Part shown: piece after piece, positions 1-64,000 of the stretch
How positions within the stretch are numbered: position 1 is the first letter of the stretch
Layout of the letters: each line of letters begins with the position of its first letter
Source: Glaucostegus cemiculus
Lineage: Eukaryota
Length of the DNA: 64,000 nucleotides
Assembly (NCBI GenBank): GCA_976551045.1
Contig: CDPCPM010000211.1
Span: 2,666,001 to 2,730,000, forward strand
Reading direction: 5' to 3'
Notes under the pieces: model-generated
The model's input: the letters and a program-made list of their open reading frames with translations, nothing else
Databases searched by the model: none
Told to the model about the DNA's origin: nothing
Translations under genes and position numbers: made by a program

Positions 1-61
1 TCTCACTCACTCTGAATAAACTCCCTCAGTTCAGGAGCTGACTCTCTGATTGTTATTTCAG

Positions 62-138
62 TTACGGTGGACAGAAGATTCCTGAGACTGTCGTCCCAGA
101 AGGTCGCTGCTCTGGAAAGAGACAAGGCTGGTTAGACG
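62..138 (+). CDS. D8C copy 1, middle exon (YGGQKIPETVVPEGRCSGKRQGWLD-G)
   Basis: ttatttcAG acceptor, GTAAG donor; 77 nt, the same length as paralogous exon 9310-9386. Confidence 0.85.
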
Positions 139-3100
139 GTAAGTCAGAGTTTAGAACAGTGTAGTTCAGTTATTTTTTTGATGGTCAGTTGGACAACCCA
201 GATATCTTCAGAGGGCCCCTTAACGTGGACACCGAGCCCAAACTCCCTGAGAAGTTCTCCCCACAAATCCCTCAAACCATGCTCCAGCCCTGATCCTCAT
301 GGAGTCTGGCGGTGGAATGTGGATGTCAACATTCGGGAAGTTTCCCGGCAGTAGTGCTGTGGATCCACCTGCCAACCCCCTCCAGATTAGACCTGGTAAA
401 GTTCCAGTGGCTCCATTCGTTGCATTGGAGGGCTCGCTCCCAGGAAGCTGGTGTCTCAGCGCATTCACTGTTCATGATGTAATCGGGCTGCATTAAAGGG
501 ATGCAGTCTTTTGTTCAAGTTGTATGAATTAATCATTTTATTTGTATTATTTTTATTTAATTTGAAATGTGCTTTCTATTTCTTGCGTTGCCATTAGTTT
601 TAATATTAAATGTATATTTCAATTGCTTGACTATGTCCATTTTCATTAATTTTAACATTTTTCTTTATTTTCTAAACATATACCAGAATCAGATTTATTA
701 TCGCTAACTTGTATGTCGCAAAATTTGTTGATTTGCGACAGCATTACAGTACAAAGACACAAAATTACTGTAAATTACAAAGTAAAATAAGTAGTGCAAA
801 AACAAAGAATAACAAAGTAGTGTTCATGCGTTTATGGACCATTCAGAAATCTGATGACAGAATGGAAGAATCTGTCCATGAATCATTCCATGTGGATCTT
901 TAGGCTCTAGTACCACCGCCCCAATGGCAGTAAGTCCCAGGTGGTGAGGGTCCTCAGTGATAGATACCACCTTTTAAGCCACTGTCTCTTGAACATGTCT
1001 TCAATAGTGGGGAGGGTTTTGCCCGTGATGGAACTGGCTGATTCTACAACCCTCTGCGGCTTCTTGCGATCCTGTGCATTGGAGCCTTCATCCCACACTG
1101 TGATGCAACCAGTCAGAACGCTCTTCACTGCACATCTATGGAAATTTACAAGTGTTTGGTGACAGACCAAATCTCTTCAAACTCCAAATGAAGTAGATCC
1201 GTGGGCATGCCTTCAGAATCAGTTTTATTTTCACTGAGATATGTAGTGAAATGTGTTGTTCTGTGGCAGTAGTACAGTGCAAAACATAAGAATTACAATA
1301 AATTACATAAATAAATAAATATTGCAGAGGGAGAGTAATGAGGTCGTGTTCATGGAACATTCAGAAATCTGACAGAAGAAGGGAAAAGAGTTGTGCTTGT
1401 GATGGAGCTGGCTGAGTCTACACCCCTCTGCATCAATGTGTTGGGCCCAGGAGAGATCTTCTGAGGTGTTGCTCAGAGGATCTCCAGGAACTTGAAGCTG
1501 CTCACGATTTCCATTGCCGACCCCTCCGGAAGTTAACAATCAATTCCTTGGTCTTGCTGATATTGAGTTCAAGTTACTGTTGCAACACCACTCAATTAAT
1601 CGATCTATCTCACTCCTGTAGGCCTCTTTGTCACCATCTGATATCCTGCCAACAGTGCTGTCAAGGTGAACTTCTAGATGGCAGTTGAGCTGTGCCAAGC
1701 CACACAGTCATGACTGTGGATGAAAGTGGAGCAGTGGGATAAGAGCACATCCTTGAGAAGCGCCTGTGCTCATTGTCAGTGAGGAGGAGATGTTACTGAT
1801 CTGCACTGACTGTGGTCTCCTGATGAGGAAGATGAGGTTCCATTTGCAGGCGGAGGTCCATAGGCCCAGGGTTTGAAGTTTATTGATTAACACTGAGGGG
1901 ATGATGGCATATATTCTGTGTTATATGCAGTTAGTACAATTAGGAATGTCGTTATCAACATTCATTGTATTCATCAATTCAATCCTTCCCCTTACGATGT
2001 ATCAACATCCTCAACATTTCAACACTGTATCAGAGAAACATTTGAAAGGATGTTACACAGGGCCCAGTTCCTCAGTATCCAGTGGTGGCAAAACCTTCAC
2101 GGCTGCACCACGATGTTTCGAGGATGTTTTAAGGGCTCCTCGATATCTGAATATCAGTGAATCCTGATGGTTTCCGATTTTCTTTTCTACTCAGCCTGGG
2201 GAATGTCTTCACTCACTGTCAGAGCAAACCTGGAGAGGCACAAGGCCTTAGCAACTGGAGCTAGCCTCAGGGAGTCAATTCAATTAACGCAGTTAATTTT
2301 AATAAGCATTGACGATATCCTAAACCTGTGAATGGCTCTCAGTATTGAGAAACAAAGTTTATGGAAATAGTTACGGGTGTTTGGCCTGGAGGTGCATCTT
2401 CACCAGTTGTCTGATGTACATCAGGGGTTAGGCTTGGGTTCCCTGTCCAAAGCCTGGACCCACAGGGCCTCATCAGTGTGTGGATTGAGGAGAGGAAGAC
2501 AGCATCTCATCAGAGACTGAGGCCAGACTGGATGCTGGGTTGTGCACCACTGCTTTACAGTGGCCCAGTACCGCATTCCCTGTCGGACCAGATACAAATT
2601 CCTATGTTTATAAACCTTATCCCAGGTGCCCATCCCACCACAACAGAGGGCGAGGTAACGAGGAGAGTTTATTTCATTGGGAATGAAAACAACAAGAATG
2701 GATGGAACTGGAATGGAAACGACATTTACCATGAGAACCTGGATATTAAGATCAAAAATTGCACTGATTACTTTGTGTATCAGCTGAAGCCGACCCCCAG
2801 TGATGGCGCTGTGTACTGTACAGGTATGTCACCGTTCTCATTAACACAGAGGGGTAAAGAGTTGTGGGGAAGCTTTGGGAGGTCCCGAGTCATCAGTACA
2901 CACAATGTACCCTGCTGCTTGGTTCGCCCTCACCCCGATCTGAACCTAGCTGCAGGCCTTTGTGTTTGTAAATGTGAATCTATCCTTACAATTTCGCCTG
3001 TATTGGCCTGCCCTAATTTATACAGGTCAGTCTCCTTTGTTTAAATATAACAGCTCCAAGCAAGAGAGTTTCTCCCTCAACCAAAATTGTCCGGTCTGAG

Positions 3101-6100
3101 CCGCTTCCTTGTACATGTCTCCTGCAGCTTGTATTGTACCATCACATCCTTCTTGTGGTGTTGTGACCAGAACTGTGCACAGACTCGTGATGTGTACAGT
3201 TCCAACATGAATACCCGGCTCCTGCACTTTGTGTATGTCTTACTTATTGGACACTGCTCCCCAATTGAGATAAAGCCAGTCCCCACCGTTCTATCCCAAA
3301 AATCCCATTCCTCCTAATTTATTTTGCTGTAGCCATGAAACTTCTTAATTCTCGTAAATTCCCAACAACTTTCCTGTATTGTTTTACAATCAACATATAT
3401 TGATGAGTAATTTACAGTATCTAATTAACCTGTTTACAATTCATTGGGATGTTAGACGAAACAAGAGCACAGGTTGATTGGGAGGGGTGGTTGAGGGGGT
3501 GAAAAACAGGCCATCGAGCAGAGAATACGCAACCTGTACGCTGCCCACAGCCGAGGTGAGGATTATATAATTTCCTGGAGATTTTACAGAGTCACACTAA
3601 GTACTGTATCACCGTGCCATGGCCAGTAGTTGTCTTAACTAAGTTATCCACCTCCTGCTGCTACCATCAGTGACGAATCGACATGCTCGCCAAGATCCCT
3701 CTGTCCCTCTACACTTGCCGTGCTAGAGTTATTCTGTGTTGCCTGACCTTGTATGACCTCCCTGTGTTCATTTCATTGACTTTTTCAGAAATAATTCCAT
3801 TTGCTGCTTTTGTTTATATCTACCAAGTCCGCGGAATCTTCCTTGTAGATATTTCTTCCTGGAAACAAATAATGTTGGAGTCATTAGGAAGCCTTTTAGA
3901 TGCATATTCTACCTTAAATTCGAGATCTTTTGCATATTGCATGAAAAGTAAAGGGCCAACTACTGACCCCTGCAGAACATCACCTGACAAATCCCTTAAT
4001 TCACTGACATTCTTGACAAACTTGATTTTTTTTCAACTAGGAGTAGGTTTGAATCTCAAGCCATTTTCCCTTGAATACCGTGGGACCTCAGACTTCTTGA
4101 TCAATCCATCGTATGGCCAGACTCTGTGTGTACTGTATCAAGTTCGCTGCGCTCATCAACCGTCCTCATTGCCTCTTCAAAAGCTTCAATTAACTTTATG
4201 AAAGATAACCTCTCTTCACAGAACTGTGCTGAGTGCAGTTGATTAACCTACACCCCTCTAACAGAGGCACTTCAAACAATTTCCAACAGTTTACCTGAAA
4301 CCAGTGTCTGACTGGCAGAACTCTCGTCACCTGATCTGAACTGCTCCAATGTTCCAATGACAATATCACAACAGTGAACTCCCAGTCCTCTTGTGTCACA
4401 CGAGCATACAAGGAGCACCTGAAATAGAACTTGCCGCATAAAATCCCTTTAAGGGACAGGGTATCCAATGTAAAGATGCTGAAACTTGATGTATCCTCAC
4501 TTTAATTATGGCATAAATGCTAGAACAACTCAGCAGATGAAGTGGCAACTTGGGGGGAGATAGAGATAGAATTTCAGGCTGAAGATCCTTTGTCAGTTTT
4601 ATTGTAACTTTAAATCCTGAGAGCCAATATCGTCCACATCACACATGAAGACAGATGCAAACAGGTGGCTGGCATCTCTGCAAGTGTCTTTCCCTCCACT
4701 GATGGTCGCTAACAGGACCCAATTTCATTACCAATCCAACATCAGAAGGTGCATTTCATTTCAGCTGGAATATGTTTTAATGCAAGCGTTGTCTTTGCAA
4801 TTTCATTTTTAGTCTCACTCCTGCATCTTTTGCACCCATTCAGATTTTCTGCAGTTATCAGCTTTCGGTGATTGAACTTGGCTTCTTCTTCTTGGTGCGG
4901 CAACTTCTCTGCCCATGGCCAATACAAATTTAGAGAGTTGTGGACACAGCACCGTACATCAGAGAAACCATCTTCCCCTCCATGGACTCTTTCTATGCTT
5001 CCTGCTGCCTCAGTAAAACAGCCAGCAGAAGTAGAGACCTCACCCATCCCGGACATTCTCTCTTCTCCCCTCTCCCATCAGGTCAAAAATACAAAAGCCT
5101 GAAAGCAAGTGATACCAGACTCAAGAACATCTTTTACCCTGGATCACTCACTGGATTCAGTCCAGTTTTGTTAAATTCAGCCCAGTCAGTCTAGTCTATA
5201 TCTAGTTTAAATTTTCATTTGTTGGTTTAACACAGCCTCTGCACACTATCTCACTACCAACGTTTTCTATTTTGCTTGGTTCATCTAAGTGTGTCCAGAA
5301 CGACCACTTTTCTTGTTGGGCTTGCTACTTGCTGATCAAAGACTGCGCTCTCGATTGCATTTCCAAGATTCAGCTCCTTCTATGCCTTCCCACTGGACCT
5401 GTCCCAATTAGTGACAGAGTGGTGGAAATCCCCAGCCATCATTAGCATGGTACCTTTACACAACTCAGATATTTGTCGGCATGTTTACACTTCTGCTTCC
5501 CTCTGATGATTTAGGGGCTGTGCTACTCAACACCGCTGTTCTACCTCAGTCTAACACACATGGCCTCTTTGGTTCATTATAATTATACACCCTACAGCAG
5601 ATATTGATCAGCGTAACCTATTCTCGTGTGCCAGCACTTGGTTTGTAACCTGCAATGCCCTGCAAGTTTAATGCTTATCTCGTCCTTAAATTTGCTAGGA
5701 GTTCCTGTCTCCACCACCTACTTGGACAGTGTGTTCCAGATTGCAACTACCCACTGGGTGAAAAGATTCTCCTTAGATCACCTCTGAAGCTCGTACTTCT
5801 CAACTGAAACCTAAGTCCTCTGGTCTTAGACACTTCTGCAATGGGAGAAAAGCTTTCCAATACCTTATATATGAACCTCATAATGTTGTCTCCCTCCATT
5901 AGACATTTCTTCCATGGAAATGAAGCCCAGCCTTTCCAGTCGCTCCTCGTAACAGACACATTCCATTCCAGGCATCACACTGGTGAATCTCCTCTCCAGC
6001 TTTGTCTGGGAAATTATTGGGTGTGAAGGACTGGGGCTGCAGCAGGATCCTGGTGCAGTTCTCTCACCATCAATTCTGGTTTCTTCTTCCCAGCTAATTT

Positions 6101-9100
6101 GAGGGTAATTATGGTGTTCCCACTGTGCCAGAGCAGCATTTCATAGTGCAGAACTGTGAAGTAACCAAGAATCCTGTCATATTAACTCATAATATAACAA
6201 CTGACTCGCAGCAGCATCGCAGGCACATAGCATCATACAAGCAGCATTTACAAGAAAAACATAAAAATGTATTAAACACAGTTTTTAAAAGAAAGAACAT
6301 AATCAGAAGGAAAAAAGGAAAAGTCGATTTTCGTGAAAAATGATTCCAGCCTTTGCTTCTACCACATCCAAAAAGCTCGTATCCACTGGAGCCTCTCTCC
6401 ATTCTGACGCAGCTGTCAGCTTTGCTCTGTTTCACCTCACTGTGGCTACCACCACTTCAGAGACCCCAGCAGAAAATTCAGGCTAATTCCCAGTGCAGTG
6501 CTCAAGAGGTGCTACCAGGGTTTCTCTGTGAAACAGAATCCCTGTCTGTTCTGCAGGAAGTCTGAGTGAGTTTTCTGTGTGCTGATGCCTGGCTAAGTTC
6601 ATTAGAACACGTCATTTGGCAACTGGTTTCCTGTTGTGTGAACTGGTACTACAGAATTCAATTTATGCATTCCCTGCTTAACATCAGAGTCCATTTTTCC
6701 AGTGCATATCATTAACATGCACAACACGTTCAGAGATTTTAGGTAAGTGCCCTTAAATTGAAACTCTAAGTTGCTCTCTCTCTCTTTTTCTCTGCACAAA
6801 TGCTGCCTAACCTGCTGTGTGTTTCCAGCATTTCTATCTTCATTTCTAACATTTGCACTTTTAAAAATCTTCAATATAACTGCAACCGATTCTGTAGCAG
6901 ATCGATTTGTGTTCCATCTGGTTTCCATCCCGACCTGTGTGGATTATCCATGTTCTCCGTGTCACTGCGTGTGTGTGTGTGCCCCACACACTTGGTTCCT
7001 GGCCATGTCCCAAAGAAGTGCATCGATAAATTGACTGCAGTAAATTAACCATCAAATGTACACTAGTGGCAAAAGTAATCGAGTGAGAGTGGACAGGTTG
7101 AAACAAAGCAACAGAATCCTCTTCGAAATGCACGTGAGTGAATAGGATGTAGATGTGGAACCAGTGATCAGTAAGTTTGCAGATGACACGAAGATTCTTG
7201 GAGTCCTTGACGATATGGAAAGTAGCCAGCCTGCAGAGAGACGCACACAAAATGCTGGAGGAACTCAGCTGGTCAGACAGCACTTGAGGAGAGAAATAAA
7301 CGATAAGCTGACTTCTGCCCTTTTCATTTGCAGTCCTGATGAAGAGTCTGGACACAAAACGTCGACATGTTTGTTTCCCTACTTCAGTGCTGCCTGACCT
7401 GCTGAGTCCCTCCAGCATTGTGTGTGTGTTGCTCCAGATTACAGCATCTGATGAATCTCTTGTGTCTCCAGAATACAGGGAGATATCGATCTGTTGGTGA
7501 ATTTGGTTGAGAAATGGCAGATACAGTTTAATCGAGATAAATGAGTATGAAGATTTGGTGTATTAATAAGGCTGATACATAGGTCATGAACGATGGGGTC
7601 TGAAGGAAATTTGAGGAACAGAGGGAGATAGTCTTTGAAGGTGGCTGGTCAGCTAGTTAGTCAGGGCACTGAATACAGAACTTTATGAAAGCTTGTTCAA
7701 ACCTCAGCTGAAGTACTGTGTACAATTGTGGTCACCACACTTTGGGAAGGATGTGATGGCGCTGCAGAGGCAATTCAGCAGGATGTCACCTGTGGTAAAT
7801 CCGGGCTCGTAGCTACATGGATGGGAGAGGTCTGGAGGGTTATGGACTGGGTGCAGTTCAATAGGACAAGCGGAATAATGTTTCGGCACAGACTAGAAGG
7901 GCCGAATTACCTGTTTTCCGTGCTGTAGTGTTGTATGCGTCTATGGGATGGGTTGTGCCAGTTATGGGGAGAGTACTGAGATGTTCGGTCTGCTCTCACT
8001 GGAGCGGTGGAGGTTCAGAAGGGCTATAATCAAGATATATAAATTGATAAGGGGTACAAACAAGGTGGACTGCAGGAAACCTTTCCATAAGTGTTGAATT
8101 AAGAAGACATTAGGAGGGCATGCGACAGTCACCCCGAGAGTGGTAAATTCCTGGTATGTACTGCCTCAGTGAGTGGTTGAAGCTGGGCTGCTGGCTGCAA
8201 TTAAATGTTTAGCTCAGCACTTAAATCATTTAGGCAAGGAGGACTATGGACGAGGCAGAGATGGAATTGGTAGGAAGTGGTGCCCAATGTTCAACATGCA
8301 CGAGTTGGACTGAATGACCTCTTTCTATGCCACATGATTACACGATTTTATCAACACGGAACAAAGGAGAGCTGGAAGAATGAAACGGATTGAGTGTTCA
8401 TGTGTGCGAGGTTCTTGTATTTCAGAGAGTACAGATGAGCTCAGTGGAGGTGGGAGCGGTGACAAGAGGCTGGTTGACTTTGGCTGAACGACATTAACAC
8501 TGAACATCATTTTGTACCTCAGCCGCAGACTCTGCACTCAGTGATCCGTGTGTAACCCACGCCGTCCTGGATCAGCACTGGAGGAGCACGGATTGTTCCA
8601 ACACTGGGTGCACAGGCGGTCAATCCATGCAAGATGAAAGTCGGACAGAAGGATGGTACAGATTTAAGAGGTACGTGAGACGGCAATTCCAGTGATATTA
8701 GTCAATGATGCAACAGATATCTAGGGGAATAAGGGGAATGACAAGGGAAGATGTGGGGAGACAGGAGTCATCAATGACAGTAATTGGACAGGAAGTGGGT
8801 TCAGGGAGACTGGGATCATCAGTCACAGTGATGGGACATGGAGTGGCTACAAGGAGACTGGGATCATCAGTCACAGTGATGGGACATGGAGTGGGTACAG
8901 GGAGACTGGGATCATCAGTCACAGTGATGGGACAAGGAGTGGGTACAGGGAGACTGGGATCATCAGTCACAGTGATGGGAGTGGGTGCAGGGAGACTGGG
9001 ATCATCAGTCACAGTGATGGGACAGGGAGTGGGTGCAGGGAGACTGGGATCATCAGTCACAGTGATGGGACAGTGAGTGGGTACAGGGAGACTGGGATCA

Positions 9101-12100
9101 TCAGTCACAGTGATGGAGCTGGTTGCTAATATAGAAGGGGGAAACTCACAGTCCGTACATAGAAGATGAGATTCTTATGATAGAGGATAAATTGGGACAC
9201 CTAAGATTGGGGGAATATTGAGCAAATGGAATGGGCCCTAATTTCCTTTCTTTCTCTCAGTGAATTAAAGTCCTCAATTCAGAGGCTGATTCATCAGTTT
9301 TTCTTTCAGCTCCGGTGGATGGAGGATCCCCGAGACGAGCGTTCCAGTGTATCACTGCTCCGGGCTGAGTCCAGGCTGGTTAAACGGTAGGGTCAGAGAT
9401 TACAAAGCTGGGGCTTGGTTACCTTACTAGGAAGATCAGACTAATGACTCATTTCTTCAGAGGTCGCCTCACACAGACACGGAGCCCATACTCCCTGAGA
9501 AATGTTCCCACAGTCACTCAAACCATACTGTAGCCCTGGATCCTCATGGAGTCTGACAGTGGAATGTCATCTTCCTGCAATTCCCTGGTGGTTGCGCCAT
9601 GGATCCGCCCGCTGATCCCTCTCAAGACTGGAACAATACAGTTCCAGCAGTTCCACTTATTTCAGTAGAGGAGCAGATACCAGGGAACTGTGCACGTCTC
9701 AGGGCACACAGGGTTCAGGAGTTAATTAATAAATGAATATAATTTTGAACAGAAGTAATTAATGTTTAAATTTAAGACTCTTCTTTGTTGTCATGTTGCA
9801 ATTATTTTAACTTACATTTTCTGTAAGGTCTGAATATTTTTATGTTTAAAATCGTGATTATTACCGTTTTGAATATTTTCAAAGCGTGCAAATGTCTGAA
9901 TATCCTTGGAGATATTTATCATTGTGTCTGCATGCGCTTGGCTTCACCAGCGTTGAAGCACATGGTGGGCAGGGCTTGTGTTTCAGGTCCAAATCCAGGG
10001 AGCCACAAGGCCCCGCCAACAGGAGCTGGCCTTGGGAACCAGGTACACTGCCTGGAGTGTGGAGTGGGGAGGGTGAGGGCAGCAGCTCACCACTGACTGA
10101 GGCGAGATGGGACCGTGGGCTGTGAACCACCGCTCCACAATTTGTCCAGATTCATATTCCCCGCTCTACTGTAGGACTGGCTACATTTCATCGTGTTTAT
10201 AAACCTCATTCTAGGTCTCCATCCCAGTGTGGGAGAGGGAGAGGTGACCAGGACCGTCTGCTTCACCTGGGATGGACAGAGCTGCCACAGAAACCGGGAG
10301 ATCAAGGTCAAAAATTGCGGCGCTTACTTTGTGTATTGGCTGAAGCCGACAACCTGCTGTAACATGGTTTATTGTACAGGTAGGTCACCATTCCCCATTA
10401 AGGTGTCGGATGTTGTTGGGAAATTCTGAGACATCCCAAATGATAAAACACACAATGGCCTGAATATTCCAGCCCGCTGCCCCTCCCGTGGTCACTGATC
10501 ACCTCATTCAGTTCCGCATGTCCCAGGTCTGAGCAGCCATTTCAGAGCCTCATTTTCCAGGTCTGATCTGTAACGCATGATCCCACCCTGTGACCGACTT
10601 GTGAGCCCTCCACGGTCAGAGCCACACGATACCAAGCACCAAGCTGAGCCACCCTCGCCCACCCCCTCGTGGGCTGAATGTTCTGTCCACAGTGAGTGGA
10701 AAATTGCTTCCAGCCATGACGTCAGCTGCCCACCCCCTGCTCTCCTGGGACTAAGTAATCATCTCCTCCCCGTCCATAGGACTGAGCCGTCCCACTCCTC
10801 CCTACCTGGTGACAGCCATCACCCACTTTCCTCCATCCTGTACCGAGCCCTTCCACCCCAGAAGGAGACATCCCCTCCACCCTCTCACCCTGAGCTGAAA
10901 AGGCCAGTCACTCTCTCCCCTCTGCCAGGCACCAATGTAGCAAGTTACCCAAATATTTTTGGGATGTGAAAGGAAACCAAAGAACCCAGATGAAACACGT
11001 GATCACTGGAAGAATGTGCATCTTCTGACCAGACATCATCACAAATCGGGACTGAATCCAGGGAGCTGGAGCTGTGAGGCAGTAACTCTGCTGTCCAAGG
11101 TCTAAAGGAGATTCTCTGCGCTAATACCTGGGATGAGAGGATTGTCCTTTTAAAAGAGGACAAACAGTTTGATTCTGTATTCCTTTCAGTTTAGAAGCAA
11201 GAGGTAACGTTATTCACACACTTAAGGCCTCAACAGGACATGATAGATTAGATGCTGAGATGTTCTCACCCATGGAAGAGTGTCAAACATTGGACATAGT
11301 TACAAAAAATAAGATCTGATACTTAAAACTATTTGTAGTAATTTCTTCTCAGATGGTAGTGACTATCTGGAATTTATTGTCCACCAGGGTGGCGGAGGCC
11401 AGATCATTAGAGATATTTGAAATGGGGATAGGTACATGTTTGAAAGATGGAGGAACTGAGATTTATAGGAAACCGGTACAGAAGTTCTGTGGCCAGCATA
11501 AATTATCTGTGATCAGCTTCAGGGGACCAGTCGTCTGCTCCTTACTCCTTGTGATCTGGCGCTGTCTGTGACAGTGTGAAACTGGAGTTAGGTTGTGGGA
11601 CGAAAGGTTTCCTCCCTTAGGGGCATCACAGAACCAAAGGTCTTCACAGATCCGCCTGAGGGGCACAGATGGAATGAGGAGGGGCCGTGTTGGTGGGACG
11701 GAGATAGTGATGAAGAGATAATGAAGACTATTGAAAGAGCAGTGCTGTTCATGCTGCCTACGATAATCCACTCTGCCCAAACTATCTCAGCTCCCCTTTT
11801 TCCCTTCTGATTTCATGGGGTATGCTCCTGTATCCCTTGTGCTCCAGGGGTTCACTTGATCCCTGCTGCCTGTACCTGACCTATGCCCGCTCCTTTTCCC
11901 GGATCTGAGTCTCAATATCCCTCGTCATCCAATGTTGAATCAGAAATGCAACTCCCACTCCACACTTTACTCCACCTCCATCCTGCCTATGGCACTTGTA
12001 CTCTGGAACATTTACCCGTCAGTCTTATCTTCCTGAGCCATGTTTCCGTTATGGCTGTAATATACCAGCCCCACATAGCTATCCATGTCCTGAGTTGATC

Positions 12101-15100
12101 TGCTTCACCTTTCAGATCGTTTGCATGGAAAAAAAATACTGTTTAATCCAACAGTCTTTCATGCTCCTGCCATGTTAATGCCTGTCTTGTCTACTGAGCT
12201 TAATGTAATTGAATTCTGTATGGACTTCCAGCCTCCAATCTGCCTCAACGTTGTGATAGACACCACCCAATTAGCAATCTAGTTTAAGCACTCCCCAGCA
12301 GCACTGGCAAACTGCCTGCCAGAGTATCGGTCCCCCTCCAGTTCAATGCAATCTGTCTCTGTTGTACAGGTCACCTCTTCCCCAGAAGATATCCCAGTGG
12401 TCCAGAAAACTGAATCCTTGCCTCATAAACCAACTCTTCACCTATACATTGATCTGCCATGTGCTCCTGTTCTAACCCTCACAACCATGTGACATAGGGA
12501 GTAATCCAGAGGTTACTATCCCCGAGGTCCTGCTTTTTAACCTCTTTCCTAACTCCCGATATTCTTTCTGCAGGACCTCATCCATTTTCCAACCCATATC
12601 TTTTCTGCCAATATGCACAAGGACTTCTGGCTGCTCACCCTCCCCTTTGAGAATGTTCTGCGATCATTCGGAGACATCCTCGACCCTGGCAACAGGGAAG
12701 CAACACACCATACTGGAGTCTTTTTTGTGGCCACAGAATGACCTGTCGGCTCCTCCAGCTATTAAGTATCCAATCACTATGGTCCTGACTGCCTTCACCC
12801 TTTTCCGCTGAGCCTCAGAGGCAGCCCCGATGTCACAGCCCTGGCGACTGATGCCTTCCCCTGAACAGTCAGCCTCTTCTCTACCCCCTCCCAAATGGTA
12901 TCCAAAACAGCAGACTTGTTTTCAAATGAAGTGGCCACAGGGAAAAACTGTACTCTCTTCCTCCCCCTCGACATTTCTTGTTTTGGGTTCAGTGCCGTCT
13001 ATCTCTGGTGTAGGTGACCGACATGGAGATACTGAGGAAAGTGTGACAGTGGGACGGTGAGGGTACTGCCATGACTCAGGGTGTGGGTGTAATTGGATAC
13101 TGGTGACACCCTGACAACGCAGAATGTGTTAGTCTGATATCAGTCAATTCTGGCAAAGAGTCTCCAGACTGAAATGTTAACTGCTCATCTTCCCACAGAT
13201 GCAGCTGGACCTGATGTGTATTCCCAGCATTTTTACTTTTGGTTTTCGATTGGCAGCATCTGAAGTTTTATTCAGATATTCAGCCATTCCCTGGAGTTTA
13301 ATTCCCTCCTAACCAGCTGGTCAAGTGTTAATTCTCCTGCACTCACCACGTGTCTATATTTATTGCAGACCCAGCATCTGTATCAACTCAGGAACCCAAG
13401 GAAAAATCAACACCTGAACCCAGGGAAAGTTTGTGCATGGTGCCGACACCAGCTGCAAGCTCAGGTATCGGTCGTGGGGATTGCTAAAATGGGCTTTTCC
13501 CCAAAATTTCCATTTACGAGATTCAACCAGAATCAACGAATCTATGGGAGCGAGTGAGGGTAGGAGGGTGGAAGGGTGCAGGGAGGGGGCCGTAGGTTCA
13601 GAGGGAAGAGCAGGGTAGACAGGTACAAGCGAACAGGGACGGGATGAGGAGTCCGATGGTGGGGGAGTGGAGCAGCTCGGGAGGGTTTGAGAGGAGAAGG
13701 CAGTGCGAGAGAAGAGCGGACAAGGAAGGTCCGAGGGGAGTGGAACGGAACAGGATGGTCCGAGGAGAGAGGCGCGAGTGGAGACAGAAGGTTGTGGGAT
13801 GAGCTGTGCAAGGGAAGTGATGTGGATGGACCAAGGTGAGGGTGAGTAAGTGATTTTATTCCTGAAAGTGGCTGCACAGGGTGATTGGGTGGTAAAGATG
13901 GCGAATAGCTTGCTTGTCTTTATTCGTCCAGGTACTGAGTTCAAGGGTAAGGAAGTTATGTTACAGCTTTACAAAACCCTGACCAGGCACATCTGGAGTA
14001 TTGCGTTCAGTGCTGGTCACTCCTTACAGGAAGGACGTGGAGGTCTTAGAGAGGGTTCAGAAGATGATTACTAGGATTCTGCCTGGATTAGAGGGCAAGT
14101 GCAATAGGTAGAGGTTGGATAATTTGGAATGCACTAAAGTGCATACGTTTAAGATAGCGCTGGTGAGAGGAGTAAGTTCAAAGTAGATGTAAGAGGCATT
14201 GTTTTCCACAGTGGTGGGTACCTGTAATGCGCTGCCAGTGTGGCAGAGGAGACAAATCCAATAGAGGCTTTTGACAGGCTCTTGGATAAGCAGATGAATG
14301 TGCAGAGAATTGAGGGATGTGGACTGTGTCGGCAGGAGGAATAGTTTAGTTAGGTGTTTAATTACCAGTTTCATTAGTTCAGCATAACATGATGGGCCGA
14401 AGGGCCAGTTCCTGTAGTGCACTGCTCTATGTTCAATGACGGAGGGAAGTGGGGTCAGTACTGAGGACTGCGGGATGTTGTATCCTGGAGAATTGTACTG
14501 GACTGACTGAGGGAGCGGGAATGAAGACACTCAGCAGAGAGGGTTTTAGTCACCTCCGCGCACACTTTTTGGAAAGATCGAGGTGATTTGGGTGACATGA
14601 CTTAAGTGAGAGGGACAGACCATCCCTGGGGTGAGGGATGAATTGACTGCAGGAGGATGGCGAGGATTGTGATGACGGGGCGGAGGGTGGTGGAAGGAGT
14701 GGTATGAATCCTTATGTGGTGGGGTGTGGGCTGTATTTACCTCCAGGACCAACACTGGCAGCAAATTCCAGGCACCCACCCCTCTCTGTGGGATTCTGAG
14801 GAGACCAACATCGGAGCGTGTTGGCAATTTGTTAGTGTCAGCAGAGGCTGGTTTGGGCCATACTCTGCCGTCCCTAATCAGAAAGAGCAGTATGTTTGTT
14901 TCTTCCATGTTTTCCTCTGCCCACCATGTGTCCCTGCTTTATCACAGATTCATGGTCCGCACCAACTCGTGAACTGAAGGGTAGAGTACATGAAACCACT
15001 GAGAATTTGGGCACAACTCTGTCACCAGCTAAATGCTCAAGTGTTGGTTGTAGGGCTTGTTGAAACAGTCTCACCCAAATCTTTATGCTGGAACTTTAAC

Positions 15101-18100
15101 GGGACTGAGGTGTATGTGGTGGAGGTAAATGGGTGGATTGACAGAGGGAAAGGAATGTGGGTGTGGAAATGACAAAGAAGTGGAGGGTTGTGGAGACGGA
15201 TTTGAATGATTTGGGAATGATGGATGGAGATATTGCTTGATGGGGATGGACACCAACGACCGAGGGGAAGGGAGTTAGGCATGGACTGTATTCGATGACT
15301 GTGTCTTGTTTGCAGTGTGAGGTTAGACACCAGTTGCATATGAGTATAATCCTGGACGGATGTCTCCTGTTCTCTGAAGTCAATTTCTACGCTGAACAAT
15401 TGCTCAATTTGATTTTAATCTCGAACATTTCCCCACCCACTCTTTTATCCATAGACCCGATCGTCCACTTTCTGAAGTCCTGTCCCAGCCTAATGACCTA
15501 TTCCCGTGTTTTCACTCACGTATTTCTGTTCCTTCATTCTAGACATGGAGAATTCCACACGGGAGTTCTCTGGAAAGGGTGTTGCATTTCCCTGCCTTAG
15601 ACCGAGACTGGCCCAGGACACCATGTGGCGATAGGTCTGCAGAGAGTGGAGGAGGACTGGGTCCTGGTCGTTGGTGGCCGGTGGGTGGGTGGGTTTATAC
15701 TGACTGCAGGAAAGATATATAAAACTCTATGCAACATGTTGAGCACAACATACAAAACGTGCTGGAGGAACTCAGCAGGTCAGGCAGCATATACGGAGAG
15801 AAATAATCTGTCAACGTTTCAGGTCAGGACCCTTCATCAGGACAGGAAATGAAGATGCAGAAGCCTGAATAACAAGGTCGGTGGAGGGGCAAGAGCACAG
15901 AGTGGCAGGTTGTAGGTGAGTGCAGGTGAGAGTGGCAAGGTCAGATGGTGGGGAGGGGAGATTTAAGAAGCTAAGAGGTGATATGTAGAAGAGGCAAAGG
16001 GCTGAAGAAGGGGTCTGACTGGAGAGGGCGGTGGACCATGGAATAGACAGAAGTAGTTGGGGAATAGATGGGCAGGACATGAGTGCGAATAAAGGACAAA
16101 GATAGGGGAGGGGCCACAGGAATGAGGGAAGACGAAGGCGGAGGTTAAAAGGAGGAGGAGAGGAGGGGAGTGGTCACCGTAAGTTAGAAAAATCGATGTT
16201 GAGGCAATCAGGCTGAAGACTTCCGAGGTAGAGTACCCTCCAACCTACATCTGGCCTCAACGTCGCAGTAGAGGGGTAGATGGATGGACGTGTCGGTGTG
16301 GTAGTGGGATGTTGGATTGAAGTGACTGGCCGCCGGGACATCCTAGCTTTGCAGCGGACGGAGCAAAGATGCTCGACGAAGAGGTCACCCAATCTGCGTC
16401 GGGTCTCACCGATGCAGAGGAGGCTGCACCGGGTGCACCGGATGCAATAAGTAAAGTGAGACTCGACGCAGACTGGGTGACCGCTTCGTCGAGATTTTTT
16501 GCATCACTTCCCCACACCACCTTTGACTCACCTCAGTCCTGTGGCCCCTCCCCTTCCTTTCCCCTTCCCCTGCCCTCATGACCTGCCCATGTATTTCCCA
16601 CCTCATTCCTTCTGTTCCACGGTCCACTGTCCTCTCCAATCAGATCCCTTCTTCTTCAGCCCTTTGCCTCTTCCATATCACCTCTCAGCTTCTTAAATCT
16701 CCCCCTCCCCCACACCCCTACCTCCAATTTCTCAGCTGGACTGACCTATCACCTTCCATCCTGTGTTTCTCCCCTTCCCCGACCTTCATATTCCGGCTTC
16801 TGCCCTCTTCCTCTCCAGTCCTGATGAAGGATCTCAGCCCGAAACGACAACTGTTTATTTTCTGCCATGGATGTTGCCTGAACTGGTGAGTTCCACCAGT
16901 ATTCTGTGCTGTTGCTCCAGATTCCAGCATCTGCAGCATCCCTTGTGTCTCCAGGTAACAATGAGGGGCATTAATGGGGTAGACTGTTGAGAGATGTCCA
17001 CTGATCAGATTTAGAGGGGAAGTGACGGGGGAGCATTTTCACCCTGAGAGCAGTGAATGCCTGGAATGGCCTCCTTGGCCGGAGTGGGTGGTGGGGCAGA
17101 GACACCGGCAGCATCTGAGAAGTGTGTCGACAAGCACTTCAATCACCTCAACATGGAACCCACCGGCCAAGTGCAGAAAAGGAGATAAAATGAATACAGA
17201 CGGGTGGAATTATTCTCCAGCTGATGATGCGTACATCTCTGAGCCGAGGTTGGACATTCCATTCCCACAGAATCCCAGGAAACATACACACACTGTCCTT
17301 GTTTCAGGTGAAGTCTCCGGAACCGCTCCAGGAACCAGCGACATGCGGTCAACTCCCGATGAACCTCCCGAATCCCAGTCTAATTCCGATGAAGGTGAGG
17401 ACACTGCAGCAGTCTATCTGTCAAAAGAGGTTGAGTCCGTCCTTCATGGGTGATGTGCAACATGAACGTCAGTGCCGACCCTGTCATTGTGGGAGGCCGG
17501 CAGGTCTGTGCAGGGAAGGCCGGTGTCCCTGCATCCCATTCCCTCCTATCTCAGTAGGAGAACTGGGTGACCTTATGGAGGTGTACAACATGGACAGGTG
17601 AATGCACGCGGCCCTTTCCCCATGGAAATGAATCAAAACTACAGGACATAGGTTTAAGGTGAGAGGGGAAAGATTTAAAAGGGACCTGGGAGGTAAGATT
17701 TTCATGCAGAGAATGATGAGAACATGGAGCAGGCTGCCAAAGGAAGGTGCAGTAACAACATTTAAAACACAGCTGAACAGGTCCATGGACAGGAAAGGGT
17801 TAGAGGGTTATGGGCCAAACGTGGATAAATGGGACTGGTTTCCATGGACATCTTGGCCGCATCACTCTCACTCTCCACCACTCCCATTGCCCCACTCACA
17901 CCCTTTCCTTCCATTCCCACTGCCTCGCTCTCTCTCTCTCACACACAGCACAGAAGCTGACCCCATGGCCCATCAGGTCCCTGCTGGCTTTAAAGTAGCG
18001 TTCTAACACCGCTGCTTCCCCGTTCCCCCCTCCCTTGCCTTCCCATCCCTCGCCCTCCCCTCCCTTGCCTTCCCATCCCACGCCCTCCCCTCCCTTGCCT

Positions 18101-19404
18101 TCCCATCCCACGCCCTCCCCTCCCTTGCCAGCCATCAGTCTCCCTCATCTTCTTCACCTTTCCCCTGCACTTCCCTCACCCTGGTCCCTCACTTCCTCGC
18201 TCCTCCACCACTCCCACAACCTCCCCCCTCCTCTCCCATCCCTGCCACACCTTCCCTGTCAACACTCCATCTCCACCTCCGCTCTCTTCGCTTCTCACTT
18301 CATCAGCCCTCACTCTCCTCACCACACTTCGTAATCCCTCCCTCGCTCTCCTGTCCCGCCCTGTCCCTCCCTCGCTCTCTACCTCTCTGACTCTCTGCAG
18401 ATGTCCATGTCTGTATTTGCAATGAGAGGAAAATATAATGTGAGTAGAAGAGAACTGTTGGGTAAGATAGGGGACGAGGGGTGAGAGACTATGGGTAATG
18501 CAGCCTCCGTTGGAAATGAGGCACCGTGGAACACATCCCATGAGCAGCGCTCGGCTTCACCCTGATCTGCTTGTTGTCGTTGTCCTGGTGTGTTCAGGTG
18601 AAGACTACCGGAAGATTCAAGTGAAGGTGACTTCGTTGGGAGACATAAGTGAGGAAGAACTGAAGGAGGCCGTGCGTGCAAAGGTGAGAGGTTAAACTGT
18701 GCACAACAGGGTGGAGGGGAGGGAATTCTGGTGTTGTCACGTCTCCCTCTCACTGTCCGTCCTCACTGAGATGTACAGGGTGGAGGGAAGGAGGGAGGGA
18801 CATACGGACACATCCCTCTCTCACTATCTGTCCTCACTGAGGTGTACGAGGTGGGGGGAGGGAGGGACTTGGGTACATATTCTCCTCTCACTGTTTGTCC
18901 TCACTGAGATGTACGGGGTGGGGGAAAGGAGGGAGGGACACCGGGACAGATTTCAGTCCATTTGCCTATCCCTGTCCCTCTGTCCATCTTCCCATTCCTG
19001 CCGAACCCTCCCCTCATCCTCTCTCAATCCCGTCTCGCAGTTTCCTCTCCCTTCGCCCCGTTTCCTCGACCAGTCTCTCTGTACCCCCTCTCCCGCCCGT
19101 CTCTGGTCTCTGACCCACTGCCCATGTGCCTCTTGGTCTGCTGTTTCTTTCCTCTCTGTCTGTTTCTCTGTCTCCCTCTTCCCGTCTCTGCAGCTGCTCC
19201 CAATCAATCTCTTCGCTCTGTTTCTGATGTTCCCACCCCCCACCCCCCGACACTCTCTCACAGCCCCACTCCTTTCGTTCCCTCCTCATGCAGTTTCTCA
19301 CATTCTCTCCTCTCTGGGAACAGCTCCAGGTGATGTTTGGTGATCCGGACCCACAGATCGAGCTGGGGCAATGCTCAGCCGACACTCCAGAGGACAGACA
19401 GTGA
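62..19404 (+). CDS. Spliced gene, 5'-truncated by the window edge: uromodulin/GP2-like protein with tandem D8C(D10C) domains, mucin-like linker and small C-terminal domain. Predicted exons 62-138, 2626-2823, 8426-8449, 8523-8670, 9310-9386, 10215-10379, 13369-13464, 14948-15040, 17308-17394, 18598-18683, 19324-19404
   Basis: Each exon is bounded by AG/GT with compatible phases (2/1, 1/1, 1/1, 1/2, 2/1, 1/1, 1/1, 1/1, 1/1, 1/0, 0/stop). Translation gives UMOD D8C hallmarks DPC..LD.HWRS..GWYRF, GG..IPET.VP...C....GWL.G.HP...EGEV.R.VCF and KNC..YFVY.LKPT....YCT. Confidence 0.75.
684..1910 (-). mobile_element. Two adjacent Rex1/Babar-type LINE fragments (approx. 684-1213 and 1214-1910)
   Basis: Minus-strand peptides LINKLQTLGL...RPQSVQI...STGASQGC and RKKPQRVVESASSITGKTLPTIED; both fragments start with a similar cagaatcag.tt(t)att 3' end. 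Confidence 0.7.
2626..2823 (+). CDS. D8C copy 1, last exon (GAHPTTTEGEVTRRVYF...KIKNCTDYFVYQLKPTPSDGAVYCT)
   Basis: cttatcccAG acceptor, GTATGT donor; contained in ORF 2478-3044; homologous to 10215-10379 with 33 extra nt. Confidence 0.88.
3030..6010 (-). mobile_element. Several decayed CR1-type LINE fragments (approx. 3030-3300, 3680-4400, 5600-6010)
   Basis: CAQFWSQHHKKDV and SKTRGLRFQLRSTSFRGDLRRIFS-type motifs. Confidence 0.6.
4870..5140 (+). mobile_element. Rex1/Babar-type LINE 3' fragment
   Basis: DLTHPGHSLFSPLPSGQKYKSLKASDTRLKNIFYP, typical of the RT C-terminus of this clade. Confidence 0.65.
6870..7080 (+). mobile_element. Decayed HE1/V-type SINE
   Basis: ctgtgtgga...catgttctcc.tgt.actgcgtg core, similar to the SINE at 60975. 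Confidence 0.5.
7150..8330 (+). mobile_element. CR1 RT 3' fragments, interrupted at approx. 7235-7470 by a palindromic Penelope-derived element
   Basis: ISKFADDTKI motif; CR1 resumes after the insert with (R)IQGDIDLLVNLVEKWQIQFN. Confidence 0.7.
8426..8449 (+). CDS. Candidate 24-nt linker microexon (ESTDELSG)
   Basis: cttgtatttcAG acceptor, GTGGGA donor, phase 1/1, 73-nt intron to the next exon. Confidence 0.45.
8523..8670 (+). CDS. D8C copy 2, first exon (AADSALSDPCVTHAVLDQHWRSTDCSNTGCTGGQSMQDESRTEGWYRFK)
   Basis: tttgtacctcAG acceptor, GTACGT donor; DPC...WRS...GWYRF motif. Confidence 0.88.
8745..9117. repeat. Intronic minisatellite, 48-bp unit (GGGAGACTGGGATCATCAGTCACAGTGATGGGACAAGGAGTGGGTACA), about 7-8 copies, one 42-bp variant
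   Basis: Directly visible; 16-aa periodicity in ORFs 8698-9108 and 8705-9076. Confidence 0.95.
9310..9386 (+). CDS. D8C copy 2, middle exon (SGGWRIPETSVPVYHCSGLSPGWLN-G)
   Basis: ttctttcAG / GTAGGG; 77 nt; phase 2/1. Confidence 0.88.
10215..10379 (+). CDS. D8C copy 2, last exon (GLHPSVGEGEVTRTVCFTWDGQSCHRNREIKVKNCGAYFVYWLKPTTCCNMVYCT)
   Basis: ctcattctAG / GTAGGT; lies within ORF 10193-10429. Confidence 0.9.
11960..12960 (-). mobile_element. CR1 5' fragment with ORF1 SGNH/esterase region
   Basis: IVIGYLIAGGADRSFCGHKKDSSMVCCFPVARVEDVSE, homologous to the ORF1 at 41430-41642. Confidence 0.8.
13369..13464 (+). CDS. S/T/P/E-rich linker exon (DPASVSTQEPKEKSTPEPRESLCMVPTPAASS)
   Basis: tttattgcAG / GTATCG, 96 nt, phase 1/1; completes the YCT-DP junction typical of UMOD-like domains. 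Confidence 0.7.
13860..14440 (+). mobile_element. CR1 3' fragment
   Basis: LKVAAQGDWVVKMA...EFKGKEVMLQLYKTL; ends in the GGGCCGAAGGGCC...TGTAG 3'UTR. Confidence 0.75.
14948..15040 (+). CDS. Duplicated linker exon (DSWSAPTRELKGRVHETTENLGTTLSPAKCS)
   Basis: tttatcacAG acceptor; exon and flanks align to 13369-13464; weak donor A|GTGTTG. Confidence 0.5.
15740..16950. mobile_element. Penelope-like element 3' ends in inverted arrangement: minus copy approx. 15740-16455 with GIY-YIG endonuclease remnant, plus copy approx. 16455-16950
   Basis: Minus translation YCIRCTRCSLLCIGETRRRLGDLFVEHLCSV...LYLGSLQPDCLNIDFSNLR; both arms end in the CTGATGA..GAAAC-containing terminal repeat. Confidence 0.8.
15808..15845 (-). 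ncRNA. Minimal type I hammerhead ribozyme motif (Penelope-associated)
   Basis: Minus strand reads CTGTC-CTGATGA-AGG-GTCCTGA-CCT-GAAAC-GTT-GACAG: stem I CTGTC/GACAG, stem II AGG/CCT, intact core, short AC/GT stem III, NUH = GUU. Confidence 0.7.
17308..17394 (+). CDS. Acidic S/T/P linker exon (GEVSGTAPGTSDMRSTPDEPPESQSNSDE)
   Basis: ccttgtttcAG / GTGAGG, 87 nt, phase 1/1. Confidence 0.7.
18024..18130. repeat. Pyrimidine-rich 30-bp tandem repeat (CCTCCCCTCCCTTGCCTTCCCATCCCACGC), about 3.5 copies
   Basis: Directly visible. Confidence 0.9.
18598..18683 (+). CDS. C-terminal module exon 1 (GEDYRKIQVKVTSLGDISEEELKEAVRAK)
   Basis: gtgtgttcAG / GTGAGA, phase 1/0; beta-strand followed by amphipathic helix pattern. 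Confidence 0.65.
19324..19404 (+). CDS. Candidate terminal coding exon (LQVMFGDPDPQIELGQCSADTPEDRQ*)
   Basis: Long polypyrimidine tract then aacAG, phase 0, TGA at 19402-19404; no clear AATAAA found downstream. Confidence 0.5.
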   Translation, partial: LQVMFGDPDPQIELGQCSADTPEDRQ

Positions 19405-19869
19405 CTGACCTATCAACATGCTGGAGCTTGCAATCCCTTCCGCTGACCCTCACAGTCTGGCTGGATGCAGCTTTTGCTTGACACTAGCTTTGCTTAAGCT
19501 AAGAGTGCTGCCCACAAAGAGTTAATCGTGGGTGAGACCCGCGCCGTTGCTGCACTGCTGCAGATTCTCTGTGTGCTGCAGGGTGCAGCTTTTTGATGTT
19601 TAACGTTGAGCTGAGTACAATCCCATCACTGAGTAGTGACCACAGGCCTGTTGAACTGAGAGTGACCCTCAGCAGGAGCAGATCTCCCTCTGATCAGAAG
19701 CTTCGTCGCACTCCTTCCACAGTGTTCGACTGTCCTATAAACTCTGATAACACAGACACCCCTCACTGCAGGACCGCTCTGGGGAGGGGTAGACCCTTGG
19801 GAGTTACTAGAATGGGATAATGATTATGGGCTTTGCTGAATCAACTTGATCAACTGAATCAAACAATTT

Positions 19870-20920
19870 GCTGAACTGTTTGACAAGGTCCCACAGGGGA
19901 TGCTCCTTCAGAAGATTAAAATGCATGGATCCGTGGTGAATTGGCTAGTTGGATTCAAACTTGGCTTGCCATAGGAGACTGAGGGTAGTGGACAATGTGA
20001 GTATCTGGCTGGAGACTAGTAACGAGTGGTGTTCTGCTGGGATCCGCACTGGGACTTCTGCTGTTTGTGACATATGTACATGACCTGGCTGAAAACGTAG
20101 ATGCGTGGGTTAATAAGTTTGCAGAAGATATGAAAATTAGTGGTTGTATAGATAAGGTAGAAGACTGGCAAAGGATAGAGTGGCTGTGGCTACAACAGAT
20201 ATGGGCAGAGAAATGCAGATGGAGTTTAACCTGGCCAAATGTGAAATGTTACACTTTGTGCACTGAAATGTAAAGGGACAGAACACTGTTAATGGCAGGA
20301 CTCCTAACAGTGTTGATGTGCAGAGGGGTCTTGGGGACCATGTCTATAGCTCTCTGAAATTCGCTGCACAGGATGACAGGGTCGTAAAGAAGGCATAAAG
20401 CATGTTTGTCTTTATTAGTTGAGGCATTGAGTTCAAGACCCAGGAAGTTATGTTGAAGATTTATAAACTCAAGTTAGTCCACATCTGGAGTGTTGCATTC
20501 AATTCTGGTCGCCCCATTATAGGAAAGACGTGGAGGCTTTGGAGGGGGTGTAGGAGATGTTCACCAAGATGCTGCCTGGATTGGAGAACATGTGTTATAA
20601 GGAGAGGCTGGACACATTTGGGTTTACTCTGGAGCGCCGGTGTCTGAGGGGAGACCTGACAGAGGTTAACAGTATATTTTACCCAGAATTGAATTATCTA
20701 ATACCAGAGGGCATGCATTTACGGTGATGGGGTGGGGGACTGTAGATAATGATCGGGGACTTCGACAGGCTCGTAGATAGGCACATGAATGTGCAGTGAA
20801 TGGAGGGACATGAACATTGTGTATGCAGAAGGGGTTCGTGTAGTTGGGCATTTGATGACACATTTAATTAGTTCAGCACAACACCACGGGCCTGTGCTGT
20901 ACTGTTCTCTGTTTCAACTT
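19870..20920 (+). mobile_element. CR1 RT 3' half, decayed
   Basis: FDKVPQG, WVNKFAEDMKI and EVMLKIYK motifs; CR1-type 3'UTR. Confidence 0.8.
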
Positions 20921-23745
20921 ATCATCGGAGGATTGTTTTTGCCACTTTGTGGCTGAGCTGAAGTTGTGTGTGACACCATTTATTACCTTCTGAAAAAGAA
21001 ATCAGAAGCTATACCGTGGCCTCGAGGAAGTAAAGAACGCATCTCCGGAGTCTCCGTGGATGACTGGATCCGCAATCAGTGCCACATCCTCCTCCACAGG
21101 CAGAGCTGAAGTGTGGAGGGGGAGAGATCGGACAGGATGGCTGTGTGCGAGGGTGACATCATGGACAGAAGGGGGAAGCAGCAGTTAGTGGCGGGGGCAG
21201 GGTTCACCCTCCGAGGTGGAGCCTCAGGATGGAGGAGGAGAGGACGAGGTAGGTGAGGAGAAGGAGTGGATTGGATGGTTGGGGAGGAACGCAATTCCTA
21301 CGCACGCACTCTCCATCCAACAGCAGATGAAATACTTTCCTGTGCCCACTCATACACACTTCCCATCTTTCACACACTCACCACCTCCATTACTAGTATG
21401 TGCGCGCACACACACAGACTTTCCATCTCTCTCCCTGTCACCCAATCACGCCAGAGCTTTCCTGCACACACCCACTCTCAGGTACTTTCTCTCTCAAACA
21501 CCCACATTCTCCATCTCACACTTCCTCTCTCTCTCACACACCAACAGTCTGTTCTGTTACACTCCGCAACTCTCACGCATGCACAGTAACCAAATAAAAT
21601 CACAATGTGACCTCACACACATGCATTCACCCTCAAACACTCCTGGGTTCCTGCAGATATATCAAAACATACACAGACTCGCATCCACACACACTTCGAT
21701 AACATACCAGCGTGTTATGACAACACACGAGCTCGAGCGCCCACACACGTACAAACACGGACACAACTGCACGAATTCGTCCACAGACTGTCCATCACAT
21801 TTCAGCCTTAGTTCCTCATTTTACATTCTGCCAGCATCGCCCGTCACACCCCTCCCTGTCACTCCTCACCTCCACCGATATTCCTGTTCCATCCAACCCC
21901 CCGCTGTCCCTCTGCGCTGCATCTCAGATCCCCATTTACCCCCTTCCCCCCACACTCCATTTCCCGAGCGCTCTCTCTCCACTACACTTCACTGTGGATA
22001 ACCCTGTACATCATCTCATCGTTCTCCATTCTCGACCAGTCCCATAACCAGCGTTCCCGCTATCACTCTCCCACGTTTGTCCTTTCTCCCTCCGCCCAAT
22101 TTCCCTCCACCCACTATCACTCCCACTGACCCCAAGCACCAGTCCCACTGGACCAGCATTACTGGGGACAGGAAGCGACAGAATGGTATTGACGTCTTCA
22201 CCCACATTAGTCAGCGGAGTGGTCGCAGAGTTGGTCTCAACTCTGCAGCCCGACATTTGCAGTTGGACCCGTGAGCAGGTGGGAATCAGGCTGCATGGCT
22301 TCCATCGATAGACTCGGCGACCAGGAGTCTGGTCTAAAGTGGCAGACGATCGTGGAGGGTCAGTCTGTCCGGGTTTTAGGGGCCGGGATACTGAGCTCAG
22401 AGTTCGGGATTGCTTTCAGTTCCTGAATATTATTTAATTGTAAAACTGATATTTTTAACTGATATTGCATTGTGTGTGCTTAATAAATCTGCAACTGCTT
22501 GACTGCAACACACTCGAGAGATCTGATCGTTTTTAGAGATCCTGTAATGCAAATTGTGCAAACAAAAGTGTGAGTTTGATACTGAGAACGGTGCGGGTCG
22601 GACGGGGCAAAACCGAGACAAGAAGTCATGATGCGAAGGAAAATGAGTAATTGGACAGATCATTCGGATTCTTTGGACTGATGACCGGCTGTGTGTGGCC
22701 GGGTGCTGGGTAACAATAATTGTTTTATTATGACCTGGATCCCAGACAATTGATCAGCCAATCAGAGTCCAAACCTCAACAAGGCAGCTCAGGAACTATT
22801 TTATTCAAACACCCCTCGATTTTAAAACCATTCCATTGAAATGGTGGGTTGTTATAAAATGTTCATTGTGTCAATGAAGACCCACAGTGGAGGAACTTTG
22901 CACACGCTGACACCCGTCCCGGGATGTCCCGAGCCCCGTAGAAATGGTGGGTCCCTAACGTTTCTCTCCTCCCACCAACTGGCCTCAGGCGGTGCTCACA
23001 TACGGAGCTGCGTGTTACTGCCGCAGTGCTGTGGGTGACACGGGAGCAGTGAGCTGTAAGGAAATCCTGAAATGCGCTGAGGAGGAAAAGGTGGAAGTAG
23101 AGGCAATTGAGGCTGTGGTAAGCAACTAGGTCGGCGTATGAATATGCAAATAGTGGAGGGATATCGACGTCTGGACAAAGGGGACTAGTTTCTTTTCACG
23201 TTTAACGCAAGAGTAATTAATTTGGCACAACATCTTGGGCCGAGGGGCCGGCTCCCGCGCTGTACTGTTCCCTGTTCCATCTGGAAATCCGTGAACAGGA
23301 TGTCAGAGTGAGACGGGGGGAGGGTGACATGGATCAGTGTTTGGAAGGTTGAAGTCGGAATGCAGCAAGTTACCGGGATAAAGTCACTGATTAATATTTT
23401 GAATTATATAAAATTCATGAGAACGGCTTCAGTATTCTCAGCGACAGTAAACTCAGATGACATTTCTCTACTGCACCTGTTAGGGCAGCAGCTAGAGTAG
23501 GAGAACTTTCACCACAGGGCCGTGGGTTCGAGCTCTGCGCTGGGCGGCAACTCGTAAACTGTTTGCCCGTTTCACTGAGCGAACCCAGATCTAAAATGCC
23601 GGAGAGTTCAACGGGAGGTCTGACATGATAACCATCGAATATATGAAGATGTGTCAAGCACTGCGGCAGTAACACGGAGCTCTTTGTGTGAGAAGCACCT
23701 GAGGCCACCTGTGAACCCCCAGGTACCCTCACAACTGTCGTGGGT

Positions 23746-23817
23746 TCCTCGTTAGTGCAGTGGTCAGTATCCTCGCCTGTCACGGTGGAGACCGCGGTTC
23801 AATTCCCTGACGGGGAG
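23746..23817 (+). tRNA. tRNA-Asp(GTC)-derived, probably a pseudogene
   Basis: TCCTCGTTAGTGCAGTGGTCAGTATCCTCGCCTGTCACGGTGGAGACCGCGGTTCAATTCCCTGACGGGGAG matches vertebrate tRNA-Asp(GTC), but the anticodon stem (CTCGC/GGTGG) and T stem (CGCGG/CCCTG) contain mispairs. Confidence 0.85.
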
Positions 23818-24149
23818 ATATTTATTTCTGTTTCCAAAGTATCCTAATCCTGTTTTTCTCCACGGATTCTGCCTGGCCTGCGGATTTCCTTCCAGCATCA
23901 TCGTGCTTTTCAAATACAAGAGAAATTTTGGAAAAAAAAAACAAAAGTAAAATCGGCAAAGATTGTTGTTGAAGTGATCAGTTCATCGGACACCCGGAAT
24001 GTGGATCAGCCCGGTCTGCAGTGAGCCCGGCACGGGAGTGTCTCTCGAGAAGAAGGGACTTTGTGTTCAGCCTCAGGAACAGCTGAAACACTTTGCAGAG
24101 ACCGGTCCCAAGCAGAGATGCTCCCAGCTGACGGGTCCTGGGTCTAAAG

Positions 24150-25180
24150 CCGCCCTCTCCCTCCCCCAGCCCCGGACCCTTCGCTCAGACTCTGATCAAA
24201 GTGTCTGGCTGGGCTTCGCTCAGGCGGACAGCAGTGCATGCGCCGCGTGGTCCCGCCCCCGGTCCTGATTGACTGCGGACGGCAGAGCACATGCGCCGTG
24301 GGCTGCTGCTCCGCCTGTGAGCGCCATTCCCTCAGCGAGCGGTGGGAGCGGGTTAAAAGCAGCCGGGAATGGAGAGCTCCCGGGCCCGGGGGCATGGCGC
24401 TGACAGCAGCCTCCTTCCAGCAGCGCATCGCTCTGGGAGCGGCTCCGCAGATGGGCTCAGGGACCGGCACTTGAGTCCGGACCCGGGGCTGTGGAGGTGG
24501 CGGCTGGTGGGAAGAGGCGGAGTGGAGCAGAGACTGGGCACGTAGCATGGAGTGAGTGGGGAGGGAGAGGCCGTTCCCGGGCTGGGGATGGGCAGGGTGG
24601 GGGGAAGCAGCTGCGGGTGACGGTCACTGCTGCTTCCTCTCCCCAGACCACGCGGGACAGTCCCCGGTTCGGTTCCAGTCTCCCCTTGTGCGTTATTGGA
24701 CAGTGAGCAGTGGACAGGGCCGGACACTCAGGGTGGGGGCAGTTTTTCAAAGAGCGTCTGTTGCAGGTTCCGGGTGAGAAGTGTGGGGGACACAGTTGAA
24801 ACAGCGTCTGTTTGCCTCCGGTTGAGCGGCGAGTCCGCTGGGAGAGGTGAGTGGTGATGCTCGCTGTGTAAATCTCCCTGCTCCATGGGCAATCCCATTC
24901 CCGGATCCTTGCCGGGATGTGGCGGTGTGTGTGTGTCCCTCACTTGGTGCGGAGCTGCCGCACTCTTCTGGTCGGCAGAAGCTGAGAGCTGCAGCCCTGC
25001 AGCGGCCTCACACACTGGCACTGGCTGCACCGGCCGCTTCACACAGCCGCCTGCCTTTTACCTCCCCCTCACTGATCCCGTTTCCTTTTCCTTCCCACAG
25101 GGAGAGTCTTCAATCAACTCTGATGTTCCCTCCTCCCGAGGCACAAGGAACAGATCGGCCGCTCCGTCTCTCACACACCA
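24150..25180. promoter_or_regulatory. CpG-island-like promoter region
   Basis: Locally high GC and CpG content; GC box CCGCCCC (approx. 24254), NRF1-like GCATGCGC/ACATGCGC (approx. 24236, 24289); downstream donor and acceptor sites. Confidence 0.5.
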
Positions 25181-25319
25181 GGTACGTTACACAGCACAGA
25201 GACACCGACAGCTCATCAGTCCCACAGTGTCATACAGCAGAGACATTCAGTCCCACACTGAGCCCAAGGCCCAGGCACACATTTCCAATACAACAGGTAA
25301 ACAGCAGGACTGAACAGGG

Positions 25320-28300
25320 TCCCTTAAAGATCACCACAATCATCTGTATGTGGAATCATAGCATATGGGTGAGGTCCTGAACACGTTTCTCATCTGTATT
25401 TACTGTGGAAATGGTCATGAATGGCAGGAAACTCGGGACGGAGATGTCTCGAAGAGCGACCACATGATAATAGAGGAGGTGCTGGAGGTTTTAAAATGCA
25501 GAAAGGTAGATGAAGCCCTGAGGCCTGATCAAGTGTCTCCTGGGACAGTGTAGGAAGGTCGGGAAGACATCGTGTGGAACCTTGTGGAGATACTTGTATC
25601 ACCGCTAGCCACGGGTGAGGGGCCGGAAGACTGGAGGGCAGCTCATGTTGTGCTGTCATTTAAGAAGGGCTGCAAGGAAAAGCCTGGGAGCTACAGGCTG
25701 GTGGGGCGAACGTCAGTGGTGGGACAGTTATTGGAGGGGGTTCTGAGAGGCAGGATCCACCTGCACTGGGAAAGGCAGGAACTGAGTATGGATAGTCAGC
25801 ACGGCTGTCTGTTGGAAAGTGAGTCCCTTGAATTTGGTCGAGTTCTTTCTTCGAAGAGGCAACCAATAAGATAGATGGGGGAAGAGCGGTAGATGTTGTT
25901 TATGTGGCCTTCGGCAAGGCACTTGACAAGGTCCCGCATGGTTGGCTGGTCTGGAAAGTTCAATCACATGGGTTCCTGGGCAAGCTGGTCGAATGGAACC
26001 ATATTGGTTAATGGAGGGTTGTTTTTCAGCCTGGAGGCCTGTGACCAGAGGTGAGCACAAGGATCGTACTGGGTCTGCTGTTTGTATGATAATCATTTAT
26101 ATGAAAGATTTGTATGAGATGCAGGTGGCATGATCAGTGAGTTTGCAGAGGATGCTCAACTGGGTGGGATAGTGGACAGTGAAGAAATTTATCCAAGATT
26201 ACAAAGGGATCTTGATCAACTCAGTCAGTGGTCCGAGGAAGGGTAGATAAATGGGAGATTTTGCATCTTGGTAAGACAAACCAGTGCAGGACTGACACAG
26301 TAACTGGTCGAGCCCTGGAAGTGGTGCAGAACGGAGAGACCCCGGGGTGCAGGTACCTCAGTTATTAGAGGGGCAACACAGGTAGACAGGGTAGTGAAGA
26401 AGGTGTTTCACATGCTTGCTGTCATCAGTCAGAATATCGGGCACTGGAGCTGGGGCATCATGTTCCAGCTGTACACGCCATTGCGAAAGCTGCCTGTGGA
26501 GCACTGCGTACAGTTCTGGGTGTCCTGCTGTCATACGGAGGTCATTCAACTGGAGGGGGTGCTCAAGAGGTTTGAGGATGTTCCTGGAACTGGGGTGTTG
26601 GGTGATAACGAGAGGCAGGACAGGCAAAGATTTATTTCCCTGGAGTGTACGGACCTCACAGAGGTTTATAAAACCATGAGTCAGGTGAACAGCCATTGTC
26701 CCTTCCCCTGGGGAGGAGGGTCCAATACCAGAGGAACAGGTTTGAAGTAAGAGAGGAAAGATTTAAAAGGGACCCAGGGGTAAAGTTATCACACAGAACG
26801 TGGTGCGTATATGGACCGAGCAGCCAGAAGAGATGGGACAGGCGGGTACGGTTCCAGCATTTAAAGGCATTTGGACAGTTCAATGGAAAGGAAAGGTTTC
26901 CAGGGATGTGGACCAAATGCAGGCAAATGGGAACAGTTCAGGAAGGCCCCATGGTTGACATCGACCAGTTGGGCCGAAGGGCCTGTTTTTGTGCTGTATA
27001 GCTCTGTGACTCTAAGGCTGCTGGTGTTCCAGAGCTGGGGGCCAGTGTCAGCAGTGAGAAGGTTGAAGAGAGGGTTTGGGGGTGTAGACAGGATCAGTGA
27101 ATGGGTGAGGACGGGGCAGATGGAACAGAATGTGGGGAAATGTGAGATCATCCACTCCCGGAGGAAACATGGAAAAGGAGAGAACGTTTCCCATGGGGAC
27201 AGAGTGAAATATTCCGATGGACCTGGGTGTCCTTGTCAACAAACCACTGGAATTGACCATGCAGGGAAAGCGGGGAATTAAGGAGGCCGACAAGATTTTA
27301 TCCTGTGATGCAGGAGAATTGGAGAGCAGGAGTGGAGATGTCTCACTGGGATTATATCGGGCCCTGGTGAGAGCGCACCTTGAACACTGTGTCCAGGTCT
27401 GGTCACACTGCCTCAGGAAGGATCTACCTGCAACAGAGGGAGTGCAGCGACTGTTCCCCACACTGACTGGACTGGTTCCAGGGAGGGCAGGTCCCCTGTG
27501 TGAGGGAACAGGGTGTGGGCTGGGCCTGAATTTTCTGGGATTAAGGAGAAGAAGGGGAGGTCCAGTGGAGACTTGCTGAATTGTTGGAGGGTGTGACAGG
27601 CCGGATACAGGCAGGGTGTTTCTGCTGTCTGAGGGGTCTGTGGTGAAGGGTCACAGGACGAGGGGTTGGACCTTCAAGGGCAAAGTCCAGAATCTGCTTC
27701 CTTCATCAGAGGAGGGTTCACCTTGATATTCTTGGCCTGTGGACGGTGGAGACCCAGGTTTCAGTGTGTTCAGGGCTGAGACTGACAGATTCTGGGAGAT
27801 ATTTAGTCATCCAGGCAGTCGCTGTACCTGTGGGTAGTGCAGGAAGGTGGTGCTGAGGTCGAAGACCAGCTGTGAACTCACTGACCGGTGGAGCAGACAA
27901 GAGGGGCTGAATGAGAACATTGGGAACAGGGGCAGGATGAGTGGGAGAAAGGGGCGGATCAGAGGGAAGAAACATTGTTCAGCACCTATACACACAGAGA
28001 ACCCAGCGGCCCTGATAAACACGTCCCGGGCTGTTCAGAGCAGCATGAGTGGAAATAGCAGAGACCCTGCCCGTCATTTCCCAGCCCTCTCTGGCTACAG
28101 GTAGGGAGCCGGAGGACGGGAAGGCTGCTGACGTGGTGTCGGTGGTTACAGAGGGAGAGAGGGACAGACTGAGTAATTACAGGCCGGTCACCCTCATAGC
28201 AGTGCTGGGGGAATTACTGGTGGGTATTCTGAGGGACAGCAAGGATTACCACTAGGAACGGCACAGGATTGTTTTCTTGGATTGCGAGTGGGTCTGCCCA

Positions 28301-28545
28301 TGGAATACAGAGGGTGGTGGTCGATGGGGCTTATTCTGTTGGGAGGTCCGTGACTTGGCTGGAACTGTGCATAGGTGGGTTAGTAAGTTCGCAGACGATA
28401 CAAGGATTGGTGGTGTTGTGGATAGTGCCAGATTTCCAGAGGATACAGTGGGATATAGAGAAGTTGCATATGTGGGCGAATAATCAGCAGATGACTTTTA
28501 ATGCAGCCTGTTATGAAGTAGCTTACTACTGGTGAATGTCCCTTT
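25320..28545 (+). mobile_element. Array of decayed CR1 ORF2 fragments (approx. 25320-27010, 27050-27900, 28000-28545)
   Basis: PEDWRAAHVVLSFKKGCKEKPGSYRLV, LVRAHLEHCVQVWS and VSKFADDTRIGGVVDS motifs. Confidence 0.85.
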
Positions 28546-28691
28546 NNNNNNNNNNNNNNNNNNNNNNNNNNNNNNNNNNNNNNNNNNNNNNNNNNNNNNN
28601 NNNNNNNNNNNNNNNNNNNNNNNNNNNNNNNNNNNNNNNNNNNNNNNNNNNNNNNNNNNNNNNNNNNNNNNNNNNNNNNNNNNNNNNNNNN
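28546..28691. other. Assembly gap (N run)
   Basis: Run of N. Confidence 1.
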
Positions 28692-30309
28692 AGAAGATAA
28701 GTATATGATGAGGTCATTGAGATAGAGAGATGGACAGAGAGAGAAGGGAGGCACGGCAGCCTGTTTTGTTTCTGTCGATGGATGAAGGACAGTAACTGTG
28801 TTTGTCACTACAATCCACGGATAGATTTCTGGAGTAGTCCAATGGAGTCCACTTTGTTGTTAAGCCTGTAGAAGGAAATGGGTATTTTGGTGTGGATGAC
28901 CACAATTTGGATGCTTTTCAGAGTGGCAGATGCTTCGGAACAAAGTGATGGAATTTGCCTTGCTGCTGACCTGTAGAAGAACACAGGTATTTGCATGGAC
29001 AGTCACGATCCAGGAGATTTCGAGGTGAGAAAGTCACTACAGAGCAAACACTGAAGTGCCGTTTGGGTTCCAAGTGGAACAATCAGGTTTCGTGATTCCT
29101 CTCTAAGCTCTCTTTATATCTATGTTTTGTCTTCGGTGGACGGTGCTTGTGAAGAAGCCTTTACACTTGTTTTATCTTACAGCTTGTTGAACTGAACTTT
29201 AAGAACTAATTCCTGGACTTGGAGTTTAGGAATTTGCGACACACACACACGACGAGTAGTTTTGGGGTTACTGTTTAAGATTCTAATCTTTTTTGGACTA
29301 ATATACTAACTTATTTTCTTTATATTATGTATTATCGGGAGTAGCTATTAATAAAGTAGTTATAACACTGAATTATGACGGTGTGTTTCCTTTGTTGCTG
29401 CTTTCGTAACAAAATTGGGGGCTCATCCGGGATATTCCCAGGTTATTGAGTGTTCCAATCCAAAGATTGACGAGGGTGGTTTGAACTCAAACTCAAGGCT
29501 GGTACTGGAGGTCTGAGATTGAACACATTGAGGTCGGTCTGATANNNNNNNNNNNNNNNNNNNNNNNNNNNNNNNNNNNNNNNNNNNNNNNNNNNNNNNN
29601 NNNNNNNNNNNNNNNNNNNNNNNNNNNNNNNNNNNNNNNNNNNNNNNNNNNNNNNNNNNNNNNNNNNNNNNNNNNNNNNNNNNNNNNNNNNGATGCATTT
29701 TCGGAGTCACCAACCCTAGAGGGATTGCAGGTGGTAAAACAGGATGAGTTGGTAGAAATTTCTACAAACCTTAAAGCAGTAAAACGATTTATGACGAAAA
29801 CAGTTATTTATCACATGATAGTTGACTATTCCTTGGAGAATGAAGCGTTTGAGGTGAGTGAGGTAGCCGCGTTTGCTGAGATTAAACCGGTGATTTCTGA
29901 TGTGACTTCTCAACCTGTGGCAGTGGAGGAGGAAGAGTTTTCTGGGAGTGAGTTACAGCTTCCTGATGGCTGGGTGCAGTTAGCAACGATAAAGTTAGAA
30001 CAGAGGAAACTAGAGTTCGAGGAGGGAGCCGGAATGGGAACGGGAATGATTAAAATCTGAGGCTGGGGCAGAGCAAAGGAAACTAGAGGTTGAACAGGAA
30101 CGGATGAAGTTTGAAGCTGAACTGAGGAGGATGGAGCTGGAGAGTGAAGAGAGGGAGAAACAGAGGAAGCACGAGTTAAGAATGAAGAGACAGAGTCTGG
30201 AATCTGATTCTGATAATGAGTTTTCAGCCAGTAGCGAGGTTCCATTGGTCCCTCCTTTTGATGAAGATCAGGTTGATCGGTATTTACAACATTTTGAAAA
30301 AGTTGCTAC
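28692..30309 (+). mobile_element. Gypsy (Gmr1-like) LTR retrotransposon 5' fragment: LTR ending ...GTAACA at 29411, PBS, partial gag
   Basis: PBS TGGGGGCTCATCCGGGAT at 29416-29433 (1 mismatch to the tRNA-Pro PBS); gag peptide ...HELRMKRQ...EVPLVPPFDEDQVDRYLQHFEKVAT. Confidence 0.75.
29545..29691. other. Assembly gap (N run)
   Basis: Run of N. Confidence 1.
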
Positions 30310-30600
30310 TGTCATCCCGAAATCGATTACCACTTCTGTCCGTTGTAAGAAACACAGTGCCACGAGGTCTGCTCGAAAGGTACCTTTATTTTCTTTCGCG
30401 GTACTGCTAGGAAAGTCCCATTAGCACTCACACAGAGTCGCTTCCCAAGGTATCTCCCCGAGCAATGGGTAGACAGAAATTTATACAGGTTTTCTCACGC
30501 AAACCCCATGCATCCGGCGCCGCGAGTTTCGGGCAAACTATACAAATGTTAAAGTAGCTATTACACTCGTGTCCTGGTATAATTGGATTGCAATCAAGAG
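30310..30600 (-). mobile_element. LTR (R/U5) fragment of another element, truncating the Gypsy gag
   Basis: Begins TGT on the plus strand; minus-strand TATAAA (approx. 30480) upstream of AATAAA (approx. 30385). Confidence 0.5.
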
Positions 30601-33600
30601 ATTGCAGTTAATGGCAGCACCCTGAGCAGTGTTGGTGCACAGAGGGATCCTGGGTCCAAGTCCATTGATCCCTGAGAGCGGCTGCACGGGTTGATCGGGT
30701 GGGGAAGAAGATGTATGGCATGTGCTGCCTTCATTGGTCGAGGCACTGAGTTCCAGAGTCAGGGATTAATGTTGCAGATTTATAAAGCTCCGGTTAGGCA
30801 ACATCTGGGGCATTGTTTACAGTTCTGCTCTACCCCGTACAGGAAGGCTGTGGAAGCTTTGGAGGGGGGGGGAACAGTTTGACCAGGGCGCTGCCTGGAT
30901 GAAAGAGTGTGGGCTACATTTGTAAATTGGTTTACTGTTGTCACAATATTATTGTCACATGTCCTGAGGTCCAGTGAACAAACAGCAGGGGCTGAGGGGA
31001 GATCTTGCAGAAGTTTTAAGATGATGAGGTGCAGAGACAGGGTAGACAGCCAGTTGATTTTCCCCAGGGCCAAAGTGTCTAATACCAGAGGGCGTGTGTT
31101 TAAGACGAGGGGGTAAGTTTAAAGGAGAAGCGCAGGACTAGTTTTTTCAAACAGGGAGTGGTGGGTGCCTGGAATGTGCAGCGTGGTGTGTGGGTGGGGG
31201 CGGATACGATACAGGCATTTAAGAGGGTCTTGGATAGGGACATGAATGGATGGATATGTACATCGTGTAGGCAGAAGGGAGTATTTTACTTAGGCATTTA
31301 ATTATGTTTAATTACGTCAGTACAACATTGTGGGCTGAAGGTTCTGTCCTGTGCTGCACAGTTCCATGTTTTATGGGCACAGAATTATTCTCGAGGACAG
31401 TCAGCAGCACTTTGAGATGGGAAGATTGGAACCACTTTGGTGATTGTTCAGGAGAGTTGATGAGGAGAATGTACATGATGTGGTCCACATGGATGTCAGC
31501 GAGGTGTTGGACAAATCCCACAGAGAAGGTCGATCCCATGGGATCCAAGGCAAAGTGACAAGTTGAATGCCAAGCTGTGTGAGTGACAGGAAGTTAGGGG
31601 AACAGTTGACAAGGGCGTCAGTGCCTGAAGGCTGCCTGCAGTGGGACTCCCTGGGTCCAGGGACAGGGCCCGTGCGTTTGAGGGGAAGGGACAACTCGGC
31701 AGTCAGTGGGAGGAGCTGATGCAGGAGTTTGCTGATGTTACAATCATTGGCCGTGTGGCTGACAGTGAGGAAGGAAGCTGAGGGCTGCAGGAAGATATCA
31801 GTGGGCTGGGCAGGTGGGCAGACAGGTGGCAAATGGAATTTAATCCGGGAAGTTGAGGTGATGCAGATGGGGAGCCAAAACATGGCTGGGGGACACACAG
31901 TATATTGAGGGGGGAGAAGTATGAAGGGGCAGAAGGACCCTGTGGAGCATGTGGACAGGTCCCTGAAGGCAGGGGGACAGGAGGTTAGTGGGTTAAGGAG
32001 GCGGATGGGAGACTTGCCTTTATTGGCTGAAGGCACAGAATGGCAGAGCAGGGAGCTCTGCTGGAAATGTAGAAACACAAGTTGGGCCACAGCTGTAGCG
32101 CTGTGTCCAGTCTTGGTCACCACCCCATAAGGGCACACAGACACACCGACATCCGGTTTAGGAGCAGAAGTACGCATTCATCCCCTCCCGCCTGTTCTGT
32201 CATGTAATGAGCTCACGGCTGGTCTGAGTTTAACATCAATTTCCTGGTTCCTGTCTGCACACAGTAACATCTCACCCCCCTCCTTATAACATAGCTCAAC
32301 GCCGCTCCCTTAGAAATGTTCAAAGACCCTGCCCACAATACACTCTGGGGAAACGAATTGCAAATTCTCAAACACATCTGAAACAAACCATATTTGCAAA
32401 AAAAAACCCATAATCTTTAAAAAAAACATCGTAAGTTATCCTTCACTGAAATAAGAGACCGCTTACAAAAAAACAGCAGTCTCCATTCCCACATTCTCCC
32501 ACACGTTGAACCATCCTCTCCCCACTTGGCCTGTCATGACCCCTCATGACCTTTGTCTGATTCAATCGTCCCCTCTCCCTCTTCTAAGCTGCAGCAGATA
32601 CAAGCCCAGACTATCCAACCTTTCCTCGGCAGACAACAGGCCCAGTGTCGGTGTTGCTCCAGTAAACTCTCTCTGAACTGCTCTCAATACATTAACACCC
32701 TTCCTTAAATAATGAGCCCAACACTGTACAAGTGGCCTCCCCATTGTCCTACATTAACATTAACCTGACCACATTTGTACTTAGTTACCCCATTAATAAA
32801 AGATCAGCTCTCCTCATTACCTGCTGTAGCTGCAAACACCCCAGTAACAGGCCCTTCAGCTCACACTGCCTGTGCCGACAATGATGACAGTTCAGACTGC
32901 ACTTCTGCCAGCACCTGGTCTGTGTCCCTCCACCCACTCTCTGTTCATGGGAGGTCTAAATGACTCCTCAATGTTTCCGCATTGAATCTGCTTCCACCAC
33001 CTCCACTGGCCGCATGTTCCAGGCACCGAAACCTCCCTGTGTAAAATAAAACTTTCCTCATTCATCTACTTCAAACTCCCCCTCTCATCTTAAGTCTATG
33101 CCCAGTCGAGTTTGATATTTCCACCGGAGGTAAAAGACTCTACCTGTCCACACTGTGTCACTCTTAATTTTATACTTCTATCAGCTCACCCCTGTTCTTC
33201 TGGAGAAAACCATCCAAGTTTATCGAAACTTTCCTTGCAGCTGATCCTCTCTAATCACGGCAACATGTTGGTGAATATCTGCAGCACCTTTCCATCCTTC
33301 CTGTAATGTGGCAAACAAACCTGCACCAAGTTCTTCAAATGTGCTGAACCAAAGTTTTCTGCAGCTGCAACATGACTGCCTAAATTTTCTATTCTATTCG
33401 CCGACTGACGAAGGCCAGTGTACCGGACACCTGTTGTACCACCCTGTCTCCTTGCGTTGCCATTTCCAGCGAGTTATGGACTTGCGTGCCAAGATCTCAC
33501 CGTACATCAATTCTCCAAAGGGCACTGCCACTTACTGTGCACTTCCCTCAAAGATTTGACCTCCCAAAGTCCTGACAACATCCTCGTCAGTCTGGCCATG

Positions 33601-36420
33601 AACTGGACTGTTGTCTAAGGTTACAACAGGCAATGGATCAAGTGGGAAAGTAAATGACAGAGTGAAGAGTTGCATTTTAGGAAGTTAAACCACGGCAGGA
33701 GGGACACAGTGAATGGCAGGGTCCTGGGCAGTGTTGCTGAGCACAGAGATTTTGTGTGTTCCTGCATCCACCACCTCGTCTGGAAGCTTAATCCAGGTAC
33801 TAACTGTTCTCTATGTGAAAGAATTTCCCCTCAGATCCCCTGTAGAGCTTCTGCCTGTCACCTGAAAGCTACTCCTAATTTTACTCACCCCTACCATGGG
33901 AAACAGACTCTGGCCATCTACCCTGTCTCTGTCTCATATAATATTATCTCCCTCTATCATGTCACCTCTCAGCCTCCTTTAATTCAGGGAAGCAGACCCA
34001 GCCTATCCAATGTATCCTTATAGCTCAAGCCCTCTAGTCGAGGTATCATCATTTCTGAACCATCTCCGGCTTAATCACATCATTCCTGTAGTGTGGTGAC
34101 CAGAACTGTACATGTTCTCAAAGTATGGCCTGACCAACGTTTTGTACAGCTGTAACATGATGTCCCAACTCTTGCACTAAATGGTTCAGCAGATGAGGAC
34201 AAGCGTTCCTTACGCCTTGTTCAGGATTCTGTCTGCCTGTGTTGCCACTTTTAGGAAACTGTTTAACTATGCTTGAGGCATCTGTAATGGTTCCTCAATG
34301 AGCAGGGCAGAGAGGGATGTGGAATTAAAGCTGGCAGGTGGATTAGTATAGACAGGTATTGTGGTCGGCAGAGATGTAGTGGGCCGAAGGTCCTGTTCCT
34401 GTGTTGTGCAACTGTGACACCCCACCACTTTTGCAGTGAATTTGGCTGCCTGGACCTCAGCTCTGAGCTTGTCTCACTGAAACCCTTTGTCCTCTGAGAT
34501 GATACTTGGACCTTTCCACTGTGACCGGGCCGTCAGCCGTCTCTCCTCACGTCACCCACAGTGATTCCCCAATTTCCCACAGAAAGGTAGTGTTATTGAT
34601 GTATCTGGTGTCACACACTCGAAGATGGGGGACGGGGGAGTTTGGTGCCCCACAGTAGGGAGGTGGTTCATTATTTGCCCCTCCGTTCCCTGGTCCAACA
34701 GAAACCCCTACACCTGGGTTCTGAATGTTCTGGGTGTGTCCGGCCTGAAGTGCTAATTTCCATCTTCCCACTGCACTCTCACACTCACAGGTTGATACAC
34801 CAGAGAAACAGGATCTTCGGCCCATCGTGTCCGTTCCGACCACCGGGAATCTCCTTCCGCTGATTCAGCACTGGGTCTGTCATCTACTGTGCTTTGGTGA
34901 TTCCAGTCTCATACCTATGGTCCTTAGTTTTCTGCCTTGCACCACCCCCTCAGGCAGTGTGTTCCGGGTTGTAACCTCCCTCTAGGGGAGAGAAGAAATT
35001 CTTCCTCCGGCCTCTCTTTAATGCTCTGCCACTTGACTTACATACTTCTGCCACAGGGAAATATTTCTTACTGTGTACATTTTCTAGACCTTTCATAAAC
35101 TTTACTGTATTGTTGTTGCAAAACAATTTTCATGTAATACAAGTTAGTGACAATAACTCTGTTTCTAATTCTGACCTGTATCTCTCCGTAGGGTCCCCTT
35201 TAGCCTCCTCTGATCCAAGTAAACACACCCATCCGATCCCGTCTCTCTCCATAACTGGATCATTCCACTCAAGGCAATATCCTTGTGAACCTCCTCTCCA
35301 GTGCAGTCACATCCTGCCTGTAGTATGGGATCAGAAGTCTGCACACTCTTCCAGATGTCGTTTAACTAAGGTTTTAAAGAAATTCTCCGGAAACTTGCAC
35401 TTAATGACCCAGCTCGTGCTGCCACCTTCAGGGATCTTTGTACTTGCATATCAGTGTCCCTTTAATTCTGGATTCTCCCCTGGGCCCTCAGTTCACTGCA
35501 CGTCCGACCATCATTTAACTCACCAAACTTCTTCATGTCTCAGTTATCAGGACTAACTTCCATCTGGCATTGCCCTGGTCAACTTACCATGGGCCTCTTA
35601 TCATTTTTTAATCTATGATTACACTCAAACCCTCCAATTTCTGCGGCATCTGCAAACTAGTAATCATAACCCCATTCAGTGATAAGTTGTTCATGTAGAT
35701 GGCAAACAGCAGAGCCCCAGCACCGATCCCTGTGGTACACCACTGGTCACAGGCTTCCAATCATAAATGCCACCCTCCACCATCACCTATGTCTCCTGTT
35801 ACCGAGCCATATTGGATCCGTGGCTCTAACCTGTTGGAGAGCCTTCCATGTGGGACCTTGTCAAAGGCCTTACTAAGTTCTGTGTAACCCACATCATCCA
35901 CCCTACTGTCATCAATATATTCATTTACCTCTTCTACAAGATGAATGAAAATAGTCACACAGGATTTCCCAGCAACCAATACGAACGGATCATCCCTGAT
36001 CAATCCATGCCATTCCAAATACAGACTGTTCCTGTTTCTCAAAGATTATTTTTAATTATTTCCAACTACAAATATTGGACTCAACGGCCTTTAATTATCT
36101 GGCTTATCCCTGCTCCCTTTTCTGAATAAATATCCAATATTTGCTGTCCTCCAGTCATGTAACACCACTCCTGTGACCAATGAAGATATGAATATCTCCG
36201 TCAGGGCCGTAACAATCTCCTCTTTTGTCTCCCACAGTAGCCTGGGATACATCTCCTCAATCCCTGGGATTTATCCACCTTTATCCCTGCTGAGACATCT
36301 AATATCTCCTTTTTTAATCTTAATGTGCTTCAGAATGTCACTGTCCCAACTGAATCCTCCAACCACAATGTCTTTCTCCTCAGTGAACACAGATGAGAAC
36401 AATTCATTTCAGACCTTGCC
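30600..36420. mobile_element. Mosaic of decayed CR1 fragments in both orientations
   Basis: Examples: QGLMLQIYKAPVRQHLGHCLQF (+), RPLVQCWAHYLRKGV (-), ELSKAFDKVPHGRL (-). Confidence 0.75.
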
Positions 36421-36422
36421 CA

Positions 36423-37029
36423 TGTCGTGGATTAAACTGAGATTCGAGATTGACCAGGAGACGCAGAAGATTCGTCAAGAAGTTAAACCATTATTTGCAA
36501 ACAAAGGCTGTGACGCTCAGGGAACCAGTCACTGAATGCGCCCCTGAACAAAGGCTTACAGCTCTTTTTATGGAACCTTCCTAATCCATTTGGCATAATC
36601 AATCAAATCACTTTCAGCTGCACAGTGACATCTAATTGCAGAGTCCCCATTCCTCAACCTACTACATTCCTCTAATTATTTTCACAAGTGCTCCTCTAAT
36701 ATACTCACACCATGCTTGTACCTCGCTACAGTTATCTTCCAGTCTAATTACTACATGCAGTTACTACATGCCTTTGTACCATCATCAGCACCAGGCACTT
36801 CCCTAATTACAATATATCTTCCCTATCCTAATTACAACATACTCTAGTTATTTTTGCAGTTCAAACATCGGTACCAGGCACAGCGTCACGATTAGATCAC
36901 CATGCTTAATCACCCACTAATTCCATTCCCTGAGATATAGAAGGAGCCAGCGCCACTTTGGGCACAGAAAAGATTATGAATAAACATGCGGGCTGCCTCT
37001 ATTTTCTGTGTACTCCATATTCTGAAACA
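36423..37029 (-). repeat. 3' LTR (inner boundary approximate)
   Basis: Starts TGTCGTGGATTAAACTGAGATTCGAGATTGACC, colinear with the sequence from 47788. Confidence 0.85.
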
Positions 37030-37199
37030 CAGAGGGAATTCGAACGGCACGGCAGCTAAAGACTAACGCCAATCATCCCCAAAACGGGAATAATATACTT
37101 CTCATGCACAAGCCCCATGAAGTCACTCACTATTTCCTGCCAAAGGACCAAAAACCGGTCACTCTATAACGGAGCCGGATGAAAAAGACCCCGAGGCCC

Positions 37200-38130
37200 T
37201 CACAGAATACTTCTAACATAGGCATAGTTATCTTCTACCGTGTTATCATAATCATTGGGCACATCGCTACGACTCAGATCATAGACATATATCGTCACGA
37301 CTTCCTTCTTTGAGGATTTCGTCTCAGCCAGTACCAGAAGCATCGGAAACCATTTCGCAGTGGCCGGAACTAAATGGGACTGAAAACATGGCAGGAAACA
37401 ACACAACACAGTTGTGAAAATAAACAGCGCAGTACCGACAACAATTGCAATTTTAGTTAGCCAGGCCCCTCAACCGCTTAATTTACGCTCCAGCCAATCA
37501 AAGAATTGATATCCAAACCCCGCATTCTGTCTGACCTCTTTCCTCAATTATTTTCAGTTTATCCATCCCCTTCGCAAAGGATCCCTCAGGGCTGGTGTTA
37601 TTTGGTATAATGGTACAACAATGTTCTCTGAACCACCTCTTCTTTCTGCCAGTCGCCAGTCTAACGCTTGTCTATTCCGCCATGCCATTTTACTGGTTGC
37701 ATCCAATTGCCCTCCTAATGCGGAGAGGGCATCATCACTGACGTTGATAAAGCGCTGTTGATTATAATAAAGATAGTTTATCTTTTCCGTGTTTTTACTG
37801 TTCCCAATAGCAGGAATTATCGATTCTCATCCAGCCGCAATCTCGTTCCTTGCCTTAAATTAATTGGGAATACCCCTCGGCTGACCTATAAGAGTCGTAA
37901 TTCCTTTCCTAACGTTATTTCGTGCACACATCTCACATTGCGACAAGATGTGATCTACCAAAGGCTAAGTAGGTGACAAGAAACCACCCTTTTTTTAAAA
38001 AATCTTTGTCATCACTTCCCCCCCCTTGCACAATGGTACAGCCCATGTGCCTCTGAAATGAGGATCGTCAGAAAAGGGGTGGGTGAGATCAACAAACTGT
38101 CATACGTGCTCCATAAGCCTTGCTGGTTCC
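37200..38130 (-). pseudogene. env: ERV env remnant (end of SU plus TM)
   Basis: GQPRGIPN*FKARNEIAAG...KINYLYYNQQRFINVSDDALSALGGQLDATSKMAWRNRQALDWRLAERRGG (ISD-like), CC, then hydrophobic WLTKIAIVVGTALFIFTTVLCCFLPC. Confidence 0.85.
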
Positions 38131-38132
38131 AC

Positions 38133-41100
38133 TTACCATAGAACTATAGAACAATACAGCACAAAACAGGCCCTTCGGCCCACCAAGTTGTGCCGTCCTT
38201 CAAACGTCTCACAATCTAAATCTTTCCTCCCCCATATCCTACTATTCCACATTCTTCCATGTGCTTATCTAACAATCTCTTGAACCGGCCCAATGTATCT
38301 GCCTCTACTACCACTCCAGACAGCGCATTCCATGCGCCAACCACTCTCTGGGTGAAAACAACTTCCCTCTGAGATCTCCCCTAAACTTTCCACACAATAT
38401 CTTAAAGCCATGCCCTCTCGTCTTGTGCATTTGTGATCTGGGAAAGAGGTGCTGGCTGTCAACTCTATCTATTCCTCTCAATATCTTATACACCTCCATT
38501 ATGTCTTCTCTTATCCTCCTCCCCTCCAACGAGTACAGCCCTAGCACCTTAAGCCTCTCCTCATATTCCATACCCTCTAATCCAGGCATAATACTGGTAA
38601 ATCCCTCTGTACCCTCTCCAACGCCTCCACATCCTTCCTATAATGCGGCGACCAGAACTGAACACAATATTCTAAGTGCGGCCGAACTAGAGTTTTGTAA
38701 AGCAGCATCATCACCTCTCTGCTCTTGAACTCAATCCCACGATTTATAAAAGCTAACATCCCATAAGCCTTCTTAACTGCCCTATCCACCTGCGAGGCAA
38801 CTTTGAGTGAACTGTGGATGTGAAGCCCCAGATCCCTCTGCTCCTCTACATTGCCCAGTACCTTGCCATTTACCTCATACTCTGCCCTGGAGTTCGTCCT
38901 ACCAAAGTGCACCACCTCACACTTCTCCGGATTAAACTCCATCTGACACCTGTCCACCCAGTTCTGCATCCTATCAATATCCCTCTGTGAGCTCCGACAG
39001 ACCTCCACGAGATCCACCACACCGCCGCTCTTGGTGTCATCTGTAAACTTACCAACCCATCCTTCCACTCCTTCTTCCAAGTCATCTATAAATATAACAA
39101 AGAATAGAGGTCCCAGAACCGATCACTGCGGGACTCCACTAGTCACAGCCCTCCAATCCGAGGGCACTCCCTCCACTACAACCCTCTGCTTTCTACAGGC
39201 AAGCCAATTCCTGATCCACATAGCCAAACTCCCCTGGATGCCTCGACCTCTGACCTTCTGAAGAAGCCTGCCATGAGGAACTTATCGAAAGCCTTACCAA
39301 AATTCATATAGGCCACATCCACCGCACCGCCCTCATCAAGCTCCCTCGTCACCTCGTCAAAGAATTCGATCAGGCTCGTGAGGCAAGATTTTCCCTTCAC
39401 AAAGCCATGCTGACTGTCCCTAATTAGTCTATGACTCTCCAGGTGTTCATAGATCCTATCCCTCAGAATCCTTTCTAACAGCTTACCCACCACAGACGTG
39501 AGACTCACCGGTCTGTAATTTCCCGGACTATCCCTACTACCTTTTCTAAACAAGGGAACAACATCCGCTTCCCGCCAATCCTCTGGCACCATCCCCGTGG
39601 ACAACGAGGACTCAAAGATCCTCACCAGCGGACCAACAATCTCCTCCCTCGCCTCTCGAAGCAGCCTGATGAATATTCCGTCAGGGCCCGGAGACTTATC
39701 CGTCTTGATATTATTTAATAATTTCAACACCTCCCTCTCGATAGCTGCATACTCAAGAACATTATCCTTACCAGCACTCTCTGTCGCATCATCCAGACCC
39801 TTCTCCTTGGTGAATACGGAAGAGAAGCATTCATTCAGTACCTCCGCTACTTCTGCAGCCTCCAGGCACATCCTCCAACCTTTATCCTTAATCGGACCTA
39901 CCATCACCCTAGCCATCCTTCTGCCCTTCACATACGAGAAAACAGCCTTGGGATTTTACTTAACCCTACTAGTAAACATCTTTTCATGTCCCCTTGTAGC
40001 TATCCTCAGACTTAAGAAAAGTTCCTTCCACACTATACTATATTCCTCACCTGCCACGTCCGAGCCTTGCTGATTACACCTTACGTAAGCCGCCCTCTTC
40101 CTCCTAACCAAACGTTCCACCTCTCTCGTCACCCACGGTTCCTTCACCCTATCATTCCTCCTGTGTCTCGCCGGGACATATTTATCCCTAACATCCTGTA
40201 AAAGATCCCTGAACATCGTCCACATCTCCACAGTACACTTCCCCTCAAAAAGGACTTCATAATTTACACTCCCAAGTTCTCTCCTTATAGTCTGCACTTC
40301 CCCAAGTAAATATATCCCTGTCCTCTCTGCACCTATCCTTGTCCATGACAATTCTAAAGCTTATCGAGCAATGATCACTGTCCCCCAAATGCTCACCCAC
40401 CAGTAGATCCCTGACCTGTCCCGGTTCATTTCCTAAAACCAGATCCAACACCGCATTCCCTCTAGTCGGCCTGTCAACATACTGCATCAGGAATCCATCC
40501 TGGACACACTTAACAAACTCGTTCCCATCTAAACCTTTGGCACTGAGCATATCCCAGTCTATATTCGGGAAGTTGAAATCCCCCATTATCACAATCCTAT
40601 TACTTTTGCTTCTGACCAAACACTGCCTGCCAATCTGCTCCTCTATATCTCTACTGCTACCGGGGGGCCTATAGTATACTCCCAGCAGCGTAACCGCATT
40701 TTTCCTGTTCCTCACTTCCACCCATACCGACGCTAGAGAGGATCCTTCCGCAAAATTTCTGCAGCCGTAACATCGTCCCTGACCAATATCGCCACCCCTC
40801 CTCCTCTTCTCCCCCTTCCCTATCCCTTTTAAAACACTGAAAACCAAGAATGTCCAATATCTCCTCCTGTCCTGACGACAGCAACGTGTCAGTTATAGCT
40901 GCAATATCATAGTCTCCCATACTTATCCAAGCTCTCAATTCATCTCCCTTATTCCTGACGCTTCCCGCATTAAAGTTAACACACTTTAGTCCATCCAATT
41001 TACCATTTCTGTAGCCTGTACCCTGCCTCTCCTTCCCAAAGCCTCTCTAACTGCTCGATCCAACTCTTCTCCATCACTTTCTTCCTCTGACCTACTCCTC

Positions 41101-42175
41101 CGGTTCCCAACCCCCTCACAAATTAGTTTAAACCCTCCGCAACCACTGTAGTAAACCTAACAGCAAAGATATTGGCCCCCTTCTAGTTCGGGTGTAACCC
41201 GTCCTGTCTGTACAGGTCCCACCTTCCCGAGAAGAGATCCCAATGATCCAGAAATCTAAAACCCTCCCTGCTGCACCAACTTCTCAGCCACGCATTTATC
41301 TGCCAGCTCCTTATGTCCCTGCCTTCACTATCGCGTGGCACCGGCAGCAATCCCGAGATCACTACCCTCGAGGTACTGTTCCTGTCTTCTGCCTAGTTCC
41401 ATAAAGTCTCTCTTCAGGACGTCATCCCCCTACCTACCTATGTCGTTGGTGCCAACATGATCCGCGACTCCTGGCTGCTTCCCCTCCCACTCAAGAATCT
41501 TGTGGACCCGAGCAGTGACATCCTGGACCCTGGCACCCGGGAGGCAACATACCATCCGGGATTCATGCTCGCTGCCACAGAACCTTCTATCTGTCTCCCT
41601 GGCTATAGAATCCCCTATCACCACTATATGTCGCATTTCCACTCTTTCCGCCTAAGCATCAGTACCAGTCCCAGTGCCAGAGACCCAGTTACTGCAGCTA
41701 GGCTCCTGCAGGTCAATCCCCTCAACAGTCTCCAAGGCGGAAAACCTGCTACTGAGAGGAACAGCATGTAGGGGGTCCCTGCTCTGTATGCTTTTCTTAC
41801 TTTTTCTTCCTCTTCCCTCCCCTGACAGTCACCATTCTATCTGACACCTGGACTCCAGAATTACCTGCTTTAAGGGGGGTGACTGTCTCCTGATGAACGT
41901 GTCTACATAGCTCTCTCCCTCCCGTATGCTGCGCAGTGTCTGTAGCTGCTACTCCAGCTCGTTAACTCTGAGCCGAAGTTCGTCCAACCTCACACACTTT
42001 CTGCAGATGCAGTCAGTCTGGACTGCAGTACGGGCCACGAGCTCCCACATCAAACAGCTGCAGCATACGAGCCTGTCCTCCACCTGAATTCCCATTTTTC
42101 ACTGGCTAACCAGACCGACCAACTATAATAGATATTTAGCTTATAATAGATAGATAAAACTATAATAGATAGCTT
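38133..42175 (-). mobile_element. Near full-length CR1 LINE nested in the ERV (ORF1 zinc finger/coiled-coil + SGNH esterase; ORF2 APE + RT)
   Basis: ORF1 ATG at 42095: MGIQVEDRLVCCSCLMWE...CICRKC; VVIGDSI...HVGTNDIGR; ORF2 GVYYRPP, MGDFNFP, LGDSDH, NYRPVSLTS, FTDDTK; 3' TTCTATRG octamer tail. Confidence 0.92.
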
Positions 42176-45100
42176 AGCTCCACTTTGTCTCCACATTGTT
42201 TGTTCTGCTAGAGTTGTCTTTACTTGCATTTCAATTATGTCCTCCATTACGGGTTCTGGACTCAGAGTCACTTCAGCTGCAATAACAGTCAAACGACATC
42301 CAGAGGCTTTCCTGGCTGCTTCATCCACAGCCTGATTTCCCTTTGTCACCATGTCATTTCCCTTCTTATGCTCCTGGTACTTTAGAACAGCCAACGCTCT
42401 AAGTTTCATCATTGCTGTTATCAAATCTAAACTTTGCTGACAATGTTTTATAGGGTCTCCATTGCCTTTCTTGAAACCCCTTTGTTTCCATACCGCTCCA
42501 GACAAATGAAATACTCCATGAGCATATGCTGAATTCGTTTAGATATCAACTTTCTCACCCTCCATCATCTCACATGCTGCTGTCAGAGCCTTAATCTCTG
42601 CTAACTGGGCTGGACAGGGTTGTGGACAAGCTTCCAGCCTAATTGCGTTAAAGTGAGACTGATCCTGTTGCGCCACTGAGAATCCTGCGTGGTTTCATCA
42701 TGGTCCCTGGAGCAGGAGCCATCCACAAACAAAATCTTTTAACGTACATCATCCAACGGTTCTGATTGTAAGTCCATTCTTCATTTAGCAAACATCATCG
42801 TCTCCCTTACACATTCATGAGGCTCTCCTTCATATCCCAGTGGAATATAATCAGCAATATTAATTGTGGTACACCGTTGTTATGTCTGGAAATGTCAATA
42901 ACATCTGAAACGCAACTATCCTGGCTGGCGTCAGTACAAAATTTCACTTTCCCAATAATTCTGCTACCTTATGATGTGTGTAGAGAATGACAGGATAACC
43001 CATGGTCACAAATGATGATTTCTCATAAACATAGTGCAATGTTGCCAGTCCCTGATAATAAGGCGGATATCCCTGTGCCACCTCATCCAGTCTCGCACTG
43101 CAGTATGTTATCGGTTGTTTTGTTCTTCCTATATTCGTTTCTTGTGTCAATACTGCTGCAGCACAACCTGCCTGTCTTTTAGACACAGAATGGTGAAAGA
43201 CCTTTTCATAATTAGGCAAGGCTGGTGCTGGGTCTGACTGTAATTCCTGCTTAAGACTGTTGAAGGCTATTTCTGCATCCTCATTCCACTGCAAAACATT
43301 CTTCAGGTCTGTATGCCTAGCTTCTTTCATCATTGTCCCCAATGGTGTCACAATTTCAGCATATTCTTCAATCCAGTCTGAACTATATCCTACCATCCCC
43401 AAACATGTCATCATCTGTCCTACTGTCTGAGGCTTAGGAGCCTTATTTATTGCCTCAATTTGATCCGGCTCAATCGACTTTAATCTCTTAGATATTAATC
43501 TACCCAAAAATTCTAATTACCTTTTACAATACTGAATCTTCTTTCTGGATACTTTATGACTTCCATATTTCAGTCTTTCCAACAAGGCCAAGGTATCCCG
43601 CTCACACTGTTCCTCGCTTTCGGAGCAGACTAAAAAATCATCTACATGCGTGTACTTTCCAGTGGAATACCCTTCCGGTCTGCCTTCAATGGTTAAAAAT
43701 ATGCCGTGAATGCTTAAATCTCTGCGTCATCCTAGTATAAGTATACTGGCTACCTCTATAACTGAAAGCAAACAAATAGTGACACTGCTTTACCAGGGGA
43801 ATGCTGAAAAAAAAGCAGAACACAAATCAGTTACCGAAAAACAAACTGCCTCCGGTGGAATATTAGTCAACAACATATGCGAGTTTGGGAATACAGCTGT
43901 CCAATCATCCCCTATCTCATTCACTGCTCGCAAATCATGTACCAATCTCCATTTGGACATCTGCTTTCAGGACAGGTAACATTGGACTATTACAGGGGCT
44001 ACTCATCTTCTCAAGCATTCTTAACTCAAGAATCCATGTATTGCTAGCGCTATTCCATCTTCTGCTTCCGGTTTCAGTGATATTGTGATCTCTTAGTTGG
44101 AATCACTCCCTCTTTAAATTTTATTTCCACTGGGCTCGCAGATCTTACTCTTCCTGCATCTGTATCGTGTTGCGACCATAAAATGGCTGGCAGTAATTCC
44201 AGTCTTTTATCCTTCGCTGGGCCTCTTCTTCTACTAATAGTGTCATATATCGTTGTGGGGTTACTTCGATCTCCTTGGGACTTACTACCATTTCTATAAC
44301 TATACTATCTTAATATAGTCACTGTCCCCAGACTTCCAGACTCTTGGTGTCACTGTCTGCCAATCAATAATTGTTCCCACGTGGCTCACCATCGGCTATA
44401 AATCTTTGGACTGGTATCCCTCATTTACTAACAATGTTACATGGGGTGCAGCTCCTGGCACCCTGAACCATTTTTTCGTGAAAGGCATTTGCTTTTATTT
44501 TTAAGGCTTCTGCCTGTCTCCCTATTATTATTATTGCGTCACCTTTTAAATGCTGCGGGGTATTTACTTCATTGCGCTGTTGCCTCTCTATTTCTTTACG
44601 ACGAGTCTCATCAGCAATCACTGTACAATGCAATTCAGTCTTAGGCGGATTAGCTTTAGGGAGTATTGCCAGAAAGCACTTTTCCCACTTTTTCCATGTT
44701 TTCCAGACCTGATCATCTTTGCCTCCTATCCAACACACATTCGCCCCTCTAGCTTACTGCACCCCAATTGAGTGCTTATTTTTCCCACGCTTCACCCCTC
44801 TGGAGTGCATACCAAATTCGATCCCAGTTTTAACACTGCGCCTCAGCCCAGCAAATTGATCGGGGTTCCTTTAAACACTAGAACCGGTAAGACTATTTCA
44901 TTGCTTCCCATCCTTAAAGTCAGTGGAGCTGTAAATCGTGTTGACTGTGCCATTCCCAGGAACCCTACAGTTTAAATAATTTTTTGCTGACATGGGAAGT
45001 TGGGAGGCGTATTGTGGTTGTACACAAGTGTACGTGGATCCAGTATCTACCATCATCGGTGTTAATTATTCTTCTAAGATAATCTGAACAGTAGGTTCCT
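42176..45100 (-). pseudogene. pol: ERV pro-pol remnant (protease, 2H-like insert, RT, RNase H); integrase absent
   Basis: MVDTGSTYTC (approx. 45030-45055), WRLVHDLRAVNE, DLCSAFFS, HVDDFLVC, APKPQTVGQMMTCLGMVGY, FVDGS, AQLAEIKAL, GNQAVDEAARKA. Confidence 0.88.
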
Positions 45101-45149
45101 CTTCTGCCTCCCGTGTTATCATTGGTACAGTCCCTTACCACCTGGGTTC

Positions 45150-47120
45150 TCCGGGCACCCAACACCTCCCATAGGAGTTCACAGGTCCGGTTGGACCTGT
45201 TGGGAATGGTCCTTGAATACACTGTTGCTCTCTACGCATTGAGTCCTGCTGAAACGTGGCAGGGTTTGTACGGGCAGTCCTTCCTGATGTGCCCTGGCTG
45301 ATTACACCCCCAAACACAATCCTCCTGTCCTCCTTCTACCTGTTTTTTTCACTGGCCCTTTTTGCCCATTACTTCTCTGCCCCCTTCCTTGGGAGTTCCA
45401 GTCCTGTCTGTGCTGTTGCCTAAATTTGTTTTGACCTTGATTTGGTATTTGCGGAAACGCTCCCCCAATAAGTTTATTATTGCAATGGGGCGTTCTGGCC
45501 CTTGTCTGGCGGTATAACAGGCTCTTCCGTAGATTGGCGCTTCGTTCATTTCGGTGGTCGCAATCTGATCAGTTGTTACTGCAACATTTATTTGCCTCTT
45601 TCTCTTTCTTTCTATTTAAGATCCTCAGGCTGCATCTGTGCCAACTTTCTTTGCACCTTCTCCTGGTGCTCAATCAGCCTTTTTCTGCCTTTTTTGAATG
45701 TTCGACTGCATGGACTACGTGGTCCCTGAATCTTCGATAGGGCATTGACGTCAGCCCTACCACCTCCTTATGTTTGGACTTGACCTGGGGAGGTATTGCA
45801 TCAACTATAGCAGTCTGAAACATCGTAGTCATCAACTGGTTGCTTTCCACCTCTTGCTCTGTTTCCAGTCTCCACTTTTTCAACTGGTTTTCTACATAAG
45901 CTGCTGGGTTTTCTGTCTCTCCCAGTGGATCCCCTTCTAGAGCTTTGGGGTCCACTTTAGGTGGGTAACAAATTCGGAGGGCCCGCCATTCCCACTGTCT
46001 ATTTCGGTCAAAACCGTCACCACCAATCATTAGATTGTCAGCCATATTTATTAAACCAGCCGAAATCATCAGTTCTCTCAGTTGTGAGGTTCCCACCACC
46101 TTCACCAGCAGTGCCATTAAGTCACTCATTGTCAATAATCATCCTGTGGTCTCGTGCTCAAAGGCTCTACTCTATTTGCCTGCTACTTCATATATGCTGG
46201 GTAATGCATTTTTAACACTTCCAGGTCCTGGGACGTTCAAGGAATGTACTGCGGCTATCATCCTCCTTTAACAAGTAGGAGGTGTAATCCCACTCTGTCC
46301 CGATCCCTGGCATTCTATTTCATCCTCTGATTCGACACCACTCTCCGATTCTGTCTCTATATGTATTTTCTGCCACGACAGCCTTTTCGGTGTTGTTTTT
46401 CTCCATCGCTTCTCTCTTTGTTCACTCCATAGATTTCTTTCTTCCCCCTTTGACTCGGTGTTGTATTTATGCCATTGGTATATCTCAAAACTCCTTCTGC
46501 AATCTTGTTTCCTGCAGCTTTCTAACTTCTTCCTCCATTTCTACTCTTTGCTTCTACGTTTCCTCCCTCTCCTCCTGTAAATCTTGCCTTTCTTCCTCCA
46601 ACGCTGTTTTTTTCCCTGTGTGTTTTCATACCATTCCACTGCCCGTTCTATCTCCAGCAGTTCTCTCACTACCGGGCATCGTTTCAGGTCCCTTCGTCTA
46701 GATAGGGAGCTCTTTTTATTCTCCTCTTAAATCGGGATATATAGTCGACTCTTCCTCCTCTTTCTCTACAGGGAATTATTTTTCTAACTCTTTGGCGCCC
46801 TGTCTAGTTGCTACTGCATGATATGTTTATTTTTCTCCTTCTATCCTAAAGAGATCCTAAAAGTATCTCTACCTCCTGTTGTCTCTTTTGGTTTCTTGGT
46901 TTTTTTTAGACCTGTTTTTTAATTTTAGCTATTGATCAATTCCTCCATTTCCTCACACCTACTTACGTCAAAAATCTCCCTCTTTTGGTAATTTTGTTAA
47001 TAGCTGTTTGGTTCTATTTCCCCATTTTTTCCGAAATTCTTTCGGTATTTTTCTGAATGCTGGAAACTTGCTTTATATCTCGACCGCAGTTCCTTTCCCT
47101 ACGATGTTATATTTACAAGG
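45150..47120 (-). pseudogene. gag: ERV gag remnant
   Basis: Capsid-like ORF 45674-46135 (ENPAAYVENQLKKWRLET...); Cx2Cx4Hx4C-type knuckle GCNQPGHIRKDCP at approx. 45270-45320. Confidence 0.8.
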
Positions 47121-47765
47121 CCTTTCTCAAAATGTCACAACTCTGTAATCCAGTTATTTCTTATTAGTGTTACAACCTTTCTTATACTACATCTACGTCT
47201 AATCTTAGAATTTTGCTACCCAATCTGCCGGCTTGTGTATTATTTAGTTTTTATTCCCAATCCACTAAAGTACTCTTACCTCTCTTGTTCTGCCCATGCA
47301 AACCACTTCCTAGGGCGGTATCCGCAGAAATTTGCACTCAGAGGACTGTCTGAGCAGACCATCGTCTCACATGAGGCGGTAACCACAGTGGCCCTGTCAG
47401 AGCAGACCTCGCCCTCTGCGACGCGCTAAGCACGGGTACTTCTGTCGCACCACGTGGAATTCCACTCACTCACTTTCTATCGTCTAATCGCTACTCACCC
47501 ACTGAGCAGTTTTCTTGATCAATCCTCTGAGTCTCCTTTAATTGGAATTTTACCAGATTCTTTGGATTGGAGAGACACTTCAACAATCGGTTAACACTTC
47601 TGTGTCCCGGAGACGTCTCACAAACAACAGAGTTGTTAGTCAGAATTAACAGCGTAAACGTTTACTTTCTCTTTTCTGGGTTGTCACCCTTTACTCTGCT
47701 AGACTTTTGGGAAGCTCCGAAGGACAGGGAAGACTTGTCGCTCTTTTCTTATGGATTTCTTTCCG

Positions 47766-47783
47766 ATCCTACCGACTGCGCCA
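47766..47783 (-). promoter_or_regulatory. ERV primer binding site, tRNA-Ser-like
   Basis: Minus strand TGGCGCAGTCGGTAGGAT, 4 nt from the LTR edge; near-complementary to the tRNA-Ser 3' end ATCCTGCCGACTACGCCA (2 mismatches). Confidence 0.75.
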
Positions 47784-47787
47784 GATT

Positions 47788-48531
47788 TGTCGGGGATTAA
47801 ACCGAGATTCGAGATTGACCGGGAGACGCAAAAGATTCTTCAAGAAGTTAAATCTTTATTTGCAAACAAAGGCTGTGACACTCAGAGAACCATTCACTGA
47901 GAACCAGTTCCTGAATGCGCCCCGACCCAAAGGCTCTCAGCTCTTTTTATGGCCCCTTTCTAGTCCAGTAGGCACAATTAATCATGTCAGTTTCAGCTGC
48001 ACAGTGACATTTACTTTCAGACTCCCCATTCCTCAACTCAATCCATCTTTCCACAATTGTTTTCACAGGTGCTCTGCTAAGCTAACCACAACATATTTGT
48101 ACTTCGCAACAATTATCTTCTTATCTAATCACGACACGTCTTAGTCATTTCTGCAGTACAAATATTATTATCATACACCGGGTCACACTTAGGCCCTTCG
48201 CTACAGTTATCTTCTAATCTAATCACAACATGCAATTACTACATGCCTTCGTACCAACATCGGTACCCGGCAGTGCTTTAATTAAAATATACCTTTCCTA
48301 CTCTAATTACAACATACTATGAGATTTACTGCAGTTCAATCATCTGTACCAGACACAGGGTCACTGTTCGGTCGTCATGCGTGGTCACCCGTAAGTTATC
48401 TGACTCTTCCGGCGCGCGGGATTTCTCTCCCCATCCATAAGGAAGAAGGAACTAGCGCCATTTTTGAAACAAAGCAGATAAAGTCCAACCATGTGTGTAC
48501 CCTCTTTTTTTCCATATATTCTATATTAACA
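47788..48531 (-). repeat. 5' LTR
   Basis: TG...CA termini; minus-strand AATAAA (approx. 47855-47860); internal U3 duplications. Confidence 0.85.
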
Positions 48532-51350
48532 GGTGAAATGATTTCTATATCAAGTAGGAGTTATTAAACGTGGGAGAGGAATACAACAGGGCCAAAGTCT
48601 CCTTGATAGAGGGAACAGAAATGCCGGCAGGGTAAGGGCAGTGAATTAGATTCATGATGGATGTTGATGATCAGATCAGCAAAACATAATGAGGTATATG
48701 TCAGGTTTAGGGAGCTCAGATGAAGTGAATTCCTTGAACAGTATAAGAAATGTAAGAGTAAATTTAAGCGGGAAGTTATCAATTGCAAACAGAGTACACA
48801 AGATATCCCTGACCGATCAGGTAAAGGGGAATCCTGAAGGATTCTTTAAGGTCAAATGGACAATGAGGTAAAGAATAGGTCCCCGTTAGGATTAGTGTTG
48901 TTGTTCATTTGTGGAGTAGCCTCGCATGGGTGAGTTTTTACATGGACACCAGTCGTCTTTATTTACCGTAGAGAAAGACATGAGAGTTGGTGAGTGGAAT
49001 GAAAAAGATGCTGATATGCTGAAACATACCGACAAATGACAATGGCGATGCGAGCGATATGGATAATTCCCTGGTGCCTGGATCTGAGGTTGTTGTGCGA
49101 AGCAGGTGAGGACATTGCTGAGGCTCTAGCAGAGATTGCCGTATAGTCCATCACCATCAGTGAGGCGCTGGAAGATTGGAGGATGGATGATGTCGTGCTT
49201 TATTGAAGAAGGTTGCAATTATAAGCCAGAGAACTACAGGGCGGTGAGCCTCACAACAGTGGTGGCAATGCTACTGGAGGGGAATATGAGGGACAGGATC
49301 CACCTGCATTTGGAACGGCAGGGACTGGTCAGGGGCAGTCAGCATTGTTTTGTGCGTGGGAAATGACGTCTCACGAATTTGACTGAGTATTTTTTGAAGA
49401 TTTGCTGTTGAAGATTTATGAGGACGGGGCATAACTGTTGTCCACTTGGCTTTTGGCAGGGCCCTGAGAACGTCCTACCTGGTAGGCTGGTCTGGAAGGT
49501 GAGATCACATGGGACAGAGGGTGAACTACTGAATTGTGGACACTGACTTGGTGGAAGGAGGCAGGGGTGGGAGGGGAGTGGTGTTTCTCAGACTGGAGGC
49601 CTGCGATCAGTGATGTGCAGCAGGGATGGGTGCTGGCTCCCCTGTTCGTTGTCATCTATATTCATGTCTGGAGAAGAATGCTGGTGGCCTTATCAGTCAC
49701 TTCGCAGATGGCTCTAGAAGCGTTGGTGTCGTGGACAGTGAGGATTGTTGTCTGATGTTACAACAGGATACTGATCAACTAGTGGCAAAGGAAAGCTGGT
49801 GGAATTTAATTCGGACAGGTGGGAACTAGTGCATTCTTAGGGAATTTAAAGCATTCCGGGACATCCGTGGTCAATAGCAGTGCCCCGCTGGTGTTGTTGA
49901 ACAGAGAGACCTAGAGGTAGAGACACATAGTATAGATTATTTGGAGTAGAAAATAGAAGATGCTCACTTTTCTATCCATAGTCTTCTTTGCGATTAAGAT
50001 GGCTTCTGGCCTCCTTAAGATGGCTGCTAGGTCTTTCTTCCCTCGCCCCATCGCGGGAACCTCTTAACTCCTATGCGGGAAAACACATAGCTCTTTAAAC
50101 AAATGGCCAACAGATCTTAGGGAGGAAGTTACAACAGTTGGCCTGCTGTAACTTAATTAAATAGATAACCAGCACATTCCTGGGAAGACACAACTGACAT
50201 ATGGTAGCTGATTAAATAGATAGACAGCTCACTCCTAGGAAGACACTGCGGACCCATTCTGCAGCAAATGGTTTTTATTGCTAAGTGCGACTAATGTTTT
50301 GATAGCAGTTTTTTTTATTGACTGTTTTGCCAGGTGCAAGCGAAGCTTCAGAGTTCATGAGTGATAGTGGCATACTTTGATGTTTTGTAACTAATAACCT
50401 TGTAGCTACAATACGTAGTATTGCTTTATAGCTGATAATGTTACAAAACAATAAGCCTAGTACGATACTCCCAAGGCCCAGAGATAATTGGGGCACCCTG
50501 TGGATGAGTCAGGGAACCAGATGCCACGGAATACAGATGTTTGAAGGATGGGAACTGTGAAGATAAGAGTGAAAATTGGGATAATGTTATTGGGCTATGA
50601 AAAAGGTATAAAAAGCCCCTTGAGTTGAGTTCGGGGGCAGTTTGAGAGCAGCCTGAGAGTGTTCAGTACCTGTTTTCGTTGACTGTCACAACTTTTGTTT
50701 GCCATAAAAAGTTTAACTTCTTGATGAATCTTCTGTGTCTCCGGGTCAATTGAATCTCGGAAACCACAACAATAGTTCCCTGCAGGTGGCAACACAGATA
50801 GACAGGATGTTGAAGAAGGCACGTGGCATGCTTGCCTTCATGTTCGAGTTCTGCAATGTGTTGGTGTGAAGTATTGTGTGAAGTTCTAATCCGATGCGGT
50901 AAAATGGATTAGATTGAAATGGAGAGGATGCAGAAAAGATTCACAAGGATGTTGCCTGGATTGGAGGGTTTGACGGATTGGCTTGGCTGAGGCTGTTTTC
51001 CCTGGAGTGAAAGCAGCTGGGGTTGACCTGACAGAGGTTTATAAAATTATGAGAGGCATAGTCACTGTCTTCTTCCCAGAGTGGGGGAATCTAAATGCAG
51101 AGGGGATAGAGTTAAGGAAAGAGGGAAAATATTCACAGGGAATCTGAGGGATGAGGGTTCCATACAGAGAGTGGTGGTTCAATGGGTAAAGGAAACGAGC
51201 GGCCAGAGCAGGTGGTAGAGGCAGTTAAAGCAAACACATGAACATGGACAGGAAGATGAACCTTTTCGGGGAATATAGACCAAACGCAGGTAAGTGGAAT
51301 TGGTGCACACCGCCGCCTTGATCAGTTGTGCCGATGGGCTTGTTTCAGCC
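48532..51350 (+). mobile_element. Decayed CR1 ORF2, split by a solo LTR
   Basis: ENYRAVSLTTVV, ISHFADG; CR1 sequence GACACATAG|TTCCCTGCAGGTGGCAACAC is restored when the LTR is removed. Confidence 0.8.
49931..50771 (+). mobile_element. Solo LTR related to the ERV LTRs, with 4-bp TSD ATAG
   Basis: ATAG at 49927-49930 and 50772-50775; TATAAAA at approx. 50607; U5 is the reverse complement of the LTR starts at 36423 and 47788. Confidence 0.88.
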
Positions 51351-52161
51351 CTGAGCACGTTTATGAATGGATGAATTTATAAATCAGATGGGACTGCTCG
51401 GGTTTATTCAGGGCTTTGAGTAGCACAGGTCATCAGCAGAAAGCCCAGTCACTTCTAGTCCTCCTCACTCATACCTGGGGCTCAGTGCACAAGGAAAAAC
51501 AACTTTCACACAGGTGACCAGGAGCCGCCCACACAGACTTGACCCCATATCTTTTCCCACACCCATTGCCCTCGGATGCCCCTGTGTCTGACATTCCCAA
51601 AACCCCTGTGTATCGGGGCCCTTTTGTCCCCTCGGGCATCGGCAAAACCAGCAGCCTGACACGGGCACTGCAGGGACAACCACACTGGTGGGAATGGAGT
51701 CACACAGAGACAGGCCAGGTAAGGGCGGCAGCCGTCCTTCCCTTGATGTGAGAAGATGATCACGTGATGTGGGATTTGTCAACACCTCTCCTCACTTGTT
51801 CCAACCTCCGTCTCCTGGTTACACATGCTCACAGTCGCAGCACCAGAATCGGTTCATTCAGTCTCAGTCACGACAAACCTCAGAGCTCGGTGTGGCCAGA
51901 GAAGGACACAGAATCAGTATATGCCCCAAACAGTGAAGCCCCGGGATCCTCACTGATCCCTTCCCTACGGTGACACGATCCCTGTACACTTTACCTGGTG
52001 CTCTCTGCCAAGGATTACAATTTGATCTTTGGCATGTCACTTTAAGACTGCAATTCCCACAGCAGCGCGAATCTAGGAGCAGCTGATCTAACCTAGTTGT
52101 TCATTGAGTGTAACTAACGTCAATGATCAGGAGACTGGCGACGTTGGAGAGTTCGCTCCTC

Positions 52162-52167
52162 TATAAG
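52162..52167 (+). promoter_or_regulatory. Candidate TATA element for the GPCR gene
   Basis: TATAAG about 90 nt upstream of the ATG at 52254. Confidence 0.3.
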
Positions 52168-53249
52168 AAGAACTGCCATGAACATTTCAGCACTGCTTTG
52201 GCAGTGTGCCTGATGTGTTGTATCAACAGAAGAATCACCAGTTCTCCGCGAACATGAGAGCTCGGATACTTGGACAAGTCCTGGCCGTTTACTATCCAGT
52301 TCTGGCAGCTGTTGGTGTTCCCGGTGCGTAGTTCCACACAGCTGCTCACCCTGTTCATCTCTGTTAACTCTGTCGGTGCTGGTGATGGACCTGGGCCACA
52401 TTAATGTCCTGTTACACTGTTGTATAATTCTGTGGGTGAGATTTGCGCAATCAAACTGTTGCTTTTAATTTAACCCTATGCTTTCTTTCAAACTGTGATC
52501 AGAAGCAGAGTTACCTTGTTGTACGTTGACCTCTGAAGGTGTTGCAGTGTGATGTGTAAACCATCCGCCGGTGTCAGTTCAGCCGGGATTGTGTGAGTTT
52601 ACAGTGTACATTCCGGTGTGTGGGCAGAGAGGCATAATAGACTGATGGTTCCAATCTGTTACGTGAAATAACCCAGGATGGGTCCCTAGGTCACAAGGTT
52701 GTTACAGCACTGAGGGAAACTAACCTGCTGTCAATGACTTCCTTGCTGTTTCAGAGACTGTAGATCAGCCTTTCATGCTCCCTCCCGGGTGTGAGTCGAT
52801 TTGCCGCTCGGCTGCCCGAGACAGGCTCAACTTTCACTTCCATCCACTTTCTTTGTTCGTGGACATCGTGGAATGTTTCCACATCACGGAATAAGTCCCT
52901 GCTAGTCTCTGATAAAGCACTGAACTGCTGGAAAAATTCAGCAGGACAGGTAACACCTGTGGAGTGAGAAACAGTGAAGGATTCAGGTCGAAATCTGTTG
53001 ATTAGGATTGAGAAAGTGAGAAAGCAAGTTCGTGGAGGTGGCAGAGGAAGTGGGGAATTCAATGGGTGGAACACAGGGGATGTGTGGAACTGGGTGAGAT
53101 GATGTTGCCGATGAACGAAGATTAAGCTCCTTTATCTGTGCAATGTGTTGATTGTTTTCTGAAGTTTGCGGTGATGTTATGAAGTCCAAATGATGTGGTG
53201 AAGCTGATTGTTCAAGGTCCTTCTACTTGAAGCAAATGTGATGAAAGTG

Positions 53250-54560
53250 AGTCCGTTGTGATTTTATTCTGCCTTTGAATGTCTGTTTTAGACTGTGGCT
53301 TGTCTTGTGCACGGGGGGGTGAGAGTCTGTTGTTTCCAAAAGACTTTGATAGAGAATTTATGGCCATCATTTACTCATGCCAATTTAAAAATGGTGGTGT
53401 CCAGAATGTCAATTAGGTGACTGTCATAACACATTGATCGCCTGGGACACTTCTTGAAGACTGTCCCGTCCCAGACTGCCGGAAATCTGTTGACATAAGC
53501 TGGGGCAAACTTCTTCCCCATTGTTGTCCCTTAGATTTGTAAACAGAATTCATCATTGTCAAGGTCGTATTTGTAAACAGAATTCATCAAAGTCGTTCTT
53601 TGTCAGGCCCAGCGAGGTAGTAAGACCGGAGTTTCATCTGGTCTGTCAGTGTCAGATTTTATTTTTCCTTTGGATATGTTTAACAGCCTTCAGGCCCCTG
53701 CCTGTTTCTGTGTTTGTGTATGGGCTTCCGATGTCCATGGTAAAGAGGGTGTCAACAGTGGTCCTGGTCTGGGAGTTAACAATCCGTATGAAGTGGCGTG
53801 TGTCTGCTACAGCTGGGAACTTGCTGCATCAAAGTCTGGAATAACATTCTACAGTCCGACCTGCTGGGATCTGCCCAGCATATTCCAGCATTTCCACTTA
53901 TGTACGGTTTTCTGGGTTTTTTTAAATTTTGGATTTTCAGGATCTACACCACTTTTTTTATTTCCCTGCTTGTCCGTGGCAGTGATGCTCCGTCTCCAGA
54001 AATGGAGCAGATTTTCCAGTTCTCTTTGTACCTTCTGGCGATGTTTGTGCTCTGGTTGTCCTGGTTGAAGTACATTTCAGACTCTGTTCCAGAGATATGG
54101 GGCCGTGTTATTGCAAAAACTGAGTACATTTCAATCCCCGTCCAGATTGTGTCCAAATGTGAAATCAGACCTGGGGTGTGGAATTGGGTGACGGGCGAGG
54201 CGCACGTCCAGGTCAGTTCCCCACCCCTTGTTGCTCTGTGAGGGAAATCCTTGTGGTTCCAGAGACCTCGTTTAAGCTGATTGAAAAGGTTGTTGAACAG
54301 CTGACCCCTTGTGGGTGTTGGTTCTGCCACAATGGTGTGTGGTGAGAAACGTCATGAAGAAATCCAGCACATTTTCCAGTTGGGAATGGGTCTGTGAGTT
54401 GCGGGACACTTAGGCTGGGTTGACAGTATTGGGCAAAATCATCTGGTGTCAGAGGACACACAAGAATAAACTCCTGGAAAGAGAACTGAATGGTTTGGTG
54501 CAGTGTAAGTTGTGTCTCATACAGAGCAATGTGGAGTCAGAGGTAAACTTCCCATAGTCA
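53250..54560 (-). mobile_element. Penelope-like RT remnant in the GPCR intron
   Basis: Minus peptides TMDIGSPYTNT, LTKNDF and LQI*GTTMGKKFAPAYVN, matching PLE RT motifs. Confidence 0.7.
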
Positions 54561-54799
54561 CTCACTTGGCATGATTATCAATGTTGACTGTTCTACATGC
54601 CTCAAATCTCCCACCTTAGTTCACTGGCAGTCTTTACATTCCTCACTGTATCTGCTTTGCAGTGAATGTACAGTGTTGCAGCTGGTGGGAGATCTGTTGA
54701 TTTTTGTTCTTGGTCATTCTTTCAGTGGCCTTGGGTTGTTGCTTAAACCTCATTACTGAGCTCATGTCAGATTCTGAACTCCTCTTCTCCATGCTTGGT

Positions 54800-55010
54800 G
54801 CAGGCTGCTGGAGTTGCTGCCTCACAGTTCAAGCGACCAGAGATTGATGTTGACCTTTGGTGCTGTCTGTGTTGAGTTTGCGCATTTTCCCTGCGTTGGT
54901 TTCCTCCGAATGCACCGTTTCCACTCTCACCCAAACATGTGTGAGTTAGTCATTTCCTTCACTGCCTTAAGTTGCACAATGTGCGCAGATGAATTGAGGA
55001 ATTTGGGGTG
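54800..55010 (+). mobile_element. Decayed HE1/V-type SINE
   Basis: gctgcctcacagttc...gtctgtgt.gagtttgc.cattt...ggtttcctccg..tgc.cc.tttcc core. Confidence 0.6.
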
Positions 55011-58000
55011 AATTGATGAGAAGTTGGATGAAAACTCTGGCCTATAAATCCATGATGGCATTCTGTTTGAATGTAAACAATTCCGGCAGATAGATTGTTT
55101 GTGCACAGATCTTCAAAGGTGGTGGGGAATGTCAGTCAGGAATCTGAAGTGCATACAGGCGCTTTCCTCTGTGTTACCTGTGCCAGGATATTATGTGTAA
55201 AGTGTTTGTCACACCAGTTTGGTTACAGTTTTAGCATCGCGGCGAAGTTTTGTCTCCAAATTACGGCAATGATGTGAATTGACTGGAGAGGCAGCGGTGG
55301 GTATTTAAGCAGCTGTTCTTCCAGGTGGAAAATTGGAGGGATTAGAGATGATTGTGGAAAGTGGATTTGTTTTCGCTGGAACCAAAAGTGAGGGGAGTCT
55401 TAATGGAGAGGCAGATAATAAACATTGACCGAGATACAGAATTAATGCAACATTTCCTCTGGCAAGGGTACAAAATTGGGGGAAAGATTTGCAGCAAGAT
55501 AAGAGAGGAGGGCATGAAATGTCAATCACATTCAGCTTCAGGGTCACCTGAACAATCATACAGACCAGTCCGCACTGCACCTTTCCCATGCCCAGTCCCC
55601 ACTGCACTTTCCCCCGCCCGGTCCCCATTGCATCTCCCACCTGCTTGGTCTCTCCTGCACCTGCCCCCTTCCCAGTCCCTACTACATCTTCATCCTGTAC
55701 ACTGCGCTTTGTGAGTTCCCTTCTCACAGCGTTCCCTGCGATTGCGCTTTGCCCTGTCAGTCATCAGTATTTCCACAGCTCTTTACATCCTCAGTACCCT
55801 CAGCAATTGTAGCTTCATCTTGGTTGTTTCTGACCTGCGATTCTGCAGCAGACTCCGGTTCTCAAATCTCCCGAAATGTGGGGCGGTAGGAAATCCATCT
55901 TTTTACTCTTCTGAATTTCTGACAATTTTGTGTTGTCTTGAAGCGGAACAGTGGGATATGTTTCGTCCCTTCCTCCATCTGAACCTCAGCCCTATACGTA
56001 ATCAGCATCACGTCGTTGACGCTCATCTTCCGAGCACGGGCAACAGCACCGGGTTTGATGTCCTGATCCAGTACTTGTCCCAAGAGGAGCTTATCAGAGC
56101 GGTGAAGAGTTTGAGGATCCCTGAAAGTGCAGTTGGTCTGGACCAGGAGAAAGTCCATTTAGATCTGCGCAATTTGATGTCGCAGTCGGGGCGGGGAAGT
56201 GGGAATGTCCTGTGAACAGGCTTGTGAAATTGATCAAATGGAATTCCATTTCAAACGGAACGGGCAGGCAACCAGTTCTCGGCACAGTTATTGCTCCATT
56301 TATAGTTCCTGCGCTCCGCAAACTTGGTTTGTTGTTTGGAGCGTTTCGTTATTTGCCCCCAACCGTGTCTGTTCTCTAATAACGGCATTGTATATTTGAC
56401 GCTGATTGTGGCAAAGAACGCGGCCATTCAACCATTGCCTCCACGTTATCCCCAAAGCAGAATCCCGTCAGCCACTTACCCTTCTGGTTTACTACAGAGT
56501 AGCAGCTTATTGCCCGTCACATCCCCACACCTCCGTGGTGGTCCTCTTGCCATCACCCTGCACTGTGGGGGAATTTACAGCATCCTGTTAACACTCTGTA
56601 ACGTCCTTGGGATGCAACAGGAAACCGGAGCCCCGAGAGAAAGCGAAACGGTCATTCGGAGAAGATGGAAACTCCACTCAGTCAGCATCCGAGGAGGGAA
56701 TCGAACCCGGGTTCCTGGTGTTCTGCGGGAAGACGGTTTGTTTTTCTCAGCCTCCTAGGTTGAATAATTGTATTCCCACTTTTATTCTGAAAACTCGGTT
56801 CTCGGTCTCAGCCGGGAGTCATTTCAGCAGTTATTGCTGCTGATCTGAGGAAAAACATTTCTTATATTTTTTCTCTCTTCCAGTGAACTTGGTGGCGATT
56901 GTGATCCTGTCCCGAGAGAAGTGCGGTCTCTCCAAATGTGTCACCAGCTACCTGGTGGAAATGGCAGCGGCCGATCTCCTGGTCGTCATCCCTGACGTCA
57001 TATTAAGGACCATCGGTGAAATCTATTTCCCACTTTCATTCCTGACCATCACCCCCGTGTGCTCCCTTAACTATATCCTGGCGTCTGCAGCCATTGTGAG
57101 CTCTGTGTGGTTCACTGTGGCTTTCACCTTTGATCGGTTTGTGGCTATTTGTTGTCAGACGCTGAAAACAAAATATTGCACCGAGAGAAAGGCGACTGTT
57201 GTTGTCGGCACGGTGACTCTGTTGAGCCTTTTAATAAACATTCCCTGGTATTTTGCAATGGACCCAGCACAGATAATTGGCGATGTACCCCGAGGGTGGA
57301 TCTGGAAATGGACATTCTTAAAATCACCCTCATGGGCTTCTTTTGTTGTTGATGTTTACTCTCACCCCTTGTCTCCCGTTCCCTTTGTTATTACTGGTGA
57401 ATTCACTGACCGCCAGGCACATTTTATTGACTGGTCGATCCCGTAGGGGGCTTGTGAGACGCAGCAAAAGTGAAAATGACGGGGACCCGGTCCATCATTC
57501 TAATCTACAGCATATCCGGCAGTTTCATACTGCTGTGGAGTACATTAGTTGTGCATGTTGTCTATAAGCGTGTTCTGGGTGCTCGGTACAAGGCGGACAA
57601 TGATTTCCTTTCAGTCGCAGTCATGCTGCAGCTTCTCAGCACCTGCACCAACACGGGGATATATGTCCTGACACAGAGAAAGTTCCGAGGGGAGCTGAAT
57701 AACGCGGTGAAATACCCATTGAATCTCATTGTGAAATTAATCAAAGTTGATTATAAATATCGCCGATCCCTGACCTGACATCCCCCCATTGTCACTGCAT
57801 TTTCAGCAGGCTCTCCGGGGTGCCTGTTATATATCCCATCCCTCGCCAAGTAGAACCGACTGTTCACATGAATACCTTCTAAAGTACAACAGCACGCTGT
57901 TGTATAATGTGGCAAGCTGAGACATGTTGCTTATCGGAGGACAGCGCGCTGTGACTCCATCCTGTCCATCAATCAAATAAGAAACATGTTGTTTATAGAC

Positions 58001-58459
58001 ACTGGATATAAATGAATCAAAATAATTCCAGCTGCTGTCTGTTTCTTTGTCGCTGTCTGTCCCGTGGGTGAACTTATGGTGAGGGGGTGGGTGAGTGGGA
58101 GGTTGTGACAGGGTCAGACAATGCCGCGTCCGCAGGAATGACAAAAATGACAAACTGAGCCCAGGACCAATCATCAGCGCTGAATTCACACTTCAGTGGG
58201 ATGGTTGGCGGTGGCAGTCGACTCCTCCCTGACGTGAGGGCAGTAATGATCCCTCACGGTGGGACGTTATTCGGGGCAGAAGGGGCAGATTTGCGTGTGG
58301 AAAGACTGACGAGGGAAATGAGCGTTTCCAAAGGTCTTCCACCTTGATCGCAGGCAAACACAGTCAGCCCGTGACCGGTGGCCTGACACTGAGGGACACC
58401 TCAGTGAGGCGGAAATCACCATCCCCGACTCCACAAACCTTCTCGGACACAATAGCACT

Positions 58460-59825
58460 GCTTTGGAGAGTCTGATCCTCATAGTATGGAGTCACCTCTG
58501 TGCACAATGGTCTGGACAGTTAAGGACAAATTCTGTATGTACTGGTCCCTAAGTAATGAAGCAGTGAAAGTACACAGCTCTGTACAGATTGAACCTTACT
58601 GTAAGTACAGAGCATGAAGATACTGACATTCAGTGTAAGCACACTCTGATCCTCATTGTAAGGACACAGAGGTTAGTATAGTGTTCTCGATTGAAAGGTG
58701 TTGTTTAGTATTGAATGGACCTCATTACAAGGTTCACACTGATCCTCACTGTCAGGTCACATCTCTGTACACACTGACCCTCACTGCAAGGACACACTGC
58801 ACACACTGACCCTCACTGTAAGGACACAGATCTGTACAACTGACCCTCACTGTGAGGACAAAGATCTATACACACTGATCCTCACTGCAAGAACACAGCT
58901 CTGTACACACTGATCTATACTGTGAGGACACACAGTAAATACAGATCCTTACTGTAAGGCCACAACTCTGTACACACTGATCCTCAGTGTAAAGACACAG
59001 CTCTGAAGACACTGTCCTTGACTGTAATGACACAGCTGTGTGCACACTACCCCTCACTGTCAGGGCATAGTTCTGTGCACCCTGAATCTCACTGTAAGGA
59101 TACAGATCTGTACACACAGAGACTCACTGTTAGAACACAGCTCTGTACACACTGGTCCTCACTGAAAGGACACAGCTCTGTACAGACACAGCTTTATACA
59201 CACTTAAACTCATTGCAAGAGCACAGTTCTATAAACACAGACCTTCACTGTAAGGACACTGCTCTTTGCACAGTGTCCTTCACTATAAGGGCACCGCTTT
59301 GGAGAGTCTGCTCCTCATAGTATGGAGTCACCTCTGTGCACAATGGTCTGGACAGTAAGGACAAAGTTTTCTATGTACTGGTTCCCATTGTAATGAAGCA
59401 GTGAAAATACACAGCTCCGTACAGATTGAAGCTCATTGTAAGTACGGAGCAGGAACATACTGATACTCAGTTTAAGGACACAACACTCTGCACTCTGATC
59501 CTCATTGTAAGGACACAGCTGTTAGCACATTGTTCTTCATTGCGAGGTGCTTCTTAGTACAGAATGTACCTCACTGTAAGGACACAGCCGTGTACACACT
59601 GATCCTCACTGTAAGGACACGGTTCTGTACACACTGATCCTCACTGTGAGGACACGGTTCTGTACACACTGATCATCACTGTGAGGACACGGTTCTTTAC
59701 GCACTGATCCTCACTGTGAGGACACAGCTCTGTACACACTGAGCTTCACCGTAAGGACACAGCTCTGTACACACTGAGCCTCACCGAAAGGACACAGCCC
59801 TGTACATACTGATCCTCAGTTAAAG
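58460..59825. repeat. 35-bp satellite (ACTGATCCTCACTGTAAGGACACAGCTCTGTACAC) with an 836-bp higher-order duplication
   Basis: 35-bp spacing at 59598/59633; the block starting at 58461 recurs at 59297. Confidence 0.9.
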
Positions 59826-59999
59826 GATTCGGGGAGAGAGGGGGGAGAAAGAGGGGGGAATGTGGGGGAGATAAGGGTGGTGGAGAGTGGGGGTGTGAGT
59901 ACGACGGGGAGAGACAGAAGGGTATAGTGAGGGGAAGAGAGGGGGAGAGAGGGTGGGAGAGAGGGTGAACGAGGAGAATCCTAAATTGTATTAGGAGTC

Positions 60000-60540
60000 G
60001 AGAGGTAAGATTGCAGCTATATCGGACCCTGGTCAGACCCCACTTAGAGTTCTGGTCACCTCACTATAGGAATGACGTGGAAGTCATCGAAAGGATGCAG
60101 AGGAGGTTTACAAGGAAGCTGCCTGGAATGAGAAGCATGCCGTATGAACGCAGGTTTGGGAACTCGGTCTTTTCACATTGGAGAGACGGAGGATGAGGGG
60201 CGACCTGATAGCGGTATATAAGATGATGAGCGGCATTCATCATGTGGATCGTCAGAGGCTTTTCCCCAGGGCTGAAATGGTGGCCACAAGAGGACATAGG
60301 TTTAGGGAACTGGGGAGTAGATAACATGTTTTTTTTTTACTCAGTGTGTGGTGAGAGCGTGGGATGCGCTGCCAGAAACGGTTGTGGAGGCGGAGAGACT
60401 TTTGCATAGGTACATGAAGTTGAGAAAAATTACTAGGCTGTGCGTAAGCCTAGTAATCTCTAACGTGGGGACATGTTCGGCAGAGCTTTGTGGGCTAAAA
60501 GGACTGAATTGTTCTGTAAGTTTTCTATGTTTCTGAACAG
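60000..60540 (+). mobile_element. CR1 3' fragment
   Basis: LQLYRTLVRPHLEFWSPHYRNDV; ends TTCTATGTTTCT. Confidence 0.85.
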
Positions 60541-60974
60541 AGTTCAAAAGCGGCCATTACCCGCTGATCCCGACAGCAGCCCTGGCCTCACCATTCCAGA
60601 GATATCAGCGAATGCGGGGCCGGATTGTACAACGCGTCCTCTACAATGAGGAATGGAACTGAGTGGTCTGTCCCAGTGTACAGTCTGAGCTAATTAATAA
60701 AAGGATAGTGCCTTCGGCCCCTGCAGTTGTCAACCGTGGAAATCCCTCCCCAACCCCCTCTGAATCTTTTCCGCCCTGCCTCTCTTTATCAGGCGCCAGC
60801 TGAAAACCGAGCACAGCGCCACCACTCCACACTGCAGGACAGAAACACCATCTGTCCTTTGGGAAGTCTTGTGCAAGTCTTCACTGGCTGGAATAAGGCG
60901 GTATGAGAACTAATGAAATATGTTGGCTATTCCAGACCTCACTCTTTTATAAGAAACATCATAGCGGTATGAAA

Positions 60975-61200
60975 ACGTAGCGGTTAGCGCGACGTTGTTA
61001 CAGCGCCAGCGATCGGGGATCGATTCCCGACGCTGACTGTAAGGAGCTTGTACATTCTCCTGTGTCTGCATGGGTTTCCTCCGGGTGCTCCGGTTTCCTC
61101 CCACATTCTAGAAGACGTGCGGGTATGTTAATTTGGGAGTTTAAAATGGGCGGCGAGGACTCGTTAGGCCGAAAGGGTCTATTACCACGCTGTAAATAAA
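60975..61200 (+). mobile_element. tRNA-derived SINE (HE1/V-SINE type) with CR1-like tail
   Basis: A/B-box-like head GTAGCGGTTAGCG...GATCGATTCC, core GGGTTTCCTCCGGGTGCTCCGGTTTCCTCCCACA, tail GGCCGAAAGGGTCT...TAAATAAA. Confidence 0.8.
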
Positions 61201-64000
61201 AGTTATAATTTAATTTATAATTTATTTAAAATTTATAATTTATTAAATTTATAATAAAAACGACTGTAAATTGTGGGTTAATTAACCGAAATCCAGGTTG
61301 TGGAAGTTAACTTGGACTTCACTAAGTAAAATGTGACAAATAACTTTGACAAATGTGAGCTGAGAACAGAACCAAACGAAGTAAAATTGTGACAAAGCCA
61401 GTCAAATTTCTTCTTTTCAGGAAGCTGTGAGAAAGAAATTCATTCACTGGTATTCAGACGGTATGAAAACGGAAAATGCAAATCAAGCTGTTTTTTCACA
61501 GGAAACAGCTAGAACATGAGCGTGCTTCAAATAACATGACCAGGTTGCCCTGTGTCAGTAATTGATTGTGCGCAGAGAGTCACGAGGAGGGGCAATGGGA
61601 ATGTGCTGGAAACATCTCGATGTGAATACACACTGAACCCGGGTGTAATCTCTTCTGAATGAGATCTAAGTTTTAACATTGAATCAGATTTAAGTTTGAG
61701 GGTGAAACATCAACCATTGACTCAGTGACGGGAACACCAGGTTTCACCCGGAAAGACACACAGGGGCGAAGAGTCACTTGTACAGCCCAGAGAAGAGACT
61801 GGATAGAACTGTGTACAGTCCAGGCGCCCATTGTACCAGCTTCACCACAGGATCCTCGAGATCTGGGTGAACGAGTTAATCACTGAACCACGGTTGATGC
61901 GGAATTCACAGCCCATAAATGGATGGTCAGAAGCATGTACAGTGCTCCACATCAGCTTCCTCCCATGTGGACTCATTACACACTATCACGCATTCCCTCC
62001 GTTGCTCCCTTCACCTTCTCAATCTGCACCCCCACAAACTACACATAGACTTCTTTCCTCAATTACTGCGTTTCATGATGTCATTATTACGGTAAATTAG
62101 TAACTCCAGAATTCCAAACTAGATTAATCCCTGACCGTTACATTCACAGATTCGGGCTTGGGGTTGTTTACAAGTTCTAACAGTTTCTGTCCATGAGCAC
62201 CATCACAACATGACATAATTTGGTAACAGGTCCTACCCAGCCACGGACCCGAGCCCACACCCACATGAACTCCATCTGCCCCTGGTGTAGCGATGTGTTC
62301 CATCCTACGCACTTTAATATCAACATTATGGAGACCCCCCGATCACGAGAGGATCCTTCAGCTCCGGGAGTTCCCACACCCAAAGCCTCCAGATCAACAA
62401 CATTCGGTTCATTTTCAGAAGGTGTTGATAGCGGCGCTGATTCCTCGTGTCAGAGAGGAAATTGGTGGGGGGGGGGGGGTAAAAGAACAAATTCCGTCAT
62501 TCTCAAGGATGTAATGGGGCTCATGAGCGCTCTCTCAGGTATAAAGTGAAAGGGAGAAAATCGGCGGTTAGCAATTAAATAAAACGAACACACCAGAACA
62601 ATGAAAAAAAAACCTGTTTAATCACAGAGCCAAAAAAAAGTAATTACCGTCACCAGTCAACCAGTGTTTAGATATCGCTCACGTTAAGATGTGCTGATAG
62701 AGAACTGAACAGCGTCCTGACCTCTTCGTGTTTGATCCTCAATCCCTCCCAATAAAAGGGCGGGTTCACTGCAGGCAAATTATGATCTGGTGCACGACAT
62801 CGGCGCTGAAGCTGCTATTTCCAGGGACCGTGGGTAAAGGGACCCTCAGATCAGCAGCGCGGTGAGCTTTTGTCGTTTGTCCAGGTTGAATGGGAGATGT
62901 AAACACCCAGAGCCAATGCAACGTCATCTCCCAGGACTGCACCAGACCAGTGGGCTGTATTCCACATGACACTGTTCCGGATTCAAGTGTAATTCAATTT
63001 CCACTAAGAAGTCCTCCTCCAGACTCAGAGCAGGACACAGTGAGGGAGCCGCTCTCCGCAAGTGTAATCGCAGTCCCAGTGAAACATTCACACCCAGTCA
63101 AAATGAAGCAAATTCACTGATCCCAGGAATCGGTGAGAGATGCTCGGGGAATCCGGGACCAGCTGTGGGCTGCTTCCCATCCAAGAGCAAGCTTCATATT
63201 TTTATGTGGGCTTGGGCTCAGTCTCGGAAGGACATGAATGTCTTGGACCTCTCTGACTCTGGACCGCACCACTATAGCTCTTCCGACAGGCCCAATGCTG
63301 GTATTGTGTGCTGGTGAACTTCTCAAAGTAATATATGATTCGTTCGTACTCCTTATTGGCAGCAGTGTTTGGACATTAAACAAAACAAGTGGTACGTGAA
63401 TAGACAGCAGCCGGGCAGCAGTTTGCGGAGTTTATATCCTGGGTGCTACACCCTGGGTGCTGCACCCGGGGTGCTTTCTGAGTTCGACTGTGCCCAACTC
63501 CTCCGACTCTAGTTTCTACTGTGTCTGCTGACTCCCGTAAGTTCTCTCAGAGATCATCAACGTCCTGTTTATATATATATTCGCGTCAGACACTTCTCCG
63601 TGACCAAATTGCCGAGAGATATCAGCTGAATCAATCTTGAATACCTCAGCCGACACTGCCGGTGTAGAGGGGAGACAGACAAAGGCAGAATCCTGTTATG
63701 GAAGGCCCGGCCTTTAACCCCTCCATCGATCATTATCCTCACAGCTCACGGGCTCTTACGTGACGCAGTATTAACCACAGAGTGAAGCGTGTCTCGGTAC
63801 AGAGGACTTACAACATCTGTGTTAGACATTGAGTCCCACGAGAGGATCCTCTCCTAGAAAGATATGATCGCTCCCTACACTGTTGTCCCATTCCAGTGGA
63901 GCCGAACTGAACGCACCTTCCACCCATAGGTTTCTTGCTCTCGCTTGTCTTATCGTCGGGAAATTGTGCTCCCAACACCTCATATTTCAGCCTATAGCTT

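Follow-up and report, generated by a model that had tools for sequence, protein, structure and literature searches.

The region between positions 62 and 19404 on the + strand of the window (the whole stretch of DNA that was analysed, 64,000 nucleotides long) is the 3′ part of a genuine gene and belongs to a family that has expanded in elasmobranchs. Nine exons bounded by AG and GT and compatible in phase yield 337 codons without internal stops, which encode two D10C (D8C) units, a Ser/Thr/Pro/Glu linker and a terminal module of about 50 residues before a TGA at 19402-19404 (Table 1). Homologues matched all nine exons in tblastn searches, the weakest match being that of 17308-17394 (E 0.014-0.044), which in P0052 and P0009 sits directly ahead of the terminal module. 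An earlier note on this DNA had already proposed the linker exons, the short terminal module and the stop, as well as an origin in cartilaginous fish, and the homologues bear it out on these points. The combination of soluble D10C repeats, a stalk and an unannotated tail that comes in two alternative forms is undescribed in the literature searched.

Gene model and D10C units

Table 1. Features of the gene and of the interval between its two D10C units
Feature	Position	Strand	Evidence
D10C unit A, middle third, phase 2-1	62..138	+	tblastn, 37/38 homologues, best 78% identity, E 8.5e-9; splice sites
D10C unit A, last third, phase 1-1	2626..2823	+	tblastn, 37/38 homologues, E 2.9e-16
Possible decayed signal-peptide exon end, donor intact; outside preferred model	6535..6571	+	sequence pattern
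9-base micro-exon candidate, phase 1-1, unsupported; alternative reading within 6535-6571	6557..6565	+	no homologue match
24-base micro-exon candidate, phase 1-1, unsupported	8426..8449	+	AG/GT, open frame; weak donor; no homologue match
D10C unit B, first third, phase 1-2	8523..8670	+	tblastn, 72% identity, E 8e-21; GP2/UMOD chain alignment
D10C unit B, middle third, phase 2-1	9310..9386	+	tblastn, E 3e-13, 37/38 homologues; identity up to 81%
D10C unit B, last third, phase 1-1	10215..10379	+	Pfam PF23283, E 1.5e-7; GP2/UMOD alignment
Ser/Thr/Pro/Glu-rich linker exon, phase 1-1	13369..13464	+	57% identity to skate P0046 linker, E 5.9e-7
Ser/Thr/Pro/Glu-rich linker exon, phase 1-1, weaker support	17308..17394	+	strong splice sites; E 0.014 (P0052), 0.044 (P0009)
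Terminal module exon 1, phase 1-0, predicted strand and helix start	18598..18683	+	68% identity to P0009, E 2.5e-6
Terminal module exon 2 and stop codon	19324..19404	+	77% identity to P0009 C-terminus, E 7e-8

The earlier note counted 11 exons. Two micro-exon candidates, both of phase 1-1, would bring the nine to 11, but they are absent from all homologues and splicing 2823 straight to 8523 gives the 7-residue spacer usual in the family, so that nine exons are preferred. An exon at 14747 and a Thr-rich stretch near 6410-6481 were also considered as coding and found no homologue support. For the last exon, the acceptor at 19324 agrees with the homologues better than that at 19330. The gene had been described as hidden from the open reading frame track; its exons are split by introns, as is ordinary for a vertebrate gene, but the ORFs 2478-3044 and 10193-10429 do hold two of the D10C exons. 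The protein has no membrane-like stretch (maximum 19-residue hydropathy 0.75 in a near-final ten-exon model), and tblastn detected no second D10C gene in the 19.4-64 kb portion of the window. Polyadenylation motifs downstream are not close, the first ATTAAA being at 19915 and the first AATAAA at 21593. In a quick domain tree (79 columns, SH-aLRT only), unit A clusters with the second domains of P0008, P0010, P0018 and P0020, the subfamily closest to the window gene, with an SH-aLRT of 97; this placement suggests that one and a half D10C domains lie upstream of the window, together with the signal peptide.

The D10C fold of the GP2/uromodulin type is present. The exon that passes the Pfam cut-off for D8C_UMOD also matches GP2 and UMOD chains in the PDB (E 3.6e-8), and the AlphaFold model of homologue P0008, used as a stand-in, agrees with the crystal structure of the GP2 decoy, 7p6r (Foldseek E 5.7e-11, rmsd 2.7, 129 columns). 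The same Pfam check, which detects one of the five D10C exons and is thus of limited sensitivity per exon, gave no ZP. Of the two domains that had been proposed, unit A is incomplete, its first exon being upstream of the window, and it has lost the C5/C7 cysteine pair, both residues having become Tyr as they have in P0040. Exon 2626-2823 contains an Asn-rich loop insertion and, according to a sequon scan, the sole N-glycosylation sequon of the visible protein. Unit B aligns with seven of the ten canonical cysteines (C1, C4, C5, C7, C8, C9 and C10), has lost C2, C3 and C6 and has gained three others; its first exon carries C1 and an extra Cys pair specific to the family, and its last exon has two neighbouring cysteines before C10. 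In the alignment to GP2 and UMOD chains, unit B shows a Thr at the GP2 N65 position and a Trp at the UMOD N275 position, and it has lost a sequon that stingray relatives keep. In unit A, too, the N275 site is missing, and the residue corresponding to N65 falls outside the window. No beta-hairpin, which in GP2 spans D45-F60, precedes the D10C of unit B: seven residues without Cys separate C10+1 of unit A from unit B, and the 64 short junctions counted in the family all have spacers of 5 or 7 residues, which leaves no room for a hairpin sheltering a high-mannose glycan. The term 'decoy' used in the earlier note is therefore apt for the fold but not for the hairpin or the glycan sites of unit B.

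Both units keep open frames and intact splice sites, with dN 0.35 and dS 0.63 between them over 80 codons. Purifying selection is weakly shown by this comparison, because the dN/dS interval (0.29-1.01) reaches 1 and the alignable intron flanks (71-77% conserved) are as conserved as the exons (70-73%). The duplication of the unit took in intron sequence.

Elasmobranch homologues and the terminal module

D8C was present and ZP and EGF were absent in every elasmobranch model analysed (38 of 38, 15 of 15, and P0046, P0052 and P0069). Neither ZP nor VWD, EGF or other effector domains occurred in any of the 56 shark, skate and ray models, the third homologue search having been limited to 1296-3700 residues and ZP-bearing shark proteins of ordinary length being therefore unsampled in it. 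The homologues have from 1 to 11 D10C units, with many paralogues per species, several of them on contigs of equal length, and in 15 of 38 a signal-peptide-like leader lies ahead of the first unit; from these leaders, the product of the window gene is probably secreted, as had been proposed. Judged by hydropathy, no C-terminal membrane span or GPI signal was apparent in 66 family proteins (values of 1.25 or less over the last 60 residues). A comparison of 93 distinct units shows a core with hardly any change and strong variation in three loops, one around C4, one between C5 and C7 and one before C10. Of 98 family units, 33 have a sequon where GP2 has N65, 37 have the C2 motif and none has the UMOD N275 site; in an 11-unit catshark protein, nine units have no sequon. 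Long Ser/Thr/Pro/Glu repeats are present in many homologues, and the window linker is 66 residues long with 56% of these residues.

The family is defined by D10C with the extra loop Cys pair, a Ser/Thr/Pro/Glu stalk and one of two alternative tails at the stop, type-1 (beta-alpha-beta) or type-2 (Cys-helical), and the window gene has these features. Ray, skate and shark models of the RefSeq type (P0009, P0010, P0046, P0052 and P0059) share its family and architecture under automatic and misleading names ('uncharacterized', 'GP2-like', 'uromodulin-like', 'mucin-5AC-like'). An Atlas search with P0052 returned D8C-only clusters at 0.88 and 0.76, which are leads only. Literature searches found no paper characterising the elasmobranch family of D10C repeats, stalk and tail, in agreement with the earlier note, which did not recognise the architecture as characterised. 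It is undescribed but not singular: the large elasmobranch family to which it belongs is already represented among automatic models, and there are publications on D10C without ZP (VWDE) and on tandem D10C (the omcins of zebrafish, which also have ZP and GPI). A search by term found no protein named uromodulin or GP2 in a paper on the skin-mucus proteome of a shark or in its supplement, where such a protein could be listed as uncharacterised, nor in the searched parts of the supplements of two stingray venom-tissue papers.

The same terminal module, at the same place, ends 17 of the 56 homologue models. The module profile, which itself includes exon 18598-18683, matches this exon with an E of 9e-12, and no type-2 tail exon was found in the window (best E 0.12). 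The module belongs to no Pfam family. Its structure was predicted with a pLDDT of 78, and all fold comparisons were within background: in the VIA search of 48,161 chains every Z was below 5, with values of 4.3 for the best comparison (rmsd 3.3, 49 aligned), 3.6 for dodecin (rmsd 2.4, 49 aligned) and 2.5 for MUC1 SEA chain B (rmsd 3.6, 44 aligned). With Foldseek nothing reached E 0.001, the tail profile matched PDB sequences with an E of 0.07 at best, and the Atlas feature search gave one unnamed chordate cluster at 0.75. A two-copy complex prediction for the type-1 tail gave no clear answer, with a score of 0.05 (mark 0.32). A tail at the C-terminus of Poecilia P0073 is weakly similar to that of the window gene, and the same tail, diverged, may persist in teleost D10C/lectin mosaics. 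The protein had been called non-polymerising, which cannot be assumed because the conserved terminal module could act in assembly.

Proposed function and alternative explanations

The most likely function, with a probability of about 0.45, is that of a secreted, multivalent and fast-diversifying innate-defence or microbe-managing glycoprotein. The product would begin with a signal peptide, followed by three D10C units, of which one and a half would be encoded upstream of the window, a stalk and a beta-alpha-beta tail of about 50 residues. Its presumed site of action is an epithelial surface or a secretion, the earlier note having suggested mucosa or skin. The disulfide-locked D10C cores would present variable loops and variable N-glycans that may bind microbes or their adhesins; a probably O-glycosylated stalk would space and hydrate the domains, avidity would come from their repetition and not from a ZP filament, and the tail may join chains to one another or to a matrix. 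A role in defence is suggested by D8C without ZP or EGF and the signal-peptide-like leaders across homologues, the match of the stand-in model to the GP2 decoy structure, the variable copy number, many paralogues and conserved core with variable loops, the sequon that a third of the units hold at the GP2 N65 position, the analogy with omcins (PMC11415648), and the divergence, open frames and splice sites of units A and B. Against it stand the missing sequon of unit B, the lack of the N275 site in the family and of room for a hairpin, the outcome of the skin-mucus term search, the occurrence of D10C in non-immune proteins and the weakly shown purifying selection. A more far-reaching and rather doubtful proposal is that sharks and rays built a ZP-independent uromodulin-like system, a secreted repertoire of D10C repeats with hypervariable loops, in which oligomers or nets assembled by the tail would replace the ZP filament and the Cys-helical tail would serve as an alternative.

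Possible, if somewhat unlikely, is a protein that structures or lubricates a matrix or secretion, be it mucus, egg jelly, uterine fluid or sensory jelly, and is not directly antimicrobial; its D10C repeats would be protein-protein stickers and its stalk a mucin-like spacer. The composition of the window linker, the long repeats of many homologues, some of them auto-named mucin-5AC-like, the decoy glycan gone from unit B and the largely sequon-free catshark protein are consistent with it. However, the concentration of variability in loops and the expansion of paralogues within single species are reminiscent of immune families, the omcins among them (PMC11415648); for a protein that forms gels, the stalk of the window gene is short, and VWD and cystine-knot domains are absent. 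A circulating or interstitial binding protein like VWDE or LZP/OIT3, with a part in regeneration or lipid handling or with a host-protein partner, appears improbable. The ZP-less D10C of the regeneration-linked VWDE, according to a legend in PMC8930769, and mosaics of amphioxus and teleosts that combine D10C with lectin and fibronectin domains offer precedents, but the 56 elasmobranch models have no VWD, EGF or other effector domain, and many fast-diverging paralogues would be unusual for a single host partner.

Two further alternatives concern the gene model. Units A and B could be separate tandem genes, or the locus a decaying copy in which unit B formerly had its own signal-peptide exon, and this is quite improbable. 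The pattern of a signal-peptide end and donor at 6535-6571 is the sole match in 128 kb (both strands), and simulated introns gave the full pattern in 0 of 2000 and a short pattern in 14 of 2000, the pattern having been picked after the site was seen; but an in-frame stop lies upstream of it and there is no ATG. The interval 2824-8522 contains no intact signal-peptide exon (best score 16, compared with 52-61 for genuine ones) and no terminal-module exon was found there. A signal-peptide start at 8435 was rejected, the whole leader ranking only 978 of 127,900. The duplication carried intron sequence along, unit A is down two cysteines, unit B is down a sequon, and the homologue models, being automatic, could fuse neighbouring genes. 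Against this, the order of second and then third domain is common to four stingray models and, by motif, to skate P0046 and P0059; nine exons have neither stop nor frameshift, and P0040 repeats the paired Cys-to-Tyr change. These observations favour the single gene of the earlier note. Last, a transcript able to splice on to downstream EGF, ZP or GPI exons, making an omcin/GP2-like protein with a soluble isoform, is very improbable: tandem D10C is joined to ZP in omcins (PMC11415648) and two coral proteins and no AATAAA lies nearby, but a conserved tail and stop stand where EGF IV and ZP would be in UMOD/GP2, none of the 56 homologues has ZP, none of 275 + strand stop-free segments of at least 45 residues in 19.3-64 kb matched ZP or EGF, and tblastn with two ZP-bearing proteins and one EGF-bearing protein hit nothing outside the D10C exons, these scans being insensitive because Pfam detected so few D10C exons and the ZP queries were coral. 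The earlier claim that no EGF, ZP, membrane span or GPI signal follows agrees with these results.

Comparison with known systems

To our knowledge, earlier work on the D10C fold has treated it solely as a stand for glycans on ZP filaments. The present family keeps the fold, drops the hairpin, ZP and anchor and varies loops and glycan sites, so that it can be asked whether D10C binds by itself. It points to an overlooked and mis-annotated candidate defence family in elasmobranchs, and it offers two unannotated C-terminal modules small enough for expression and structure solution. If the tail does assemble chains and persists in teleost mosaics, it would be an ancient, still unannotated domain for assembly in the innate immunity of fish.

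In gel-forming mucins, a long PTS region is accompanied by VWD, CysD and cystine-knot domains; Pfam found none of these domains in the homologues, and the window linker is short. VWDE-type mosaics (Daphnia P0074, amphioxus P0071 and Poecilia P0073) resemble the window gene in having D10C without ZP, but they add EGF, C-type lectin, fibronectin or other domains, whereas D10C is its sole Pfam domain; VWD and EGF repeats were found neither in the window model nor in the homologues, and Daphnia VWDE matched D10C exons only in tblastn. LZP/OIT3 is likewise listed with D10C, and these are non-immune uses of the domain (PMC8930769, legend). With the decoy module of human GP2 and uromodulin (PMC8930769; PDB 7p6r, 7pfp, 7q3n), the window gene has in common the D10C fold and core motifs. 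The N65 site required for FimH binding by GP2 (PMC8930769) has a counterpart in a third of the family units but not in unit B, which lacks N275 as well; the hairpin, EGF, ZP and GPI are missing, and repeated units, a stalk and a novel tail are present instead. The best functional analogue may be the zebrafish omcins (omc1-15; PMC11415648), which are tandem-D10C proteins of fish that differ in their number of units and have expanded within their lineage, as in elasmobranchs, where two units are visible in the window gene and 1-11 in its homologues. Omcins are induced by bacteria, and loss of omc5 shortens survival in zebrafish (PMC11415648). They are called teleost-specific, and sharks are unmentioned in the text of that paper; as described there, Omc5 has EGF IV, ZP and a predicted GPI anchor, all absent from the window gene, and shorter omcins exist (PMC11415648).

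The nine-exon gene and its surroundings

The plus-strand gene at 62-19404 is real. It lies in vertebrate-type DNA with introns and repeats, and its nine exons join into 337 codons with zero internal stops. A tblastn search of the window with homologous proteins matched exactly these nine exons, which are therefore not a product of chance. The earlier note had counted 11, a total reached only by adding two micro-exon candidates that have no homologue support. Direct splicing yields the 7-residue spacer usual in the family: of 64 short family junctions, 53 have it and 11 have a 5-residue spacer. Two acceptor AGs, six bases apart, open unit B, the complete D10C (D8C) domain, and their use would yield spacers of 7 and 5 residues, respectively. 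For the last acceptor, 19324 agrees with the homologues better than 19330 does.

The duplication behind units A and B took in intron sequence, still recognisable as two pairs of blocks. Between the units, a short stretch has spacing like the last ten codons of the family signal peptide followed by a perfect donor, a pattern chosen after the fact; a stop lies upstream and there is no ATG. It may be a relic signal-peptide exon, in which case a whole one-unit gene would have been duplicated and later fused. Farther along, a GPCR remnant was found; P0020, a homologue model of the closest subfamily, includes a fused piece of a related GPCR, which suggests that such genes neighbour the D10C-repeat family elsewhere too.

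Features of the window (positions in nucleotides unless stated)
Feature	Position	Strand	Remarks
Unit A exons	62-138, 2626-2823	+	AG/GT ends, matching phases
Unit B exons	8523-8670, 9310-9386, 10215-10379	+	AG/GT ends, matching phases
Stalk exons	13369-13464, 17308-17394	+	AG/GT ends, matching phases
Type-1 tail exons	18598-18683, 19324-19404	+	AG/GT ends, matching phases
Unsupported micro-exon candidates	6557-6565, 8426-8449		
Signal-peptide-like stretch	6535-6571	+	
Acceptor AGs	8523, 8529	+	
Duplicated blocks	13-483 / 9261-9726, 2478-2844 / 10057-10401		65-68% identical
Minisatellite	8756-9116		Period 48; in first intron of unit B; source of decoy open frames
Minisatellite	18738-18940		Period about 67
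Minisatellite	58735-59818		Period 35
Possible CpG island	24001-26000		GC 0.59, 93 CpG in 2 kb; no Pfam match
Assembly gaps (N)	28546-28691, 29545-29691		
Coiled open frame after gaps	30050-30421		Sole match weak, TMEM247; presumably gag-like
Degenerate LINE	38550-40900	-	Endonuclease and reverse-transcriptase matches
LINE-related fragments	near 13.9-14.4, 19.9-20.9, 25.6-27.6, 30.6-30.9 kb		
Broken LTR-retroelement or retrovirus-like pol pieces	about 42000-43520	-	RT_RNaseH and RNase H matches
Long repeats near pol pieces	36423-36915, 47788-48390, 50662-50760		
Rhodopsin-family GPCR remnant	56844-57775	+	7tm_1 E 6.4e-13; frameshift and stops

Homologues and their C-terminal tails

A search with an exon retrieved 38 proteins from 39 candidates, and by their names all 38 belong to rays, sawfish or sharks. 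The second search returned 30 proteins from 61 candidates (15 new), adding skates and further sharks, and the third, restricted to long proteins, gave six, including an 11-unit catshark protein (P0069). None of the 56 elasmobranch models thus gathered carried a ZP or EGF domain; because these models are automatic, isoforms and fragments included, and word-based searches favour near relatives, this does not imply that sharks are devoid of ZP-bearing uromodulin or GP2. Seventeen models end in the window's type-1 tail, 10 in type 2 and 29, many seemingly truncated, in neither. A quick tree allied unit A with domain two (SH-aLRT 97) and unit B with domain three (SH-aLRT 81) of the same four stingray models, the full form of which comprises signal peptide, three units, stalk and tail. 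From this placement and this full form, it follows that the signal peptide and about one and a half of the units probably lie outside the window.

A type-1 tail profile, compared with 1.84 billion representatives, found 19 proteins, 17 from the D10C-repeat family and two weak bacterial-type ones; no meaningful Pfam match was obtained. The model of this tail predicts a confident helix at residues 18-33 between extended, unpaired flanks, and the alternating hydrophobic pattern and the class of weak structural neighbours suggest a beta-alpha-beta fold. The C-termini of the catshark protein and of P0073, a ZP-less D10C/C-type lectin/fibronectin mosaic of the teleost Poecilia, resemble it weakly in alignment (scores 18.2 and 19.4; low hhalign probability), and 0 of 30 shuffles reached either score. 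Hypothetically, a module of this kind could mediate assembly. The type-2 tail, unannotated, helical and unlike type 1, has ~65 residues with conserved cysteines. It closes 10 proteins of the family, from rays, skates and one shark (P0001, P0010, P0016, P0027, P0036, P0054, P0059, P0063, P0065, P0068), never shares a protein with type 1 and was not found in the window. The homologues P0016 and P0017, alike in name and placed on a contig of equal length, differ in their tails, which hints at alternative final exons.

D10C units and decoy features

Exon 10215-10379 exceeds the Pfam D8C_UMOD cut-off, as the only one of five D10C exons, and matches GP2 and uromodulin chains. The AlphaFold model of P0008 (mean pLDDT 74), a stingray stand-in for the window protein, matches the GP2 decoy crystal structure. 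In the GP2 numbering of PMC8930769, unit B keeps C1, C4, C5, C7, C8, C9 and C10, C2, C3 and C6 being absent, and gains a loop cysteine pair and a cysteine adjoining C9. In unit A, present without its first exon, Tyr stands at the C5 and C7 positions; homologue P0040 shows the same double loss.

The decoy module is described as a hairpin plus D10C, with high-mannose glycan at GP2 N65 or UMOD N275 as FimH ligand (PMC8930769). The gene model leaves no room for a hairpin before D10C; unit B has Thr at the N65 position and Trp at the N275 position, and a scan found no N-glycosylation sequon in it, the visible protein having one in total. Among complete family units, the N65-equivalent sequon occurs in 33/98 and the N275-equivalent in 0/98, and the nearest stingray models retain an N65-type site. 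On these hairpin and sequon findings, some paralogues or unseen upstream domains could act as a FimH-type decoy, and unit B, the fully readable domain, gives no support to the decoy role once proposed.

Proposed function and known relatives

We favour, at a probability of about 0.45, a secreted, multivalent binding protein, most likely of innate defence. The family unit alignment shows variable loops on conserved D10C cores; such cores would carry variable loops and glycans, and the mucin-like stalk would space the binding units. The defence reading draws on analogy with zebrafish omcins, which combine tandem D10C, lineage expansion and protection against bacteria (PMC11415648). A term search of the text and supplement of a shark skin-mucus proteome (PMC10707392) found no such protein by name; N-glycans of dogfish mucus are reported as mostly high-mannose (PMC10532229), a compatible and unspecific observation.

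A structural component of secretion is unlikely. A VWDE/LZP-like binder of host proteins is more doubtful still. Split or decaying genes are improbable: neither an intact signal-peptide exon nor a tail exon lies between units A and B, and their order is common to relatives, in line with the single gene proposed earlier. Between the units, dN/dS is about 0.53 (interval 0.29-1.01, 80 codons), and intron flanks, where they can be aligned, match as closely as the exons do; the sequence argues modestly for selection. Splicing onward to ZP is very improbable: no ZP or EGF match appeared downstream in 275 plus-strand stop-free segments, nor, by tblastn with ZP- or EGF-bearing proteins, beyond the D10C exons, both insensitive tests; the conserved tail and stop argue more strongly, and the earlier claim of no ZP or EGF after the last D8C stands.

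ZP-less D10C and tandem D10C are already known separately. Searches of open-licence PubMed Central and bioRxiv text did not find a soluble family of D10C repeats, stalk and unannotated tail, in agreement with the earlier note, which did not recognise the architecture as characterised; subscription papers and genome-paper or bioRxiv supplements could list it. Zebrafish omcins resemble the window family in tandem D10C and, unlike it, keep EGF, ZP and GPI (PMC11415648). Judged by the features that define the UMOD/GP2, omcin and VWDE families, the window gene belongs to none of them, yet it is built from their domain.
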